Part shown: piece after piece, positions 1 to 64,000 of the stretch
How the letters are laid out: the number at the start of each line of letters is the position of its first letter
Position numbering within the stretch: position 1 is the first letter of the stretch
Virus record (IMG/VR): IMGVR_UViG_3300045988_054218
DNA: 64,000 bases
Origin: a virus
Strand: one strand, 5' to 3'
Translations under genes and position numbers: made by a program
The notes under the pieces: generated by a model
What the model was told of the DNA's origin: nothing
Seen by the model: the letters and a program-made list of their open reading frames with translations, nothing else
The model's database searches: none

Positions 1-11935: not shown

Positions 11936-12769
11936 TCATGCATTAACCGCAGTCTATAATGCAATAAATACGCTAGCAGTAATAAGTGTGCCAGTAGTTC
12001 TATCTGTGTGCGCTGTCACTTGGCTTACGCCAAGTGCTCTAGCTAAAATATTATATTTAGCGGCTGTTACTAATTCACCAGAGCTAACCTCCGCATCACT
12101 ATAATTAGCTCCGCCAGATTGATTCTCCCAATTTTTTCGCTATTTCACTCTAGCAACTAAGGTATTCCACTTATTAGCTGAAAGCCCACCAGACACCTAA
12201 ATAATTTTATCAGTAGCTACGCCACTACCCCATGAAAACTCAGCTGGTTTTGTATAAAATACTAAAGTATCAGACGCAGAACCTAAATTCTTACTACTAG
12301 CAGAGCTATATGTTGTTCTCGGACCCGATTCATTCCAATCGCTCCACTCTCCATACTTAGTAGTAGTATTTCCTTTATCATCTTTTACTGTTGTTTTAGT
12401 ACGAGTTCGAGTGCGTGTATAAACTTCTTTTTTTTGTTTTGCACTTCTTGTAGCTGATAGCCTTCCTGTGACACTACCTCTCGATCCTGCTGTCATTCCA
12501 CCAATGGTGATGGTTCCAGTCTTAACAGAACTAGAACCACCATTGCCACCACTAAAACTCCAATGCCAAGTAGTAGTACAACCAGCAACATCATAAACTA
12601 CCTAAGTGATGGTTTTCTACTGAACTTGTCTAGTATCAGTGCTTGTTATAGTAGACCATCCAGAACTGTGTTCAGGTTCATTGGCAGGGATATACCACCC
12701 ACTTCCATCATAACTAATTCGCACACTAGAACGACTTGCACTGACAAAAGTAAGAGAAGCACTCGGCAT
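11936..12769 (-). CDS. Tail-module structural protein (277 aa, TAG-recoded)
   Basis: ATG at 12769 follows TAAGGAGGGATAAATA. ORF-track 12197-12496 is in the same frame. Ends at TGA 11936-11938. Confidence 0.7.
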
Positions 12770-12782
12770 TATTTATCCCTCC

Positions 12783-15700
12783 TTAAGCAAATCTTGCATA
12801 AATACCAGACTGATTAGCTGCTGGCACTGTGCAAGTAAGTCTATTACCATTTAAGATAATATAATTCGCGGCGCGTAGAGCTACGTTACCATTGCCATCT
12901 GTCGCTTGAATAATAACGCTTCCACTACCGCCAGTTGCCTATAATCCAAAGTTATAAGTAGTACCTTGGCTATCTTCTCCTTCGACCAAACCAACTCTAC
13001 CTAGTCTAGTATAAATGTTACCATCACTTTGTAAAATAGTGCCACTAGCAGAAATTGAATCTTCTCCAATCGTCCACCCACCGATATTACCACCATCACA
13101 GTTAAGGTCATCACAAACAATTCGGCCACTCGAATATAGATAAGTGCTTCCGCCTCGTAGAGAATTACTACTAATAGTCCATCCACCGATCTCACCATTA
13201 TCACATTCAAGGCTATCTGCGGTAATATTACCACGTACTTCTGCATTCTTACAAGAGAGTTTTCCGCCATTAGTAACATAGAAGTAGGTACCACTATTGC
13301 TAAAATCTGGAGTATCACCTGGCTTGCCAGTATTTGCACCAGACCAAAATACATAAGAACCAGAGCTAGCCATACCAATTTTATTGTTATTACTAGAGAG
13401 AGATTTACTCTTAAGAGTCCATCCGCCAATATTACCTTCCTTAGCGTAGAGAGAACCTTTTTTAGAAACTGCAAAATAGCTATCTTTTGCAGAAGTTGAA
13501 CTTGTAGCACCAGCCCAAATAGCAAACTCTTCATCCTTATCACTATTTAGTTCTACTCTTGTTGCTCCACTTCCGCTATATAATTTATTCTTCTCGATAG
13601 TCCAACCATCATTGCTATTTCTGCTAGTACAACCAATCTTACCAGACTGAGCAAAAATCTAACCTTCAATAGTTGCAGAGGTTGCTTTTAAAGCACCATT
13701 ATATGTAACTTCAAAAACTCCTCCACCTATCTTGATTGCGGTAGTATTATTGCCAGGATTAAGATCGGCAAAATTGATAGTCATACCAGTGGAATTATTT
13801 CCTCCACCGCCGCCTTTAATAGAACCAGACTTACCGTTAATTTCAATGCGGCCGCCTCCACTAGAAGCTCCGAAGAACGCGGTACCATCTTCCATTAAAC
13901 CGAAAGTATTAACGCCCTCCTGATAGCCATATAAACCTACTTTGTCTTGGCCACTATCTTTACCCATGACTACGCCAGTAAATCTATTTTGGCTATCTTT
14001 TGTTCCTGCACCAACCTATGGAGCGAATACATATTCTCCATCGCCAGTATCAAGAGCTGTTCCATCCCAACCGTTGATAGCTTCATTACCATAAGTATCA
14101 AGATACATGATAATTGGATGAATTAATCTATCATTACTATTTGGAATAGCAAGATTTAATACACCGATATTGCTCTAATCATTATCCTTAATATTCTCAA
14201 AGATAAAGCTAGAAGCGGGTTCTAAATACTTTTTACCATTGTCTGTTTTAATAGTAAGAATATTGGTGTTTAACGAGGTAATATTATCATTATAAGCTAC
14301 ATCATTATAATAGAAGTTAATATCGTTACTATAGAAAGATGGGATTAAACCAGAAGAATTATATTTGATATAAGATGGAATAGTGTCAATATCAATAGCA
14401 CTTGCCAAGGTAGAACCAACGATAACATCAAGAGGATAAGAAGCGTAGATATCAACCGAGCTATTATCATCTTTAATAGTAACTTGAACTCTCACATAGA
14501 AAGCTAACTCTGCATTAGGGGTATCTGCGGAAATCGTAGGTATACCGCGCACTAAAACTCGATCAACGGAATCAGTAACCACTTCTTTGTTCTCTACTGT
14601 AACGTTTGTTCCCTACCACTTATAAGTAATAGAATACTTACTATTGCCATTAATCAATTCTCCATCTTTATAAACATAACAACGAACCCTAATGTCATTA
14701 GTCCATCCATTATTATATCTTAAAGGCTGTAGTCCACTTAACTTTACACCGTCTGAATTGCATGGACGAATCGCGGTAATATAAGTAGTACCATTAGTTC
14801 CCTAGTCGCCATCTTTCAAACAAAGAATCTCTTTATTAAATAGATAAATAGATTCTGTAATCGTTCTTATTTTTACAATAACCGTATTATTACTGAAATT
14901 AACTCTATACTTCTATTTAATATTGTAGTGTAAAATATTATATTTGTCAACCCAAATATTCTCAAGCATGGAGTTATCAGGACTATAAGCAAGCTCTTTA
15001 GAGGTGGGAATCTCATACTCTTTATTATTCGCATCTTTCATTAGCCAAGACACGAAGTAAGAAGTGCCGAATCCTTCCTTCCATGCTAGATTAACCTATA
15101 GAGTTCTTTCTTTCTCTGCGTCTTCAATAGAAATATCGCCATTAGCATCATATCTAAAGGAATCTTCACCAATATAACTAATAGTTACATCGTCTTCGCT
15201 TTCGCTATTCACAATAGTATGTTCTAAAGTTCCGATAAACTATCCTGCAGAATTATACACCATGCAATAGAAAGTCACAGAACTGTATTGCAAATAAGAA
15301 CTTACGACAATCTCGGACTTCTTTTTTCCTTCCGGCACAGAGCTGTAACTATCATCTGGATAAGACAAATACCAATCTCCCACCAAAGACTCACTATCAG
15401 CATTATTTCTAATCTGTAGTTTAATATCAGCTCCGTCAGTAACTTGCTCAATAGAATAATCATAACTTGCATTACGATTCCATATAGCAATTTCCGCGGT
15501 TAGAGTAATGCTATCATTATAAACGACTACTAATTTATACTTCTATTGGTATAGAATATCAGTTGCATCAAGAGTAAGAGAACTAGATGTCTATCCAGCA
15601 ATCTTTCTCCATCCGAAACCTGCGGACTTGCTATATTCATCGCTACCAACAACCACGCTTAAGTCTCTCTCATACCATTGACAAACACATTTCTTACTAT

Positions 15701-16673
15701 CCATAATGTCTTCGCCATTATAAATTAAGCGTCCAACTAAATTCAAGCTAGATACTTTATCCGTAAAAGCGATACCTTTAGGAGCAGAGATCGTAAGATA
15801 ATAAGTCATATCACTTAAATCTTGCATATCAACATATTGAAGAGAAATATCTTTCACAAAAATATTAGCAACAGTTCTATTCTCTTCATCTGTAACTATG
15901 CCATTCTTAACAATTTTATCATAGACAAAGTCTTCTTCAAATAGTCTAATAGATTTAAGTCCCATTAAATAGTTCTTCTGCGCCTTAAGGATAATCTACT
16001 GTGGAGAGTAGACTGAGAACCCATAAGGATTACCATTAAAGTTCTAGAGATCTAATCTATACTTTACACTGCTATTATCCTTGGTATAAAACTCAACTTC
16101 AATACCATAATTACCGTGATTATGGATATTATGAAACTAAGTTAAGAAAAAGGCTTTCAAGCGAATATATTCATAATTGTTAGAGTATTGTTGGAATAGA
16201 CCATGATACCCATTCTGCTCATATTCTTCGCTATTTTGAAAAATATAAGTAGAACTTCCGATCTCTCCAGCTGGCGTTCCCGCTATTACTCCGTAGCTTT
16301 GTGAAGCGTCATAAGCTCCATCATACAATGCATCAAAAGTAGGAGATACTTCAAATACAGAATTAGTTAAATCAGATAACTAAGCGTCAGATAAAGACTT
16401 CGCAGTTACTAAAGAAGTAATCAATTTCTTGTTAGAAAAATTACCCTCCGGCACCTTGACATAAACCACGTCTTTAATAGAATAGCTTTTACCAGTATCC
16501 TCGCTAAATGCAGAAAAGATATTGCCGTTATATCTAACTTTGTATTCTCCAGCATCTACATCTACAATAGAATAAACGGTGGCTTGGATAGTTTTGTCAT
16601 ATTTTAACTATCTTAGCCTTTCTTCCGTAATAATATCCATAGCTTGCAATAGCTGTTCAGATATATTATTCAT
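12783..16673 (-). CDS. Very large tail/baseplate protein with Gly-rich GGWTI-type repeats (1,296 aa, TAG-recoded)
   Basis: ATG at 16673 follows AAAGGAGATAAAC. ORF-track pieces 16137-16328, 15591-15965, 14175-14582, 13659-13967 and 12939-13373 share one frame. About 400 nt (15181-15593) were scanned and showed TAG only, with no TAA or TGA. TAA at 12783-12785. Confidence 0.75.
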
Positions 16674-16723
16674 GTTTATCTCCTTTCACTCCTTTAATAA
16701 GGAGAGCTAAAAAGCTCTCCTTA

Positions 16724-19700
16724 TTAAGTCTTTCTTCTAGCCCACTATGCCGCATCATTAGTAAGACTAATAAACGCTTCCTCAATTTCAGTGCGGCTAG
16801 TCACGTTCGGGAACTCTACTTTATCAATATGGACAGTTTGCTCAATAGAATCTTGAATTGGTGTAGTAGCGACTGGATTGAGCTTCTGACCCATAAGAGC
16901 CATTGCCGCAATTGCATTACCGTCAAGAGATTTCTCAATAGACTTAAACAAATCTGTGCCGATAGTTCTTACAGCTTGAACTGCTGCAAGAATATTCTCG
17001 GTATCACTTTGATTTAACACCAATTCCTTTTGGTGAAGGAAAGCGAGTTTCGCATCATCAAATATACCAGTATATCCACCAGTAGCAAACCCAGGAACGC
17101 CCAATGCTTGCATTTTTTTCTTCCATTCTTCTTCACTTTCATATTGACCAACAGAAGTAGAATCTTTATAACGGTTATCTGCCGCATCGCCACGAGTTCC
17201 AAAATATTCTTTTGTTAATCCCATATCATCAATTTTATTTTCACGTTGGCTTGTTAATTCTTTATATTCTTTACTTCCATATTCTAACCATCCATTAGCA
17301 ATACCATCCATAATAACACCAGAATAATCGGTATTTGGATCATAACCCTTACTAGAATTACCTTTAGAAGAAGAAGATGCTGCAAATTGAGCTTGTTGAG
17401 AAGCAAGAGCACGCAATGCTTCAACGGTATCCCAGATGGATTGCGCTAACTCTAAATAACCATCAGAAGCATTTTGAGCCGCATCAATCATATTCCACAA
17501 AGTATCCTTAGCTTCATCGCCGCGTTCTCTTAATTGATCAGTAGCTTCAGAAACCTTATCAGTTTCTTGCGCCAAATTATCAAGAGTAGTACCAGTTTCA
17601 GAAGCGACATTTTGAACTTTATCTTTATAGTTATCAAAATCTCGTTGCGCTTGATCTAATAACTTGCGGAGTTCATCCTCAAAATTCGTGGTATTTTGAG
17701 TCATGTCGTCAAGATCTTTAGCATAAGTATTATTGAACTTGTCGATAAGATCGGTGTTGTTGCCCGCAATCTCTTTTAGCTGTTCACTGTTTTTCATCAA
17801 AATGTCGGCAATGCTTTCACCAGAATCGGCTACTAATTGCTTCAATTCTTCTGTGGTAATGCCAGTTAAGTCGGTAATAGTATCGCCTGTGATAATTGCA
17901 TTATCAATTAAGTTCTTATTACCCGCTTCTGTCATATCAGCGATTGCGTTTTGCTTTTCCTCTTCGAGGTATTTAATCTTCTCGCTATAATACTTATAGA
18001 TTTCTTGAGCCTATGCTGAACGCTCTTCGTCGGTGAGTGTCATATCAGAATAGATGTCTTTAATCTTATCCTGGCACTCTTTCCAAGTAGAAACAATCTC
18101 GCCAGTTACATCAGTTACCTGTTGTTTAGCGATATTATACCAATCATTCTCTGCGTCAAGAAGATTTTGCTGAGCATTGGCAATCTGATCTTGATCCGCG
18201 GTATATTGATAGTTCCAGTTACCTTGGCTATCTCTTACTAACTGAATTTGGTTCTTAGCATTTTGAGCATCTTCAAGAGCCATCTGAGCCTGTAATACTT
18301 GATATTTAGCATTGAGAATATCAAGGTCATACTGAGATAGCTTATTACCTTCTCTGCGTTGATTAATTTCCTCTTGGAGAGCTTTTAATCTTTCCTTGTG
18401 CGCAGAATTGGTAGTGTTGTCGATGTCTTGTTGAAGCTTGTTATACCAAGCAGATACTTGATATGCTTCATTTACTTTATCAAAGTAGCGTTCATTTTGC
18501 TCAATATAATGATCGTACTTATCTTGTAGCAAGTCAAGACCAACACCATTAGATACCGCTTGACCAAACTCATAAACCGCTTTCTCGATTTGCTGGAGAT
18601 ACATATCTTGTGCTGTTTCCATTGCCTCTTGAGCAGAAGATAGATAAGCTTCTTGAGCTTTATTAAACTCTTCTAGATATGCGTCTCTTGCTTTCTTATA
18701 AGCATCGTAACGCAAATCGGTTTCATCTCCACCAAGAGAATCGAGTTTTGCTTGCGCTTCCTCTAATCTCTAAGCAGCCTGTTCGTACCAACCTCTTTGC
18801 AGTTTAGCGGATGCTAACTGAGCGTTTAGTTTTTCTTGGCTATTTTTCTGGAGACGATTAAATCCTTCCGCAGTCTTATAAGTTACACCTTGTAAAGTAT
18901 AAAGTTCTTTAATAGTATCTAATACAGAAGCATTATGCTCTAACTGATCAGTAAATGCTGCAAATCTTTCAGAAGCGGCATCAACAGCATCTGGGACAAT
19001 ATCCTCAATAGAGTTTGCCCATTCTGCAATAGCTTTCGCAGAATCCACAATATTACCTTGCAGGCTCTGGATTTCATCCATGATAGCTCGTCTATCTGCA
19101 TCATCTGTAGTGCTTTCATAAAGCTTCTTAAGAGAATTCCATTCCTCTTGATAGCTAGGCAGTAATGCCGCCTCAGCTTGCGCGCCTCCAGCAGATAATT
19201 TAGCACTTTCAAGACCATGGGTTAATGCATCGCCAAACATTTCGGAAATTTCTTTAGATAAGTCCCTGACGGCATCTTTCATAGACTTTACATCTAGAAC
19301 GATCTCCATCTTGAACTTGATTTCCTCAAGCTTCTTGTCAGCAATAGAACGAGCATTTTCTTGAATATTATCTGTGGTATCACGAACTACATCTAGAGTG
19401 CTTTCATATTGCTCAAGTGCTTTCTGGCGCTGCTCAAAGAGTTTCTTCTCTGCATCAAGCTGATTCTTAAGAGCGGTATGCTCTTCTTCGCTTAAAGTCT
19501 TACCAGCAACAGCAAGATTATAACGCTCAACTGCGGCATTATAAAGATTAAGGTTCTCTCTTAATAGATCCTCGTAGTTAGTGATTTCGCCATCTGCGCC
19601 AATTTGTGCGTCTGCAAAATACTTCTTAACTAGGGCAGAATCTTGAACTAAATAATTCTATGCTTCTTTCAGCTTTTGATTATAAAGTTCTTGTTGCTTC

Positions 19701-22700
19701 TCAAGAGCTTTGATTTCATTCTCGTAACCATCAAGAGCCTCAGTTCCCCAAGCTCTATCCGTAGTGTTACTTAAATCATCAAGCAAGTCATCCTGTCTCT
19801 AGATTTCTCGGTTAATCTCATGGTAACGGTCTTCGACTTCTTGAAGAGTCTTTAAATCCTCTTTGTCATAAGTTTTGCCTTTACTACCGCTTCCGCCTTT
19901 TGATCCCTTTCCACTAGAAATATTGCCAAATAAATTATCCAAATTAGTGGTAGAAGCACCAATTTGAGCAATCATGCCTTCAATATCATTAGCAGATGCA
20001 CCTGCGGAATCGGCAAGATTTTGATACTTCGCTGCAAGATCTGCCCAAGCTTGTTCACTTACGGTATCGGCTTCATCGAGCATTTTCTAGGTATCTTGCA
20101 GGACAGCTGCTTCTTGACTTACGCCAGAAGAGCCAGTATATTTAACACCAAAATTATTGCCACCAGTAACAGCTCCAGCATCATTATTAGCAACGGCTTG
20201 CATATTTGCAATAGCGGTGCGAGCAAACTCAGCAGAAGACTGTGCCGCAGAGCTAAAAGCAGAATCCCAGTTTTGAGCAGTAACTAAACCATTGTCATAT
20301 GCAGAATCCGCAGTTTTTTCTTGGTTATCCAATTTAACAGTAGTAGATGCTTTACTATTTAATTGCTCCAAATCTGATAGACCACCAGATAGCGTAGCCT
20401 ATGCTTCAGAAGAAGTCATTGCAGAATCTGTTTCTGCTCCTGCTAGAACTGCCGCGGCAGTTGCCATCTACTGATACACTTGCTGTTTAGCACGTAATAA
20501 AGTTGCTTGATTTTCAAGACGAGAAACAGTTGCTTCTCCATCAGCAGCAACCTCTCCACGCGCTGCGGCAATAGCACTTTCAACCATAGTCTGGTTCAAA
20601 CGAACTGAACCATCACCTATATCTTCCATACCCTGGATAATACCGGGGAATGTATTATTTAGCTCTCGTATATCGGTTGCGGCAATTACAAAGTTTTCTC
20701 CAATTTTAGAAGCTTCATCTTGGATATTTTGCATAGCACTTTTAATGCTATCAAATTCCTGTTCAGCTTGTGTATGGATTTCTACATCGACTGCATAGTT
20801 AGCATCTAATAGTTCATCCATTGTATTGGTAAACTCTTCTGGATTGGCCTCAATATTTACTTCCCAATCACTCTCTTGCTCGCCTAAGAAATCTTTAAGT
20901 TTATCGCTAGCTTCTTTTGCATTATTAGTTAAATCGTCAAGTTTAATTTGCGCTAATCGATCCTACACATCTTCAAGTGCTTCTGCGAATTTCTATGTTC
21001 CCACTTCCCATGTATTAGAAAGCTCGATTGCATCAGCTTGGAGTTCCGGGTATTGGCTCTTAAGGGTATCTAACTAATCAATTAGATTTTGATATTCTTC
21101 ATTATCGCTAATATTTTCATAAGTAGTATCACCAGACTGAATGCTATCAATTAACGATCTAGCACTCTTTTCACCAGAGGTCGCCGCTTGGCTTAAACGC
21201 TCATAAAAACTAGATGGATCGTAGGAATTTAAACTAGCAATAAAGCTATTATACCACGCTTCCGCATCTGTGATACCAAGAGTAGCCAAGTCCTCTTCAT
21301 TAAGACCAAGAGCGGCATATAGTTCTTCTTGTGACATTCCGGTAAGTTGAGCAATATCGTCAGGAGATAATTGAGCAAATAAAGAACTTAAATCAATAGA
21401 CTCGGTGCCTTGTGCCAGTTGATTAAGAATTGTTGTAGCAAAATCAGCTTCGCCAAATGCATCGCTAAGAGAGTTTGCTCCATCCACTAACTTTTGTAGA
21501 CTTGCTTCATAAGCATCTTGATCAAAATTATCTAAACCTTCTCCTAGTGAGTCAATTAGCTCCTATTGAGCATAGGTTTGCGCAATCATCTTGCGCATAT
21601 AATCATCACTTAATGCTTCATCGAAAAGATTTTCGCCACTAGAGGTTTGAAGTTGGCCCTTATTCCATCCGCCTTTATAGTTTAACTGGTCAACATCGGT
21701 GCGGCCTAAAACCATACTAGCATATAATCTAGCTAGTTCTTCGTCTCCATTAATAGACTGACCGATATAACTACCTAACGCGCTATTGGAAGAATATTTA
21801 TTTTTTGCAACCGTTACATTAGAAAGCGCCTAATCTCTTTCTTCTAGTGCCTATGCTTCTCGCGCTGCGTAGACATCAAGTAAACCATTATAGATACCTT
21901 CACTATCTCCTGCGATATCCTTCAATGCATCACTACGATTTTCTTCAATATTATTCTTGAGAATTTCTTTTGCATAGTAGTCATTCGCATCACTAGCATC
22001 TTTAGTAGAGGTAATAAGAGTTTCTAGCTCTGTTCTAAAATCTTCAAGCTTTGTTGTGCTTAATTCTAATCCAGGTAAAACTCGCTTAAGTTCAGTCTCA
22101 AATTCGTCTAGAGAAAGAGGCTCTTGAGTATCAAGGATACTCATTGCAGCGTCTAGTTCATTATCACTTAGCGCTCTAAAGTCTCCAATTAAACTTCTCT
22201 TAGCATTTGTACGCTCACTCTTAATATTCGCACTACCAGAATAAATCTGACCAGTATAAAGGGAGCTTTCAGTCTGTCTTTCGCGTGCGTCCGCTTGTGA
22301 CTATAGTTCTTCGAGTACGCCATCCGCGAATTGAATAATACCCTTATCATCATAATACCACTTAGAACGATCAAATAAACCCTGAGATTCGATTAACTCT
22401 TTAGCTTTATCATTTGCGGTTTTAATAGCATCTGCATACTCTTTAGTACCTTCAGTTAAATCATCAATGCTCTGTACCGCAGAATCCCAATCATTGATGG
22501 TATTTTTAAGTTCTGTAGCAGCATTTTTTGCATCATCATATGCTTTGTTTAATACTTCAACTCCCGCAGCAGCCTCTTTAGCAGCATCCGCATCAGCATT
22601 ATAAGCTTTTACTAAAGCATAAATAGCAACACCGAGAGCGGCAACAAGAGCAATATACGGGGCTAAAGCAATTAATCCAGCTACAATTTCTGCATTCGCT

Positions 22701-25432
22701 ATCGCGGTTGCAGTTGCTACTTCGCCTTCAGCCTTAGCAAGAATTTTATCCGCTGCAGCCTTAGCAAGAGATGCGGTGATACCAAGTCCTTTAACAGTAA
22801 CTTCCTTAGCTTCACTAATAGTTACAAGCTGAGTCGCTCCAGTCATTGCTTTAGTCAAAGTAATGACAGTAGGTAATAGCATTCCTAAACTTGTAAAGAT
22901 GGTAATTAAACGCTCTCCCGCGGTCATATCAGAGTCTTGGAAAACATTTCCAATACTCTTAAACGCTTGCATAGCCATAGCTAATTGAGAGAGATAAGTA
23001 CCTGCGGAAACTATTCTGTCAGCCCAATCTTTTGTTGCATAAGCGTTTGTTTCTAGGCTATTTGTTACTTCCTTATTTGCCGCTTCATACTCTTTGGTGA
23101 CATAAGCCATAGCTTCTGTAGCACTTTTACCTTCTTTAAGAGCGGCTGTAAATCTAACGACAAGATTAACCTAACGTTCTGGTAAGAAATTAGTTAAAGT
23201 ATCTTTCAAGATAGTTGACTGAGCATTTAGATCATCTAATTGTCTGTCAACGTCTGTAAAATAATCTAAAATCTCTTGCTCCGAAGCGCCTGGCTTGATT
23301 CCGCCCATCTCATAAGCAACTTTTTTTAATTCAGTGCTTAGCTCATCGCTATCATTGCTTAAAGATTTAATTCTATTAGAGATGGCACGTAAATCCACTT
23401 GCTTTTTAGATACAGATTCTAATCTGGTAATTATTCTAGCAATAGCTTCATCCGCAGAACGACTCTTAGAAATAAGGTCCTGAACTCCAGTAACTGCATT
23501 TTTTACTACATCGCTGCTAGCGCTGCCTTTTCTTCCGCCTAAATATCTGTTAATATCACTTTTACTATCAACAGAGATATTATCCTTAATATCTTGCTTA
23601 TACTGCGCCGCCAATTCTTCATTTAATGTGATCTAGCGGGCATACTCTTTAGACTGTTCTTGCAAAGACTGTAAATGATTAAGGTCTGCCTAAAGAACAC
23701 TTTTCTGACGCTCATTTAATTCATCAATTTTAGAATTGACCAATCCACGTAATTCAACCTACTTTTGTGTGATATCTAGAGCTTCTCTCGCTGGACCCTC
23801 GACGCCCATTTTTTCAATAGAAATACTTTGAGCAAGAGTAGCGGCCTATTGCTAAAGAGCTCTTGCGCGTGCCTATTCTTGATTGGTTAAAAAGCCAATT
23901 TGAACAGCGCTCTCTCGCAAACTTTCAGCAATCTTATCTCCATAGACCTTATTAATTAGTAGCACAGATGCCGCTAATACGCCATTCATACCACCCATAG
24001 CATCAATAACATCAGCTGTACCGCTCAATAAAGGAGTAATCAAATCATCTACTTTAATGTAGAAATCTGGATTGATTAAACTGTCATAAATATCTTCCGC
24101 GGCAGCCTTGGTTCTATCTCTAGCAGCTTCCCAAGATTCAGCGTAAATCTCGGCTTGTTGCTCTAACGCACCATCTGCATCTTGTGCCATAGCTAGATTC
24201 TCTTTGAAGAAATCCCAGTTATCCATCAATGCGATTAACTGTGTCCATTGACGCACGCCAGCCACAGTCTCAGCCAATGCAATCTTTTGATCTCGCGCAA
24301 GACCATCCCATTTACCACCAAGATCATTGAGAATTTCGTCCATACCTTTAAGTTCTCCATTAGTATCCTTAATTTGAACACCAACGGTAGCAAGAGCCTA
24401 AGAATACTTATTCAAGGTAGTCCCATCGTCAAGAGTTTCTCCTTGATTCAAGCCCTGAATACGAGAGAATAAGGTTCTAAACGCAGTACCAACAATACTA
24501 GCGCTTTCACGAGTTTGTGCAGTAACTGTAGCAAGAGCAGATGCTGCATACTCATAGCTTAGTCCTACTGTATTAGCTACAGCAGCGAACTTCTCGATAC
24601 CTTCAGAAATTTCATCAGAACTAGATGCAGTCGCCGCACCTAATTTAACCATGACATCAGCATAATGCTCAAGGCTCTAACTTCCATCATAGAAGTTGTT
24701 CCAAATAGCAGTTAACTGCTGAGACGCGGTTTCCGCGGTTGTGCCAGCTACATTAGCCATTTTGATCGTGGTTTCTGTACGATCAAGTACCTCTTGATCT
24801 GTTAAACCTTGCTGATAGTAAATTAAAGAAGCATCAGTATAGTTAGTCGTAGTCGTACTTAATGCTTTGGCTGCTTTATTTGCCTATTCAGCAAAACGGG
24901 CCATATCTTCCGCAGATTTCTCACTTACAATACGAATTTCATTGAGCGATCTATCTAAATTTTTAGAATACCCATAGGCTTGCTCTAAAGAACCAACAAA
25001 TCCATGCAGTACGCTAGATGTTAGCTACCAACGCATTGTGTTCTTCATAGTTACCCATAATTCGTTCATCAGGGTATTGGTTCTACGCAACGGTAATTCA
25101 GCCTAAGTAATAGATGAAGCTACTTTCAAAAACGCCTCTGTACCAGCTGGACCGAGCTAGACCATCTGATTATAGTATGATCTTAAACTTTGTCCACTAT
25201 CTTCTAATTTTTTATTAAAAACAGATAAATCTAATTTACCCGTGTTAGTATTTACTGCTGACTATAGATTTTTAGCTAAATCTAAAGCAGCAGTAGAAGC
25301 TTTCTATAGAGTAGGAACAACTTGAGATTTAGTCCCTAATGCCTACAGACTAGTGACAGCCTCTTGCAAAGATGCTTCAAACTTACTAGTATCAGCATTA
25401 ACGCCAATCGTATAATTTAGACGCTTTGCCAT
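16724..25432 (-). CDS. Tail tape measure protein (2,902 aa, at least 19 in-frame TAG)
   Basis: Twelve ORF-track pieces (24398-24652 down to 16745-17935) all end at a coordinate equal to 1 mod 3 and abut across TAG. ATG at 25432 follows AAAGGAGGAAAAGG. The N-terminal ~450 aa show the classical tape-measure core (...VKLGAATASSSDEISEGIEKFAAVANTVGLSYEYAASALATVTAQTRES...). TAA at 16724-16726. Confidence 0.9.
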
Positions 25433-25460
25433 AGTCCTTTTCCTCCTTTAACACCTATAT

Positions 25461-25505
25461 AACAAAATAAAGGCTCTTGAGAATTAGTATCCTCAAGAGC
25501 CTTTT
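25461..25505 (-). terminator. Rho-independent terminator upstream of the tape measure gene
   Basis: AAGGCTCTTGAG-loop-CTCAAGAGCCTT stem with a T-run on the minus strand. Confidence 0.7.
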
Positions 25506-25541
25506 AATTCTCTACTTAATCTGAGAATTTAATTAGATTAC

Positions 25542-26075
25542 TTAATCTTTTCCAACCACATCTTTGATTACGGCCAGAGTCTCTAGATTCTCACCATTCT
25601 TAATCTTGTCTAAAATTTCAGTAATCTGTGAATCTAATCCACCTGCATTTGCTGTCATAGCCTGAATAATACCAGCTGCAGAAGAATTATATCTAGCAAT
25701 ATCGCTAACTGTGTCATTCACGAGTTCCTTCATAAACTCGATTTCATCCTCTGGAATAGTAGAAATAATTTGGTCAATCACGCCATTTTCTTCCAAAAGA
25801 TCATAAGTCTTAGAAACCTCTGCCATTTGTTTCTCTGTAAAAGTGATATTTGCATACCACTTACATACAGCAATAGAGAAATAAACCTCAATTCTTACCG
25901 GACTAAAACAGCCTGTCATGTCATCAAGAGCATGATTAACAATAAACTGAATAAATTCCGCTTTTTCATCAACAGGAAGATAATTGCGGATTTCAAGCGT
26001 AATATCGTCATTAAGCTGGCAGTTAGTAGTAATTTTCTTAGCCTTTAGTCCCAGCTTAGTAAAAGTCATTTTCAT
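25542..26075 (-). CDS. Tail assembly chaperone-like protein (177 aa)
   Basis: Complete TAG-free ORF with a TAA stop. Acidic, and lies immediately upstream of the tape measure gene (positional call). Confidence 0.55.
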   Translation of the reverse strand: MKMTFTKLGLKAKKITTNCQLNDDITLEIRNYLPVDEKAEFIQFIVNHALDDMTGCFSPVRIEVYFSIAVCKWYANITFTEKQMAEVSKTYDLLEENGVIDQIISTIPEDEIEFMKELVNDTVSDIARYNSSAAGIIQAMTANAGGLDSQITEILDKIKNGENLETLAVIKDVVGKD

Positions 26076-26108
26076 AGGTATTAACTCCTTTAACTCATTT
26101 ATATTTTA

Positions 26109-26137
26109 ATTATACTAGAAAAAAAATCTTTTGTCAA
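26109..26137 (-). promoter_or_regulatory. Internal sigma70/sigmaA-type promoter (TTGACA-17-TATAAT) in the late module
   Basis: The minus strand reads TTGACAAAAGATTTTTTTTCTAGTATAAT, about 30 nt upstream of the SD of 25542-26075. Confidence 0.55.
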
Positions 26138-26142
26138 GTTTA

Positions 26143-27702
26143 TTAAAATAAGGATTTTAATATATTTGAGTTTAAACTAGCAGAAATAGTCAATGTATTA
26201 ATTACATCTCTAACCATCTGGCTACGTACATTAGCGGCTTCAATATCGGGTGCCCATTCTGGCTTACCGTCCGCAGCGACAAAGCTATTATCTATTTTAG
26301 AATCAGAGGTAGAGAAACCACGAATCTCAGTTGATAATCCTTTTAAAGTATTCGCGCAAATTCTATTTACAATACTTACAATAGAATAAATCTTGCCATT
26401 ATACATTAAAAATTGCGCTCTATCTAAGCTGCCGATAGGAGAGCCTCCTGACACTAACTACTCTCCAGAGCCGCTAATCCACTCATTGAAAAAAGACGCG
26501 GCAATAGTAGATCGGATAGCATTATAGGCTTGATAAAATCCGCCTTTACGGCCTCCGCCACTTAATCTATGGGCGATAATATTATACGCATATTGCTATC
26601 TATCTGGCGGCTCGTTCTCTAAAAAAGTTCTTAGCGGAGTTCTACTAACAATATGGATATTTTTAGATTTAGCAGATTGCCATTTAATTGAAGCATTAGT
26701 AGCAATCTCAATGGTAGCTGTAGTACCATTCTATAGAGTAACCCCAAGATTAAATAATCCATTAGAGATAATATCTACTTTAGCTGTACGACCGGATTGA
26801 GCACCAACCGCAGTTCCAGATTGCTTAGTAGTAGGAATAGTACCTTTATCCCAAGTTAATTTACCACCAGATGATGCAATCAAAGAATCAAATGCCTAAT
26901 CTGCATTATTTGAAATTTCGAATAGTACATTTTTCATCATTCGCTCTGCTAAAGGTTCACCAATAGCTCTAGAGAAGATATTAGCAATAGTAGAGGCAAA
27001 ACTTTGAGTAGAAACAGAGCCATTGATAGATAGATTTTTAGCCGCAGTACTCAAATATCCTATAACTTGTGAAGCAATTCCAATCGTATTTAATGATACT
27101 AAAGATACCACATCATTATAAGCAGCCTTACCCTCAAATACTTTCTGTAAAGCTGCGAATGCTCTCAATTCACTCTTGTTTGGTGTAGCGTTTACAAGAT
27201 CTAATGCTTGTTTAATGTAGTCAAAAAACTTAGAAGCATCGTCTACCGGACCGTTAAGTAGCATAGAATTATACTAACTTGAAATATTCGTGACAGCTTC
27301 TTCATACGACCCACCATCTATAACGCTGCTGTACTTCTCCATGAGTAGATTGTTCATAGCTGCCGCAATACTATCAAGAGTTTCCTCCATAAGAGGGCCT
27401 TCGCTTAAAGCTTTAATAATCTATACACTAGATCTCGCAGCCGTGGTATCTTGATTCATCTGCGCTATTAAAGCTTGAGCCTGCGCAGCAGATGCGGCTC
27501 CACTGGCTTTCATATCATCAAGAATAAGCTAGGTCTTATATTTATACCAAGCCGCGGCAGGTGCGGCTAGGTGCTATGCTGACTATTGTTTATAGTGGAT
27601 ATAAAAGTGATCGACGTATGCATCAACATCGATCGGCATACTCATGTCACCAAGGTTATGTTTCTTTTGATGCATGGATGCGGATTTTGGTATTCTAGCC
27701 AT
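26143..27702 (-). CDS. Structural-module protein of unknown role (519 aa, TAG-recoded)
   Basis: ATG at 27702 follows GGAGGTAAAGGAGAT. ORF-track pieces 26896-27264 and 26143-26454 are in one frame. TAA at 26143. Confidence 0.7.
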
Positions 27703-27720
27703 ATCTCCTTTACCTCCAGA

Positions 27721-27755
27721 TAAAAAGAAAAAGGGAGGACATTAAGTCCTCCCTT
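27721..27755 (-). terminator. Rho-independent terminator after the major tail gene
   Basis: AAGGGAGGAC-loop-GTCCTCCCTT stem followed by TTTTTCTTTTT on the minus strand. Confidence 0.7.
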
Positions 27756-27869
27756 AAACTCAGATTAAGTCCTCGTCTTCATCTTCTACAAAGCTCAGTC
27801 GCTTAGCAGCAGATTGGGTTCGGACCGGTTCTGTATTTTTTAACTCCGCGTCATGTCCCTCCGGAGTGT

Positions 27870-28811
27870 TTATTCCCCCACTGCTGTGCAGGGCTTTCTG
27901 CTCTCCTCAGATGCAGCGACGTCGTCCATAACAACCTGGATAGCAGCAAGAACTTTCTTGGTAAGATCGAACTTGGTATAGCCAGGGAATGCGTCAACCA
28001 CAAAGCTGAAAGTAGAAGGATCACCGCTAGATGCCATAGAGAAGGTGAAGTTAGACTGAACCTTACCATTAGGAATTACAAATTCCGCAGGCATATCAAG
28101 ACCAGTATTCTCATCACGGAACAGAGTAGAAGCCTCAATATAGAAGTTCTGACCCTTAATCTCTGGGGTGATTTCGATTAGCATTGTGTTAGAAACCTTT
28201 TTGATGTAGTAGTCAACAAGAACAACCTTGCCAACTTCAAGATCCTTATGTCCAGCTGCGCCATCAGCATAGCAGGTAATAGTGGTCTTACCATCGCCAT
28301 AAACAACAGCGGCAGGAACGCAAGGCTCAACATCAACGGTACCAAAATCGCTTAACACCATGCAGAAGATATCAGCATTAGCATGCTTATAATCAGCTGC
28401 GGCACCAGTACCAGGAGTACCAGTAGCAACCCCATTCCAGCAAGCGATTTCTGGAATTACGATAGTGTTCTTAGTGTCTACCTTAACCTGAGAAGTCATG
28501 TGAACATAAACAGGCTTGTTTTCAGTAGCTTTTGCTAGACCAGCACCAGAAAGAATAGCCAAGCTCTCTGGACTAATAAGAGCATCTTCCATATTGAAGG
28601 TGAGAGTACGCTCGCCTTCCCATGCGATCAAACGAATGTTACCACGTCCACCAGTTGCATAGACTGTGGTAGAAGCGCCCTCAAGGCTAGAAGTCTTTAG
28701 AGAGTCGAAATAAATGACAGGCTCATTCTTATAGAAAGTGCGGCCGCCGAGAGTCATCTTAGACTTAGCACGGAATGCTACGTCGCAAATTTCGCGTACG
28801 CCAAATCTCAT
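27870..28811 (-). CDS. Major tail (tube) protein candidate (313 aa, TAG-free, GC-richer)
   Basis: Complete ORF following AAATAAGGAGGAAATATAC. It has its own terminator, composition typical of highly expressed genes, and lies between the connector genes and the chaperone/tape measure genes. Confidence 0.6.
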   Translation of the reverse strand: MRFGVREICDVAFRAKSKMTLGGRTFYKNEPVIYFDSLKTSSLEGASTTVYATGGRGNIRLIAWEGERTLTFNMEDALISPESLAILSGAGLAKATENKPVYVHMTSQVKVDTKNTIVIPEIACWNGVATGTPGTGAAADYKHANADIFCMVLSDFGTVDVEPCVPAAVVYGDGKTTITCYADGAAGHKDLEVGKVVLVDYYIKKVSNTMLIEITPEIKGQNFYIEASTLFRDENTGLDMPAEFVIPNGKVQSNFTFSMASSGDPSTFSFVVDAFPGYTKFDLTKKVLAAIQVVMDDVAASEESRKPCTAVGE

Positions 28812-28825
28812 AGTATATTTCCTCC

Positions 28826-29572
28826 TTATTTATTGGGATGTAATTCTTTCATCCAAGATTCAACTTGTTTATCGGGCTTCCCGCCCGCAAGTCTAACTTT
28901 AAGGTCGGTATCCCATTCAACATAACCCGTATATCTCTCCATTAAATCAAATAATTGAAACATATTTAATGCTCCACATTCACTTAATGAAATAACTTTG
29001 GCTACTGTTAAAATAGAAATATAACGAGTTAGAACGCTTTCATTACTTGCTCCTTTCTATTCAGCAACCTTGCGGCGATTCCGCATGATTTTATCCGCGA
29101 TTTCTTTAGCTCGATCATTGGCAGGATTATAAATAACATTCTCGCCCTAAAACAAACTATTTACGCATAAAACCTAGCGTATTACACTCTAGAAAATAGT
29201 AAAGTTACTATCATCTATCATTACTGTTTTAGCGGTCTCACCAACGATAGTAAGAATAATGCTATTCTTAGTAATCATTGCTGTATACTCAGGAAAAAGT
29301 AACTTAAGCAAAGTAATCAAAGCAATCTTTTTTTCTTTATCCTACGATTGCTCTAATACTTTCATCAATACTTGAAAATTAGTCAAAGACGCTAAAAGAG
29401 TTTCGTCCTATACTAATGACTCTTTCTCTAAACAGATATATTGAACAGCCATAAAAAACTGCTACTCACCCATGTAAGCTATATCTTTAATGGTCGGGAC
29501 ATGGACAGTTAATTGTAATTCAGGAATAGGAATATCAATCCCGGCCATTAAAGCTAGTCTATAATCAGCCAT
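28826..29572 (-). CDS. Head-tail/tail-completion module protein (248 aa, TAG-recoded)
   Basis: Not in the ORF track. ATG at 29572; hand translation MADYRLALMAGIDIPIPELQLTVHVPTIKDIAYMGE-TAG-TAG-FF... runs to TAA at 28826-28828, which overlaps the next SD. Confidence 0.65.
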
Positions 29573-30104
29573 TTACAGGATTTTTCTAGTCCTCATGACC
29601 TCTAACAGCTAGATAGGTCAGAGACACTCCCGCAAATTCTTCGTTATATACATAGGGGGTAGCAGATACAAACTCAAGTTCACCGATGCCGGTTAAGTGA
29701 GTTTTATCAAGCATGGCATCTATCTCTCCCGCGACCCTATAAGGGCGTAGCTCAAAATCGCCTAAATCCCAGTTGTCATAGTGACAAATAATATCAATAC
29801 CAAATGTATTATCTCGATATTCTGGATTCGAAGCGTTTCTAATGACAGTGCCATAAGTCAATCTAATATAGGTTTTTTCTTTACTATCAATCTTAATCTT
29901 TGGGACAGATGAAATCTGGTGACTAGTAAATAGTTCCTTAATCTGTTCTCCGTTTGGTAAAGGTTGAGATTGCCAGTCTCTTGTTTCATAAACTAATAAT
30001 CTCAAGAGATTAGGATTTGATAGAATACGGTCGATAATAATTGCCGCGTCTTTAGGCATACCCAATAAACTAGACTTAGGGTACTCATATGAATTATGTT
30101 TCAT
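29565..30104 (-). CDS. Head-tail joining/tail terminator-like protein (179 aa)
   Basis: ORF-track 29586-30104 continues across TAG at 29586 to TGA at 29565-29567, overlapping the next start codon. Confidence 0.65.
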
Positions 30105-30115
30105 GCGCGATCACC

Positions 30116-31105
30116 TCAATACAATGATTCAACTACAACGACCTTTTCTCTTACATCATTACCCTTTGTCCATTGTAATGTGAATTGACCACTTGTAGTT
30201 TTATTCCAAATCACTGTAGCTGTCTAATTTCCAGTTACCTGTAAACAGGCAGGTACATTTTCAAGTATCTTCCATTCTCCGTCCGCAATATCGACGGAGT
30301 AAGTAGCCGCAATTTTCGGCTTTATAAAAGTCTCACCGATAATCTTGCTATCAGGAGTTGGATTAGTAGGTTCAAAGACCAAACCATCCTTCATCTCTTT
30401 CTCAAGGTCATCAGTGGTATCATTCCAGTAATTCTCTTCCGCATTGACTTCGATAATATTTTTCATACTAATCGAATCTGGAGCCTCAACTCTCCAGCAC
30501 TTCCCCGCAAAGATAAATTCTGAATATCTATCAAAAGCATGAAGTGTTTTTTCATTACGCGGCATAAGAATATTTAAACTTAGATTAGGGATATCGATTC
30601 TCTATTGATTTTTTTGAATAGAGTTGATTTGTGTCTCTACTGGGCCTCGAATGGCTGCATAAGTAGAACACCAATTACCATCCTAATCTTTAAAACGAAT
30701 CTTATATCTACAGCGTCTTATTTCTCCTCTAAAGTAGGCATCTTCAGTAATCTCTTGAGTATAGATCAGCCAATATGTATTTGTTTTCTTCCATTCAAAT
30801 ACATCACCGGGTTCATAACCATGCTCATAATCAATAGAAACGATCTTGTCGTCGTAATCTTGCTTTACCTTATCTGGATTGATAAGAGCGCGAATCTCTC
30901 CATAAACCCCCATGTCCACATCTATACCAGAGGGGTCAATCTCAAGCACTTCTGTGTTTCTCTAAACCATCTCAATCGAAGCGGCTTGATAAGAATATAA
31001 CAAAGCTCTATGCAAAGTGCGTTGTTTATCCTTAATCATGCGGTCTTCCTGATGAATACCGCCTTGCCACTCGAATCTCTTCCGCATTAATTCTAAATTA
31101 ATCAT
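30116..31105 (-). CDS. Virion structural protein (329 aa, TAG-recoded)
   Basis: ATG at 31105. ORF-track pieces 30683-30949 and 30224-30565 are in the same frame. Hand-translated through TAG codons to TGA at 30116-30118. Contains ...AAIRGPVETQINSIQKN... (conserved-looking motif; no family assigned). Confidence 0.7.
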
Positions 31106-31400
31106 TGCGAATCACCTGAGTTAATAGGTCGATACATCTAAATACAGTCTTTCTATAAATCATAAAATCATTACAAGCATCTGAGGTTAAGCCCTCTAAC
31201 TTTGATAATAAAATTAATCCTTCTACTTTATCCTTGTAAATATGCACCAAACCAGAAATTTCTTCTAGCATAGTTTTTAGATGTGTCTCCCAATCTTCTC
31301 CATTTTCACGCATAGGAATTAACTTCCATAGTTGATTGATAAGTCTCTTCATATCTTGGTCGATAGTAGTCATTGGAAAGTTAATATTATACTTATCCAT
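31098..31400 (-). CDS. Small head-tail connector-module protein (100 aa)
   Basis: ATG at 31400 overlaps the upstream stop (ATGGATAA). Lies within ORF-track 31098-31460. TAA stop. Confidence 0.6.
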   Translation of the reverse strand: MDKYNINFPMTTIDQDMKRLINQLWKLIPMRENGEDWETHLKTMLEEISGLVHIYKDKVEGLILLSKLEGLTSDACNDFMIYRKTVFRCIDLLTQVIRND

Positions 31401-31896
31401 CAAAGGTACTCGTTTCTCTAAGAGTAGACCAGTTAGACTTAATAGAGCCGTTATTATCAATCATCTTTCTGCGTTTATAGAGGCGTTGCATATGATGCGC
31501 CTAACGCTCAGCCTCTTTCTTAAGTTCCATTAATTTAGCGAGATGGTTTGCTTGAGAGGTCATTTTGAAATCACTACCAGAGTATTTCATTCTCGTCTGT
31601 TCAACAGACGCCACTTGACGCTGAAGCCAGGTATTATACATTAGTAGCGCAAGAATGTTAATTTCTTCGGAAGTTAAATGGCAATTAAAAGTCTCACCAT
31701 TCACGTCATAATCATAGAGTGGAAAACGCGGAAATTCAAATCCTGGGATGGCATCAAGTAAGATATTTAGCAAATCTTTCTTGGTGTCTTCCTCAGTCCA
31801 CTCCATATACATATCATCGGTAATCTTACCGAAGAAACGATTGTATATATCTTCAAAGGGTGTAGGATCCCCTTGAATTGGATACTTTTCATCCAT
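31393..31896 (-). CDS. Head-tail adaptor/connector-like protein (167 aa)
   Basis: ORF-track 31501-31896 continues across TAG at 31501 to TAA at 31393-31395. Confidence 0.65.
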
Positions 31897-31910
31897 GGGG
31901 ATTACCTCCC

Positions 31911-32456
31911 TTATTCTTTAGCCTCCACGGGCTTTTTAATTGTAGTGGTAGAAGAACGGCGTCCGGTTGCCGCAGGAGTGCTAATAACCTTTTCGGCCTT
32001 CTTCTCGTTCTCGTCAGGTTTCATATTTTCGATAGCTTTGCTCACATCAAAACCAAGCTGGGCTTTAATAGCCTCTCTCTTATCGTAGTCATTTAATGGT
32101 TTGCTAACAGCGTACTGTTTGATAAGATCTTTTGTGCCATTAGGAGCAAAATCAAGAGCATCCTTAAATTCATCAATAGAACAAGATTCCATCCAGCTGG
32201 GAATCTGTTCCTCAGTCAGATAATACTCTGGTTCTACATCCTTATTAAGTAAATGACGAAGAATTTCATCATCATTAATAAAGAGATAATTATAGATAAG
32301 CTCTTTTCCGCCGCCCATCATAGACAGAGAATCTAACTCATCAACCTTGATATGCTTAGTTTCATGAGGAGCGAACTCTCTGCGGACGCCCAATTCGGGG
32401 ATATTATAAATAACAAAGCCTGCGCTCTTGTTAGTGACATTACACTGGTCTTTCAT
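31911..32456 (-). CDS. Hypothetical head-module protein (181 aa)
   Basis: Complete ORF with a TAA stop, directly downstream of the major capsid gene. Confidence 0.7.
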   Translation of the reverse strand: MKDQCNVTNKSAGFVIYNIPELGVRREFAPHETKHIKVDELDSLSMMGGGKELIYNYLFINDDEILRHLLNKDVEPEYYLTEEQIPSWMESCSIDEFKDALDFAPNGTKDLIKQYAVSKPLNDYDKREAIKAQLGFDVSKAIENMKPDENEKKAEKVISTPAATGRRSSTTTIKKPVEAKE

Positions 32457-32527
32457 AATTAAAAACTCCTTTTTCTCAAATAATGAATTAAAGGGGATAG
32501 GGATATATCCCTATCCCCTCGAATAGT

Positions 32528-33556
32528 TTATTGAATTACGTCAAGCTTGCCCTGAAGCTGAGTATCAACGTAAGAGAAGATGTTGTTAGTCATCATAACG
32601 CCAACGCCAACCTTGCGGTAGACCTGGATGTCACGAGACCAGTCATCATTGTCATTACGCTCACGAACGTGAGTGGTACCCTCGAAAGCAACCTTAACAG
32701 GCTTCTCGCCAGCGCCAGAAGGAATAACCCAAGCATAGCCAGGATCGATTACCTTACGGCTGTTGGTTTCATCCTCAAGAGTCTGAGGAAGAATTACAAC
32801 ACGAACACCCTTATAGTTAGCAAGATAACCGGTGTTCCAACGCTCGTTACGAATTTCATCAGAGATCCAGCCCTCAGCAGGAACAATCTTTACTGCGAAC
32901 TCACGAGTGCAGTAAATAGTAGGAGTGCCATAGGCACTTGCGGTAGTAACAAGACGGTCAAGACCAGTCTCATCGAAACCAGCAGCGCTTACACGGTTAG
33001 CAGCGGGAAGCTGATCAACTGCGCCCATAAGAGCCTGAGCGATCTCACGATAAATGAGTTCGTCCATGCCATCCATGATGATCTGAGTGAGTTCAGCGAA
33101 GTTCACACGACCGTCAAGGAACTCTTCGAAGCCAATCTGAGCGGCTCCGCCGATAGCACTGGTACCAACTTCGAAGCTCTCAGAACCGAGCTTGAAGGTC
33201 TCGTATACGCCGGCAAGACCGACACGAGTGATGAACTGCTTAGCGCGAGTCTTACCAGTTCTACGCTTAAAGACGGGGCGATCGCCCTGAGCAAATGTCT
33301 GAATCTCAGCGAACTGACCATAAGCATTGATCAAACGGTTAGGAACGATATCATCCATGGTCTGCTCCATGAGAGAGAATACTAGACGCTTATTCTGCTC
33401 ATAAAGCTCTTCAGTGCCAACAAGAGCATTGAGTTCACTACGAAGAGTCTCGTTCATAGCGTTGTAAGAGAGATTCTCGTTATTATAAGAGAAGTTAGTA
33501 GAAGGAGTAGCATTAGCTACATTCTTCATTAACTGTAGTAAATTAGCCTTATCCAT
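32528..33556 (-). CDS. Major capsid protein (342 aa, TAG-free, GC-richer)
   Basis: Complete ORF following AAAGGAGGGTTAAAATA. Its size and its position after the scaffold and decoration genes fit an HK97-type capsid protein. Its composition is strong enough to create a 284-aa antisense shadow ORF. Confidence 0.75.
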   Translation of the reverse strand: MDKANLLQLMKNVANATPSTNFSYNNENLSYNAMNETLRSELNALVGTEELYEQNKRLVFSLMEQTMDDIVPNRLINAYGQFAEIQTFAQGDRPVFKRRTGKTRAKQFITRVGLAGVYETFKLGSESFEVGTSAIGGAAQIGFEEFLDGRVNFAELTQIIMDGMDELIYREIAQALMGAVDQLPAANRVSAAGFDETGLDRLVTTASAYGTPTIYCTREFAVKIVPAEGWISDEIRNERWNTGYLANYKGVRVVILPQTLEDETNSRKVIDPGYAWVIPSGAGEKPVKVAFEGTTHVRERNDNDDWSRDIQVYRKVGVGVMMTNNIFSYVDTQLQGKLDVIQ

Positions 33557-33574
33557 TATTTTAACCCTCCTTTA

Positions 33575-34255
33575 TCAACCAATGCGCTGAACTTTAACGC
33601 CAGGCTGTAAGTCAGGCATGGTGTAAACCTTTACAACCACGAACTTAGGATCTTCGTCTCCGCCTGTTGCGGTTTTACCTTCATCCTTAGTCAGATAACC
33701 GTCAGCACCAATTTTAAGCTGATCACCAACACTTAAAGAGCCAGCTTCAGCCTTAATTGTATTAGTAGTCCAAATATCACCATTAGGAACAGCGATAACA
33801 CGAGGAACCATCTTAGTGCCATCTGGCATTAACTGAGGATAGTTAAAAGTCTCAACTTCCTTCTTGAAAGCAGCGTTGCTACCCTCACGGACAGCCTCAC
33901 CAGTATAATCAAGAACGGTCTTAAGATCGGACTTAGTCTGACCGATTGGGCTATAGACACGAGCATTGTAGCGGTCCTTAATCATAGCGAAATCAGCATC
34001 AGTCTCGCGATCCTCATAAATCTTTACTTCATTGAAAACCATGCGCCATGGACCTGCACCATCAAAGTCGCAGACACCCTTGGCATAATCGTATTTTACG
34101 AACTGGCCATTCTCAAGTAGCTCAATGCTTGCCGCTGCGGGAAGCTGAGCGTACACCTGGCCATTGCGCTTAGCGGACATATGGTTAGGTTCAACCTGGC
34201 CATATCCGTAAGTTACAAAAGTAGCGTTACCTAAACGCTTTGCACTCTTAGCCAT
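33575..34255 (-). CDS. Head decoration/auxiliary capsid protein (226 aa, TAG-free)
   Basis: Complete ORF between the scaffold and major capsid genes, the position of gpD in lambda. Confidence 0.55.
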   Translation of the reverse strand: MAKSAKRLGNATFVTYGYGQVEPNHMSAKRNGQVYAQLPAAASIELLENGQFVKYDYAKGVCDFDGAGPWRMVFNEVKIYEDRETDADFAMIKDRYNARVYSPIGQTKSDLKTVLDYTGEAVREGSNAAFKKEVETFNYPQLMPDGTKMVPRVIAVPNGDIWTTNTIKAEAGSLSVGDQLKIGADGYLTKDEGKTATGGDEDPKFVVVKVYTMPDLQPGVKVQRIG

Positions 34256-34270
34256 ATTATTTAATCCTCC

Positions 34271-35551
34271 TTATAGCTTTTTCGCGGTTTCGCGAACTGC
34301 CTTAATCCACTCTGGGACATTATCATCAGCGGGATTTTCAAGATTAAACAATCCCTTGGGCTGGTTATCGTCCTGTTCATTGTTGTTATTAAGGTTAAAG
34401 TTGACCTTGTTGCGAACGCAGAGAATAGACAGCTTCGCTTCAATGTCATCTAAAGAATAAGTATCAATATGCTCAACGACATCCTTCTTGTCGTCGTCGC
34501 TCAGCATATAGAAACCATCAATCATGCTCTGCTTTTCCTTGCGGTCCGCAGTCAGCTTGAACTCTCTGAGAGAAGTTACCTCTGTCTCAAGGTTGCTCTT
34601 CTCCTGCTTAAGAGTCTCAAATTCGCCCTGAAGAGTCTCATACTTACCAAGTAACTCAGTATACTCAGTTACTTCATCAAGATTGTACTTCTTCTTAGGC
34701 TCTTCCTTGTTATTATCGGCAGGTTTGTTGTCGCCGTCCTTTGGCTTATTATCTTCTGGAGCAGGATTGCCTTTTGGATTCTTCTTATTCTCGTCCTCAG
34801 GCTGCTTCTTTGCTTCGAAGTTAGGATCCTCGGGGTTGCCGAGAGTCTTTTTATTCTCGTCCATAGTCTCGTGAGAGCCTCCTTTATTCAAAGTTTTCTG
34901 TAATTCAGTTAGCATAGAGAACATCGTAGTTCTAAGTTCTTCCACGTTCTCTAGGGAGAATTCAGTCTTGAATTGTGCGCCCTCAAAACATGGCTCAACT
35001 GATTCTCCGAGAATACAAAGTTTTTCAATCAATGCTTCATTGTAAATGAAAAATCTACTACCCGAATTATTATCTTTTGCCCAAAAACCTTTTTGAGTTT
35101 CTTTGTTCAGTTCCATAGACTGATTGTTGCCATGCTCGAATAGTCGCTGAGATTCAGGGTAAGCGCTCGTCCAGATGTAACATTCAGTTACAAGATACTC
35201 ACGCTCAACGCCTTCGTCATCAAACTTCTGGAACCAAACTTTTGCGTCCGTGGGGACGAAACCGTATGGTTTAGTGGTGTCAAGAACCTCGATATTTCCG
35301 CCACCCCGCAGAGAAATCTCTTTGTTGTGTCCTTCAAAATCGTTTGTTGCTTGATTAAAATAGCCAACAACAGGAGAACCTGGTAATTTTCTGCCCATCT
35401 CTGTTGCAACTTTCTTAGTGATAACAGTTCCATTTCTGTTGGGATTTTGTCCTACATAGCAGACTTTCACCTAACACTTACTGATTAAAGGAGATATTTC
35501 AGTCGCATTGATGAATTCCAATGTGTTAGCAATAGGAATACTAATATGCAA
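34271..35551 (-). CDS. Scaffolding protein with an N-terminal globular domain (426 aa, one TAG at codon 27)
   Basis: TTG at 35551 follows AAGGAGGGATAGAAC and joins across TAG at 35471-35473 to ORF-track 34271-35470. The central region is a charged, low-complexity coiled coil (KPKDGDNKPADNNKEEPKK..LQGEFETLKQEKSNLETEV). Confidence 0.7.
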
Positions 35552-35564
35552 GTTCTATCCCTCC

Positions 35565-37169
35565 TTATGACATGCTTTCACGGTTAGCAATCGTCTTATC
35601 ACTCTTTGTTTCATCAGATTTCTCTGGGCGACCAGACTATTTCTGTTCCGTTACTTTAGTTGTGCTTGAACTTGTCTACTTATTCTAAGAGTTATTCTAA
35701 TCATTCTAATCTTTTTTGACCAAGCTTCCACTCATTGTACTACTCATCATGGGCGGAATCATAATCTCAGATAGATGTAGAACTTCATTTTCAAATGTTA
35801 AAGTAGCTAAAATACTAGATTGAGAATGACCAAGAGCAATTTGCGGCAACATCTTAGGATAGCCCATTTGCGCGTGTTCTTTATACAACTTAGCCAATTC
35901 CTTGTAATTAAATTGCGTTGTCTCTAGCATTGATACTCTAAACTCGTAGTGACCTTTGCGATTAAACTTTTCTACTATCTTATTCAGCAAATTAGCAAAC
36001 TGTAAAGGCAGTTCTCTAATACTGGCTTCATCTGTTAAGATAGCATTAGTTACAGCTAAGTTGCCGTCCGCATTGAATAAGTTACGAGAAATACCAGCAT
36101 TATTAAATACTGTACGCTCAACTTTTTCAAGGTCATCTGTCGTAGTATTGGAATTACTATCCTTGGTATCAATCTTCTCAATATCAGCAAAAGTAGTAAG
36201 CACATCCACGCCAACCGCGCGCTTAAGCATCGCAACCGCATTGTTATGGATATCTCTTGCTTCATCTACATCGAAGATTAAGTCACCATTCTTATCAAGT
36301 GGTAACTTCTGAATAATAATTTTTAATAGCTATTGCATTGTCTTCTATCTATCTAACTCTTGAGCTTGGTCAAGATCGATAATGGAAGGAATAACTCCAA
36401 CAAGAGGTGGAAAACAACTATCGTTTAATCCCAACTTCACCGAAACCGCGGGATCGAGAGGATACCAGCAGCTTAAATCTCCTGGATAATCCCCCTTAAG
36501 CTTGCCTTGTTTATATAAGACATAGCCTTGCTAAACATCCTTGGGGAATGTTTTTAGAATTGCCATTCTCTATTGAATATTAGAAAAATAGGCATCAAAG
36601 AACTAAAGATTTAGTTCTACGATTGGATCAACTCCAGAGTAGTAGCGATTACGACAATATGAAGCGGGAAGTTTTTGGATACCAAATCGATCTCCGAAAT
36701 CCACGAAGATACCATAGTAGACACCATCTTTCATAATATCGAGAGCAATATTTCCGCATAGTCGCTTAACGTCAGATCTATCAAGGTACAGTAGTACCTT
36801 TGAGAAGTCACCAAGAATCTTATTTTCTTTTTCCTTAGATACATCTGTAAAGTAAGGAGTTACATACCAGTCATATCTATAAAGAGTAGCTAAGTATTTA
36901 CATAATCTGTAATAAATACCGCTAGACTCAAAGAAATATTCAGAAATCTCTCTTAGTGTCTTGTAATCATGTCGGTAAATAGCATTGAGAACAAAGCCCT
37001 TATCGCCGTAGTTTGGGTTGACCTTCTTGTAAGTGCCAAGATTTACGAGTGCATTATCCACGGTACGAATGCCCACCCGCATTTTAGCATAATCACGTGG
37101 AGCCATATCTTCTTCGCCCATTAGATTAAAGCCTTTATCTCGTATGTCTTGTTGTCTGCGCTTAAGCAA
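35565..37169 (-). CDS. Portal protein (534 aa, TAG-recoded)
   Basis: TTG at 37169 follows AAGGAGGTGACAAACC. ORF-track pieces 36603-37169 and 35706-36230 are in one frame. The C-terminal tail was hand-translated across 5 TAG codons to TAA at 35565-35567. Lies between the terminase and scaffold genes. Confidence 0.75.
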
Positions 37170-37183
37170 GGTTTGTCACCTCC

Positions 37184-37540
37184 TTAATACCCGGCCTTCT
37201 GCATTATATAGTCATACGTTAATATATTTTCATCCGTATATGGAATCTCTATTAAAGTAAGACCTTTCAATGCGCAGAATCTCCTCTTTTGATTATCATT
37301 ATATTTCTATTGATACAATCCTCTATTGCCGCCAAATTTACTGACTGCTTGATAATGCTATTTTCCTTGATACTCAATCAAGAAATCTAGATTGCCATCG
37401 TCATCAAAAACGGCAAAGTCAAAACGTAGAGGACGTCCACTAGGGGCTTTCAATCCCGCGAATTCATACTCTTCTTTAAAGTTAATATCATTCGCTTCTA
37501 GGATCTCATGTATCTTAATTTCTCCTCTTGATGCTCGCAT
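37184..37540 (-). CDS. Small restriction-endonuclease-fold (Vsr/DUF559-like) nuclease candidate (118 aa)
   Basis: ORF-track 37358-37540 continues across two TAG codons to TAA at 37184-37186. Contains ...RFDFAVFDDDGNLDFLIEYQGK-TAG-HY..., which resembles a D...E.K nuclease core. Confidence 0.5.
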
Positions 37541-37606
37541 AGATTAAATCACATCCTCTATCTATTATTAAAAAATCTAATAGGGCTATTATTTAACTAT
37601 GCCCAC

Positions 37607-39346
37607 TTAACTAATAAACATAAAATCAGCGAAGCGACCTTTCTTTCTCTTGCGCTTACTATCTTCTTCTTGCTTGATATAATATAGACCGTATTCAAAA
37701 GCTGAGAATTTATCCTTTGTAATAGATTTATTAGCTTGCTTCAAGATAATATTAACGCCTTCATTTTCCTCGCGCAAATTCAACATTTCATCTCGTAGAA
37801 TAGAAGTATAAGTGAAAGGTTGTAAATATGCCGCTCTCTCTTCTGGTTTCATTGCTTGACCCTTTTTAGTTCCTAACAACTTGTTCTTCGCAATTCTTTC
37901 GTCAATTAAGAATTTCACCTTGCCAGCCCGCATTTGCGTCTATGCATTACTGTGAGCTTCGGTGTTAATTGGCGCATTAGCTTTAATCTCATAAATAGCA
38001 TCATATTCTGTTCTATCAGTTCTATACTTCTTATACTCTCCATCATCATCATTCTATACGCTAAAATCAGGGAAGAAATCATCTGTCTCAGGGTCAACTT
38101 GAGACTTGACCATATAGTCCATTAGACCAGCGCCCAAACCATTACCGTCGATAACAACGGTCTTAGCCTTGAACTAATAATATAACTTTTTAATTTTAAT
38201 TGCCTAATCTTCGAAGTGCTCGTCGTCCATTGTAAACATATTAACCAATGATTTAATTGCAGGTCCCTAAGACTGTGGTGTAACTTTGAAAACACAAATT
38301 ACACTTTGACATTTTTTACGTCCAACGTCCACAGACAAAACATAATAAGCTCTATCAGAAGAACGACCAGAAGCTTCATATTCTGGTTGTTGTAATTTAC
38401 GATTACGGTCAAATACTTCTCCATTGAAGAACGCATCCTCAACTGTACCGCTCCAACGAGATTCATACTCTCGATCAAAAGAAGCCTCATTGAAGGTGCC
38501 ATCCTATTTTAGCTCTTGAACAAAGTTTTTACTTTGTAGACCAACTAATACAGGAATACGCCAAGTACCGCCCATAACAATCGCTTTCTCTGGATCAAGA
38601 ACCATACGAATCAAGAGCTGAATCAACTTATTGTACGGGAAAGTATTCTTCCAGCCTGCGGTGGTGACATAGATTTGACTCTTATTCAAAGTTTCTGCCT
38701 CTTGAACAGTACCATCCATACACTCACGATCAATGTTCATTAAAGGAATAAGAACTTCGTTCAAGATGGTGCCATCGACACCAACACATTCCTCAATTAG
38801 GCCTCCGTGACGACGCTTACCACGAGAACTCTCTCTTGCAGCAACGTTATCAAAGTAAGAACCATTCTTAAAGATATACTTACAATAGTCTTTACCTTCT
38901 TGAGTCTTACCTCTTCGCCAGTCAATTTCTCTTTCAAACGCAGGAATCTTCTAACAAATTTCCTAAACCTTTTCTTTGGCAATGCCAGCAGCCTGTTCCT
39001 TACCACCAGAAGTAACGAACAATTTACTTCTGGGATATAAAATACATCTACACATTAGTACCATGATAGATAAGAAAGACTTAGAATAAGCACGCGGGAA
39101 TACCATGTATACATATTTATAGCGCATAGCCGCCCGCAAGAACACTCTTTGATAGAAGAAGAAATTCAATTCCTTCTTACGAGTAAGATCTCCGCCAGTC
39201 TAGAGGAAATCTACGAAAATATCAGGATATTCTCTCCAAAAAGCAATGTATTGACGCGCAGCAGGAATGATTGCCCGCACGCGCTCTTCAGATAGGCCAA
39301 TCTTCTTATTTTTATTGGAGAGGTTTAATAAATCAGCTAATGCCAT
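37607..39346 (-). CDS. terL: Terminase large subunit (579 aa, TAG-recoded)
   Basis: ATG at 39346 follows GGAGGTGAAATAA. ORF-track pieces 38504-38764 and 37607-37933 are in the same frame. Has a deviant Walker A-like motif, FPRAYSKSF, and a C-terminal nuclease-like part. TAA at 37607. Confidence 0.85.
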
Positions 39347-40522
39347 TTATTTCACCTCCCGCATATATTCTTTATCCTTCTCAGCTTCCTATTGTTTCAT
39401 TTCTTCAAACTCTTCATAGTCAGCATCAGTTAATACTTTATCTTCTGGATAATCGTAAATCTCATTATCTTCTTCATCGCCGCCATCAACGTCAATCTTA
39501 GCTTCTCTTTCTTTATCTTGAGCAATAGCTCTAACAGATGCGTCAATCATGTTGCCAAGATTCATTTCTTCTGTAACAAGAGAGTAAGTATAGTGTTGAA
39601 GGTCTTGTAAAACTTTATCTACCTTATCCATCGGTCCATCGGTGTAATAACGAGGAATAAATCCTTCACGCTCGCAAATTGTAACTAATTCACCAATAGA
39701 ATCTACAAATTCACCAGATTCAGCTTTATTCTGCGCGGCTGTGAGCTTAGCGCTCTTCATCAAGCTATCATACATCTTGATCATCTTCTGCGCACCATCG
39801 ACATCGCCGCAGTCTAGAAGCTAGTTAGATTTCAATGAAGTCTTACAAATCATGATAAGAGTATCTTTCATACCCGCTCCTTGAATATCATATGAAGCCA
39901 TCATATCATTATATAATTGCTCCAATCGCACCCATTCCTCTGGGCGATATCCTCGACCCCACTTAAGTCTCAACATCACTTTATCTTCTTCGGTAAGTTC
40001 GTCTGAAAAATCATCATCAGCCTCTGAAGGATCGTAATATTCAGGAGTACCTACAGCCTCTTGTGGCTCAGTTAAAATTTTTGGCTTAGGCGGAGTTCTA
40101 TCCGTCGCAAGCTCAGTTTCAATTTCTTCGCCAGTCATACCTTGCGCTTTCATTTGATTAATCTTACGCATACGCTGCTCTTCTTCAAGCGCTTCGGTAT
40201 CTGCCCAAGAATACTAACTCCACTATTTAAGTTTCATTTTAGATAAGTAACGGCCAATAATAGTTAAGCCAGTTACTTTTTTAGGATCTTTACCATATTT
40301 CTCCAGTAAAGCATCCCATTCTTCTTTAATATAAGGCACATCAATTTCTTGTAAAATCCATTTATACGTTTCTGGGTCCCAGTTATCGACGTGCATGGTT
40401 AAACATTTCTTGCAAATATCCATCTTTCCATCTGGTGGATATTTCTCTACGTTCTTAGAAGTGTAGAATTCACTATCATTCATAGTCTTTCCGCACTTCT
40501 TGCAAAAATGCTGTCCAGCCAT
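39347..40522 (-). CDS. Putative terminase small subunit / packaging accessory protein with an N-terminal zinc ribbon (391 aa)
   Basis: ORF-track pieces 40223-40531, 39821-40171 and 39389-39784 share one frame and join across TAG. The stop TAA abuts the terL ATG. CKKCGK...CKKC motif. The functional call is positional. Confidence 0.5.
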
Positions 40523-40527
40523 ACGAA

Positions 40528-41580
40528 TCAACCTCTTTTCTTATTACGGCATTTCTTACAAATAGAATACCAATTATCTTTACTTGTCTTATTCTTTGAA
40601 AAGAAAAGATTGTTCGCTGGCTTAATCTGTCCACATTTAGAACATTTTTTCATTGGGTAACCACGTTTAGTGTACTCCCAAATTAAGAAATCTTCTTTAG
40701 CCTATTCTGCAATTACCTTTGGAATCTTATTGCGCCACAGACTAGAAATATATTCTACACTATAGGTTTGATGAAATTCTTCATCAAGTAATTTTTGAAT
40801 CTCGCTATTCGGTTTACCATCAATCTTCCACTCAACAATTCTATCATAGATAGGATAATCAGCAAGAGCCTTAGTACATAAATTATCAAAGTCTTGCATT
40901 AAATACCAAGTATCTCCCTCAAACTAATCCCAACTATCTTCCTTGAGTTTAGAATAATTACATAAAATAGCAGATACTACTTTAGTATCCATTAATGAAA
41001 TGCCATCTACAACGATTTCAGAACCATCTAAATAACTCTTATCATCAAGAGGTAATGATGTTCTAGCAGATCTCGTTAATCGACACGGGATAATTGGCTT
41101 CTAATAAGCCTATTTAATAATATATTGATCTTTCCGCATCTCAATTAACGCTTTCTTCATCATAAAAGCAGTCTTACCAGAGGCGTGCTTCGCTGCTGCT
41201 TCCCAAGCGTTTATAGTATCTCGCAGTTGTTTCAAACAGGGGATTGTCTCTAAATCTTTATCTGTAATCGAAATCTTTGGTTGAAAAATTACATTTTTAT
41301 TTTCATTAACTAAATTATAAATACCATCTTCGCCGTTCTCTAACTAACTAACAAGGCCCTCGAAAGAACATTCTCTCTTGTTTACCGTAGTCATACGGTT
41401 ATCTGTCAGTATATTGCGTTCTTTTCGCTCTTGCTTTTCCATGCAGAGAACAAGATAATTACCTAAAATTTCAAGATACGCGGGACTAATATCCGGCGTT
41501 TCCGCAATTATCTTTTCAACTAGCGCTTTACGCTCTTCTGGAGACTCTAGAGTATAATCTAATTTAATCACACTTGTCAT
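40528..41580 (-). CDS. First gene of the late operon: possible transcription regulator with a C-terminal zinc ribbon (350 aa)
   Basis: ORF-track pieces 41344-41580 and 40702-40899 are in one frame and join across TAG codons. Ends ...CSKCGQIKP...CKKCRNKKRG with TGA at 40528-40530. Confidence 0.55.
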
Positions 41581-41595
41581 CTCCTTTATGCTTAT

Positions 41596-41624
41596 ATAAT
41601 AACAAAAAAAAACTGGTGTGTCAA
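41596..41624 (-). promoter_or_regulatory. Promoter of the late/structural operon (TTGACA-17-TATTAT)
   Basis: The minus strand reads TTGACACACCAGTTTTTTTTTGTTATTAT, about 15 nt upstream of the SD of 40528-41580. Confidence 0.6.
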
Positions 41625-41630
41625 ATCTAT

Positions 41631-41659
41631 TTGACCAAATTAAATTATTTTGTTATAAT
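41631..41659 (+). promoter_or_regulatory. Divergent promoter (TTGACC-17-TATAAT) for the FolD/Pth2 cluster
   Basis: TTGACCAAATTAAATTATTTTGTTATAAT. Its -35 box lies 7 bp from the -35 box of the divergent late promoter. Confidence 0.6.
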
Positions 41660-41692
41660 AATAATAGAAAAATAATAAAGGAAGTATTTCTT

Positions 41693-42019
41693 ATGAACTT
41701 TTGCGACATTCCAGCTGAAGCGTTTCCTAAAGGCGCATAGTTCTATCATAATGTAACCGTAATAGTATTTTCTGTGGCTGAAGATATATGGGATGAAGAT
41801 TTTGACTCTATTTGGTATCTTGACTAGTTAACCGCACCAGAACCAAAAGCAATCCTATTCTTCAAAGAAGAAAGAGAGGTTATCAACGATACTGATGTAG
41901 ATGCTTTCTATGATTGCGATGATGAACAAGAGTGCGATTGGTTACTAGATTATTATGAGAATTGCATAGTCGAAGTAGATCCAGATGGAACGGTTTCATG
42001 GTATGAAGGAGAATTTTAA
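41693..42019 (+). CDS. Acidic hypothetical protein (108 aa, 2 TAG)
   Basis: Not in the ORF track. ATG at 41693 follows AAAGGAAG. Hand translation ends at TAA 42017-42019, overlapping the folD start (TAATG). Confidence 0.6.
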
Positions 42020-42804
42020 TGAACCAAATTAACATAAAAGAATATTTTAAAACAGAGAAGGAGAAATTGCGGCTGGCCGTTATTGAGCATGATTATGAGC
42101 CTCCTTCTCTCACGATTGTAGATGCCACAGACGGCGACGTCGGCAATCAGATTTATATTAAAAAGAAGATTGAAGATTTCGAATCTGTGGGTTGGCCTGT
42201 AAAGGTTGTTAGGCCGAAAGACAAGTTTGATTTACATTATCTATTAAGCTATGGTCTTGAGACAGATTGTGTAATTGTTCAAATGCCAACGGCAGAAAGA
42301 TTTGATTTCGACATTGAAGATATTCCATCGTACTTTGATTGTGATGGCTTGACTAAGAACGCTCTTGTTCTTCCCGCCACTGTTCGAGGTATTATTGATT
42401 ATCTTGATGATTGTGGTTTTGATTATACAGGTAAAACTGCTGTTGTTCTTGGCAGAAGCGATATTGTCGGTAAGCCTATGGCAAAGGCTTTGCTAGATAG
42501 AGATATGACTGTTTCCGTTTGTCACAGTAAAACGAACTATGGAGATAAAGAATATCTTCTTCATAACGCAGATCTAGTAATCTGTGCTACTGGACAGCCG
42601 CAGTCTATTCATAGAGAACAGTGCGAATCTGCTATTGTTGTCGATGTCGGGATTAGCCGACTCAATGGCAAAATCGTTGGAGACTTCGTAGAGGACGAAA
42701 ATAATATTGTCGGAGAAGCTTGGTCTACTCCAGTCCCCGGCGGTGTGGGTCTATTGACAAGATTGGGGTTGATGAAAAATTGTCTAGATCTCAAGGTATT
42801 GTAA
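42019..42804 (+). CDS. folD: Methylenetetrahydrofolate dehydrogenase/cyclohydrolase (FolD-like)
   Basis: 261 aa with ...TAVVLGRSDIVGKPMAKALL...VSVCHSKT...ADLVICATGQP...VVDVGISRL..KIVGDF...STPVPGGVGLLT..., which matches the FolD signature blocks. Confidence 0.85.
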   Translation: MNQINIKEYFKTEKEKLRLAVIEHDYEPPSLTIVDATDGDVGNQIYIKKKIEDFESVGWPVKVVRPKDKFDLHYLLSYGLETDCVIVQMPTAERFDFDIEDIPSYFDCDGLTKNALVLPATVRGIIDYLDDCGFDYTGKTAVVLGRSDIVGKPMAKALLDRDMTVSVCHSKTNYGDKEYLLHNADLVICATGQPQSIHREQCESAIVVDVGISRLNGKIVGDFVEDENNIVGEAWSTPVPGGVGLLTRLGLMKNCLDLKVL

Positions 42805-42863
42805 TTGGTAATATAGGAGTAACTATTTTAGACCTAGAAACAGAATTTGAACGAGCAAAAATT

Positions 42864-43103
42864 ATGAGATATCCTCTTGGTGATTGGTTGCATAATAAAA
42901 TTTCTCGTCAAGAGTATAAAGAAAAAATGGCTATTTATCGAGATAAACAATCTCAATATGTAGCCAAAAGGCTCTTTGAAATCTATGGATTTGAAATCGC
43001 TCAAAAGTATAAACCAAATTATGTGCAAGATTTTATTCCCTGCATGGGAGCAGATGGGCAATGTAATCTATATTGCAAGAAGTTTGGAAAGTGCCAAGAA
43101 TAA
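42864..43103 (+). CDS. Small Cys-containing hypothetical protein (79 aa; start uncertain)
   Basis: Part of ORF-track 42720-43103. First ATG at 42864. A TAGGAG SD lies further upstream, so a non-ATG start near 42825 is possible. Confidence 0.5.
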   Translation: MRYPLGDWLHNKISRQEYKEKMAIYRDKQSQYVAKRLFEIYGFEIAQKYKPNYVQDFIPCMGADGQCNLYCKKFGKCQE

Positions 43104-43191
43104 AAGTTTACACACTATATTTGAAAAATAGGGCAGAACCAATATCCAGTTCTGCCCAACATCATTTCATTTTAAGGAGGCCGCAATAAAA

Positions 43192-43623
43192 ATGGAAAAG
43201 CATTTCAAGCAGTTGATTATCGCAAGACGTGATTTGAATATGTCACCTGGCAAGTTAGCGGCGCAAGTATCTCATGCATCTTCTGCTTTTCTCATTGAGA
43301 TGATTAGAGATTCTTGGCCGGAAAAAGTACAAGACTTTTATCAAGTAAATTATAGACTAGATAAAGATGTTTATGATAATTGGATTAACGACGGAGTGGC
43401 CAAGGTAGTATGTGGCGCCCGCAATAAAGGAAAATTAGAAAAGGCCATTGAGAAGGCTAAAGAATTAGGCATGATTGAAGGTGTTGATTACTTTCCTATT
43501 GTTGATGCTTGCAGAACTGAGTTAACTCCAGAGTCCCCGCAGGGGACTTTGACGTGTGTAGGATTTAGACCTATGGAGGCAGAGAAGATTGATGAAATTG
43601 GGAAAGATTTTCATTTGTATTAA
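43192..43623 (+). CDS. pth2: Peptidyl-tRNA hydrolase, Pth2 (archaeal/eukaryotic type) family
   Basis: 143 aa following TAAGGAGG. KQLIIARRDLNMSPGKLAAQVSHAS...VDACRTELTPES..GTLTCVGFRP...IDEIGKDFHLY matches the Pth2 pattern (K.v..vR.DL.M..GK.aAQ..HA ... DAG.TE......T..g.gP). Confidence 0.8.
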   Translation: MEKHFKQLIIARRDLNMSPGKLAAQVSHASSAFLIEMIRDSWPEKVQDFYQVNYRLDKDVYDNWINDGVAKVVCGARNKGKLEKAIEKAKELGMIEGVDYFPIVDACRTELTPESPQGTLTCVGFRPMEAEKIDEIGKDFHLY

Positions 43624-43834
43624 CATCTTAGTTTTTTCTCTTTTGATGTTAACTGGATGCACGGAGAAATGGCCTAGAATTATTTATCAAAATACTAGTT
43701 ACAGATTTGACGAATATAATCGTACTATTGTTTTAGATGATGGATATGTATTGAATGGCGGTCATAGCTATGATATTGTGGAAACCGAGGATGGTTATGA
43801 CCTTATTCTTCATTTTGTGGAGGAACAGCCATGA
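43592..43834 (+). CDS. Small secreted lipoprotein (80 aa)
   Basis: Signal peptide MKLGKIFICINILVFSLLMLTGC with lipobox LTGC. Overlaps the end of pth2. Confidence 0.7.
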   Translation: MKLGKIFICINILVFSLLMLTGCTEKWPRIIYQNTSYRFDEYNRTIVLDDGYVLNGGHSYDIVETEDGYDLILHFVEEQP

Positions 43835-44055
43835 AAAGAATTATTAAAAATAACTATTAGCCAAATAGTGTGCGTGTGATTTGCCCTATTTGCAAGAGTG
43901 TATTTGAATTTAACCAGGAGTTTGACTTAGAGGCAGAAGAATTTTCGGTATATAGGAATGGAGAGGTTTATATCGAACGATAGATTAGCTGCCCATGTTG
44001 CACGAAGATGCTTAGGATAGAGGGTACGTATCCTTATCATATAAGAAAACCGTAA
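43831..44055 (+). CDS. Zinc-ribbon protein (74 aa, 2 TAG)
   Basis: Not in the ORF track. ATG at 43831 follows GGAGGAAC (ATGA overlap). CPIC...CPCC motif. TAA at 44053-44055. Confidence 0.6.
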
Positions 44056-44331
44056 TCTGAAATCAAAAATGGTTTTCGAGATTTTTATGGCGTGGGAGAA
44101 CGAGTTTGTGAAAATTTTCACGCTTTTTCCCGAAATACACGCCCCCGTACTGTCGCACTTCATCACGCTAAAGCACTACAGTTAAACAGCTACCCCTACT
44201 TTAGTTAGCTAAAGCGTCTGTCGCTATTATTATGTATCGCGCGCGCGTAAAGAGGAATTGGTCAATCTGCACAACAGGATCGGCACTCACTTGTGCAAAT
44301 TGACGAAACGCAGAAAATTGCAAAAAAGTTG

Positions 44332-44360
44332 TTGACAAGCAAGCAAGGCTATGCTATCAT
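44332..44360 (+). promoter_or_regulatory. Early promoter, first of a tandem pair (TTGACA-17-TATCAT)
   Basis: Exact 17-bp spacer. Followed by a short leader containing the hairpin GGCAAG..CTTGCC and an A-rich tract. Confidence 0.55.
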
Positions 44361-44421
44361 GCAATCACAGGCAAGGGAAAACAGCTTGCCAAACACACCG
44401 AAAAAAAATAAAAAAAAAGTC

Positions 44422-44450
44422 TTGACAAGCAAGGCAAGGTGTGGTAAACT
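44422..44450 (+). promoter_or_regulatory. Early promoter, second of a tandem pair (TTGACA-17-TAAACT)
   Basis: Exact 17-bp spacer with an A-tract UP-like region upstream. Lies 60 nt upstream of the ATG at 44510. Confidence 0.5.
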
Positions 44451-44509
44451 AAAGACAATCCAAGAGGGAACACAAAAACAGTCAATCAAAAGAAAGTGAG
44501 TGTATCAAA

Positions 44510-44785
44510 ATGACAAAAGTAGAAATGGCTCGTACTCTCCAGCGTATCCGTAAAGTGCAGAACGACATGGACGCCCTCAAGCGTGAGTTGGACGAACTCA
44601 AAGACACCGTAAAGGCGGAGATGGTAGCGACTGGCGAACACAAGGTAGAGGCTGGCGGCTGTATCGCCACCTATCAGGAAGTCACCAGCAACCGCTTTAA
44701 TAGCTCTGCGCTAAAGGCAGAGGACAAGGCTACCTATGACAAGTATGTGGTAGCCAGCACCACCGCAAGACTGACCGTAAAGTAA
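44510..44785 (+). CDS. Hypothetical early protein (91 aa)
   Basis: Complete ORF-track ORF, TAA stop, GC-richer class. Confidence 0.7.
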   Translation: MTKVEMARTLQRIRKVQNDMDALKRELDELKDTVKAEMVATGEHKVEAGGCIATYQEVTSNRFNSSALKAEDKATYDKYVVASTTARLTVK

Positions 44786-44856
44786 CAACAACCACCATAG
44801 GACTGCCTGTATAGGCAGGCAGTCCTAACCTTAGAACAAAAGAAAGAGGTATTATT

Positions 44857-45288
44857 ATGGAGTTCATCAAGTATTTCACTAACCCGCAGTTCGATAACGC
44901 CAAGTTCGCAGATATGCTGCGCCTGAAAATGAATGTACGTGCCAAGGCAGTAGAGGATGGTGTCATCCTTGACCGTGATGCTTTTAACGCTATGAGTGCC
45001 GCTCTCATGCCTAACTGGGCATGGCTGAATAAGCAAAGCATCAATAGTCCTCTGCATACCAGACCCGCAGACCTGACGGAGTGGCCAGAGCTGACCCACG
45101 CCTATCGTTACTTGCTTGCCATAGTGTTCGATGACAAGGACGCTTGCCAGCTTGAACGGGCAGACGGGCTTGAGTACATCAGCAAACAGGCAGATATGGT
45201 GGCTGACTACTGGCGTAAAGAGGACGGCTTCTATGGTGTGGCTGTCATTGATAACGACACTGGCGAAATCATGCACATGGCAGAATAA
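44857..45288 (+). CDS. Hypothetical early protein (143 aa)
   Basis: Complete ORF following AAAGAGG, TAA stop. Confidence 0.7.
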   Translation: MEFIKYFTNPQFDNAKFADMLRLKMNVRAKAVEDGVILDRDAFNAMSAALMPNWAWLNKQSINSPLHTRPADLTEWPELTHAYRYLLAIVFDDKDACQLERADGLEYISKQADMVADYWRKEDGFYGVAVIDNDTGEIMHMAE

Positions 45289-45354
45289 GACATAACGGGC
45301 GCTCTGCGAGAGCGTGGAGCGCCCAACCCACGAACAAAAGAAGGGAGTATTATT

Positions 45355-45501
45355 ATGACTTATAACGAATTTCTGAGCCGCTTCTGCGGTTGCCACGAGG
45401 ATGAAGTCGGCAATCGACCCTGTGATAACGGCTGTATGTGCGACAAGTGCATGACGCCGGAACTTGAGAAACTGTGGAAAGAGGTGCGGGATAATGCGTA
45501 A
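45355..45501 (+). CDS. Small Cys-rich protein (48 aa)
   Basis: ATG follows AAGGGAG. MTYNEFLSRFCGCHEDEVGNRPCDNGCMCDKCM.... TAA at 45499-45501. Below the ORF-track size cutoff. Confidence 0.5.
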   Translation: MTYNEFLSRFCGCHEDEVGNRPCDNGCMCDKCMTPELEKLWKEVRDNA

Positions 45502-45913
45502 AGTAGCAAAGGTGACGCTGTACAGCGTATGTCTGGCAGTCCTGTTGTGGTTTTTCCTCTCATGGCTTGACATAGTATGGGATAACTGTGAACCCAATCC
45601 GCACAACAGCCCATATAATGTCTTTGTCCTTATGACGCAACAAGAGGAAAAGACAGAAGAGCCTACCGCAATAGAGGGAACTTGCGGAAGCCCGCTTACC
45701 GATCAGACAAGGCTGGCAACCGCAGTCATAACCAACATTGACGGTAACACGCTTACTCTTGTTACGCTTGAGGATGGCGAGGAATGGACAGTCGAAGTCG
45801 GATATGGCGAGAACTTCTCAACAGATGACTACCTGTGCGTATTCTTCGATAACATGGGAACTGACTCAATCTATGATGACGAGGTCGCCAAACTCTGGAA
45901 AGAGGTCTGGTAA
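45494..45913 (+). CDS. Membrane-anchored early protein (139 aa)
   Basis: Part of ORF-track 45464-45913; ATG at 45494. N-terminal TM helix VTLYSVCLAVLLWFFLSWL. Confidence 0.65.
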   Translation: MRKVAKVTLYSVCLAVLLWFFLSWLDIVWDNCEPNPHNSPYNVFVLMTQQEEKTEEPTAIEGTCGSPLTDQTRLATAVITNIDGNTLTLVTLEDGEEWTVEVGYGENFSTDDYLCVFFDNMGTDSIYDDEVAKLWKEVW

Positions 45914-45914
45914 A

Positions 45915-45945
45915 TATAGGGTGGAGAAATCCACCCTATATTTTT
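45915..45945 (+). terminator. Rho-independent terminator
   Basis: TATAGGGTGG-AGAAAT-CCACCCTATA followed by TTTTT. Closely related to the terminator at 51141-51171. Confidence 0.75.
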
Positions 45946-45972
45946 GTGCATTTTTCATAAAGACATTTTCGC

Positions 45973-46006
45973 CGGCGCGCTGGCGACCGCGGCGCGCCGA
46001 GTTTTG
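45973..46006 (+). terminator. GC-rich hairpin followed by AGTTTT (member 1 of a covarying family)
   Basis: CGGCGCGC-11 nt-GCGCGCCG followed by AGTTTTG. Confidence 0.55.
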
Positions 46007-46008
46007 CG

Positions 46009-46087
46009 TTTGTGCAAGTTGCACAAATTTGGAAGTGAAATTTTGGTATAGGCAAGTTGCACAATCAATCCCGAAATCTTTGTGCAA
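46009..46087 (+). promoter_or_regulatory. Operator-like box cluster (TTGTGCAA / TTGCACAA) upstream of the promoter at 46096
   Basis: Palindrome TTTGTGCAA-G-TTGCACAAA at 46009-46027, TTGCACAA at 46057-46064, TCCCGAAA at 46069-46076, TTGTGCAA at 46080-46087. Confidence 0.5.
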
Positions 46088-46095
46088 TTTGACAG

Positions 46096-46124
46096 TTGAC
46101 AATCCCTTGTGCCTGTGGTACAAT
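46096..46124 (+). promoter_or_regulatory. Early promoter (TTGACA-17-TACAAT, TGn extended -10)
   Basis: TTGACAATCCCTTGTGCCTGTGGTACAAT. Confidence 0.6.
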
Positions 46125-46155
46125 GGTATCATCAAAAGAAAGGAAGTGCTCCAAC

Positions 46156-46386
46156 ATGGCTAATCGCATTGGATTTACTGACACCCTCACTGGCAAGGAA
46201 ACTGTTTGCGGGACTTGGGCAAAAACGACTCTCGCAGTTATTCAGCTTTCCGTTTCACATAACGACTGGGCAAGATTTCTTCCATTCTGTAATGGCTGGA
46301 ATCTTGACTACCCGCAGAAAGATGAATGTCCGATTGAGTATCGGGCAAGAATGATTGATATGGCTATCGGTCTCCAACTCATTTGA
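46156..46386 (+). CDS. Hypothetical early protein (76 aa)
   Basis: ATG follows AAAGGAAG. Part of ORF-track 46096-46386. TGA stop lies inside a hairpin. Confidence 0.6.
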   Translation: MANRIGFTDTLTGKETVCGTWAKTTLAVIQLSVSHNDWARFLPFCNGWNLDYPQKDECPIEYRARMIDMAIGLQLI

Positions 46387-46417
46387 GTTGGAGACCCCAG
46401 AGAAAGGATTTGAAATT

Positions 46418-46612
46418 ATGTTACCGAGAAGACATTGCGCATACGACATTACCACCGGCGAAATCCTCTGCTGTGACCGCGGAAATCATCTCAAGCGTTC
46501 GGTTGCCCTGACCAAGAAAGTCAATAAGGAAATGTTTGGAGTCGCCGGACAGTGGCGGTTCTGCCACGACTTCGGCAAGAAGTGGATTGAGAAAGGAGCG
46601 CCTACCAGATGA
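46418..46612 (+). CDS. Small Cys/His-rich protein (64 aa)
   Basis: ATG follows AGAAAGGATTTGAAATT. Part of ORF-track 46355-46612. Confidence 0.6.
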   Translation: MLPRRHCAYDITTGEILCCDRGNHLKRSVALTKKVNKEMFGVAGQWRFCHDFGKKWIEKGAPTR

Positions 46613-46776
46613 AGAACTACCTGTTCTATGATGAAGAAACCGGCGAGTATTTCTTCGTTCAAGAAGTCAACCTGTGGAAAGCTAATCAGACAGCGCATCT
46701 CTTCTTTCAGCGTCCCTTTTACAAGTGTTCCATGAGCGACGCAGAGGCTGAAATGTACGGATACGATACCTACTAA
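46609..46776 (+). CDS. Small hypothetical protein (55 aa)
   Basis: ATGA overlap with the previous gene. SD GAAAGGAG. TAA at 46774-46776, followed by a terminator. Confidence 0.55.
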   Translation: MKNYLFYDEETGEYFFVQEVNLWKANQTAHLFFQRPFYKCSMSDAEAEMYGYDTY

Positions 46777-46777
46777 G

Positions 46778-46812
46778 AGAAAGCCGGTGATGAACCGGCT
46801 TTCTTTACTTTT
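46778..46812 (+). terminator. Rho-independent terminator
   Basis: AGAAAGCCGGT-GATGA-ACCGGCTTTCT followed by a T-rich tail. Confidence 0.75.
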
Positions 46813-46866
46813 GGTAAAATTTTTGATATAATAATTACAGAAGAAATGAGAAAGGAGAATTTTCTA

Positions 46867-46983
46867 ATGACGCTAGAAGTGCTGAAAGCGCTGGCTGTCA
46901 TTCTGGAGTTCTGCATGAACCAAGATTCTTGCAAGAACTGCCCAATGGCCCAGTTCTGTTAGAAGATGCCATGCGAGTGGTAA
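46867..46983 (+). CDS. Cys-rich micro-protein (38 aa, 1 TAG), AT-rich class
   Basis: ATG follows AAAGGAG. MTLEVLKALAVILEFCMNQDSCKNCPMAQFC-TAG-KMPCEW. TAA at 46981-46983. Confidence 0.5.
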
Positions 46984-47008
46984 TCTAATTCCTTTCGGCA
47001 AAATGCCG

Positions 47009-47033
47009 CGGCTCCCGTCTGGAGTCGAATTTT
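47009..47033 (+). terminator. GC hairpin followed by AATTTT (family member with one G-U pair)
   Basis: CGGCTCC-CGTCT-GGAGTCG followed by AATTTT. Confidence 0.4.
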
Positions 47034-47068
47034 CGCACAAGCTAGGTCACTAGAAATAAAAAAGCAAA

Positions 47069-47299
47069 ATGGCTGAATCTACTTACTCTAGAAAATTGGA
47101 CGCAATGGGAAGAATTATGATTCCTGTTCGGCTTCGTGATCAGCTCGGACTTATTACAGGCCGAGAGTATTCATTCGAGGTTCGTTAGATCGACGGCCGC
47201 AATTACATTTGTATTGATTGTGGTTTGAATACTGAATTGGAAGAAGCTATGAAACTTGTCCAAAATGCTGGACTAAAAGTTGTTCAAAATGACGATTGA
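47069..47299 (+). CDS. AbrB/MazE/SpoVT-type DNA-binding protein (76 aa, 1 TAG), AT-rich class
   Basis: Every codon hand-counted. MAESTYSRKLDAMGRIMIPVRLRDQLGLITGREYSFEVR-TAG-IDGRNYICIDCG.... TAG at 47186-47188, TGA at 47297-47299. The swapped-hairpin motif R.lD..GRi.iP..lR is present. Confidence 0.65.
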
Positions 47300-47324
47300 C
47301 AAACCATGCTTTCTATGGTATACT
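47296..47324 (+). promoter_or_regulatory. Early promoter (TTGACA-17-TATACT, TGn)
   Basis: The -35 box overlaps the stop codon of the AbrB-like gene. Confidence 0.55.
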
Positions 47325-47355
47325 TAAACCATCAAAAGAAAGAAGGTTTGATGCT

Positions 47356-47492
47356 ATGTATGAGTTTGAAGTCTTGTTAAAGAATGGCGAGCACACTTTC
47401 ATTTGGGTTATAGCTTTGATGACGCCAAGCGCCGCAATCCAAAAACGGCGAACGAAATCGAAACCATTTTATTCCAAGAATACATTGATTAA
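47356..47492 (+). pseudogene. Small gene with an apparent 1-nt frameshift at a GGG run (47405-47407)
   Basis: The frame from ATG 47356 gives MYEFEVLLKNGEHTFIW. The protein-like continuation GYSFDDAKRRNPKTANEIETILFQEYID, with TAA at 47490-47492 just before a terminator, lies in the -1 frame (one base back: TGG then GGT sharing G 47406; equivalent to a missing G). The uninterrupted ORF-track reading (47296-47649) runs through the terminator. Confidence 0.45.
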
Positions 47493-47500
47493 AGAAATGA

Positions 47501-47526
47501 CCTCCCGAAATCCGGGAGGCTTTTCT
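47501..47526 (+). terminator. Rho-independent terminator
   Basis: CCTCCCG-AAATC-CGGGAGG followed by CTTTTCT. Confidence 0.7.
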
Positions 47527-47536
47527 AATGCCCCGG

Positions 47537-47568
47537 CTGGCCGTGCGCGAACGCCGCGGCCAGTTTTT
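47537..47568 (+). terminator. GC-rich hairpin followed by TTTTT (family member 2)
   Basis: CTGGCCG-13 nt (itself partly paired)-CGGCCAG followed by TTTTT. Confidence 0.55.
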
Positions 47569-47645
47569 CGTGTCAATAGGCAATTTGCACAATTTTCCAT
47601 ACGCATTTTTGGTGAATTTGACGAAAGAAATTTTCCCAAAATCCC

Positions 47646-47674
47646 TTGACTTCCTATGTAGGCTGTGGTATACT
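47646..47674 (+). promoter_or_regulatory. Early promoter (TTGACT-17-TATACT, TGn)
   Basis: TTGACTTCCTATGTAGGCTGTGGTATACT. Confidence 0.55.
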
Positions 47675-47702
47675 TGTATCATCAAAAGAGAGGAGCGAAC
47701 AC

Positions 47703-47843
47703 ATGATGGTTGCAATCATTATTCTAACCGCCCTGTTGTCTTTCCAATTTGTTTCTGCTATTGAGCGGGATTGCATGGGGCTGGCGCTTATGTTTGGCGT
47801 TGAGATTATTCTTTTCGCTTATATCGCAAAAAACTTCATTTAA
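47703..47843 (+). CDS. Small two-helix membrane peptide (46 aa)
   Basis: ATG follows GAGAGGAG. MMVAIIILTALLSFQFVSAIERDCMGLALMFGVEIILFAYIAKNFI. Confidence 0.55.
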   Translation: MMVAIIILTALLSFQFVSAIERDCMGLALMFGVEIILFAYIAKNFI

Positions 47844-47847
47844 GGGG

Positions 47848-47876
47848 TTGACAAACTCCCCTAAGTATGCTATACT
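47848..47876 (+). promoter_or_regulatory. Early promoter whose -35 box sits in the loop of a hairpin (TTGACA-17-TATACT)
   Basis: AGGGG-TTGACAAAC-TCCCCT, then TAAGTATGCTATACT. Confidence 0.5.
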
Positions 47877-47927
47877 AACAGTGTAATCAAGGTTGACAAC
47901 CTAAACAGTCAGAAAGGAAGTTATATT

Positions 47928-48379
47928 ATGAGAGTTACTAAGACTATCCGGGAGTTTATCGAAAAGGAAGTTTCTAACCGTCTGGACGCCAAGTATACGG
48001 CGGAGAAAGAGGAAGCCGATTTCCAGACCAAGGTGGAACAAGAAGTGTGGGAAGTGGCTATGGATGCCGCACAAAAGCCTATGACGGGTATATGGCAAGT
48101 GTCTTTACTCGGTATGATTTCCTTGAGGACTTGCATACCGACAAGGAACGCCGTTGTGTCGAACTCCGCAAGTCTATGGCGTTCGGTATCAAAGATAGGC
48201 TGAACCGCTCCAGCGTTCTTAACTGGCGTAGACGCAAGGACGATGAAGCAAGGTCTATCGTCAATGACATTATCGTGGAACTGGAACTCGGCGGCGATAA
48301 GGCAACCCTTATGGCTATGCTGGATAGGGTCGGGGAAGTCTTACACTTCCCCGACAAGAAAAAGAAAGGATTTGATAAA
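47928..48379 (+). CDS. Early protein with an apparent -1 frameshift near 48072-48079 (CAAAAGC); may be fused to the downstream AbrB domain
   Basis: ORF-track 47928-48203 (frame A) has a protein-like N-terminus. ORF-track 48047-48778 (frame B) carries the protein-like continuation AYDGYMASVFTRYDFLEDL...IIVELELGGDKATLMAMLDRV. No stop separates frame B from the AbrB gene. Confidence 0.4.
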
Positions 48380-48778
48380 ATGAAAGCTACTGGTATCGTT
48401 CGCCGCATTGATGACCTCGGTCGCGTGGTCATCCCCAAGGAAATCCGTCGTACTCTTGCTATTCGAGAGGGTGACCCGCTGGAAATCTATACCACAGACG
48501 GCGGCGTTCTTTTCCGCAAGTACACACAGCCCACAGAAAACAAGGCGGCTATCGCCCAGAAGTGGCTGGAGGACAATGCACTCCCCATGCGTGCCACATC
48601 CGCTAAGTTCAGCATCGAGAACAAAACCACCACTTGCGAGGTGGTCAGCAATAACAGCCGTCGGACTGGAACGGCAACCGCTACGGCAGAAGATATTTTT
48701 ATCCCCGCTGTCGGTATGGTTATCGCCTTTTGCCGAGCCTCTGGCAGAACTGTTCCGCAGGAACTGCTTGAGGACTAA
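48380..48778 (+). CDS. AbrB/SpoVT-type DNA-binding protein with a C-terminal extension (132 aa), GC-richer class
   Basis: ATG follows AGAAAGGATTTGATAAA, the SD pattern shared by several early genes. MKATGIVRRIDDLGRVVIPKEIRRTLAIREGDPLEIYT. Confidence 0.7.
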   Translation: MKATGIVRRIDDLGRVVIPKEIRRTLAIREGDPLEIYTTDGGVLFRKYTQPTENKAAIAQKWLEDNALPMRATSAKFSIENKTTTCEVVSNNSRRTGTATATAEDIFIPAVGMVIAFCRASGRTVPQELLED

Positions 48779-48796
48779 AAAAATAGCATAAAGGGC

Positions 48797-48825
48797 TTGA
48801 CAAAACAAGCCCTTTATGCTATAAT
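48797..48825 (+). promoter_or_regulatory. Early promoter embedded in a hairpin (TTGACA-17-TATAAT)
   Basis: AAAGGGCTTGACAAAACAAGCCCTTT places the -35 box in the stem/loop. Confidence 0.55.
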
Positions 48826-48854
48826 AAAACCATCAAATGAAAGGGGAAAATAAA

Positions 48855-49055
48855 ATGTTTATTCTTTTGGTTCTTCTGGCTCTCGTAGTTTCATTCCTTA
48901 TCACAGCGGGCCTTGTTTGGCTTCTTTGCTGGCTTCTTCCCGCCATTGGAATTGTAGCCATTGGCACTTTCACTATCGTGTTTTCGTGGAAGTTGGCTTT
49001 GGCTATTTGGCTTATTATTGCACTTTTGCGCGGTTTGTTCGTTAGCAAAAGCTGA
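48855..49055 (+). CDS. Small integral membrane protein (66 aa)
   Basis: ATG follows AAAGGGGAAAATAAA. Almost entirely hydrophobic, with two or three TM helices. Confidence 0.6.
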   Translation: MFILLVLLALVVSFLITAGLVWLLCWLLPAIGIVAIGTFTIVFSWKLALAIWLIIALLRGLFVSKS

Positions 49056-49070
49056 AAGGAGGTTATAAAA

Positions 49071-49316
49071 ATGGATTTGAACACTGATTTTAGTTACATG
49101 ACCGATGAAGAATTAGACGAACTCATTTCCCGGATAAAAGAAGCAAAGGAACGGCGTTCAGAAAGCCGAAAAATCGACCTTTGGAATAATGTTCGGCGGG
49201 CGGTAAATAACTATATCATGGATTTCGGCATGATTGAACTTTTTACCGAGGACCACAATTTTACATTGGATGCTGATGCTTTTAGCATCCCCGGTGAAAT
49301 CAATCCATTAGACTAA
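49071..49316 (+). CDS. Acidic hypothetical protein (81 aa)
   Basis: Complete ORF following AAAGGAGG. Confidence 0.65.
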   Translation: MDLNTDFSYMTDEELDELISRIKEAKERRSESRKIDLWNNVRRAVNNYIMDFGMIELFTEDHNFTLDADAFSIPGEINPLD

Positions 49317-49320
49317 ATAA

Positions 49321-49349
49321 AAAACTACCCAATTTTGGGTAGTTTTTTT
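49321..49349 (+). terminator. Rho-independent terminator
   Basis: ACTACCC-AATTTT-GGGTAGT followed by TTTTTT. Confidence 0.7.
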
Positions 49350-49363
49350 GTTTATTTTGCCTA

Positions 49364-49392
49364 TTGACAATCCTGAAGCTTTGTAGTATAAT
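49364..49392 (+). promoter_or_regulatory. Promoter (ATTGCCTATTGACA type, 17-bp spacer, TATAAT) firing straight into a GC hairpin
   Basis: TTGACAATCCTGAAGCTTTGTAGTATAAT. Confidence 0.55.
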
Positions 49393-49430
49393 TGGGCGGC
49401 GCGTTGTGGGCCACCACGCGCCGAGTTTAC
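49393..49430 (+). ncRNA. Candidate ~35-nt hairpin RNA or promoter-proximal terminator (GC-hairpin family member 3)
   Basis: Begins 1 nt after the -10 box. CGGCGCGT-loop-ACGCGCCG followed by AGTTTA. Confidence 0.3.
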
Positions 49431-49483
49431 GCAAGAGTATTATTACACAAATTTTTCGTTGCATTTTTGTGCAAATTGCCAGC

Positions 49484-49512
49484 TTGACTTTCTCCCGAAA
49501 CGGTGATACAAT
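49484..49512 (+). promoter_or_regulatory. Early promoter (TTGACT-17-TACAAT, TGn) with TCCCGAAA in its spacer
   Basis: Preceded by TTGTGCAA at 49467-49474. Confidence 0.55.
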
Positions 49513-49542
49513 GAGTACAACAAAAGGAAAGAGGTAAGCACC

Positions 49543-49824
49543 ATGAAAAAGAAAACTTACTGCTATGAGAACCGCACTTTCGAGGTCGAAGTCTATAATG
49601 AATGCTGTGGTTGTCTGCTAACTATCTATGTAAATGAAGTTATCCGCCCTAATCGCAAGTTCTTTGGTCGCACTAAGCAGTTCTATACAGACTATGTTAT
49701 TCTTGACCAGTATTCTTCTATTGATGAAGCTGTTAAATCAGTTATCGCAGAGGGGCTGAAAGTAGAAGAACAGACTAAGCAAGTTAATAAGAAGTGGGAA
49801 GAATGGAGCAAAGAAACTAATTAA
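49543..49824 (+). CDS. Hypothetical protein (93 aa)
   Basis: Complete ORF following GGAAAGAGG. Confidence 0.65.
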   Translation: MKKKTYCYENRTFEVEVYNECCGCLLTIYVNEVIRPNRKFFGRTKQFYTDYVILDQYSSIDEAVKSVIAEGLKVEEQTKQVNKKWEEWSKETN

Positions 49825-49833
49825 AATTGCCTA

Positions 49834-49862
49834 TTGACATTTTGGCAATTTTATATTATAAT
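49834..49862 (+). promoter_or_regulatory. Promoter (ATTGCCTATTGACA type, 17-bp spacer, TATAAT)
   Basis: TTGACATTTTGGCAATTTTATATTATAAT. Confidence 0.55.
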
Positions 49863-49888
49863 AATTATAGAAAGTGAGGGAGAAAGAA

Positions 49889-50350
49889 ATGAACCTGTTG
49901 ATTATCTTTATTTTGCTTTCGATTGTAAATGTTATCTTCTCCACAATCAAGAGCATTGTAACTATCAAATCCGGCCCGTGGGTCGCAAGCATTGTTTCCG
50001 CTCTATACTATGGCTATTACAACATTGTATTGATTTACACTGTTGCAGATTTTCCCCTGTGGCAGAAAGTTGTAGTAACTGCGGGCTGTAACCTCGTCGG
50101 CGTTTTCGTCGTGAAGTATGGAGAAGTTAAAGCGAGGAAAGATAAGCTGTGGAAAGTGGAATTAACAGTTCCCACCAAGTACAAAGACGCCATTGATGAA
50201 TTGGGTGTTCCCCATTCTTACATTGAGTTAAGCGATAAGCACACCCTTTTCAATTTCTACTGCGCTACACAAACCGAAAGCGCAAAAGTCAAAGCGATTG
50301 CCAATCAGTACGAAGCAAAATATTTTGTTGCGGAAAGCAAAAATCTTTAA
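49889..50350 (+). CDS. UPF0316/DUF2179-like membrane protein (153 aa)
   Basis: ATG follows GAGGGAGAAAGAA. An N-terminal 3-TM domain plus a soluble C-terminal domain resemble the Bacillus UPF0316 family. Confidence 0.5.
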   Translation: MNLLIIFILLSIVNVIFSTIKSIVTIKSGPWVASIVSALYYGYYNIVLIYTVADFPLWQKVVVTAGCNLVGVFVVKYGEVKARKDKLWKVELTVPTKYKDAIDELGVPHSYIELSDKHTLFNFYCATQTESAKVKAIANQYEAKYFVAESKNL

Positions 50351-50358
50351 GAAAAGGG

Positions 50359-50387
50359 TTGACAAATAACAAGGTTTGTGGTATACT
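50359..50387 (+). promoter_or_regulatory. Early promoter (TTGACA-17-TATACT, TGn)
   Basis: TTGACAAATAACAAGGTTTGTGGTATACT. Confidence 0.55.
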
Positions 50388-50418
50388 TTAGGTACACTAA
50401 AAGAGAGGACTGAATAGA

Positions 50419-50667
50419 ATGAAAGTTAAAGTTGTTATTACAAAAGAGCAAGAAATGGAAATTGAAAATTCCGCATCTCTCGCTGTACTCAATAAGTGGT
50501 GGAAAACCCATCGTGCAACAGAGTGGAAAGATTGCCCAAACGAGTTGGTTGAAAAGGCAATCAAAGAAGTTGAAGAAGCCACTGGATTGCCTTTTGGGTG
50601 TGATGATGTCCCTGAAACTATCAGCGCAGTTCTTACTGGAAATAATGATGCCATTTTAGAATGGTAA
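50419..50667 (+). CDS. Hypothetical protein (82 aa)
   Basis: Complete ORF following AGAGAGGA. Confidence 0.65.
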   Translation: MKVKVVITKEQEMEIENSASLAVLNKWWKTHRATEWKDCPNELVEKAIKEVEEATGLPFGCDDVPETISAVLTGNNDAILEW

Positions 50668-50688
50668 ATCAGAATTTCTAAAAAGGTA

Positions 50689-50717
50689 TTGACAAGATGG
50701 AAGTCTTGTGATACAAT
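50689..50717 (+). promoter_or_regulatory. Early promoter, first of a tandem pair (TTGACA-17-TACAAT)
   Basis: Its short leader contains the hairpin AGAAGCGTTGTACGCTTGCTT. Confidence 0.5.
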
Positions 50718-50793
50718 ATAATTGTTAAGAGGAGAGAAGCGTTGTACGCTTGCTTGTTGAGATAAGACTTCTCACAAAAATGTATAAAACCTC

Positions 50794-50822
50794 TTGACAA
50801 ACCCCTAAAACTATGATACAAT
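50794..50822 (+). promoter_or_regulatory. Early promoter, second of a tandem pair (TTGACA-17-TACAAT)
   Basis: Has the AAAACCTCTTGACAA context shared with 53279, 53394 and 53516. Confidence 0.55.
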
Positions 50823-50871
50823 AAAATTGTTCCAAGGGAACAAAAAAAAACAAGGAAAGAGGTACTTAATT

Positions 50872-51132
50872 ATGATGACCGAAAAGAACAAGATGGAATG
50901 CGATGACCTGCTGAAAACCCATGAGATGACGCAGAAGCTCCTCGATGCCAATACCGCGGACGCCGCTATGCTGGCAACGCTTGTCCAGATGGCCCGCGGA
51001 GGGAAAGACGAGATGGCGATGTATATGCTTCACAATCTCAAGCCCTACGCCATTGAAATCGCAGAGGGCGGCAAGGAAAAGGACGAGCCGGAAATCGACA
51101 TTGATGCCCTGCTCAGCGCCCTGTTCGGCTAA
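50872..51132 (+). CDS. Hypothetical protein (86 aa)
   Basis: ATG follows GGAAAGAGG. Part of ORF-track 50827-51132. Confidence 0.65.
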   Translation: MMTEKNKMECDDLLKTHEMTQKLLDANTADAAMLATLVQMARGGKDEMAMYMLHNLKPYAIEIAEGGKEKDEPEIDIDALLSALFG

Positions 51133-51140
51133 ACAACAGA

Positions 51141-51171
51141 AACTCGGTGGAGAAATCCACCGAGTTTTTTT
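51141..51171 (+). terminator. Rho-independent terminator
   Basis: AACTCGGTGG-AGAAAT-CCACCGAGTT followed by TTTTT. Confidence 0.75.
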
Positions 51172-51198
51172 GTGCAATTTTCGCAAATCCTTCTTGGG

Positions 51199-51232
51199 CG
51201 GTCCGCGCACACTCGGCGCGGACCGAGTTTTT
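51199..51232 (+). terminator. GC-rich hairpin followed by AGTTTTT (family member 4)
   Basis: CGGTCCGCGC-7 nt-GCGCGGACCG. Confidence 0.55.
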
Positions 51233-51285
51233 GTCAATATACAAGTTGCACAAATTTCTCGATCAATCTTTGTGCAATCTGACGA

Positions 51286-51314
51286 TTGACAGCTTTCCCG
51301 AAAAGTGCTATACT
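51286..51314 (+). promoter_or_regulatory. Early promoter, tandem 1 of 2 (TTGACA-17-TATACT) with TCCCGAAA in its spacer
   Basis: Preceded by TTGCACAA at 51246-51253 and TTGTGCAA at 51270-51277. Confidence 0.55.
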
Positions 51315-51383
51315 GTTTACAGAAGTTAAGAGAAACGCCCTTTGAACCTTGAAAAAAAGATTTGAAAAAATCGAAAAAAACTC

Positions 51384-51412
51384 TTGACAGCAAGCGCAAA
51401 GTGTGCTATACT
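51384..51412 (+). promoter_or_regulatory. Early promoter, tandem 2 of 2 (TTGACA-17-TATACT)
   Basis: Phased A-tracts upstream (GATTTGAAAAAATCGAAAAAAACTC). Confidence 0.55.
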
Positions 51413-51470
51413 AAGTACAGAAGTTGAGGGAACGATGGTAAACCTCAATCAATAGAAAGGATTTGACAAG

Positions 51471-52256
51471 ATGGAAAAAATTGACAAGCGCAAACACTAT
51501 GTTTTGGTGGTTGATACCGAAACCGCCAATACTATCCAAGACGGCGATAGTCTGGATATGTCCAATGTCCTTGTATATGACTGCGGTTGGGCGGTTGTGG
51601 ACACCAAGGGCAATATCTACGAAACCGCAAGTTATGTCAACCGTGACATTTTCTGCGAGGAACGTGACCTTATGCGGACGGCTTACTATAACTGGAAAAT
51701 CCCCCGCTATGTCGAGGAACTGCGGGCAGGTAGCCGAAAGATGGCAAGCACCTATGAAATCCGCAAGGCTATGCTGGACACTATCGAGAAGTGGGGCATT
51801 AAAGAGGTAGCCGCCCATAACGCCCGCTTTGACTATAACGCTTTGAATATAACACAGCGTTACATCACCGCAAGCCGTTTCCGGTACTGGTTCCCATTCG
51901 ACAGCGTGGAGATCTGGGACACCATGAAAATGGCACAAGATGTTATCTGCAAAATGCCCACCTATAAGGCGTTCTGTCAAGAGAACGGCTATGTGCTGAA
52001 AAATGGTGCTTGCCGCAAGACCGCCGAAATCCTGTGGCGCTTTATCTCCGGCAATAACGAGTTTGAAGAAAGCCACACCGGGCTGGAAGATGTGTTGATT
52101 GAAGCGGAGATTATGTTCTATTGCTTCCGACAGCATAAGCCCATGCGGAAAGCCCTCTTTGAGAACAAGAGAGAATATCCGCCTATGACAGAGTTTCAGC
52201 GAGAGTTTTCCGCAAGTCTGCGAGAAATGCCGGTAATTAGGTTTGGGGAGATTTAA
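51471..52256 (+). CDS. DEDDh 3'-5' exonuclease (DnaQ/RNase T-like)
   Basis: 261 aa. ExoI VVDTETAN, ExoII EVAAHNARFDYNAL, ExoIII ESHTGLEDVLIEAEI. Confidence 0.8.
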   Translation: MEKIDKRKHYVLVVDTETANTIQDGDSLDMSNVLVYDCGWAVVDTKGNIYETASYVNRDIFCEERDLMRTAYYNWKIPRYVEELRAGSRKMASTYEIRKAMLDTIEKWGIKEVAAHNARFDYNALNITQRYITASRFRYWFPFDSVEIWDTMKMAQDVICKMPTYKAFCQENGYVLKNGACRKTAEILWRFISGNNEFEESHTGLEDVLIEAEIMFYCFRQHKPMRKALFENKREYPPMTEFQREFSASLREMPVIRFGEI

Positions 52257-52279
52257 TCTCCCCAGCCTTGAAAAAGGGG

Positions 52280-52308
52280 TTGACAAATGAAAAGCAATCT
52301 GCTATAAT
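52280..52308 (+). promoter_or_regulatory. Early promoter (TTGACA-17-TATAAT, TGn)
   Basis: TTGACAAATGAAAAGCAATCTGCTATAAT. Confidence 0.55.
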
Positions 52309-52337
52309 GAATATATCAAAAGAAAGGAAGCGATAAG

Positions 52338-52790
52338 ATGAAAATGATTTGCTTCGATATGGACGGCACGATTGCTGATCTGTACGCCGTTCCTAACTGG
52401 TTAAATAAACTGCGGGCAGAGGACGCAAGCCCCTATGCAGAAGCCGCTCCTATGTGGGATATGAAAGCTCTGCGAGAAGTCCTCTTGAAGCTGATTGATA
52501 AGGGATATGAAATCCGTATTATCAGTTGGTTGAGCAAGGACAGCACCGAAGAATATAAAACCGCCGTCCGCAAGGCAAAAAGAGAGTGGCTTGAGAAGTA
52601 TAACTTCCCCGCTGATAAATGCCACTTTATCGCCTATGGTAGAACTAAGGCTGACTGTATTCGCCGCGTTGCAGACGCTCCCGCAGTTCTGATTGACGAT
52701 AACAAAAAGGTGCGGGACGGGTGGCATTTGGGTGAGTCAATCGACCCCACAAAGGTAAATCTGCTTGAAGTCCTTTCCGCTCTTGATTGA
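52338..52790 (+). CDS. HAD-superfamily phosphatase, 5'(3')-deoxyribonucleotidase-like
   Basis: 150 aa. DxDxT motif FDMDGTIAD at the N-terminus and a ...VLIDDN... distal acidic motif. Confidence 0.7.
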   Translation: MKMICFDMDGTIADLYAVPNWLNKLRAEDASPYAEAAPMWDMKALREVLLKLIDKGYEIRIISWLSKDSTEEYKTAVRKAKREWLEKYNFPADKCHFIAYGRTKADCIRRVADAPAVLIDDNKKVRDGWHLGESIDPTKVNLLEVLSALD

Positions 52791-52815
52791 GCGGAAAGGC
52801 AGAAAGGGAAAAAGA

Positions 52816-52998
52816 ATGAAAAAGACCGTATGGTTTGAATTTATGAACGCCGACAGCAAAGCCGCCGCGATTGAAGTTATCAAGCGCATGGGGTGGGATA
52901 TTGACGCCGAACATTTGACAGAGGACGGCGGACATTCGGTCACATTCCCAGACAAGGACGAAAATCTGTTTGAATTTTTGGATATGTGCTGGACCTAA
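52816..52998 (+). CDS. Small hypothetical protein (60 aa)
   Basis: ATG follows AAGGGAAAAAGA. Part of ORF-track 52765-52998. Confidence 0.55.
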   Translation: MKKTVWFEFMNADSKAAAIEVIKRMGWDIDAEHLTEDGGHSVTFPDKDENLFEFLDMCWT

Positions 52999-53021
52999 GA
53001 GGGGCGTTGCCCCTCTTTTTT
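52998..53021 (+). terminator. Rho-independent terminator
   Basis: AGAGGGGC-GTT-GCCCCTCT followed by TTTTT. Confidence 0.7.
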
Positions 53022-53048
53022 CGTCAAAATGCACAATGCCCTCTTCGA

Positions 53049-53081
53049 CGGCCCGCTGACGCACGCAGCGGGCCGAATTTT
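53049..53081 (+). terminator. GC-rich hairpin followed by AATTTT (family member 5)
   Basis: CGGCCCGCTG-7 nt-CAGCGGGCCG. Confidence 0.55.
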
Positions 53082-53179
53082 CATTATACACCACCGCCAG
53101 CAAAAAGTCAATCGGCAAACTGCACAAAAAATCATGCTTCGGATCTCCCGAAATTGTGCAACTTTTCAGCAAAAAGTTC

Positions 53180-53208
53180 TTGACTTCCGGCGCTGGTGGT
53201 GGTATACT
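53180..53208 (+). promoter_or_regulatory. Tandem promoter 1 of 4 (TTGACT-17-TATACT)
   Basis: Followed by the conserved initial transcribed sequence GTTTACAGAAGTTAAGAGAGGGA. Confidence 0.55.
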
Positions 53209-53278
53209 GTTTACAGAAGTTAAGAGAGGGACGCCGAAAGGCTTCCAAAAAGATTTTGAAAAAAATCGAAAAAACCTC

Positions 53279-53307
53279 TTGACAAACTCCGCAAGGCATG
53301 ATATAAT
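53279..53307 (+). promoter_or_regulatory. Tandem promoter 2 of 4 (TTGACA-17-TATAAT)
   Basis: Phased A-tracts upstream, then AGGTACAGAAGTTAAGGGAAAG downstream. Confidence 0.55.
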
Positions 53308-53393
53308 AGGTACAGAAGTTAAGGGAAAGCGGTTCTTGAAACGGCGAAAAGCGACAGTCAAGAAACTTCCAAAAAAAAACTTCAAAAAACCTC

Positions 53394-53422
53394 TTGACAA
53401 GCCAAGCGAAAAGTGCTATAAT
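53394..53422 (+). promoter_or_regulatory. Tandem promoter 3 of 4 (TTGACA-17-TATAAT)
   Basis: AAAAAACCTCTTGACAA context. The leader contains the hairpin TCAAACTT-CCG-AAAGTTTGA. Confidence 0.55.
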
Positions 53423-53515
53423 GAAAGCACAAGGAAACCCAATGCACCTTGAAAAGTCAACATCTTACTTCGGTATCAAACTTCCGAAAGTTTGAAAAGA
53501 AGTTCAAAAAACCTC

Positions 53516-53544
53516 TTGACAAACCGCCGAAAGTATGATATAAT
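53516..53544 (+). promoter_or_regulatory. Tandem promoter 4 of 4 (TTGACA-17-TATAAT)
   Basis: Lies 50 nt upstream of the ATG at 53595. Confidence 0.55.
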
Positions 53545-53594
53545 AAAATCACAAAAGGACAAGGACAGTCCTAAACACCAGAAAGGATTTGAAT

Positions 53595-53996
53595 ATGGAA
53601 AAGACTAACAAGACTCGTATCACCAAGGCTATGCGTTTCGAGGACATTAAGGCTATGCTGAATGGTCAGCCCGTGACCTACGGCACGACCACCGAGGACG
53701 CCGTGGACTTCATCGAGCATGAGGTGGCTCTGCTCGCCAAGAAGAACAGCGGTGAGAACAAGAAGCAGACCAAGACCCAGCAGGAGAATGAGGGCTATAA
53801 GGCGCTCATCCTGGAGTTCCTCGCCACTCTGTCTGATACTTCGGCTGGTGTGACCTGCACCGAGATTATCAAGGGCGTGGCGGAGTTCGAGGGCTTCAGC
53901 ACTCAGAAGATTTCCCCTCTGGTGCGTCAGCTCATGGCGGCTGATAAGGTCATTAAGACCGAGGTCAAGGGCAAGGCTCTGTTCCGTCTCGCCTAA
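53595..53996 (+). CDS. Early protein with a probable C-terminal winged-helix domain (133 aa); paralogue of 62304-62729
   Basis: ATG follows AGAAAGGATTTGAAT. Shares its architecture with 62304-62729 (FIEHEVALLAKK / FIAHEIELLDNK, then a basic linker, then ...EIIKGV / EIVKAI...). Confidence 0.65.
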   Translation: MEKTNKTRITKAMRFEDIKAMLNGQPVTYGTTTEDAVDFIEHEVALLAKKNSGENKKQTKTQQENEGYKALILEFLATLSDTSAGVTCTEIIKGVAEFEGFSTQKISPLVRQLMAADKVIKTEVKGKALFRLA

Positions 53997-54045
53997 GTCC
54001 CATAGGGGAGAGGGGTAAAACCCTCTCCCCGCCAAAAGAAAGGAA

Positions 54046-54453
54046 GTGGTTATTATCGCCCAGCGAGTAACAGACGCTGAACGCCTTGAGCGTATCAAGC
54101 GAGTGTTTCCAGACGAGAAAGAAGCGCAAGATATTCTCGCCTATGATAAGGCGGTAGAAGCAGGCGAAAAAACGGAATATGACCTGCCGCCGGATAAGCT
54201 GAAAGCCGCACAAAAGTATGCCCATGCAGGAACGCGGAAAGCGCCCACGGCATACAAGTTCACCAAGCGAGAACGCAAGCCTAACGCAACTAAGGGGGGC
54301 ATTATTGCGGAGCTTGCGGAGTTCATGGAACACAACAGTAACTTTGATGTTTCTAACCTTGCCATCACGAACAAGGAAAGACAGATTTCCTTTATGGTAG
54401 GCGGTGAAACTTTCGAGTTGACGCTTGTGCAAAAGCGCAAGCCGAAAAGCTAA
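54046..54453 (+). CDS. Hypothetical basic protein (135 aa, GTG start)
   Basis: ORF-track ORF. GTG follows AAAGGAAG. TAA TAA double stop. Confidence 0.6.
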   Translation: MVIIAQRVTDAERLERIKRVFPDEKEAQDILAYDKAVEAGEKTEYDLPPDKLKAAQKYAHAGTRKAPTAYKFTKRERKPNATKGGIIAELAEFMEHNSNFDVSNLAITNKERQISFMVGGETFELTLVQKRKPKS

Positions 54454-54462
54454 TAAGGATAG

Positions 54463-54858
54463 GGGCGGATAACCTCTATCCGCCCTCCCAGAAAGAGGGG
54501 AAAGCATACGGCAAAGCGACCTAAAGAGTTTTTATATGTCGGTCATTATATCGACAGGGACGGTAATTTCATTCTCAAGGTAGGCACTACAAATGACCTT
54601 GAGCGCCGCCGCAAAGAGCATAACCGCAACTATAAGAAAAGCCCTAACTACACCATGCCGCCGGGCGGTGAGTTCGTCTATGACTTTTCGCTTCCTCTTT
54701 CCAAGTATAACACCTTGAGATATGAGGATAAGACCCGCCAAAGATGGCAGGACGAGGGCATAGGCGAGTTTGTCAGAAATGACAGATTTTATTGCAAAAA
54801 GAAACCCAAAACCGTCAAAGTGACGATACGCAAAACCTACGAAATCCCGCTCGATTGA
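54463..54858 (+). pseudogene. T5orf172/GIY-YIG-like domain ORF with no canonical start codon
   Basis: The open frame reads ...KRPKEFLYVGHYIDRDGNFILKVGTTNDLERRRKEHNRNY..., but the first ATG/GTG/TTG is at 54655, inside the domain. An SD-like AGAAAGAGGGG lies at 54490-54500. Confidence 0.4.
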
Positions 54859-54871
54859 GCGGGATTTTTTG
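54842..54871 (+). terminator. Rho-independent terminator
   Basis: AAATCCCGCTC-GATT-GAGCGGGATTT followed by a T-run. The next 35 nt (TTTTTGTGCATTTTTCCACAAAGACATTTTCACC) repeat the sequence at 45941-45972. Confidence 0.75.
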
Positions 54872-54933
54872 TGCATTTTTCCACAAAGACATTTTCACCA
54901 AAAATCAAATGAGATTTTTGTATAAATTGCCTA

Positions 54934-54962
54934 TTGACACCCGGACGGAAATGTGGTATAAT
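54934..54962 (+). promoter_or_regulatory. Promoter (ATTGCCTATTGACA type, 17-bp spacer, TATAAT, TGn) firing straight into a GC hairpin
   Basis: TTGACACCCGGACGGAAATGTGGTATAAT. Confidence 0.55.
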
Positions 54963-54998
54963 GGCGGGCCGGTCGCGGGCGACTCGGCCCGAGTTTTA
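54963..54998 (+). ncRNA. Candidate ~35-nt hairpin RNA or promoter-proximal terminator (GC-hairpin family member 6)
   Basis: Begins immediately after the -10 box. CGGGCCG-GTCGC..GCGAC-CGGCCCG (about 12 bp) followed by AGTTTTA. Confidence 0.3.
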
Positions 54999-55573
54999 CC
55001 GATCGGAAGCATATGCAAAATTTTTGTTCAATCTAGCCGACTTTCATATGGCTTCTCGTTTTCCCGAAAGTTTGACATTCTAGCCCAATTTTATTTTCAT
55101 ACCATCATTGACTCATATTTCTAATTTCATTTGGCATATAGCCCACTCCACTTCCGTGTAGCTAACAAAATTTTAGTTGCTCATAGCGAACCTCCTGCGT
55201 TGCCGATCGGGTCCAGTTTTTCATATCAAAACAAGAGAGAAGATAATAAGAGCGGAGAACCAGTTAATCCGATCGGGCCCGCAATTAGAAGACTCTTTTC
55301 CAATTGTCTTTCCTCTTGATTTTTATAATAAAATATGTTATTATATTAAAAAAAGATATAAAAACGCCTCGGTTCTAGCTTAAAATTGCTAAAAACGAGA
55401 CAAAATAGCGCAAAAATCTAAGCTTTTCGACTTAAAAATTAAGAAAACGCACTTTAAATCCATCAAGTAATCATATTTCCTACTTCAAATTCTCTGTAGC
55501 CAACTACATAAATGCTATTACCTAGCAAAAATCCATACCGGAGAGAAAATTTTTGGACTAATTTCCGATCGGG

Positions 55574-55602
55574 TTGGCATATATTAAAAAATATTATATA
55601 AT
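55574..55602 (+). promoter_or_regulatory. Promoter (TTGGCA-17-TATAAT)
   Basis: Followed by the leader ATATATAGAAATTAAGAAAGG and the hairpin GTTCTTC-CCCGTA-GAAGAAC. Confidence 0.5.
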
Positions 55603-55662
55603 ATATATAGAAATTAAGAAAGGAATTGGTTCTTCCCCGTAGAAGAACTATGGTGATAAAAC

Positions 55663-56118
55663 ATGGATTTTGAAGCTATGATTCGAGATGCCCAGAAGAA
55701 TGGACTGACTATTGATGACATCGCAAAGATGTTCTCTAAGACTCTTAACGCGGTCCAGCAGGAGGATCAAAAGAAGAAGGCAATTAAGGACGCTCGTACT
55801 GAACTGATTGAGCATATGAAGGATCAGTTCGAGACCGCTGTTTCTAAGGGACATCTTGATTGCACTGACGCGGCTGCCCTGTATACTCTTACTATGGCAG
55901 AAAAGTATCCCGATTGGACTGCTGAAAATATCAAGGATTATTTCCAGATCATTAAGCTAAACGCGGAGACTACCGCGACTATGGTTGGTAAGGAGCCAGA
56001 TGAGCTTCTCCAGGCTCTCCTGGACAAGGTTGATAATCTCTTTGATGCCGTTCCTAAGAGCAAAGATAAGAGTGACAATGAGAAGATTGCTGATTTCCTG
56101 CGGGAGATCGGTCTGTAA
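55663..56118 (+). CDS. Hypothetical protein (151 aa)
   Basis: Complete ORF, TAA stop, followed by a terminator. Confidence 0.7.
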   Translation: MDFEAMIRDAQKNGLTIDDIAKMFSKTLNAVQQEDQKKKAIKDARTELIEHMKDQFETAVSKGHLDCTDAAALYTLTMAEKYPDWTAENIKDYFQIIKLNAETTATMVGKEPDELLQALLDKVDNLFDAVPKSKDKSDNEKIADFLREIGL

Positions 56119-56133
56119 GAATCAAGAGCAAGA

Positions 56134-56165
56134 ATAAGAGAGGGTTAATACCCTCTCTTATTTTA
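56134..56165 (+). terminator. Rho-independent terminator at a convergence point
   Basis: ATAAGAGAGGG-TTAATA-CCCTCTCTTAT followed by TTTT. Confidence 0.7.
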
Positions 56166-56210
56166 TATATAAATCGCGGGAGCCAGGATAGCGATCTCGG
56201 TGACGGGGAA

Positions 56211-56495
56211 TTAAGGAAAGGTTACCTAGGCCCGATCGGCACGCCACTCCACTATTTTAATCAACCTTCCTATTTTAGCCATTTTAATCAACTTTACTAT
56301 TTCCGCCTTATCCTATCTCTATAGTTCCTTCTAACGCTGTGCAATTTTAAGAGCCTCTCTCATATCATCCCATCTTACTAGATACTACTCCCTGGCAAAA
56401 TCTATAAAATGTTCCTCTAACCAAGCTACTTCTTCTTTTGTAAGAGATTTTAGATCGAAAATCTCCTAACCTTCCTACTGAGTTTTCTAATTCAT
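56211..56495 (-). CDS. Hidden TAG-dense gene (94 aa, 8 TAG codons)
   Basis: Absent from the ORF track. ATG at 56495 overlaps the upstream TGA (ATGA) and follows GGGAGGAAG. All 95 codons were hand-translated: MN-Q-KTQ-Q-EG-Q-EIFDLKSLTKEEVAWLEEHFIDFARE-Q-YLVRWDDMREALKIAQR-Q-KEL-Q-R-Q-DKAEIVKLIKMAKIGRLIKIVEWRADRA-Q-VTFP. TAA at 56211-56213. Confidence 0.65.
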
Positions 56496-56695
56496 TTTTC
56501 TTCCTCCCATCCACCATCTATCTTATGAACTCCATCCTTTAAGAGAATAAAAACTTTTCCATCGTCTCTGACAAAACAAGTTCCTAATTCCATATATCTC
56601 TCTGGAACATAATATTTCTCCATAAAAAGCTTTCTATCTCCTGCGCAGATACCCCTTACTAAATTACCACTATGTAATGTTCTTCCTGATGCCAT
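56492..56695 (-). CDS. Small hypothetical protein (67 aa)
   Basis: ATG at 56695 follows AAAGGAGAAAGATT. Lies within ORF-track 56492-56722. TGA stop. Confidence 0.6.
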   Translation of the reverse strand: MASGRTLHSGNLVRGICAGDRKLFMEKYYVPERYMELGTCFVRDDGKVFILLKDGVHKIDGGWEEEK

Positions 56696-56736
56696 AATCT
56701 TTCTCCTTTCACACTTTAGCAAAACCGCGGCCGAAT

Positions 56737-56770
56737 TTTTTACAAATTTGCGTTAGCAAATTTGTAAAAA
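56737..56770. repeat. Perfect 15-bp-arm palindrome TTTTTACAAATTTGC-GTTA-GCAAATTTGTAAAAA
   Basis: Read directly from the sequence. Lies between a candidate minus-strand promoter (TTGTAC-17-TACAAT, about 56808-56836) and the SD of 56492-56695. Confidence 0.85.
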
Positions 56771-56833
56771 TAAGAGACAATTTATGCAAATTTACTTGTA
56801 AATTTGTAAAATTGTAAGATATAAGATAGATTT

Positions 56834-56877
56834 GTACAAATAACGTAATTTTACTATCATTTTTACGTTATTTGTAC
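56834..56877. repeat. Inverted repeat GTACAAATAACGTAA-14 nt-TTACGTTATTTGTAC
   Basis: Read directly from the sequence. Flanked by the 17-bp direct repeat AATTTATGCAAATTTAC at 56779-56795 and 56893-56909. Confidence 0.85.
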
Positions 56878-56905
56878 TATCATTGTAAAAATAATTTATG
56901 CAAAT

Positions 56906-57283
56906 TTACATAAAATTATCATTTTTTCTATTCTTCCAGCCCGCACTCTTATCAATAGTAGACTTAGAACACCCCAACTCATTAGCAATCTCTTCAGCAG
57001 TCTTATCCTGTCTTGCTAATTCATAAATCTGCTTATCATCATACTTTTTCTTGCGGCCTGCGGTTTTGCTCATTTCAAGCTTCTTCTCATACTCTACGAC
57101 ACTATTATTGATACGACCTTTAACCATATTCACTAGAGAACATACAACAGGATCATCATCATATAAAGTATCTCTTTTAGTTCCAAAACGCACAATATCT
57201 GCAATTACCTTATCTTGTATTTCTGTAGGTAGAGTATCAATATTATCTAGCCACTCACCTCTCATAATAAAGGTATCAACCAT
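56906..57283 (-). CDS. HTH-containing protein (125 aa), possibly replication/regulatory (DUF6291-like N-terminus)
   Basis: ATG at 57283 follows GGAGAGGGGGAGCCATA. Lies within ORF-track 56906-57352. C-terminal TAEEIANELGCSKSTIDKS resembles a helix-turn-helix. Confidence 0.55.
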   Translation of the reverse strand: MVDTFIMRGEWLDNIDTLPTEIQDKVIADIVRFGTKRDTLYDDDPVVCSLVNMVKGRINNSVVEYEKKLEMSKTAGRKKKYDDKQIYELARQDKTAEEIANELGCSKSTIDKSAGWKNRKNDNFM

Positions 57284-57476
57284 TATGGCTCCCCCTCTCC
57301 AACTCTCTTTGAATTGAATCAAAGGCAGCCAAAAAGTCCGGACTAGCATCATAGACCCAACAATTATAATTAGGATGTTGTGGATTCTTCATTTCTGTAA
57401 TATAGTGGAATCCATTTTGTTCCAATATAATATGGATTCTTAAGGAATAAACAATCTTAAAATTTGTATTTGGCAT
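57276..57476 (-). CDS. Small DUF5659-like protein (66 aa)
   Basis: Complete ORF-track ORF. TGA stop overlaps the next gene. Confidence 0.55.
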   Translation of the reverse strand: MPNTNFKIVYSLRIHIILEQNGFHYITEMKNPQHPNYNCWVYDASPDFLAAFDSIQRELERGSHNG

Positions 57477-57488
57477 TTTATTAACTCC

Positions 57489-57638
57489 TTATTCTTGCTT
57501 AAAGATATCAGTATCTTTCAGATATTCTTTAAGAGCAAGACGAATTAATCCAGAGACAGTCATTCCTCGCTCTTTACAATATTTAACTAAGAGTTCCTTT
57601 TCTTCTTCAGAAACTCGCATCGCAATTTGTTGCGCCAT
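57489..57638 (-). CDS. Ribbon-helix-helix (CopG/Arc-like) protein (49 aa)
   Basis: MAQQIAMRVSEEEKELLVKYCKERGMTVSGLIRLALKEYLKDTDIFKQE. First gene of the minus-strand operon. Below the ORF-track size cutoff. Confidence 0.6.
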   Translation of the reverse strand: MAQQIAMRVSEEEKELLVKYCKERGMTVSGLIRLALKEYLKDTDIFKQE

Positions 57639-57893
57639 TTATATCACCTCTACTCTATTTCATTTTTATTATAGCATAATTATCACTGTTTGTCCAACTT
57701 TTTAAACATTTTAGACAAAATAAACAACTCTTTCCTGCGGGATGGCAATTTTATCCCCAAATTTTTTGCCAACCCGCATACTCTTTCGTCTTATCCTCGT
57801 ATCTTTCGTAATAATACCAACCTTACCGCCCTATTAGAAATTATTATAATTATATGTTATTATATTTATATAAGAAAGGAGAGGAGAAAAGAA

Positions 57894-58679
57894 ATGGTAA
57901 ATACGCTTGAACTTCGCGGCATTGAGACTTACTCGCCAGAGATTCAAACCTTCTTACGAGAGATTGAGAAGTCTTTCCTGCAGGTGCTCAATAACTGCGT
58001 TCCCGCAGACCAGCAAGAGAAAGAAGCTATCCAGTTGCGGGATACAGTAGAGGGCATCGGCAACTGTCTCGAAATGCATTGCGCTCCCGGTGAAGTGTTT
58101 AACTGTTTTTCTTGCGGAGCTTTCAAGGAAGCTTATCACGCTTCTGACTCTATCGTAGTAAAGTTCTGCTCAACTGACAACGAAACTAAGAGAGAGCAGG
58201 CTCTTCTCGCCGCAGCGGAGGAGACTAATATTCTGGAGCTGTTCGTGCCTACCTTTTTCCACCAGCTCCCTGTTAATCTGCCTGTCACTCAACTCGATGA
58301 TACAAATTCTTCTCGATATACCTATGACTCCCACTATCATACATGGTGCCAGAACCCCGATATTGAAGCCTTCGAGTTAAATGATCTGGAGATTCAACCT
58401 ATTGTTGTCCCTGCTTCTCATGTTGCTTATGAGAATATTGGCTGGGACGAACAAGGCGAGGTTATTCCGGGTATCTCCATGACTGTCGTGCGGCGTATTC
58501 CTACGCGTAATCTTACTTGGCTGAAGTCTATTGTTGAGAATTATGGTAAAGAGTTCTTCGAAAAGTTCGCTATCTTCTGTGACGATTGGCATATTTGGGA
58601 TCTGCATGAAGATAACATTGGGTTCTTGCGGACGCCCGAGGTCGAACTCCCTATCATCCTTGATTGGATGAGCGACTAA
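57894..58679 (+). CDS. Hypothetical protein, possibly protein-kinase-like fold (261 aa)
   Basis: ATG follows AAGGAGAGGAG. Lies within ORF-track 57690-58679. IVVKF, WDLHEDNIGF (HxDxxxxN-like) and ILDWMSD resemble kinase/APH catalytic motifs. Confidence 0.6.
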   Translation: MVNTLELRGIETYSPEIQTFLREIEKSFLQVLNNCVPADQQEKEAIQLRDTVEGIGNCLEMHCAPGEVFNCFSCGAFKEAYHASDSIVVKFCSTDNETKREQALLAAAEETNILELFVPTFFHQLPVNLPVTQLDDTNSSRYTYDSHYHTWCQNPDIEAFELNDLEIQPIVVPASHVAYENIGWDEQGEVIPGISMTVVRRIPTRNLTWLKSIVENYGKEFFEKFAIFCDDWHIWDLHEDNIGFLRTPEVELPIILDWMSD

Positions 58680-58698
58680 ACAAAAGGAAGTGATACAT

Positions 58699-59553
58699 TT
58701 GACTGAAAATTTTTGTTATAATCAAATTGGAATCAACCACATCTTAAAACAATTTGGGGATGCCATTAGCAATAAACAATATAAAAACCCAATTCCTTAT
58801 GACACCTATCGAAAAATTAGGAATGGCTTTAAAACCATTTTTATCTCATTTGATTGTGGCGATATCCTCGTAAAAGCTGAGTTTGAAACTCTTTTCCATA
58901 CCTCGTATAAGGATAATGGCTTCGGTCAGTTCTTTTACGATAATTATGTTTCTACCACCAAGACGGTTGAAACTAAAACTAATATTAAGGAGAATGATAC
59001 TATGAAAATGCCTACCATGAATTTCGATTTTGGTCCGTTCACTGAGTCTGGCGTCGTAGCTTTGAGTCCCTATGGCATCGCTGTCCGTAGTTCTAAGGGT
59101 GAATATCTCACTTACAACGCGGCCACCGGCGCAACTGTCGATGTTACCGGCTTCACTTTTGATTTTCAGAAGATGATTTATAAGATGCCGGCGGCTATCA
59201 AAGACCTGCGGGCTGGCGATATGGTGCTGCATCGTGGCAAGCCTATGTATGTCCAGTCTGTTGAGGAAGATGGTATCCACTGCATCGACATTCTGAACTC
59301 TGAAAATAAAGTTATCGTGCCTGTGACCAATATGTTCGGCTTCAATTTCGTGACCAAGGTCGTCTCCCTCATGAACTTCAACGCTGCACAGCCTTCTGCG
59401 GAGAATCCTTTTGGCAACCTAATGCCGTTTATGATGATGTCCTCTGTCATGGGCGATGATTCTGACAACGACTTCAGCAAGATGATGATGATGTCCATGA
59501 TGATGGGCGGCTCCAATCCTTTCACTACCATGTTCACTCCGCAGGATAAGTAA
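58699..59553 (+). CDS. Hypothetical protein with a Met-rich C-terminal tail (284 aa; start uncertain: GTG 58690, TTG 58699 or ATG 59002)
   Basis: ORF-track 58690-59553. The AT-rich first 100 codons stay open, which is unlikely by chance. The tail reads ...LMPFMMMSSVMGDDSDNDFSKMMMMSMMMGGSNPF. Confidence 0.55.
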   Translation: MTENFCYNQIGINHILKQFGDAISNKQYKNPIPYDTYRKIRNGFKTIFISFDCGDILVKAEFETLFHTSYKDNGFGQFFYDNYVSTTKTVETKTNIKENDTMKMPTMNFDFGPFTESGVVALSPYGIAVRSSKGEYLTYNAATGATVDVTGFTFDFQKMIYKMPAAIKDLRAGDMVLHRGKPMYVQSVEEDGIHCIDILNSENKVIVPVTNMFGFNFVTKVVSLMNFNAAQPSAENPFGNLMPFMMMSSVMGDDSDNDFSKMMMMSMMMGGSNPFTTMFTPQDK

Positions 59554-59563
59554 GGAGGAAAAT

Positions 59564-59953
59564 ATGCTATTCTTTATTTTTATCGCTCTATTCGCAATAA
59601 GTGTATTAGTTATTATACACACAAATGAAATGAGCGGTTGGCATCTTCTCGCGACTATCGCGGTTGCCCTTACCCTTATAGCATTACTTATAAGCACTAT
59701 CGGATTAGCATCTGTCTACATTGGCGCGGATGCCTCTGTCGCTAAATGGGAAACCCAATATGAGTTATTAACCTATCAATTAGAGAATAATCTCTATGAT
59801 AATGACAATGACATTGGTAAAAAAGAACTCATGGATGAAATCCGTGAATGGAACGGAAATTTAGCATATTGTAAGGAAATTCAGCGTAACTTTTGGGTAG
59901 GTATTTATTATCCAAATGTATACGACAACTTTGAATTTATTCCTTTGCCTTAA
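59564..59953 (+). CDS. Membrane protein (129 aa, two N-terminal TM helices)
   Basis: Complete ORF following AAGGAGGAAAAT. Confidence 0.65.
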   Translation: MLFFIFIALFAISVLVIIHTNEMSGWHLLATIAVALTLIALLISTIGLASVYIGADASVAKWETQYELLTYQLENNLYDNDNDIGKKELMDEIREWNGNLAYCKEIQRNFWVGIYYPNVYDNFEFIPLP

Positions 59954-59960
59954 GACTCTT

Positions 59961-59992
59961 AAAGCCTCTCGAAAGAGAGGCTTTATTTTTTT
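59961..59992 (+). terminator. Rho-independent terminator
   Basis: AAAGCCTCTC-GAAA-GAGAGGCTTT followed by ATTTTTTT. Confidence 0.8.
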
Positions 59993-60043
59993 ATATATTT
60001 ATAGTATAATAAATATATAAAAACGATGAGAAAGGAGAAGTTT

Positions 60044-60256
60044 ATGGAGAATAGTCATATATATGTTTCAGATAGCGACCGTCAATATATTCTTGCTAAG
60101 GATGATATTATCAAGATATCTAAATTATATGGTTCTTGTTTTATTATCATAACAAGTAAGATAGCACCGGCTATAACTTTAGAATATAAAGATGCAAAAG
60201 CCGCAGAAGCTGCTTATGAAGATTTAATGCTTCAATTATGTAATCTACATACTTAA
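60044..60256 (+). CDS. Hypothetical protein (70 aa)
   Basis: ATG follows AAAGGAGAAGTTT. Lies within ORF-track 60026-60256. Confidence 0.6.
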   Translation: MENSHIYVSDSDRQYILAKDDIIKISKLYGSCFIIITSKIAPAITLEYKDAKAAEAAYEDLMLQLCNLHT

Positions 60257-60268
60257 GGAGATAGAACT

Positions 60269-60595
60269 ATGAAAACAGTATTCGCTTATGAGGTTGTTCT
60301 ATATGATACTGACCAAGATAATCGCGGCCACTTCTTCATTACCTCTGGTCTAAGTTTTGCTGATAACTTTGGAGAAGCTGCCGCGATCTTAGAGTCCACT
60401 TATGGAGAAATGCTCAAGAGTATCAAGAATCTTGAATTTATCCATGATGATCAAAATGTTATCACACTTCCTCGTGATATCATTCGTAACTATATTGATG
60501 GAGAAAAGTTTATCAATGAAATCCCTTGTGACAGCGAAGGTCGAGAATTAGCTACTTTGAATCAAAACGCAAGTAAAGCTAACGATAACTGGTAA
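60269..60595 (+). CDS. Hypothetical protein (108 aa)
   Basis: Complete ORF following TAAGGAGATAGAACT. Confidence 0.65.
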   Translation: MKTVFAYEVVLYDTDQDNRGHFFITSGLSFADNFGEAAAILESTYGEMLKSIKNLEFIHDDQNVITLPRDIIRNYIDGEKFINEIPCDSEGRELATLNQNASKANDNW

Positions 60596-60615
60596 GAAAG
60601 GATTGGTGTTATTCC

Positions 60616-60858
60616 ATGAAAACTGCCGTCATTTCCGTATCCCTCCATTCAAAAACCTTCGAAGATCGCTTTCCAATTACTGCGGAAACAAAAGAATATG
60701 AAATCGCGGACCGGGCATTTCAGCTGGCTTTAATGTTCGTCCAAACAAGAGCAATCGCTGAGCGTGGCCGCAAGCCTTCGGGCTACGAATTTGGAAAACT
60801 GCTCGAAGAAACTGAATACAACTATAAAATTGAGGAGGTCAATGAGGATGAGGCTTGA
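60616..60858 (+). CDS. Hypothetical protein (80 aa)
   Basis: Complete ORF-track ORF. Confidence 0.6.
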   Translation: MKTAVISVSLHSKTFEDRFPITAETKEYEIADRAFQLALMFVQTRAIAERGRKPSGYEFGKLLEETEYNYKIEEVNEDEA

Positions 60859-61111
60859 AGACTACAAAGCTTGGTTGCTTGAGCATGGCGAGATTAAAGA
60901 GGAATATGAGCGCCCCTATAATCCTCAATGCGATCCACCTGAGTACAAAGATGGCAGTTACTTTTTAAGTTATGACCTGATGTATGCGGGACGGCCCTAT
61001 GCAGGCTTCGCAGTTGGCGATACAACTCCTTTGGCTTGTTATAAGTATGTTTATGATGAATCCAAAGCCTATCTGGAAGAGAAATTGAAGCATCTAATAA
61101 AAGAAGAATAA
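60842..61111 (+). CDS. Hypothetical protein (89 aa; ATG 60842 or 60848)
   Basis: GAGGAGG SD. Lies within ORF-track 60764-61111. Confidence 0.6.
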   Translation: MRMRLEDYKAWLLEHGEIKEEYERPYNPQCDPPEYKDGSYFLSYDLMYAGRPYAGFAVGDTTPLACYKYVYDESKAYLEEKLKHLIKEE

Positions 61112-61120
61112 ATGCGTATA

Positions 61121-61160
61121 AGAGATTGATAGACTACCTCTATCAATCTCTTTGTATTTT
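61121..61160 (+). terminator. Rho-independent terminator
   Basis: AGAGATTGATAGA-CTACC-TCTATCAATCTCT followed by a T-rich tail. Confidence 0.7.
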
Positions 61161-61180
61161 TATAAAAAATATATTATAAT
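61152..61180 (+). promoter_or_regulatory. Promoter (TTGTAT-17-TATAAT)
   Basis: Followed by the leader ATATATAGAAAGTGAGGGAG. Confidence 0.45.
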
Positions 61181-61207
61181 ATATATAGAAAGTGAGGGAG
61201 ATAGTAA

Positions 61208-61459
61208 ATGGAAGTAAAAATGATGCCTACAGTTAGTTCTTATGAACTTGAGGAAGCAATTAAGCAGCAGTATGACTTGGATGTAGAGATTCCCACTCTG
61301 CTGTTCCCCGAAGATTTCATGAACGACTGCTTTAAGGAGTATGCTTACAAGGATACTCGTTGGGATGAGTTCTGTGAAAGTGACGAACTGTGCGTGCGGC
61401 AGTACCTGCGCGACGTGTTCCCGCAGTATGAGAGTATTCTCGTCAAGATTTCTTGGTAA
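61208..61459 (+). CDS. Hypothetical acidic protein (83 aa)
   Basis: Complete ORF following GAGGGAG. Confidence 0.65.
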   Translation: MEVKMMPTVSSYELEEAIKQQYDLDVEIPTLLFPEDFMNDCFKEYAYKDTRWDEFCESDELCVRQYLRDVFPQYESILVKISW

Positions 61460-61478
61460 TTGAAAGGAGATAAGAGAT

Positions 61479-61961
61479 ATGGTAGCACCTAGCTTCAAGG
61501 ATTTCCCCATTGTGAAAGAGCAGTATGTCAAGGGCGGCAAGTATTATGTCGATGTGAAGAATCCTAAGACTGGTACTGTCCGCTCTGTGCGTTGGTATAC
61601 CGATGCAGAGTTCGCCAAGAATTATGGCAAGAAACTCGAAGATGGCGAAGATAAGGGCTGGGATGGTCTGAAGCACGCTCGTGGCTTCGATAAGGGGCCT
61701 ATCCTTGTTATCCGCGGTGCTCGTTCCACCGATGAAGAGTGGCTGAAGCATTCCTGCGCTCGTTATGCTGTCGGTATTGGCTGGCACATCGTAAGCACGG
61801 ATACTTTCCCCGAAGATGCTCCTAAGCATCTCAAATATCTCATTCTTGGATGGGACGAGTTCAGAAATGGCGACGATCGCCACATGAAGAAGCCTGCTGA
61901 ACTAGCTGCGATCCTCGACAAGAAAGCAAAGAATAAGGAGTGGATCAAGATCAATGCCTAA
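61479..61961 (+). CDS. Hypothetical protein (160 aa)
   Basis: Complete ORF following AAAGGAGATAAGAGAT. Confidence 0.7.
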   Translation: MVAPSFKDFPIVKEQYVKGGKYYVDVKNPKTGTVRSVRWYTDAEFAKNYGKKLEDGEDKGWDGLKHARGFDKGPILVIRGARSTDEEWLKHSCARYAVGIGWHIVSTDTFPEDAPKHLKYLILGWDEFRNGDDRHMKKPAELAAILDKKAKNKEWIKINA

Positions 61962-62115
61962 ACATACTATTATTCTCAATCTTATTGCCGCTATTCTATG
62001 GGGCTTTAACTGCGGCATTTCTGTCGATCGGCTTTATCGAGCTTCTGCGATTATCGAAGCTGGCTTTTGTATCTTCTTTGCCAGCATCGCCATTATCGGC
62101 ATCACCACTATGTAA
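61954..62115 (+). CDS. Small membrane protein (53 aa)
   Basis: ATG overlaps the end of the previous gene. MPKHTIILNLIAAILWGFNCG...FCIFFASIAIIGITTM. TAA at 62113-62115. Confidence 0.5.
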   Translation: MPKHTIILNLIAAILWGFNCGISVDRLYRASAIIEAGFCIFFASIAIIGITTM

Positions 62116-62141
62116 AATAGACACCAGCCGCAAGACAAAAC

Positions 62142-62170
62142 TTGAAAAAATCTCAAAAATATTCTATAAT
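62142..62170 (+). promoter_or_regulatory. Promoter, tandem 1 of 2 (TTGAAA-17-TATAAT)
   Basis: Followed by ATATATAGAAGTTAAGGGAAAGG, the conserved initial transcribed sequence. Confidence 0.45.
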
Positions 62171-62240
62171 ATATATAGAAGTTAAGGGAAAGGAAAAACA
62201 AGGATACATTCCATTCCGCAAGAAAATGTTTGACGAACTC

Positions 62241-62269
62241 TTGACTTTTGAGAAATTTTTTCGTATAAT
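62241..62269 (+). promoter_or_regulatory. Promoter, tandem 2 of 2 (TTGACT-17-TATAAT)
   Basis: Lies 35 nt upstream of the ATG at 62304. Confidence 0.55.
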
Positions 62270-62303
62270 AAATACATAAAATGATGAAAAGGAGAACCCT
62301 ATT

Positions 62304-62729
62304 ATGACTAACACTAAGAAGATTACCAAGCGCGAATGCTACAACACCCTGATGACCATGGTGGACCATGTTGAGTCCGAGGGCGTTACTTTCGAGAACG
62401 AGGATATGACCTGCGATGCTCTGCGTGAGTTTATTGCTCATGAGATCGAGCTTCTGGACAATAAGGCTGCTGCTGCTGCTAAGCGCGCTCAGGCTAAGCG
62501 TGATGAGGGCGATGCTCTCCGTGCTCGTATCCTTGAGGTTATGTCCACTGAGGACTTCATGACTATTCCTGAGATTGTCAAGGCTATCGGCGACGAAGAT
62601 GTGTCTGCTCAGATGGTGACTGCTCGTCTGACCCAGTGCGTAAAGGCCGATCTGGCTGAAAAGGACAGCGTGTCTGTTGAGGTTGCTGGTAAGGCGAAGA
62701 AGCTCTCTGGCTATCGTAAGCTGGGTTAA
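62304..62729 (+). CDS. Winged-helix-like protein (141 aa), paralogue of 53595-53996
   Basis: Complete ORF following AAAGGAGAACC. Confidence 0.7.
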   Translation: MTNTKKITKRECYNTLMTMVDHVESEGVTFENEDMTCDALREFIAHEIELLDNKAAAAAKRAQAKRDEGDALRARILEVMSTEDFMTIPEIVKAIGDEDVSAQMVTARLTQCVKADLAEKDSVSVEVAGKAKKLSGYRKLG

Positions 62730-62868
62730 TCGAATAACTCATATTAGAAAGCTCGGTCAAATGACCGAGCTTTCTTTTTAAGCAAAAGAAGAAGAAACAA
62801 GGCCCGCAAGGAAAGTCTACAATCGAGCAAATAATATAGATAATCATAAAAAGAATAATAGGAAACAT
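62584..62868 (-). CDS. Small hydrophobic peptide gene with its own promoter; 3' end uncertain
   Basis: ATG at 62868 follows AGAAAGGATTGTAAATT and the consensus promoter at 62902-62930. The N-terminus MFPIILFMIIYIICSIV is a TM helix. The formal ORF runs antisense into 62304-62729, which is doubtful. Confidence 0.3.
   Translation of the reverse strand: MFPIILFMIIYIICSIVDFPCGPCFFFFCLKRKLGHLTELSNMSYSINPAYDSQRASSPYQQPQQTRCPFQPDRPLRTGSDEQSPSEQTHLRRR
62747..62779 (+). terminator. Rho-independent terminator
   Basis: GAAAGCTCGGTC-AAAT-GACCGAGCTTTC followed by TTTTT. Confidence 0.8.
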
Positions 62869-62901
62869 AATTTACAATCCTTTCTTTTAGTTTCTATATT
62901 T

Positions 62902-62930
62902 ATTATAACAAAATTAAATGAAACTGTCAA
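62902..62930 (-). promoter_or_regulatory. Minus-strand promoter (TTGACA-17-TATAAT)
   Basis: The minus strand reads TTGACAGTTTCATTTAATTTTGTTATAAT. Confidence 0.55.
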
Positions 62931-62951
62931 TCTAATTGGCAATTTCATAGC

Positions 62952-62980
62952 TTGACAATTAAAGATTATTATGCTACTAT
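62952..62980 (+). promoter_or_regulatory. Promoter (TTGACA-17-TACTAT, TGn)
   Basis: Divergent from the promoter at 62902-62930. Confidence 0.5.
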
Positions 62981-63007
62981 AAATATAGAAGAAATGGAGG
63001 CTTAAAC

Positions 63008-63769
63008 ATGATTTTTAGTGTTAATTACCATTCACAATATAAACAAGAGGCTCAAGAAATTAGATGTCCTATCAATCAGTTAGGAACTATCTTTACCTTT
63101 ATTAAAGACAATCCTAATAAACGATATAACATCACAATGAAGAATAGTTCTTTCTCCATAAAAGAACGAGAGCAGATTGATTTAATCAAAACTGTTACAG
63201 ATAACTATACTATTAGTTGCGGCCGGATAGATCAACTGCGGATGTTGCTTACTAAAGGCTATCATGCCTATTTAACTTTCCCCGCAACAGATTGGGAGAC
63301 ATTTGCAGAACTTCAAGATCTAGGCGTGTCTGATATTTATATCGACGGTCCGCTCGGTTTTCAGATGGATAAGATTGCCGCAGGTAAGAAAGAAACTAAA
63401 ATCCGCGTATCTCCTACTCTATCTCCAAATAGTAGTCTAACAAGAGGAGATGCTAATGACTTCTTTATTCGCCCGGAAGACCTTAAACTTTATACCTCAA
63501 TAGATGTAATTGATTTTAATGAGCCTGACAAAGATAAAGAAGATGTACTTTTTTCTATTTACAACAGAGGTACATTTAATTATAGCTTAAAAGATTTAAT
63601 GGTCAACTTGCCTTATGATATTAACAATCTTCTATTCAAAGAAGATTTCGCAACTCATAGGCTTAATTGCGGACAGCGCTGTAAAGAACCCGGTAGAGCC
63701 TGTCATCTATGCTCTAATTATTTTACAGTAATTGAAGACTCTCTTAAACTAATTGAAAAATCTAATTGA
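63008..63769 (+). CDS. Hypothetical protein (253 aa)
   Basis: Complete ORF following ATGGAGGCTTAAAC. TGA stop. Confidence 0.7.
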   Translation: MIFSVNYHSQYKQEAQEIRCPINQLGTIFTFIKDNPNKRYNITMKNSSFSIKEREQIDLIKTVTDNYTISCGRIDQLRMLLTKGYHAYLTFPATDWETFAELQDLGVSDIYIDGPLGFQMDKIAAGKKETKIRVSPTLSPNSSLTRGDANDFFIRPEDLKLYTSIDVIDFNEPDKDKEDVLFSIYNRGTFNYSLKDLMVNLPYDINNLLFKEDFATHRLNCGQRCKEPGRACHLCSNYFTVIEDSLKLIEKSN

Positions 63770-63828
63770 TTTTCTTTTTTAATTATAATATAATATTATT
63801 ATAAGATAAAAGAAAAGGAGTGTTTCTA

Positions 63829-64000
63829 ATGTCTAAGTGGTCTGAGATTCTCCCTTAGGATGCTCTATGCTTGGCAACTGAGCTTGAAGCTCATGCGCAA
63901 GAAGAGCGAGATAATGGTAAGATTTTGTATCCTCCGCAGGAACAAATCTTTAGAGCATTGCAGTTGACAAAACCTGAAGATGTGCGGGTTTGCCTCGTAG
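63829..64000 (+). CDS. ung: Uracil-DNA glycosylase, N-terminal part (continues beyond the window; 1 TAG at codon 10)
   Basis: ATG follows AAAAGGAG. MSKWSEILP-TAG-DALCLATELEAHAQEERDNGKILYPPQEQIFRALQLTKPEDVRVCLV matches the Ung family-1 N-terminal pattern (W...l...., g..iyPp...vF.a......dvkVvilG). Confidence 0.7.

What the first reader, a model, noticed from the sequence alone, without database searches (positions are those of the whole stretch)
27870..35551. Two gene classes: GC-richer TAG-free genes and AT-rich TAG-containing genes, with the most abundant virion proteins in the TAG-free class
The major capsid (32528-33556), decoration (33575-34255), major tail (27870-28811) and chaperone-like (25542-26075) genes contain no TAG, and the scaffold has one. 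The capsid, decoration and major tail genes are visibly GC-richer than their neighbours; the capsid gene even generates a 284-aa antisense shadow ORF.

Adjacent low-copy structural genes carry a TAG every 30-100 codons. The same split recurs at 44-63 kb. GC-richer TAG-free genes include 44510-46776, 47703-49055, 50872-54858, 57894-58679, 59002-59553 and 61208-62729. They alternate with AT-rich genes, several of which carry TAG (46867-47299, 56211-56495, 63829-). The GC-richer class also prefers a different SD context (CAAAAGAAAGGAAG, against AAGGAGG in the late AT-rich genes).

Possible explanations, which I cannot separate from sequence alone:
- selection against leaky suppression in very highly expressed genes;
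- a set of genes that must be translatable before the code switch;
- recent acquisition from standard-code relatives.
Basis: partly seen in the sequence, partly recalled or inferred. Interest (0 to 1): 0.65.

Follow-up and report, generated by a model that had tools for sequence, protein, structure and literature searches.

The report
Amber-free capsid and early phage genes
In a gut phage that reads the stop codon TAG as glutamine, the genes switched on first and the few genes for the most abundant virion proteins avoid TAG, most likely because reading TAG through a phage suppressor tRNA is unavailable early and costly at high output; this refines a known pattern rather than revealing a new system.

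Summary
The 44-63 kb half is mis-annotated, and "two classes" is really three.

Class A, the bulk late genes: GC3 about 0.30, 1.31 TAG per 100 codons, Poisson-uniform.

Class B, the capsid gene, its upstream neighbour, the scaffold-like gene, 31911-32456 and the major tail gene: 1 TAG in 1,665 codons when TAG-free 25542-26075 is counted with them (21.7 expected). Their codon bias looks like translational selection.

Class C, about 27 small early genes behind about 20 consensus sigma-A promoters: GC3 0.43-0.77 and 1 TAG in 3,111 codons.

They are strings of small genes and promoter/terminator cassettes.

In 11 diverged TAG-recoded relatives the class B orthologues stay TAG-free, even where they use CAA freely. 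Standard-code relatives carry the same bias. Recent acquisition is therefore refuted.

Best reading: TAG is a cheap but inferior Gln codon, decoded by a phage tRNA-CUA whose gene lies just beyond the window in near-identical relatives. It is excluded from early genes by timing and purged from the highest-output genes by cost.

The window belongs to the known phAss-1/EF1 phage group. Interest is modest.

The parts
3482..41571 (-). Late (structural) gene block read with TAG = Gln. 26 genes; 20 of them carry TAG at a uniform 1.31 per 100 codons.
   Evidence: ORF lengths jump only when TAG is read as sense, e.g. a 2,902-aa tape measure with 31 TAG. 14 of 53 TAG sites align to majority-Gln columns in standard-code relatives, against a 4.1% background.
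32528..33556 (-). Major capsid protein gene. 0 TAG; Gln codons CAA 1 / CAG 15; GC3 0.46.
   Evidence: phrog_4088. 51% identical to the phAss-1 protein and 37% to the Enterococcus phage EF1 protein; distant Bacillus phage hits are annotated major capsid protein. The AF2 model is poor (pLDDT 50.7), but all top Foldseek hits are HK97-fold capsids or encapsulins. TAG-free in nearly all 42 recoded relatives.
33575..34255 (-). Gene between the scaffold-like gene and the capsid gene. 0 TAG; Gln CAA 0 / CAG 9. The 'decoration' label is unverified; it is probably an abundant head protein.
   Evidence: Only hypothetical-protein homologues. Codon bias and TAG absence are conserved in all tiers.
34271..35551 (-). 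Scaffold-like coiled-coil protein gene. 1 TAG; Gln CAA 4 / CAG 10.
   Evidence: phrog_3313; sub-threshold coiled-coil matches (HALZ, ZapB, Fungal_TACC) at residues 296-344; counts.
31911..32456 (-). Gene just downstream of the capsid gene. 0 TAG; Gln CAA 0 / CAG 4. TAG-free in almost all recoded relatives.
27870..28811 (-). Major tail (tube) protein gene. 0 TAG; GC3 0.41. Followed by a strong terminator-like hairpin at 27755-27731.
   Evidence: phrog_2729 virion structural protein. Homologues are annotated major tail or tail tube protein in Bacillus phages. Terminator. TAG-free in relatives.
25542..26075 (-). Small gene directly upstream of the tape measure gene (chaperone position). TAG-free in all lineages but not GC-rich (GC3 0.30). 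It has its own perfect TTGACA-17-TATAAT promoter-like site at 26137-26109.
35565..37169 (-). Portal gene, 10 TAG. An example of the TAG-using low-copy class.
   Evidence: phrog_2739, E = 5e-82. TAG sits at columns that are invariant Gln in 35 standard-code relatives.
37607..39346 (-). Large terminase-like gene, 9 TAG.
   Evidence: phrog_15503 and phrog_24618. TAG at conserved Gln columns.
40528..41571 (-). Sigma-factor-like gene at the head of the late block. 5 TAG here and 2-11 TAG in every recoded relative. A sigma-A-like promoter lies at 41624-41596.
   Evidence: phrog_5767, E = 1.5e-42; promoter; relatives.
44311..55602 (+). Array of about 20 near-perfect sigma-A promoters (TTGACA, 17 nt, TATAAT, mostly with a TG extension). 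They carry a shared short A-rich leader and a GAAAGG-type SD, and are interspersed with GC-rich terminator hairpins.
   Evidence: Repeat families D1-D3 and D8-D10. 84 promoter-like sites against 40.7 +/- 5.9 in shuffles, and 43 terminator-like sites against 17.4.
44510..62729 (+). Early, GC3-rich, TAG-free genes (class C). About 27 small genes with GC3 0.43-0.77, pooled 3,111 codons with 1 TAG. Examples: 44510-44785, 44857-45288, 45494-45913, 50872-51132, 51471-52256 (family unidentified; used as the early-region marker), 52338-52790 (weak, below-cut-off HAD-like match), 53595-53996, 54046-54453, 55663-56118, 57894-58679, 59002-59553, 61479-61961 and 62304-62729.
   Evidence: Orthologues in tier-B relatives keep raised GC3 and 0 TAG.
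47069..47299 (+). AT-rich AbrB/MraZ-like gene inside the early region with one TAG. Most relatives carry one TAG at varying Gln positions; a few carry none.
56211..56495 (-). 94-codon antisense-oriented ORF with 8 TAG (8 of its 10 Gln codons). Conserved with 3-6 TAG in four close relatives.
   Evidence: No family hit.

Best explanation
What the window is. It holds the late (minus strand, 3.5-41.6 kb) and early (plus strand, 41.6-64 kb) regions of a siphovirus of about 140 kb. The phage belongs to the phAss-1 / Enterococcus-EF1 group and reads TAG as glutamine.

How TAG behaves. TAG acts as a third synonymous Gln codon. It arises from CAG by C-to-T change under the genome's AT pressure. It is decoded by a phage tRNA with anticodon CUA, which lies in a tRNA array a few kb beyond the right edge of the window in near-identical relatives.

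Three codon-usage classes follow.
- Class A, the bulk late genes, drifts freely among CAA, TAG and CAG, at 1.3 TAG per 100 codons.
- Class B is the handful of genes whose products are made in the largest amounts: capsid, its two upstream neighbours, the gene downstream of it, and the tail tube. It is under translational selection for host-optimal codons (C-ending two-fold codons, T/C-ending four-fold codons, AAG/GAG/CAG).
- In class B, TAG is purged more strongly than CAA. Each TAG costs output, either through competition with release factor 1 (giving truncated subunits) or through a limiting suppressor tRNA, and that cost scales with expression.
- 25542-26075, the small gene upstream of the tape measure gene, is also TAG-free but lacks this codon bias. 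It was pooled with class B in the TAG statistics.
- Class C is the set of small early genes behind host sigma-A promoters. They must be read by the unmodified host machinery before the suppressor exists, so they are TAG-free. Their globally raised GC3 is most simply adaptation to the host's tRNA pool, before the phage's own tRNA set appears.

Shown versus inferred. Shown: the three classes, their conservation, TAG = Gln, and the tRNA-CUA in relatives. Inferred: expression levels and timing, leakiness of suppression, and the cause of the early genes' GC3.
For: TAG density in the window
- Class A is uniform at 1.31 TAG per 100 codons. Class B has 1 TAG in 1,665 codons (P = 8e-9). Class C has 1 TAG in 3,111 codons against 40.6 expected.

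Conservation across relatives
- All 42 recoded relatives, in four identity tiers (MCP 55-100%), have about 0 TAG in class B orthologues. Portal, terminase and others have 1-3.5 per 100 codons.
- In 11 diverged lineages, TAG:CAA is 8:83 in capsid + 33575 + tail tube, against 502:626 in the other late genes (odds ratio 0.12, P = 8e-13). In L042 the figures are 0 TAG and 15 CAA in the abundant genes, against 96 TAG and 59 CAA elsewhere.
- Synonymous sites between the window and tier-B genomes are saturated: four-fold third-position identity is 0.33-0.48 in every class.
- Window CAA/CAG sites have become TAG at 36-40 of about 70 conserved Gln sites in class A, but at only 1-2 of about 28 in class B.

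Codon bias
- Class B has the pattern of translational selection, with G-ending four-fold codons avoided. Class C shows a general GC3 rise (CTG, CGG, CCG, TCG up).
- Standard-code relatives show the same class B bias: CAG fraction 0.8 against 0.3-0.45.
- In Enterococcus phage EF1 the orthologues prefer NNC but CAA/AAA/GAA. The direction of the bias is therefore host-specific.

Context
- TAG = Gln (Babkin 2023).
- A tRNA array with tRNA-CUA lies about 2.9 kb past the 63008 gene's orthologue in 11 of 16 relatives' loci.
- About 20 consensus sigma-A promoters are confined to 44-56 kb.
- The GC3-rich early block is conserved in tier B.

Precedents
- Reassigned stop codons are under-used in highly expressed genes of a ciliate and of Blastocrithidia.
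- A crAss-like amber-recoded phage has a TAG-free MCP.
Against: - No expression, timing or read-through data exist for this phage.
- 'Abundant' rests on annotation. The capsid model is low-confidence, and the 33575 gene's function is unknown.
- The host is unknown: genome hits are whole-phage contigs binned into unrelated MAGs. 'Host-optimal' is therefore inferred from the bias itself and from the EF1 contrast.
- In the window alone, TAG avoidance in class B cannot be told apart from general avoidance of non-CAG codons (0 of 1 and 1 of 8; P = 0.67 and 0.19). The specific effect rests on the relatives.
- 25542-26075 is TAG-free without codon bias, and one lineage (L033) has 3 TAG in its capsid gene.
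- Signs expected of costly suppression are weak. Enrichment of A after TAG is modest, and the 5' bias of TAG is not replicated across lineages.
- Class C's G-ending enrichment is not the class B pattern, so 'host adaptation' of the early genes is less secure.
Confidence: 0.68

Rival explanations
1. Timing only. The capsid, tail-tube and neighbouring genes are TAG-free because they have to be translated before the suppressor tRNA is made, as the early genes do.
For: - TAG-free early genes exist in the same genome.
- 25542-26075 has its own perfect sigma-A-type promoter-like site.
- The tRNA array lies downstream of the early region, so the suppressor may appear only after some delay.
Against: - Class B genes are interleaved, on the same strand and in the same gene run, with TAG-rich genes (portal 10, terminase 9, 28826 with 7).
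- No strong sigma-A promoter lies upstream of the capsid cluster.
- The sigma-like gene at the head of the block itself needs TAG decoding: 5 TAG here and 2-11 in all relatives.
- The class B codon bias predates recoding, because it is present in standard-code relatives.
Confidence: 0.1
2. Recent horizontal acquisition. The TAG-free, GC-richer genes were imported from standard-code, GC-richer phages and have not yet ameliorated.
For: - Composition differs sharply from neighbours.
- A standard-code family member, L041, lies at 69% MCP identity.
Against: - The closest homologues of both classes are in TAG-recoded relatives with the same pattern.
- Identities of MCP, 33575 and the tail tube across tiers parallel those of portal and terminase.
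- Four-fold sites are saturated between tiers A and B, yet GC3 stays raised and TAG stays absent.
- The class B shift avoids G-ending four-fold codons, which a GC-rich donor would not produce.
Confidence: 0.03
3. Base-composition artefact. GC-richer genes simply contain fewer TAG triplets, with no selection on TAG itself.
For: - GC3 and TAG density are negatively correlated.
- In the window, class B uses almost only CAG, so TAG absence is not separable from CAA absence.
Against: - TAG and CAA have the same G+C content, yet TAG:CAA is 8:83 against 502:626 across lineages. In class C it is 1:24 (P = 5e-4).
- 25542-26075 is AT-rich and TAG-free in every lineage.
Confidence: 0.04
4. TAG as a deliberate throttle. 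In-frame TAGs are kept in low-copy late genes, and in the sigma-like gene, to gate or attenuate their translation. This would set virion stoichiometry and timing. Class B is then simply the unthrottled set.
For: - The sigma-like gene behind a sigma-A promoter always carries TAG.
- A 94-codon ORF has 8 TAG.
- Published work finds lysis genes enriched for recoded codons.
Against: - Class A TAG density is Poisson-uniform (P = 0.64).
- TAG positions turn over freely with CAA/CAG between lineages. This looks neutral rather than maintained.
- TAG load per lineage varies several-fold.
Confidence: 0.15
5. The raised GC3 of the early genes has a non-translational cause: GC-biased repair or recombination in the mosaic early region, escape from silencing or cleavage of AT-rich nucleic acid, or avoidance of spurious promoters. 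Their TAG absence is still due to timing.
For: - Class C raises both G- and C-ending codons (CTG, CGG, CCG, TCG), unlike the selection-type pattern of class B.
- The early region shows gene gain and loss among close relatives.
- AT-rich and GC-rich genes alternate gene by gene, and this is conserved.
Against: - Class C shares the NNC and AAG/GAG/CAG preferences of class B (rho = 0.60).
- Early-versus-late codon usage tied to host versus phage tRNAs is a known phage pattern (T4; recalled from the literature, not checked here).
- No direct evidence supports any of these alternatives.
Confidence: 0.3

Closest known systems
Code-15 (TAG to Gln) recoded gut phages with standard-code early genes and recoded late genes (Borges et al. 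2021/2022; dual-coded blocks of Pfennig et al., as cited)
   Same: - TAG is sense in structural genes.
- Early genes are readable in both codes.
- The phage encodes its own suppressor tRNA.
- The genome has low GC and prefers TAA as a stop codon.
   Different: That work emphasised gene families enriched for the recoded codon, mainly lysis genes. The preprint text does not mention capsid genes. Here the notable point is the opposite tail of the distribution: a conserved purge of TAG from the most abundant virion genes inside the recoded module.
[quoted passage not shown] 2023, PMC10607447)
   Same: - MCP 51% identical to phAss-1 and 37% to EF1.
- A tape measure protein of about 2,900-3,200 aa.
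- Related contigs of about 135-148 kb.
- A large tRNA array including tRNA-CUA.
- A mix of recoded and standard-code members.
- The paper lists TerL and the tape measure, but not the MCP, as TAG-containing.
   Different: - This is a different lineage: there is no megablast match in the phage collection.
- The paper does not analyse codon classes or the early-region composition.
Avoidance of reassigned stop codons in highly expressed genes of eukaryotes with variant codes (ciliate PL0344, PMC10553269; Blastocrithidia, PMC12153298)
   Same: - Reassigned codons are under-used in highly expressed genes.
- Highly expressed genes are GC-richer in an AT-rich genome.
- The pattern is interpreted as a translational burden.
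   Different: Those are cellular genomes with adapted release factors. Here the host's RF1 is presumably intact and the decoding tRNA is supplied by the virus during infection, so both timing and competition apply.
Amber-reassigned Crassvirales phage with a TAG-free MCP (bioRxiv 10.64898/2026.08.21.746148)
   Same: It reports a low-amber early domain and a high-amber late domain, and notes that the MCP gene shows no alternative codon usage. It suggests host translational bias as the cause.
   Different: That is a single genome, an unrelated phage order and a passing remark. It has no comparison with CAA or across lineages.
Early versus late codon usage in phage T4 tied to host and phage tRNAs (Cowe and Sharp 1991; Kunisawa 1992; recalled from memory, not checked here)
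   Same: Gene classes have discrete codon usage related to time of expression, and the phage carries its own tRNA set.
   Different: T4 uses the standard code. The GC3 gap here (about 0.30 against 0.43-0.77) is much larger, and it coincides with a code difference.

Membership tests
TAG-to-Gln (code 15) recoded phage | In-frame TAG in conserved, otherwise intact genes | tested here: met
   175 in-frame TAG in 28 called genes. ORF coverage rises from 60 kb to 93 kb when TAG is read as sense.
TAG-to-Gln (code 15) recoded phage | TAG positions correspond to Gln in standard-code homologues | tested here: met
   14 of 53 sites have Gln as the majority residue, against a 4.1% background. Several columns are invariant Gln in 35 relatives.
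TAG-to-Gln (code 15) recoded phage | Phage-encoded suppressor tRNA with anticodon CUA | tested here: met
   There is none in the window. It is present in the tRNA array downstream of the 63008 orthologue in 11 of 16 relatives' loci; those orthologues are 76-100% identical to the window gene.
TAG-to-Gln (code 15) recoded phage | Early genes readable in the standard code | tested here: met
   Class C has 1 TAG in 3,111 codons, behind consensus sigma-A promoters. 'Early' is inferred, not measured.
phAss-1 / EF1 group of large siphoviruses | Homologous MCP, portal and tail genes in the same order, with a very long tape measure gene | tested here: met
   The tape measure protein is 2,902 aa.
phAss-1 / EF1 group of large siphoviruses | Membership of the proposed genus Phassvirus (at least about 70% nucleotide identity, the same synteny, and the 1,665-aa Hoc-like protein) | tested here: not met
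   No megablast match in the phage collection, and MCP identity is only 51%. This is a related lineage, not the genus.
Translational-selection codon bias of highly expressed genes | Bias concentrated in genes for the most abundant products | tested here: inconclusive
   The bias sits in the MCP, the tail tube and their neighbours. Abundance is inferred from annotation only.
Translational-selection codon bias of highly expressed genes | The pattern is codon-specific (NNC; T/C in four-fold boxes), not a general GC rise, and is conserved in orthologues | tested here: met
   The host-specific direction at Gln/Lys/Glu in EF1 is shown.
Translational-selection codon bias of highly expressed genes | Preferred codons match the host's abundant tRNAs or its highly expressed genes | not testable with these tools
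   The host is unknown. Genome hits are phage-sized contigs binned into unrelated MAGs.

The most novel reading that the evidence does not exclude
Amber suppression in this phage group may be substantially leaky. If so, TAG density would work as a built-in translational rheostat.
- Zero TAG in the capsid, tube and scaffold-like genes would give full output.
- One to three TAG per 100 codons would scale down low-copy virion proteins.
- The TAG-containing sigma-like gene behind a host promoter would couple the code switch (arrival of the suppressor tRNA) to the start of late transcription.

The conserved TAG purge would then be the visible footprint of a stoichiometry-and-timing device, rather than only mutation-selection balance.
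Probability: 0.15. Interest if true: 0.6.

Novelty: new member of a known kind. Interest (0 to 1): 0.38.

Why it matters
The result gives comparative, selection-based evidence that reading a reassigned stop codon through a virus-supplied suppressor tRNA is not free. The same genomes that let TAG drift neutrally in low-copy genes keep it out of their highest-output genes, even where they tolerate the equally AT-rich CAA.

This bears on three things:
- how stop-codon recoding spreads through a phage genome;
- gene calling, since mixed-code genomes contain TAG-free genes inside recoded modules;
- the design of recoded or suppressor-dependent phages and hosts.

It also warns that GC-rich stretches in such genomes can be misread as long genes.

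Tried and rejected
- Rfam at gathering threshold and ARAGORN on the window found nothing. This ruled out rRNA, introns or known large RNAs as the cause of the GC-rich 44-55 kb stretch.
- Megablast of the late and early regions against the phage collection gave no match.
- Pfam and NCBIfam gave nothing for the capsid, 33575 and tail tube genes. Sequence searches against the PDB gave nothing.
- The AF2 model of the capsid protein, from a 16-sequence alignment, was poor (pLDDT 50.7). The Foldseek hits to HK97-fold proteins are coherent but weak (best E = 4e-3).
- The genome-collection scan for a host returned only phage-sized contigs binned into unrelated MAGs (Collinsella, Prevotella, Methanobrevibacter and others). 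No host call was possible.
- A profile search for the 51471-52256 gene, used as the early-region marker, did not reach the standard-code relatives. Whether they also have GC3-rich early genes is therefore untested.
- A 5' bias of TAG within genes, seen in the window (17.7% against 8.1% in the first tenth; P = 0.011 for relative position), was not replicated across lineages.
- A single conserved 'regulatory' TAG in the AbrB-like gene was rejected. The TAG sits at different Gln positions in different lineages, at about the neutral expectation.
- Phage tRNAs as the specific explanation for the A-ending codons of class A were not supported. A-ending codons without a phage tRNA are avoided in class B at least as much as those with one.

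Full report
WHAT THE WINDOW IS

The 64-kb window has 39.4% GC, no tRNA gene and no Rfam match. Reading TAG as sense raises the DNA covered by ORFs of at least 100 codons from 60 kb to 93 kb. It also produces a continuous minus-strand gene block from 3,482 to 41,571, including a 2,902-aa tape measure gene with 31 in-frame TAG.

PHROG matches identify these genes:
- portal, 35565-37169;
- a sigma-factor-like gene, 40528-41571;
- an HNH endonuclease, 37184-37540;
- a virion structural protein, 27870-28811.

The capsid gene (32528-33556) is 51% identical to the phAss-1 protein and 37% identical to that of Enterococcus phage EF1. Babkin et al. 2023 describe this group of 133-138 kb gut siphoviruses. 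In it TAG encodes Gln, and the phages carry 28-36 tRNA genes including tRNA-CUA.

My AF2 model of the capsid protein was poor (pLDDT 50.7), but every top Foldseek hit was an HK97-fold capsid or encapsulin. Homologues of 27870-28811 are annotated as major tail or tail tube protein in Bacillus phages. The 'decoration' label for 33575-34255 could not be verified.

At 14 of 53 TAG sites, standard-code relatives have Gln as the majority residue, against a 4.1% background. Several of these columns are invariant Gln. TAG is therefore Gln here too.

CHECK OF THE OBSERVATION: LATE GENES

- The remaining 20 late genes carry 140 TAG in 10,722 codons (1.31 per 100). The scatter is no more than Poisson (P = 0.64).
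- Capsid + 33575 + tail tube have 0 TAG in 881 codons, against 11.5 expected (P = 1e-5).
- Adding 34271, 31911 and 25542 gives 1 TAG in 1,665 codons, against 21.7 expected (P = 8e-9).
- These genes are GC-richer: 0.45-0.47 against 0.31-0.41.
- Their Gln codons are almost all CAG (capsid CAA 1 / CAG 15 / TAG 0). Other late genes use CAA > TAG > CAG.

CHECK OF THE OBSERVATION: 44-63 KB

This part is wrong in detail.
- 44510-46776, 47703-49055, 50872-54858 and 61208-62729 contain 4-26 in-frame TGA and 3-15 TAA.
- The region is really a string of small plus-strand genes of 45-290 aa.
- The genes are separated by a repeated cassette: TTGACA, 17 nt, (TG)TATAAT, then a short A-rich leader with a GAAAGG-type SD. 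GC-rich terminator hairpins also occur.
- Near-perfect sigma-A promoters number about 20 on the plus strand of 44-56 kb. Only a handful lie in the 40 kb of late genes.

The compositional alternation is real. About 27 of these genes have GC3 of 0.43-0.77 and together hold 1 TAG in 3,111 codons (40.6 expected). About 16 AT-rich genes in the same region hold 13 TAG, 8 of them in one ORF.

Over all 73 called genes, GC3 and TAG density correlate negatively (rho = -0.46, P = 4e-5). A two-component GC3 mixture is preferred overall, but not within the late block alone or the early block alone.

THREE CLASSES, NOT TWO

I measured relative synonymous codon usage against the bulk late genes (class A).
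- The abundant virion genes (class B) shift towards NNC in two-fold boxes, towards T- and C-ending codons in four-fold boxes, and towards AAG/GAG/CAG. They avoid A-ending codons and also G-ending four-fold codons (GCG, CCG, ACG). This is the signature of translational selection, not of a GC-richer origin.
- The early genes (class C) show a general GC3 rise that includes CTG, CGG, CCG and TCG.
- The two shifts correlate (rho = 0.60) but are different in kind.

The SD contexts also differ. Class B uses AAGGAGG (6 of 6 have AGGAG), like other late genes. The GAAAGG-type SD belongs to the early promoter-leader cassette (12 of 27 class C genes, 0 of 6 class B genes).

RELATIVES: LATE GENES

A capsid-based scan of viral contigs returned 77 loci with 10-kb flanks. 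Of the 78 loci analysed (these plus phAss-1, L001), 42 are TAG-recoded and 36 use the standard code.
- In every recoded tier (MCP identity at least 90%, 74-80%, 60-73%, below 60%), the orthologues of capsid, 33575, 31911, the tail tube and 25542 hold 0-0.4 TAG per 100 codons. Portal, terminase, 26143 and 28826 hold 1-3.5 per 100.
- The standard-code relatives show the same raised GC3 and CAG preference in capsid, 33575 and the tail tube (CAG fraction about 0.8, against 0.3-0.45). The bias therefore predates recoding.

Taking one genome per diverged lineage (11 lineages below 90% MCP identity), the three abundant genes have TAG:CAA:CAG of 8:83:204. The other late genes have 502:626:229 (odds ratio for TAG versus CAA 0.12, P = 8e-13). 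In L042 the abundant genes use 15 CAA and 0 TAG, while the rest use 59 CAA and 96 TAG. TAG is thus avoided well beyond what base composition or a simple CAG preference would give.

Amino-acid identities of capsid, 33575 and the tail tube across tiers parallel those of portal and terminase.

Between the window and three tier-B genomes:
- third positions of four-fold codons at conserved residues are only 33-48% identical in all classes, i.e. saturated;
- window CAA/CAG sites have become TAG at 36-40 of about 70 conserved Gln sites in class A, but at 1-2 of about 28 in class B.

In Enterococcus phage EF1 (standard code), the capsid and tail tube orthologues have an NNC fraction of 0.47 and 0.45, against 0.12-0.26 in neighbours. 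They prefer CAA/AAA/GAA (capsid CAA 6, CAG 0). The preferred Gln codon is therefore host-specific, as translational selection predicts.

RELATIVES: EARLY GENES

A scan with the early-region marker gene 51471-52256 (no family identified) recovered the early region from the same tier-A and tier-B contigs.
- Orthologues at 55-80% amino-acid identity keep raised GC3. For example, 53595 goes from 0.77 to 0.69, 44510 from 0.64 to 0.66, and 51471-52256 from 0.57 to 0.49. This is set against late-gene GC3 of 0.25-0.30 in those genomes. They also keep 0 TAG.
- With saturated synonymous sites, this is a maintained state, not un-ameliorated foreign DNA.
- I could not reach the early regions of standard-code relatives.

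THE DECODING APPARATUS

A walk from the window's last complete gene (63008-63769) showed a co-oriented array of at least 25 tRNA genes in near-identical contigs. It starts about 2.9 kb downstream and includes a tRNA with anticodon CUA. No tRNA-Gln with anticodon UUG or CUG was seen in the stretch recovered.

The sigma-like gene at the head of the late block sits behind a sigma-A-type promoter-like site. It contains 5 TAG here and 2-11 in every recoded relative.

Both facts argue that late genes, including the capsid gene, are expressed after the code switch. Timing therefore cannot explain why class B is TAG-free.

INTERPRETATION

TAG behaves as a mutationally favoured but inferior Gln codon.
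- In low-copy late genes it drifts neutrally.
- In early genes it is excluded because nothing can read it yet. This is the published model.
- In the highest-output genes it is purged because its cost scales with expression. The cost would come from termination by RF1, truncated subunits, or a limiting suppressor tRNA.
- Acquisition from standard-code phages is refuted.

The cause of the early genes' general GC3 rise is the least secure part. Adaptation to the host tRNA pool before the phage tRNAs appear is the simplest reading. A non-translational cause is not excluded.

COMPARISON WITH WHAT IS KNOWN

- The early/late code split is established.
- Under-use of reassigned stop codons in highly expressed genes is documented in a ciliate and in Blastocrithidia.
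- A 2026 preprint notes in passing that a crAss-like amber-recoded phage has a TAG-free MCP.
- Babkin et al. list TerL and the tape measure, but not the MCP, among TAG-containing genes.

What this analysis adds:
- a quantitative, multi-lineage demonstration, within one phage family, that the purge is specific to TAG;
- evidence that the purge rides on an older codon bias;
- evidence that the virion and early TAG-free sets are different classes.

VERDICT

This is a real, conserved but expected pattern in a member of a known phage group.

Noticed in passing
window 1-2333: A diversity-generating retroelement.
- The variable repeat at 1-89 is the 3' end of a plus-strand gene that runs off the window.
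- The template repeat is at 729-817 and differs from it at 18 positions, all of them adenines in the template.
- The reverse transcriptase gene is at 1119-2333 (phrog_1423, E = 1.7e-83; RVT_1). It carries 10 in-frame TAG.
- ORF 170-682 sits in the Avd position but has no family hit.
   Followed up: partly
window 40528-41624: The sigma-factor-like gene at the head of the late block has 5 TAG (2-11 in all recoded relatives) and sits behind a sigma-A-type promoter-like site. Suppressor tRNA availability could therefore gate late transcription through this protein.
   Followed up: partly
L170 16050-16140 and equivalents in L156-L169 (about 6 kb beyond the window's right end): ARAGORN predicts the tRNA-CUA of close relatives to be 91 nt long, with a long variable arm, a U1-U72 mismatch and G73. 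A more distant relative (L167) has a 75-nt version. A class-II-like shape is odd for a Gln suppressor.
   Followed up: partly
window 56211-56495 (-): A 94-codon ORF, antisense to the early genes, has 8 TAG (8 of its 10 Gln codons). It is conserved with 3-6 TAG in four close relatives and has no family match.
   Followed up: partly
window 45920-46005, 49392-49428, 51146-51231, 53044-53080: A repeated intergenic cassette with two GC-rich hairpins (GGTGGAGAAATCCACC, and CGGCGCGC...GCGCGCCG followed by a T-run).
   Followed up: partly
window 43192-43623 and 42019-42804: A PTH2-type peptidyl-tRNA hydrolase gene (E = 1e-24) and a FolD-like gene sit at the start of the plus-strand block, and both are TAG-free here. 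The FolD orthologue carries 0-6 TAG in tier-B relatives (median 4). A peptidyl-tRNA hydrolase in a suppressor-dependent phage may be relevant to drop-off at TAG.
   Followed up: no
window 47928-48778: Possible frameshift or gene fusion. ORF 47928-48203 continues in another frame as 48047-48778, whose C-terminal part (from 48380) is an AbrB/MazE-like domain.
   Followed up: no
L041 (IMGVR_UViG_3300045988_147563): A standard-code family member (0 TAG in 3,601 aligned codons) with extremely AT-rich late genes (GC3 0.13-0.28). Its MCP identity of 69% places it at the same distance as the recoded lineages. Recoding was therefore gained or lost more than once in this family.
   Followed up: partly
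L114-L154 (genome collection): Whole phage-sized contigs of this family are binned into MAGs labelled Collinsella, Eubacterium, Prevotella, Methanobrevibacter, Succinivibrio and others. These are almost certainly binning artefacts and should not be used for host assignment.
   Followed up: no
window 37184-37540 (-): An HNH homing-endonuclease-like gene lies between the portal and terminase genes. It has 2 TAG, both at columns that are invariant Gln in 35 standard-code relatives.
   Followed up: no
window, all TAG-containing genes: The base after an in-frame TAG is A in 39% of cases, against 27% after CAA/CAG (chi-square P = 0.03). The same direction is seen in 9 of 12 lineages. A 5' bias of TAG seen in the window is not replicated.
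   Followed up: partly

What the first reader, a model, noticed from the sequence alone, without database searches (positions are those of the whole stretch)
41693..44055. FolD and a Pth2-type peptidyl-tRNA hydrolase sit together beside the late promoter in a recoding phage
The first + strand operon after the divergent promoter pair encodes:
- a clear FolD homologue (42019-42804), which supplies 5,10-methylene- and 10-formyl-THF and hence feeds dTMP, purine and fMet-tRNA formylation;
- a clear Pth2-family peptidyl-tRNA hydrolase (43192-43623), a type normally archaeal or eukaryotic rather than the bacterial Pth1;
- a lipobox lipoprotein and two TAG-containing small proteins.

The link to recoding is a hypothesis. 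In a phage whose mRNAs are full of TAG, ribosomes pausing at poorly suppressed TAG codons would be expected to release peptidyl-tRNA. A dedicated hydrolase could recycle those tRNAs, or counter tRNA-targeting host defences.
Basis: partly seen in the sequence, partly recalled or inferred. Interest (0 to 1): 0.7.

Follow-up and report, generated by a model that had tools for sequence, protein, structure and literature searches.

The report
Phage FolD and Pth2, not recoding-specific
The phage does encode a folate enzyme (FolD) next to an archaeal-type peptidyl-tRNA hydrolase (Pth2), but relatives that use the ordinary genetic code carry the same pair and some recoded relatives have lost Pth2, so it is an ordinary accessory cassette rather than a recoding adaptation.

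Summary
Window 41693-44055 (+) is a compact operon behind a conserved divergent promoter pair, in a phage that reads TAG as Gln. It encodes orf108 (2 TAG), FolD, orf79, Pth2, a lipobox lipoprotein and a 74-aa zinc-ribbon protein (2 TAG).

- **Pth2:** it passes Pfam, folds as Pth2 (pLDDT 92.5; the top 13 PDB matches are all Pth2) and keeps the aligned active-site Lys, Asp and Thr.
- **FolD:** it aligns end to end with solved FolDs and keeps their motifs, although its N-terminal domain scores below the Pfam cut-off.

The proposed link to recoding is not supported.

- Cultured standard-code relatives (Enterococcus phages EF1 and VRE9_4; terminase about 50% identical) carry ThyA-DHFR-Pth2-FolD beside a tRNA array.
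- Pth2 also occurs in C. difficile phiCD211-like phages, Bacillus phage G and jumbo phages.
- 30 of 57 metagenomic homologues (45-55% identical) end in TAG themselves.
- The recoded relative Phass-1 has no detectable Pth2.
- Within the recoded lineage itself, Pth2 is absent, fragmented or catalytically dead in 5 of 26 contigs.
- No suppressor tRNA lies nearby.

One point remains for the hypothesis: the Pth2 block avoids TAG, so it can be translated under either code.

Most likely this is an inherited, dispensable tRNA-recycling and one-carbon accessory cassette. Low interest.

The parts
41596..41624 (-). Sigma-A-type promoter (TTGACA-17-TATTAT) of the structural (yonH-to-yonA-like) operon
   Evidence: It matches 11 of 12 consensus positions. 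The core is invariant in six genomes from two clades.
41631..41659 (+). Sigma-A-type promoter (TTGACC-17-TATAAT, with TG extension) of the accessory operon
   Evidence: It matches 11 of 12 consensus positions and is conserved across clades.
41693..42019 (+). orf108: acidic protein of unknown function with 2 in-frame TAG (41738, 41825); its stop overlaps the FolD start (TAATG)
   Evidence: It is conserved in clade A1 with both TAGs retained. No Pfam or PHROG hit.
42019..42804 (+). FolD homologue (methylene-THF dehydrogenase / methenyl-THF cyclohydrolase), 261 aa, no TAG
   Evidence: PF02882 1.4e-38. NCBIfam FolD models score 1e-36, below their equivalog cut-offs. PDB 3ngl E 1.6e-29 over residues 16-256, with Y46-x3-K50, Q88, D109, GRSxIVGKP and PVPGGVG present. 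phrog_7320.
42864..43103 (+). orf79: small Cys-rich protein of unknown function, no TAG
   Evidence: conserved in clade A1. No family hit.
43131..43157 (.). 9-bp GC-rich hairpin between orf79 and Pth2; on the - strand it scans as an intrinsic terminator
   Evidence: Folding gives -16.1 kcal/mol, z -1.96.
43192..43623 (+). Pth2-family peptidyl-tRNA hydrolase, 143 aa, no TAG, AGGAGG 9 nt upstream of the ATG
   Evidence: PF01981 87 bits. pLDDT 92.5; Foldseek top 13 hits are Pth2, TM 0.82-0.85. K21, D105 and T109 are invariant in 20 homologues and align with the GK and D-x3-T of S. solfataricus 1xty.
43592..43834 (+). 80-aa lipoprotein (signal peptide plus lipobox LTG|C); overlaps the 3' end of Pth2
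   Evidence: Sequence. Conserved in most relatives.
43831..44055 (+). 74-aa zinc-ribbon protein (CPIC...CPCC) with 2 in-frame TAG; its ATG overlaps the lipoprotein stop (ATGA)
   Evidence: phrog_2834, E 6.9e-5.

Best explanation
The locus is a variable accessory-gene cassette. It sits between the structural operon and the TAG-free early block of a large SPbeta-like (YonF-terminase) siphophage of gut Clostridia.

- **FolD** interconverts 5,10-methylene-, 5,10-methenyl- and 10-formyl-THF. This feeds phage dTMP and purine synthesis; in relatives it sits with ThyA and DHFR.
- **Pth2** hydrolyses the ester bond of N-blocked aminoacyl-tRNA that is free of the ribosome, returning tRNA to the pool. 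It would add to the host's Pth1 during the translation burst of infection.

Both genes are shared with relatives that use the standard code, and both are dispensable. They are not an adaptation to TAG recoding.

**Shown:** gene identities, the Pth2 fold, conserved active-site residues, distribution, and losses. **Inferred:** enzymatic activity, the in vivo substrate, and the timing of expression.
For: **Identity.**

**The phage group.** The terminase is 50% identical to those of Enterococcus phages EF1, H1 and VRE9_4. Relatives carry YonB, YonD and YonG domains.

**Standard-code relatives.**
- VRE9_4 and EF1 carry ThyA - endolysin - DHFR - Pth2 (PF01981, 60-62 bits) - 3 or 4 small ORFs - FolD - tRNA array.
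- Those loci hold 0-0.8 TAG per 1000 aa.
- EF1-type Pth2 is present in all 7 Enterococcus phages of this group that are in the collection, 6 C. difficile phiCD211-like records and Bacillus phage G.
- Pth2 also occurs in jumbo phages (PMC7824862; PMC3622015).

**Metagenomic homologues.** 57 IMG/VR homologues at 45-55% identity lie in loci with 0-4.7 TAG per 1000 aa. 30 of them end in TAG themselves.

**Recoded phages without a working Pth2.**
- Recoded Phass-1 has none by profile search (best E 0.77).
- Inside the recoded lineage, 5 of 26 informative contigs lack a functional Pth2 and 2 lack FolD.

**No code-change context.** No tRNA lies within 10 kb of Pth2 in this lineage, and none in the 64-kb window.
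Against: - No expression or activity data exist.
- The Pth2 block avoids TAG significantly. In the window, 0 of 20 Gln-type codons are TAG against 30 of 90 in late genes (p = 0.0015). In clade A2, PARG+orf109+Pth2 have 0 of 13 against 47 of 86 (p = 0.00013). Such avoidance would also be expected of a gene that must act before the code switch.
- One other Pth2 locus (L059) carries a CTA suppressor tRNA.
- Pth2 neighbours a microbial-type PARG gene, which hints at counter-defence rather than housekeeping.
- The window's Pth2 and FolD are only about 25% and 35% identical to the Enterococcus phage proteins, so shared ancestry of the pair is not proven.
Confidence: 0.55

Rival explanations
1. Counter-defence. 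Pth2 (with the neighbouring PARG macrodomain enzyme, the lipoprotein and small unknown ORFs) is an anti-defence or superinfection-exclusion island. Pth2 would reverse host toxins that block tRNA, such as GNAT toxins that N-acetylate aminoacyl-tRNA, or clear peptidyl remnants after anticodon-nuclease attack. PARG would remove defensive ADP-ribosylation.
For: - Pth reverses TacT-type tRNA acetylation (PMC9241777).
- Iyer et al. proposed that phage PTH2 acts in rescue after tRNA cleavage (PMC7824862).
- PARG_cat_microb (94.6 bits) is coupled to orf109-Pth2 in clade A2 and lies just downstream in some A1 genomes.
- The cassette varies between genomes and genes are lost patchily, which is typical of anti-defence genes.
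- The block is TAG-free, so it can be translated under the host code.
Against: - There are no hits to PADLOC models for any cassette protein, and no known anti-defence family match. PADLOC holds defence models, not anti-defence models.
- In the Enterococcus phages Pth2 sits among nucleotide-metabolism genes and tRNAs, not among obvious anti-defence genes.
- The case rests purely on guilt by association.
Confidence: 0.28
2. Recoding support. Pth2 recycles peptidyl-tRNA released at poorly suppressed TAG codons, or otherwise assists the switch from the standard code to TAG=Gln.
For: - Pth2 is present in 21 of 26 contigs of this recoded lineage.
- It is TAG-free even where neighbouring FolD and orf113 are TAG-rich.
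- A second candidate recoded lineage has Pth2 near a CTA suppressor tRNA.
Against: - The same gene, and the same FolD pairing, occurs in standard-code relatives.
- 30 of 57 related Pth2 genes end in TAG.
- Phass-1 has no Pth2 by profile search.
- No Lak or crAss-like record appears among the tblastn hits at E<=1e-3.
- Pth2 is lost or inactivated in 5 of 26 recoded contigs.
- It is not linked to a suppressor tRNA, release factor or aaRS as in described code-change operons (bioRxiv 10.1101/2021.08.26.457843, which does not mention any such hydrolase).
- From established knowledge: RF1 at UAG hydrolyses the peptidyl-tRNA on the ribosome, so unsuppressed TAG yields deacylated tRNA, which is not a Pth substrate.
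Confidence: 0.1
3. FolD and Pth2 form a functional pair acting on the initiator tRNA. Archaeal-type Pth2, unlike bacterial Pth1, accepts fMet-tRNAfMet (my recollection of Fromant et al. 2003, not retrievable here). FolD supplies the 10-formyl-THF used for formylation. Together they would tune translation initiation during infection.
For: FolD and Pth2 lie within about 0.4-1.6 kb of each other in two lineages: Group A and the Enterococcus EF1-like phages. The proteins are only 25-35% identical between the two lineages.
Against: - Most Pth2-bearing phages have no FolD within 10 kb. C. difficile phages have Pth2 without FolD, and Lak phages have FolD without detectable Pth2.
- Within the lineage each gene is lost independently of the other.
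- Accessory genes commonly cluster at the same hot spots for no functional reason.
Confidence: 0.05

Closest known systems
ThyA-DHFR-Pth2-FolD region of Enterococcus phages EF1, EF5, VRE9_1 to VRE9_4 and H1 (cultured, standard code)
   Same: They belong to the same phage supergroup (YonF-type terminase about 50% identical, genomes of about 135-142 kb). A PF01981 Pth2 of about 133 aa lies within about 1.3 kb of a FolD gene.
   Different: - These phages use the standard code.
- Gene order is Pth2 then FolD, embedded among ThyA, DHFR and a tRNA array rather than beside the structural-operon promoter.
- Protein identity to the window is only about 25% (Pth2) and 35% (FolD).
- Their FolD has a full-scoring N-terminal domain.
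PTH2 of jumbo and large phages (RaK2 ORF188, XacN1, Atu_ph07, SCTP-2, Bacillus phage G gp325, C. difficile phiCD211)
   Same: They are stand-alone Pth2-fold proteins in phages of bacteria whose own enzyme is Pth1. They have already been described and interpreted as tRNA recycling or ribosome rescue (PMC7824862, PMC3622015).
   Different: Genome types and hosts differ. Identity to the window protein is 25-33%. There is no FolD neighbour.
Archaeal and eukaryotic Pth2 (S. solfataricus 1XTY, A. fulgidus 3ERJ, P. horikoshii 1WN2, human Bit1/PTRH2 1Q7S)
   Same: The fold matches (TM 0.82-0.85 normalised to the target) and the aligned Lys, Asp and Thr are conserved.
   Different: - The window protein has an insertion of about 25 residues after helix 1 (about 75 residues in some relatives).
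- It scores below the NCBIfam equivalog cut-offs.
- It is encoded by a phage of Clostridia.
Code-change operons of recoded phages (suppressor tRNA + release factor +/- aaRS; Borges et al., bioRxiv 10.1101/2021.08.26.457843)
   Same: It is encoded in standard-code-compatible (TAG-free) form in a TAG-recoded phage.
   Different: - No suppressor tRNA, release factor or aaRS lies nearby.
- The gene is not restricted to recoded phages and is dispensable within them.
Bacterial and archaeal bifunctional FolD (e.g. T. acidophilum 3NGL, E. coli 1B0A)
   Same: It has two-domain FolD architecture, with the YxxxK, Q and D catalytic motifs and the GxSxxVGxP dinucleotide-binding motif.
   Different: The N-terminal domain is shortened and divergent (PF00763 12.3 bits against a cut-off of 32.8). 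The protein scores far below the equivalog cut-offs (125 against at least 333 bits).

Membership tests
Pth2 (PF01981, archaeal/eukaryotic-type peptidyl-tRNA hydrolase) | Profile match above the curated Pfam threshold over the whole domain | tested here: met
   87.1 bits against a cut-off of 23; residues 5-143 cover profile positions 1-115 of 115.
Pth2 (PF01981, archaeal/eukaryotic-type peptidyl-tRNA hydrolase) | Equivalog-level match to archaeal Pth2 (NCBIfam NF003314, TIGR00283) | tested here: not met
   80.3 bits against 126, and 69.2 against 82. It is a divergent phage subfamily with an insertion.
Pth2 (PF01981, archaeal/eukaryotic-type peptidyl-tRNA hydrolase) | Pth2 alpha/beta fold | tested here: met
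   AlphaFold2 pLDDT 92.5, pTM 0.85. The top 13 Foldseek PDB hits are all Pth2 structures, probability 1.00, TM 0.82-0.85.
Pth2 (PF01981, archaeal/eukaryotic-type peptidyl-tRNA hydrolase) | Active-site Lys and Asp (S. solfataricus K18 and D86; the identity of the catalytic residues is recalled from Fromant et al. 2003 and was not retrievable here) | tested here: met
   K21, D105 and T109 align with the GK and D-x3-T of 1xty. They are invariant in 20 homologues.
Pth2 (PF01981, archaeal/eukaryotic-type peptidyl-tRNA hydrolase) | Hydrolysis of N-blocked aminoacyl-tRNA, or complementation of pth(ts) | not testable with these tools
   This needs an enzyme assay or a genetic complementation experiment.
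FolD (bifunctional methylene-THF dehydrogenase / methenyl-THF cyclohydrolase) | C-terminal NAD(P)-binding domain PF02882 | tested here: met
   132.1 bits against a cut-off of 27.
FolD (bifunctional methylene-THF dehydrogenase / methenyl-THF cyclohydrolase) | N-terminal catalytic domain PF00763 above threshold | tested here: not met
   12.3 bits against a cut-off of 32.8. Even so, phmmer aligns residues 16-256 to solved FolDs.
FolD (bifunctional methylene-THF dehydrogenase / methenyl-THF cyclohydrolase) | Catalytic YxxxK, plus the Gln and Asp of the substrate pocket; GxSxxVGxP and PVPGGVG motifs | tested here: met
   Y46/K50 (IYIKKK), Q88 (VQMP), D109 (DCDG), GRSDIVGKP and PVPGGVG are all visible in the alignments and the sequence. 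The roles of these residues come from established FolD and MTHFD1 literature (my own knowledge).
FolD (bifunctional methylene-THF dehydrogenase / methenyl-THF cyclohydrolase) | NCBIfam equivalog score | tested here: not met
   The best score is 125.4 bits against a cut-off of 355.
Recoding ('code-change') module of alternatively coded phages | Physical linkage to a suppressor tRNA, release factor or aaRS | tested here: not met
   There are no tRNAs in the 64-kb window and none within 10 kb of Pth2 in 27 related loci.
Recoding ('code-change') module of alternatively coded phages | Restricted to, or enriched in, recoded phages | tested here: not met
   Pth2 is present in standard-code Enterococcus, C. 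difficile, Bacillus and jumbo phages. 30 of 57 homologues end in TAG. It is absent from recoded Phass-1. No formal lineage-corrected statistic was possible.
Recoding ('code-change') module of alternatively coded phages | Retained by all recoded members of the lineage | tested here: not met
   5 of 26 informative contigs lack a working copy: absent (L192), remnant (L182), frameshifted (L177, L181), catalytic Lys and Asp lost (L186).
Recoding ('code-change') module of alternatively coded phages | Encoded in standard-code-compatible form | tested here: met
   Pth2 has no in-frame TAG in any of the 27 loci. Avoidance at the level of the block gives p = 0.0015 and 0.00013; for Pth2 alone it is not significant.
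Bacterial lipoprotein | N-terminal signal peptide ending in a lipobox [LVI][ASTVI][GAS]C | tested here: met
   MKLGKIFICINILVFSLLMLTG|C, read directly from the sequence. No dedicated predictor was available.

The most novel reading that the evidence does not exclude
In the recoded lineage an inherited accessory cassette has been partitioned by codon use. orf113 and FolD have become TAG-gated, so they are made only after the code switch. PARG-orf109-Pth2 are kept strictly TAG-free, so they are made under either code. On this reading Pth2, perhaps together with PARG, acts at or before the switch. It could protect the tRNA pool from host tRNA-directed defences, or clear N-blocked or peptidyl-tRNA produced while suppressor tRNA and RF1 compete. 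That would be a co-opted, non-essential helper of recoding rather than a dedicated one.
Probability: 0.12. Interest if true: 0.55.

Novelty: new member of a known kind. Interest (0 to 1): 0.2.

Why it matters
The result mainly removes a tempting but unsupported story. Phage Pth2 and FolD are recurrent accessory genes of large Firmicutes siphophages and jumbo phages, whatever genetic code they use.

What is mildly useful:
- It documents a widespread, well-conserved Pth2 subfamily in gut Clostridia phages: 880 database clusters at E<=0.001, and 203 confirmed IMG/VR loci.
- It shows a FolD-Pth2 neighbourhood shared by cultured Enterococcus phages, in which Pth2 function could be tested genetically.
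- It shows within-operon partitioning of TAG use, which illustrates how recoding can gate individual cistrons.

Tried and rejected
- **Nucleotide search.** blastn of the 3-kb operon against GenBank phages gave only one 98-nt weak hit, so protein searches were needed.
- **RNA elements.** ARAGORN and Rfam on the whole window found nothing, so there is no local suppressor tRNA or RNA element.
- **The 221-aa extended reading of Pth2 (42958-43623, through 2 TAG).** Some database entries use it (P0006). I rejected it because all homologues start at M-(Y/E)KQLII, an AGGAGG lies 9 nt upstream of 43192, and a hairpin lies in the supposed extension.
- **A possible second FolD.** ORF 57894-58679 has the same length (261 aa) but no Pfam hit.
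- **PADLOC** scan of the cassette proteins gave no hits.
- **Neighbours of Pth2 in a standard-code locus (L045).** Pfam found only an AAA ATPase and a PAPS-reductase-like protein, which was uninformative.
- **Literature retrieval.** The primary Pth2 biochemistry papers (Fromant 2003; Powers 2005) are not held. The identity of the catalytic residues and the fMet-tRNA substrate claim therefore rest on my memory.
- **The crude ORF-length ratio** as a recoding test was too noisy. I replaced it with TAG density and position within long ORFs, and with the stop codon of Pth2 itself.
- **Baiting relatives with the YonG-like protein** recovered only the same recoded lineage, with no closer standard-code relatives. 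The code comparison therefore had to use more distant cultured relatives.
Full report
**1. What the window is.** Treating TAG as sense raises the summed length of ORFs of at least 100 aa from 19,983 to 30,850 aa. The longest ORF grows from 421 to 2,907 aa. Treating TGA as sense lengthens no long ORF.

The - strand from 3482 to 41580 is one long block of TAG-containing genes. In related contigs these carry the Pfam domains YonB, YonD_N and YonG_N. The 579-aa protein (37607-39346) is a YonF-type large terminase. It is about 50% identical to the terminases of Enterococcus phages VRE9_4, H1 and EF1 and of Geobacillus virus E3, and 44.6% identical to that of the TAG-recoded gut phage Phass-1.

TAG positions in late proteins align chiefly with TAG or Gln in orthologues: 92 TAG, then 53 Gln in one direction and 104 Gln in the other. 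So TAG encodes Gln.

From about 44.2 kb the + strand changes character. GC rises from 0.37 to 0.43-0.47. In-frame TAG is almost absent from the + strand ORFs, and TAG is almost never a stop there: 2 of 28 ORFs, both doubtful. This is a code-neutral, presumably early block. The closest bacterial-bin match is a 148,971-bp contig binned with an Oscillospiraceae MAG.

- **Promoters.** Two back-to-back promoters, 41631-41659 (+) and 41624-41596 (-), each match 11 of 12 consensus positions. Their -35 and -10 hexamers are invariant across two clades whose flanking proteins are only 70-77% identical. Whether either is 'late' cannot be told from sequence. Both look like strong sigma-A promoters.
- **End of the unit.** A 48-nt direct repeat follows at 44309-44446. 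Each copy holds a TTGACA promoter, which marks the start of the next transcription unit.

**3. Are the two enzymes real?**

*Pth2.*
- PF01981 scores 87 bits against a cut-off of 23, end to end.
- It falls below the NCBIfam equivalog cut-offs: 80 against 126, and 69 against 82.
- phmmer finds seven solved Pth2 sequences.
- An AlphaFold2 model built on 20 homologues has pLDDT 92.5. Its 13 best PDB matches are all Pth2 structures, with TM 0.82-0.85 and probability 1.00.
- K21, D105 and T109 align with the GK and D-x3-T of the S. solfataricus enzyme and are invariant in the family alignment. That these are the catalytic residues is my recollection of Fromant et al. 2003, which I could not retrieve.
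- The phage subfamily carries an extra segment of about 25 residues after helix 1, about 75 residues in some members.

*FolD.*
- The C-terminal domain is unambiguous (132 bits). The N-terminal domain scores only 12.3 bits against 32.8.
- Even so, the protein aligns from residue 16 to 256 with Thermoplasma FolD (E 1.6e-29). It keeps Y46-x3-K50, Q88, D109, GRSDIVGKP, CHSKT and PVPGGVG.

Both are therefore probably active enzymes. Both are divergent, and both belong to existing phage protein families, phrog_1866 and phrog_7320.

**4. The recoding hypothesis tested by distribution.**

*(a) Cultured standard-code relatives.*
- Enterococcus phages VRE9_4 and EF1 carry thymidylate synthase - endolysin - DHFR - a 132/133-aa 'hypothetical protein' - 3 or 4 small ORFs - FolD - tRNA array.
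- That hypothetical protein is Pth2, PF01981 at 60-62 bits.
- These loci show 0-0.8 TAG per 1000 aa, against 13.7 in the structural region of Phass-1.
- The Phass-1 paper also states that EF1 is not recoded (PMC10607447).
- The EF1-type Pth2 occurs in all 7 Enterococcus phages of this group that are in the collection, in 6 C. difficile phiCD211-like records and in Bacillus phage G.
- The window's type also hits XacN1, SCTP-2, Atu_ph07, Xoo-sp13 and two Pseudomonas phages.
- Phage PTH2 has been discussed in print (PMC7824862, PMC3622015).

*(b) Metagenomic homologues.*
- An IMG/VR scan confirmed 203 Pth2 loci, of which 80 were kept.
- 24 of these, plus two contigs fetched by direct look-up and one GTDB contig, form the window's own lineage, 'Group A' (27 loci besides the window). 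They share the late518-TerL-YonG-late350 <> orf108-FolD-...-Pth2 synteny and hold 7-19 TAG per 1000 aa.
- The other 56 loci (Pth2 45-55% identical, GC about 0.32, contigs up to about 180 kb) share none of these neighbours. They hold 0-4.7 TAG per 1000 aa, mostly at ORF ends.
- The stop codon of Pth2 itself is TAA in 25 of 25 scorable Group A genes. It is TAG in 30 of the 57 scored outside Group A, and in 13 of 34 bacterial-genome loci.

*(c) A recoded relative without Pth2.* Phass-1 has three CTA suppressor tRNAs and 36 tRNAs in all. A profile search of all six frames of the whole genome, with TAG read as sense, found no Pth2 (best E 0.77). The same search recovered the positives at 1e-39 to 1e-69.

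*(d) Losses inside the recoded lineage.* Baiting with the YonG-like protein, regardless of Pth2, gave 26 contigs that cover the cassette.
- Pth2 is intact in 21.
- It is absent in L192, a remnant in L182, multiply frameshifted in L177 and frameshifted in L181.
- In L186 it is full-length but without the GK Lys or the catalytic Asp.
- FolD is missing in two contigs (L185, L186).

*(e) No code-change context.* No tRNA gene lies within 10 kb of Pth2 in any Group A locus, and none in the 64-kb window. The published survey of recoded phages lists suppressor tRNAs, release factors and aaRS as code-change genes and does not mention such a hydrolase (bioRxiv 10.1101/2021.08.26.457843).

*(f) Mechanism, from established knowledge.* At an unsuppressed UAG, RF1 hydrolyses the peptidyl-tRNA on the ribosome. 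The product is deacylated tRNA, which is not a Pth substrate. Extra drop-off would arise only if RF1 were blocked while suppressor tRNA was limiting.

**5. What still favours a connection.** Pth2 has no in-frame TAG in any of the 27 Group A loci.

- In clade A2 the operon's first gene has 3-8 TAG in about 110 codons across members. In L003 it has 8 TAG and no CAA or CAG at all.
- In the same clade FolD has 2-6 TAG, yet PARG, orf109 and Pth2 have none.
- Counting Gln-type codons, that block has 0 of 13 against 47 of 86 in late genes (p = 0.00013).
- In the window, FolD+orf79+Pth2+lipoprotein have 0 of 20 against 30 of 90 (p = 0.0015).
- Pth2 alone is not significant (p = 0.1-0.18).

So these cistrons can be translated before and after the switch. 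That fits any early or constitutive function and is not specific evidence for a role in recoding.

One further locus, L059, has Pth2 next to a tRNA array that includes a CTA suppressor, and some of its ORFs have mid-ORF TAGs. It may be a second recoded lineage with Pth2.

**6. Most likely function.** I commit to an inherited accessory cassette.

- FolD supplies one-carbon folates for phage nucleotide synthesis. In the Enterococcus relatives it sits with ThyA and DHFR.
- Pth2 adds N-blocked-aminoacyl-tRNA hydrolase capacity during infection.

My confidence in this is about 0.55. The main rival, at about 0.28, is a counter-defence role.
- Pth reverses tRNA-acetylating toxins (PMC9241777).
- Iyer et al. 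proposed PTH2 for rescue after tRNA cleavage (PMC7824862).
- In clade A2 Pth2 is translationally coupled to a microbial-type PARG (94.6 bits). In several A1 genomes PARG lies just downstream.
- The patchy losses are typical of anti-defence genes.

PADLOC gave no hits, so this rival rests on context only. The recoding-support reading keeps about 0.1, and a FolD-Pth2 initiator-tRNA pairing about 0.05.

**7. Novelty and score.** Phage-encoded Pth2 and FolD are both already annotated and discussed. This is a new member, in a TAG-recoded Clostridia phage lineage, of a known kind.

The conserved FolD-Pth2 neighbourhood in the EF1-like phages and the cistron-level partitioning of TAG are modest additions. 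Interest is 0.2.

Noticed in passing
window 44309-44356 and 44399-44446: A 48-nt direct repeat (71% identity, 90-nt spacing). Each copy contains a TTGACA-17-TATCAT or TAAACT promoter with a TG extension. It lies exactly where GC jumps from 0.37 to 0.47 and the TAG-free early block begins.
   Followed up: partly
window 43131-43157: A 9-bp GC-rich hairpin lies between orf79 and Pth2. On the - strand it is followed by a T-run and scans as an intrinsic terminator inside a + strand operon. Folding gives -16.1 kcal/mol, z -1.96. Only clade A1 has it.
   Followed up: partly
L003 7238-7579 (also L084, L019-L025): The first gene of the cassette in clade A2 (orf113) has 3-8 in-frame TAG in about 110 codons across members. 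In L003 it has 8 TAG and no CAA or CAG at all, which is far denser than any structural gene. This looks like deliberate TAG gating of a possibly toxic acidic protein.
   Followed up: partly
L003 8933-9715; L007 10661-11440; L009, L010, L013: A microbial-type poly(ADP-ribose) glycohydrolase (PARG_cat_microb, 94.6 bits), always TAG-free. It overlaps orf109-Pth2 in clade A2 and lies downstream of the lipoprotein in some A1 genomes. It is absent from the window itself.
   Followed up: partly
window 41596-41624 (-) and the alignment: The structural (terminase, portal, capsid) operon starts from an invariant consensus sigma-A-type promoter rather than an obviously phage-specific late promoter. Late timing may therefore be set by TAG suppression rather than by transcription.
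   Followed up: no
L186 7644-8039: A full-length Pth2 homologue that has lost the GK lysine and the catalytic aspartate (MEQLIILHSDISIEEASAVLPF...IRANKEL). It is either a decaying gene or a pseudo-enzyme. FolD is also missing from this contig.
   Followed up: partly
window 40528-40650 and 40400-40522 (- strand): The C-terminus of the 350-aa protein and the N-terminus of the YonG-like protein share a zinc-ribbon motif, CxKCG-x(8-10)-F[FY][ST]KN-x(9-12)-ICKKC. This suggests a duplicated DNA-binding module at the head of the packaging operon.
   Followed up: no
L059 (IMGVR_UViG_3300021255_000108), 7210-7689 and 10186-10280: A Pth2 gene (48% identical) lies 2.5 kb from a 14-tRNA array that includes a CTA-anticodon tRNA. 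Several nearby ORFs have mid-ORF TAGs. This may be an independent TAG-recoded lineage.
   Followed up: partly
GenBank Lak phages (e.g. MK250016 6626-7474): All 15 TAG-recoded Prevotella Lak phage records carry a FolD homologue (30-32% identical) but gave no Pth2 hit with either query. FolD is also found in Fusobacterium, Listeria, Vibrio and Wolbachia phages.
   Followed up: no

What the first reader, a model, noticed from the sequence alone, without database searches (positions are those of the whole stretch)
45973..54998. Family of seven covarying GC-rich hairpins followed by A(G/A)TTTT; two sit immediately behind consensus promoters
The hairpins are at 45973-46006, 47009-47033, 47537-47568, 49393-49430, 51199-51232, 53049-53081 and 54963-54998. 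Their stem sequences differ, but pairing is preserved (for example CGGTCCGCGC/GCGCGGACCG, CGGCCCGCTG/CAGCGGGCCG, CGGCGCGC/GCGCGCCG). They share a CGG...CCG closing pair context and a 3' AGTTTT or AATTTT.

Most lie just downstream of an ordinary gene terminator and upstream of the box/promoter module, which makes them a second, seemingly redundant terminator.

Two of them (49393 and 54963) start 1 nt after the -10 box of ATTGCCTATTGACA-type promoters. Those promoters would therefore make only a ~35-nt hairpin RNA unless termination is overridden.

This resembles promoter-proximal terminator/antiterminator control (compare lambda PR'-tR' with Q, or HK022 put RNAs). It could also be a set of small structured RNAs.
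Basis: partly seen in the sequence, partly recalled or inferred. Interest (0 to 1): 0.65.

Follow-up and report, generated by a model that had tools for sequence, protein, structure and literature searches.

The report
Conserved terminator hairpins bounding phage promoter cassettes
A gut phage that reads the TAG stop codon as an amino acid marks the start of each regulated promoter block in its early-gene region with the same 27-base GC-rich hairpin; it most likely stops incoming transcription and resembles the terminator/promoter cassettes of T4-type phages.

Summary
The hairpins are real and form a family, but it has six members in this window, not seven. Five are exactly 27 nt (CGG-NN-CGC-NN-loop7-NN-GCG-NN-CCG, then A-R-TTT): 45973, 49397, 51199, 53049 and 54965. 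The hairpin at 47535 is a divergent member; the one at 47009 is not a member.

The family recurs in every close relative (178 covariance-model hits in 35 loci, all on the gene strand) and in dozens of further IMG/VR phage contigs. The variable stem positions covary without a single mismatch.

Each copy sits 15-50 nt after an ordinary terminator. It heads a cassette of TTGCACAA/TTGTGCAA boxes, a TCCCGAAA motif and a promoter 60-104 nt downstream.

My best reading is an RNA-level intrinsic terminator that shields a regulated promoter cassette from upstream transcription. The closest known parallel is the PeSL of T4-type phages.

The promoter-hairpin fusion seen at 49364 and 54934 is optional at orthologous sites. 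Across the family, however, the -10 always ends 2-4 nt before the hairpin, so transcription should start inside the stem. A lambda-Q-like switch is not supported. A dedicated hairpin-binding factor or abundant ~30-nt hairpin RNAs are not excluded. No transcript data were available.

The parts
45973..46005 (+). Hairpin 1: canonical 27-nt member (45973-45999) plus AGTTTT tail
   Evidence: 52.9 bits
47535..47570 (+). Hairpin 3: divergent member (GGCTGGCCG..CGGCCAG, longer stem) plus TTTTT tail
   Evidence: 23.5 bits, E 9e-5. Orthologues in relatives score 21-27 bits.
49397..49429 (+). Hairpin 4: canonical member plus AGTTTA tail. It starts 4 nt after the -10 of promoter 49364-49392.
   Evidence: 40.6 bits
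51199..51232 (+). Hairpin 5: canonical member plus AGTTTTT tail
   Evidence: 56 bits. Its L010 orthologue has three compensatory double changes.
53049..53081 (+). Hairpin 6: canonical member plus AATTTT tail
   Evidence: 56.9 bits
54965..55006 (+). Hairpin 7: same 27-nt frame but a 7+4 bp stem with one bulge. It is followed by AGTTTT and a CCGATCGG palindrome. Its sequence is nearly invariant across clades.
   Evidence: (39.1 bits)
47009..47033 (+).
   Evidence: 8.1 bits, E 6.5. No model hit at the orthologous position in L001.
49364..49392 (+). Consensus promoter (TTGACA-17-TATAAT, with upstream GCCTA) fused to hairpin 4. Present in only some relatives.
54934..54962 (+). Consensus promoter (ATTGCCTATTGACA type) fused to hairpin 7. 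Clade-specific.
45915..45945 (+). Ordinary A-tract/T-tract terminator of the upstream gene, 27 nt before hairpin 1. Equivalent ones lie at 47501-47525, 49319-49348, 51138-51169, 52997-53022 and 54841-54868.
46010..46124 (+). Cassette body after hairpin 1: TTGTGCAA/TTGCACAA boxes (46010, 46019, 46057, 46080), TCCCGAAA (46069) and promoter TTGACA-17-TACAAT (46096-46124)
49443..49512 (+). Cassette body after hairpin 4: boxes at 49443 and 49467, and promoter TTGACT-17-TACAAT (49484-49512) with TCCCGAAA in its spacer
51246..51314 (+). Cassette body after hairpin 5: boxes at 51246 and 51270, and promoter TTGACA-17-TATACT (51286-51314) with TCCCGAAA in its spacer
53120..53208 (+). Cassette body after hairpin 6: boxes at 53120 and 53154, TCCCGAAA at 53146, and promoter TTGACT-17-TATACT (53180-53208)
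47585..47674 (+). Cassette body after hairpin 3: box at 47585 and promoter TTGACT-17-TATACT (47646-47674)

Best explanation
The hairpins are the 5' boundary element of a repeated regulatory cassette in the promoter-dense, presumably early, gene module (about 44-55 kb, + strand) of a TAG-recoded gut siphophage of about 140 kb.

The cassette order is:
- a 27-nt GC hairpin with a short T tract;
- 17-20 nt further on, TTGCACAA/TTGTGCAA boxes and a TCCCGAAA motif;
- a sigma-A-type promoter 60-104 nt after the hairpin;
- then small genes and an ordinary terminator.

The hairpin acts in the RNA of the gene strand as an intrinsic terminator, or insulator. It catches whatever reads through the ordinary terminator of the preceding unit, so the box-controlled promoter alone sets expression of the next unit. 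It looks redundant because cassettes are concatenated: each brings its own 5' insulator and its own 3' terminator.

Where a strong consensus promoter is fused 2-4 nt upstream, transcription should start inside the 5' arm. Those transcripts lose the stem base next to the T tract, so termination is weaker. They keep a hairpin flush with the 5' end, a known form of mRNA stabiliser. This last step is inference.

Because the cassettes are repeated, they, and the promoters even more so, also serve as crossover points for gene gain and loss.

Shown: the family, its frame, the covariation, the strand, the positions and the mosaic junctions. Inferred: termination, insulation, the transcription start position and stabilisation.
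For: **Strand and confinement.** All 178 model hits in 35 related loci are on the gene strand. In the window the family is confined to 45.9-55.0 kb; the 38 kb of - strand late genes holds none.

**T tract.** TTT at positions +3 to +5 is invariant in 37 unique copies. It is present in 54-56 of 60 copies that were selected without any requirement on the tail.

**Pairing.** Pairing is maintained by compensatory change. G.T mismatches outnumber A.C by 39 to 20 (p=0.018), which favours folding of the + strand.

**Position.**
- 102 of 112 contexts follow a run of 5 or more T by 2-47 nt.
- The downstream promoter lies at preferred distances of about 60, 81, 96 and 104 nt.
- In some wider-family contigs the hairpin directly follows a stop codon with no other terminator (L038, L060, L073), as does the HNH gene in L010.

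**Association with the box cassettes.** Exact TTGCACAA occurs 13 times, all within 44.3-54.4 kb. TCCCGAAA occurs 7 times, all on the + strand in the module. Boxes follow 63 of 87 wider-family copies.

**Promoter fusion.** The -10-to-hairpin offset is only 2-4 nt in 46 contexts. RNAs truncated at the predicted start fold at -12 kcal/mol, against -18 and -21 for the full hairpins, and the stem ends 2-3 nt further from the T tract.

**Mosaic junctions.** Junctions fall at the 5' edge of hairpin 4 (49396, five loci) and at hairpin 7 (the L010 insertion flanked by hybrid hairpins). They also fall at promoters and boxes.

**Parallel.** PeSLs of T4-type phages are composite sigma-70 promoter plus stem-loop cassettes, with demonstrated terminator and promoter activity and a role in shuffling (PMC2839356, PMC4122927).
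Against: - No transcript 3' or 5' ends are available.
- The T tract is short (mostly 4-5 T) and is separated from the stem by A plus one more base. That predicts partial termination at best.
- A generic terminator does not need several of the conserved features: the exact 27-nt length, invariant CGG and CGC blocks beside freely covarying positions, the loop pattern R-C-G-N-N-C-G, and an A after the stem in 49 of 60 copies. These hint at recognition by a specific factor.
- An efficient ordinary terminator already lies just upstream.
- Promoter-fused copies in the wider family keep T tracts as long as the others, often 5-6 T. That fits production of short terminated RNAs as well as it fits read-through.
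- More distant relatives (L031) have 37-nt CGG..CCG hairpins with no T run.
- The sequences compared are related, so counts are not independent events.
Confidence: 0.55

Rival explanations
1. The hairpin is a specific RNA recognition element rather than a plain terminator. Either a phage or host protein binds it to switch termination on or off, timing the hand-over from consensus promoters to box-controlled promoters. Or the promoter-fused copies are minimal genes for abundant ~30-nt hairpin RNAs that act in trans, for example as decoys.
For: - Position-specific invariance (CGG, CGC, the loop CG..CG, A at +1) sits beside freely covarying positions in 60-83 unique copies.
- The length is exactly 27 nt.
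- The -10 ends strictly 2-4 nt before the hairpin in 46 contexts, with different promoters, spacers and stems.
- Promoter-fused copies keep 4-6 T.
- The promoter, hairpin and T-run arrangement is also present in distant phAss-1.
- The sequence of hairpin 7 is nearly invariant across clades whose flanks have diverged.
Against: - No candidate binding protein was identified. Pfam scans of neighbouring genes found only AbrB/MazE-type DNA binders, an exonuclease, a HAD-type phosphatase (PHROGs match) and a T5orf172 domain.
- About 70% of contexts have no adjacent promoter.
- The promoter is optional at orthologous sites.
- The predicted start lies inside the stem, so the conserved CGG base would be missing from such RNAs.
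- No Rfam family matches.
Confidence: 0.22
2. The hairpin works at the DNA level. It would be a structure-specific recombination or cassette-boundary site (single-stranded hairpin or cruciform) that mediates gain and loss of gene cassettes, or a palindromic protein-binding site.
For: - Homology between relatives breaks exactly at the 5' edge of hairpin 4 in five loci.
- The HNH-gene insertion in L010 is flanked by two hybrid hairpins that share the outer 7 bp.
- Contig L004 ends exactly at hairpin 7.
- Compensation is almost entirely Watson-Crick, which DNA also needs.
- PeSL crossovers were mapped within or beside the stem-loop (PMC2839356).
Against: - Most of the roughly 30 distinct breakpoints lie at promoters, boxes and gene ends, not at hairpins.
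- The orientation is strictly that of transcription, and a T tract is conserved on one side only.
- G.T exceeds A.C.
- Arms of 10 bp around a 7-nt non-palindromic centre are poor substrates for cruciform extrusion (my own knowledge).
- A dimer binding double-stranded DNA would not need the variable positions to covary.
- No recombinase is adjacent.
Confidence: 0.1
3. There is no family. These would be unrelated ordinary terminators that happen to be GC-rich.
For: - Single-sequence folding z-scores are weak.
- The same loose motif occurs singly in many high-GC bacterial genomes.
Against: - Five copies against 0.09 expected.
- Length 27 dominates: 137 of about 220 CGG..CCG hairpins on the + strand of relatives.
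- There are 178 same-strand model hits.
- Only 16 of 101 high-GC genome matches are fully paired, whereas the low-GC phage-like ones are mostly paired at 3-4 of the 4 variable positions and about half carry the boxes.
Confidence: 0.02

Closest known systems
PeSLs (promoter-early stem-loops) of T4-type phages (Arbiol et al. 2010, PMC2839356; Comeau et al. 2014, PMC4122927)
   Same: - Repeated intergenic cassettes that combine a sigma-70-type early promoter with a GC-rich stem-loop acting as terminator or attenuator for upstream transcription.
- Concentrated in a variable region full of small genes without known homologues.
- Insertions, deletions and replacements between close relatives break at the cassettes.
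- The window also holds promoters whose -35 lies in the loop of a terminator hairpin (48783-48822), the commonest PeSL geometry.
   Different: - The phage lineage is unrelated (TAG-recoded siphophage, probably of Clostridia).
- The hairpin lies 60-104 nt upstream of its promoter, or directly after the -10 of another promoter, rather than between -35 and -10.
- It has a fixed 27-nt frame with conserved CGG/CGC blocks.
- It comes with extra TTGCACAA and TCCCGAAA boxes.
- Terminator activity and mini-circles have not been tested here.
Intrinsic (Rho-independent) terminators, including tandem or insulating terminators
   Same: A GC-rich stem with a GC-rich base, followed by a T run on the transcribed strand, downstream of genes and co-oriented with them.
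   Different: - The T tract is only 3-5 nt in the window (up to 7 in relatives) and is offset by 2 nt (A then R).
- The length is exact and the loop pattern is conserved.
- The element is restricted to one module instead of being used genome-wide.
- It always comes second, after an ordinary terminator.
Lambda PR'-tR' with Q, and HK022 put RNA (promoter-proximal control of termination)
   Same: In some copies a strong promoter is followed within about 30 nt by a hairpin and a T run.
   Different: - No late operon lies downstream.
- No Q-like gene was found among the proteins scanned.
- put has two stem-loops of about 70 nt; here there is a single 27-nt hairpin.
- The promoter is dispensable at orthologous sites.
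5'-terminal stem-loop mRNA stabilisers (E. coli ompA leader, B. subtilis 5' stem-loops; own knowledge)
   Same: In promoter-fused copies the predicted start lies within the first 3-5 nt of the stem. The RNA would therefore begin with a hairpin and no single-stranded 5' tail.
   Different: - Only about 30% of contexts have such a promoter.
- Start sites are inferred, not mapped.
- The stabiliser role does not explain the conserved T tract.
REP elements with RAYT transposases, and integron attC sites
   Same: Families of GC-rich imperfect palindromes in intergenic regions, in which structure is conserved more than sequence.
   Different: - There is no GTAG head (REP) and no RYYYAAC/GTTRRRY boxes (attC).
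- No RAYT or integrase gene was seen.
- Copies are confined to one 11-kb module, in one orientation.

Membership tests
Intrinsic terminator | Stable GC-rich stem-loop on the transcribed strand | tested here: met
   -18 to -22 kcal/mol. All 178 hits are co-oriented with the genes.
Intrinsic terminator | U tract immediately after the stem | tested here: inconclusive
   TTT at +3 to +5 is invariant, but the run is 3-5 nt and is preceded by A then R.
Intrinsic terminator | RNA 3' ends at the U tract, or reduced read-through | not testable with these tools
   No transcript data. The host is uncultured.
PeSL-type regulatory cassette | Repeated composite of a sigma-70-type promoter and a stem-loop in intergenic regions of a variable early region | tested here: met
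   The module encodes mostly proteins with no family match.
PeSL-type regulatory cassette | Indel and replacement breakpoints between close relatives coincide with the motifs | tested here: met
   Breakpoints fall at hairpins 4 and 7, at promoters and at boxes. Promoters are used more often than hairpins.
PeSL-type regulatory cassette | Stem-loop overlapping the promoter (between -35 and -10, or over the -10), in a T4-type myovirus | tested here: not met
   The family hairpin lies after the -10 or 60-104 nt upstream of a promoter. The phage is related to phAss-1 and SPbeta-like siphophages.
PeSL-type regulatory cassette | Excised mini-circles formed between flanking cassettes | not testable with these tools
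   Needs inverse PCR on phage DNA.
Lambda Q / PR'-tR' late control | Terminator between a constitutive promoter and the late operon | tested here: not met
   Late structural genes are on the - strand at 3.4-41.6 kb. Downstream of hairpin 7 lies a non-coding stretch, then a 151-aa gene with a promoter-like site of its own upstream.
Lambda Q / PR'-tR' late control | Q-family antiterminator gene | tested here: inconclusive
   There was no such Pfam hit among 20 proteins scanned. The rest of the ~140-kb genome was not examined.
HK022 put RNA | Two adjacent stem-loops (about 70 nt) directly after the promoter | tested here: not met
   A single 27-nt hairpin.
REP / RAYT | Conserved GTAG head next to the palindrome; copies spread over the genome; RAYT gene | tested here: not met
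   The upstream consensus is T-N-G-G, not GTAG. Copies occur only in the module.
Integron attC | R''/L''...L'/R' boxes (RYYYAAC...GTTRRRY) and promoterless cassettes | tested here: not met
   The stem ends are CGG/CCG, and every cassette has its own promoter.
N4-type hairpin promoter | 5-7 bp stem with a 3-nt loop, used by a virion RNA polymerase | tested here: not met
   The stem is 10 bp and the loop 7 nt. The module is full of sigma-70-type promoters.
RNA anti-CRISPR (solitary CRISPR repeat) | Sequence identity to the host's CRISPR repeat | not testable with these tools
   The host is unknown. Variable stems among copies argue against mimicry of one repeat.

The most novel reading that the evidence does not exclude
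The 27-nt hairpin is the binding site of a dedicated, still unidentified, RNA-binding factor of this phage group, and/or the promoter-fused copies are minimal genes for very abundant ~30-nt hairpin RNAs. Termination at every cassette boundary would then be switched in trans, or a host protein titrated. That would be a phage-wide timing device built from a single structured motif.
Probability: 0.2. Interest if true: 0.75.

Novelty: new variant of a known kind. Interest (0 to 1): 0.5.

Why it matters
This phage group is common in human gut metagenomes. One 93-aa protein of the module is indexed in 861 blocks of the public assembly collection. Its regulation is undescribed; the only paper on the nearest named relative, phAss-1, does not mention promoters, terminators or hairpins.

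The cassettes give a ready map of transcription units and of two promoter classes in an uncultured, TAG-recoded phage. They also show that the PeSL principle of mobile terminator/promoter cassettes exists outside T4-type phages.

The fixed geometry and the 2-4-nt promoter spacing are sharp, cheaply testable predictions. If the hairpin proves to be factor-dependent, it would be a compact new part for controlling termination.

Tried and rejected
- Megablast of the region against GenBank phages gave no match.
- Rfam gave nothing at gathering thresholds. At E<1 it gave only sub-threshold chance hits, none on a hairpin.
- ARAGORN found no tRNA or tmRNA in the window, and none in phAss-1 locus L037 despite a CCA-ended tRNA-like stretch.
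- Shuffle z-scores of isolated hairpins are uninformative for GC-rich 40-mers.
- The bacterial-genome scan was swamped by single, mostly unpaired matches in high-GC genomes. It was useful only in showing phage-like contigs binned with Oscillospiraceae, Lachnospiraceae and Acutalibacteraceae MAGs.
- The look-up of contigs encoding the gene after hairpin 4 returned only long DNA contigs and no transcript-like ends.
- The cultured relative Enterococcus phage H1 has a homologous promoter-dense module but no member of the family, so it cannot serve as a direct experimental stand-in.
- I considered accelerated stem evolution. Diversity among close orthologues is similar in stems and flanks.
- I considered a larger dyad of boxes around the hairpin. 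It holds for hairpins 1 and 5 only, so I dropped it.
- A - strand promoter reading into the hairpin from the downstream TGTCAATA element has no usable -10, so I dropped that too.

Full report
**Setting**

The window comes from a tailed phage that reads TAG as a sense codon. Treating TAG as coding doubles the total ORF length and yields, for example, a 2907-aa tape-measure frame at 16724-25447 on the - strand. Structural genes fill 3.4-41.6 kb on the - strand.

From 41.6 to 55.1 kb the genes run on the + strand. From about 44.05 kb the GC content rises from about 0.37 to 0.43-0.47. This stretch holds about 25 near-perfect sigma-70-type promoters (74 promoter-like sites against 33 expected). They sit in front of small genes that mostly match no protein family. 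The exceptions are two AbrB/MazE-type DNA binders, a DnaQ-like exonuclease, a HAD-type phosphatase (PHROGs match) and a T5orf172 domain.

The nearest named relatives are the TAG-recoded human-gut phage phAss-1 (51% identity in a structural protein, and in the NCBI 'code 15 clade') and Enterococcus and SPbeta-like siphophages of about 140 kb. The phAss-1 paper suggests a host in Clostridia and says nothing about promoters, terminators or hairpins (PMC10607447).

**The observation**

All seven hairpins are there. Five share an exact frame: 27 nt, CGG at the start and CCG at the end, a 10-bp stem and a 7-nt loop. Hairpin 7 differs in having a 7+4 bp stem with one bulge. Their tails are AGTTTT, AGTTTA, AGTTTTT, AATTTT and AGTTTT.

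Dinucleotide shuffles of the module give 0.09 such hairpins, against five observed. A covariance model built from relatives recovers the five at 39-57 bits. It recovers 47531-47571 at 23.5 bits as a divergent member. It does not recover the 47009 hairpin (8.1 bits, E 6.5). No other + strand hit with E below 0.01 appears in the 64 kb.

**Relatives**

I fetched 35 IMG/VR loci around homologues of the exonuclease gene; the complete genomes among them are about 138-148 kb. In these loci, 27 nt is by far the commonest length of a CGG..CCG hairpin (137 of about 220 on the gene strand). There are 47 unique 27-nt sequences.

The consensus is CGG-NN-CGC-NN-(R-C-G-N-N-C-G)-NN-GCG-NN-CCG, followed by A-R-T-T-T-T and preceded by T-N-G-G. 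Pairs 4:24 and 5:23 take four and three Watson-Crick types with no mismatch in 37 unique copies. Overall 94% of cells pair, against 77% after shuffling and 29-43% after sliding the 3' partners. This figure is partly built in, because the copies were chosen for at least 7 of 10 Watson-Crick stem pairs.

The orthologue of hairpin 5 in L010 differs by three compensatory double changes between identical flanks. The model finds 178 copies in the 35 loci, all on the gene strand and nearly all within the module.

A motif scan of IMG/VR finds 103 stretches. These include contigs of 160-197 kb that were not in the first set, again with the same boxes downstream in 63 of 87 unique contexts. Cultured Enterococcus phage H1 has the homologous promoter-dense module but no member of the family. 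phAss-1 has a weak member (17.9 bits) in the same arrangement.

**Anatomy around the hairpin**

Every window copy lies about 15-100 nt after an ordinary A-tract/T-tract terminator of the preceding gene. In relatives, 102 of 112 unique contexts have a run of 5 or more T within 70 nt upstream.

A GTTGCACA box usually begins 17-21 nt after the hairpin (about 30 of 112 contexts). Other contexts have the first box at 11 nt or about 45 nt, and 27 have none within 60 nt. Exact TTGCACAA occurs 13 times in the window, all between 44.3 and 54.4 kb. TCCCGAAA occurs seven times, all on the + strand within the module.

The next promoter starts at preferred distances of about 60, 81, 96 or 104 nt. It is of a second type. 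Its -35 is TTGACT or TAGACA, its -10 is an extended TATACT or TACAAT, and TCCCGAAA often sits in the spacer.

So the module has two kinds of promoter. Simple consensus promoters are often wrapped in a terminator hairpin. Box-controlled promoters carry the CGG hairpin at their upstream edge.

**Which strand and which molecule**

The orientation is invariant. A T tract is conserved on one side only, and G.T mismatches outnumber A.C by 39 to 20 (p=0.018) in 83 unique copies. This points to folding of the + strand, most simply the RNA. The counts are not independent events, because the genomes are related.

**Promoter-fused copies**

The -10 boxes of the 49364 and 54934 promoters end 4 and 2 nt before the hairpin. 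At orthologous sites the promoter is optional.
- In L001, L004, L005, L009 and L012, homology breaks exactly at 49396. There a different gene with its own terminator replaces the promoter.
- Hairpin 7 is almost invariant in sequence in 27 of 35 loci, but in the L016-L025 clades it follows a plain terminator.

Yet across the family, 46 of 162 unique contexts have a promoter matching the consensus at 10 or more of 12 positions ending 2, 3 or 4 nt upstream, and at no other offset from 0 to 11. These contexts have different promoters, spacers and stems, so the spacing is constrained.

With the usual start about 7 nt after the -10 (established knowledge), the RNA would begin at stem nucleotides 3-5. 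Such RNAs fold at about -12 kcal/mol instead of -18 to -21, and their stem ends 2-3 nt further from the T tract. I infer weaker termination for the promoter's own transcripts and a hairpin flush with the 5' end, the geometry of known mRNA stabilisers.

One observation cuts against this inference. Fused copies in the wider family keep T tracts of 4-6, which would equally suit short terminated RNAs.

**Mosaicism**

Among relatives of 90% identity or more, homology blocks break at about 30 recurrent points. Two of these points are hairpin edges (49396 and 54984-54997). The rest are at promoters (for example 46100, 50365/50787 and 51404), at boxes (51246), in tandem promoter arrays (53308/53495) and at gene boundaries.

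L010 carries an extra HNH-type gene with its own promoter, inserted between two hybrid versions of hairpin 7 that share the outer 7 bp. The cassettes therefore behave like PeSLs. Those are composite promoter plus stem-loop cassettes of T4-type phages, with measured terminator and promoter activity, that mediate shuffling of small genes (PMC2839356, PMC4122927). The hairpin itself is not the preferred crossover point.

**Interpretation**

The most economical account is an insulating intrinsic terminator that belongs to the downstream cassette. That explains several things:
- why it seems redundant with the preceding terminator;
- why it is tied to box-controlled promoters;
- why it is confined to this module;
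- why it serves as the only terminator where a gene abuts it.

I give this 0.55.

A plain terminator does not explain the exact length, the invariant CGG and CGC blocks next to freely covarying positions, the loop pattern, the A after the stem, or the near-invariance of hairpin 7. These keep alive a factor-recognised RNA element or a small-RNA reading (0.22). A DNA-level role gets 0.1.

The lambda Q analogy fails on layout, since no late operon lies downstream. The put analogy fails on structure.

**Limits**

There are no transcript data. Start sites are inferred from promoter geometry. The model and the alignments were built from sequences pre-selected for the CGG..CCG frame. The relatedness of the genomes inflates the counts.

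Noticed in passing
window 1-41650 (- strand); also 41693-42019, 43831-44055, 46867-46983 and about 47070-47298 (+ strand): TAG is read through. Frames open up to 2907 aa (tape measure, 16724-25447). In-frame TAGs also occur in small genes of the + strand region, including an AbrB/MraZ-like ORF. No suppressor tRNA, indeed no tRNA at all, lies in the 64 kb.
   Followed up: partly
window 51286-51440 and 53180-53560; L037 7090-7380; L047 4640-4900: These are tandem arrays of two to four consensus promoters about 100-120 nt apart. Each is followed a few nt after the -10 by a Shine-Dalgarno-like run (ACAGAAGTTAAGAGAGG and the like) with no start codon. They may be 5' 'STAB-SD'-type stabilisers or small RNAs. 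They precede the exonuclease gene and the gene at 53595.
   Followed up: no
window 54999-56239: The palindrome CCGATCGG occurs five times (0.3 expected) in the mostly non-coding stretch after hairpin 7. The first copy, 7 nt after the hairpin, is conserved with it across most clades. Several IMG/VR contigs end within 2 kb of this point, and one ends exactly at the hairpin. It could be an origin, a packaging site or simply a place where assemblies break.
   Followed up: partly
window 44291-54432: TTGCACAA/TTGTGCAA boxes occur 13 times exactly, all in the module, including the 19-bp palindrome TTTGTGCAAGTTGCACAAA at 46009-46027. TCCCGAAA occurs 7 times, all on the + strand, sometimes inside promoter spacers. 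These are probably operator or activator sites. The two AbrB/MazE-type proteins in the module are untested candidates for binding them.
   Followed up: partly
window 48783-48822, 47844-47862, 49826-49849: These are simple promoters whose -35 hexamer lies in the loop of a terminator-like hairpin, the classical PeSL geometry.
   Followed up: no
window 56741-56920: This AT-rich control region lies next to an HTH gene (56906-57352, - strand). It has a perfect inverted repeat, TTACAAATTTGC/GCAAATTTGTAA (56741-56768), a repeated AATTTATGCAAATTTAC, and a TTTGTACAAATAACGTAA/TTACGTTATTTGTAC palindrome.
   Followed up: no
L010 13494-14290: An extra HNH-type endonuclease gene with its own promoter is inserted at hairpin 7 and flanked by two hybrid hairpins.
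   Followed up: partly
L031 185-221, 1889-1925, 6026-6062: A more distant relative (exonuclease 54% identical) carries 37-nt CGG..CCG hairpins with no T run. They are still followed by TTGCACAA-type boxes and a promoter.
   Followed up: partly
L036 (Enterococcus phage H1) 9800-10620: This large intergenic region upstream of the HAD and exonuclease genes holds TGTGAA-N4-TTCACA palindromes, AAAATAACA repeats and one isolated GC-only hairpin (10083-10098, followed by CCATTTT). It may be an analogous control region in a cultured phage.
   Followed up: no
window 47928-48383: The 91-aa frame from 47928 stops at 48203, whereas relatives carry a 138-aa gene here. This may be a frameshift or truncation in this genome.
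   Followed up: no
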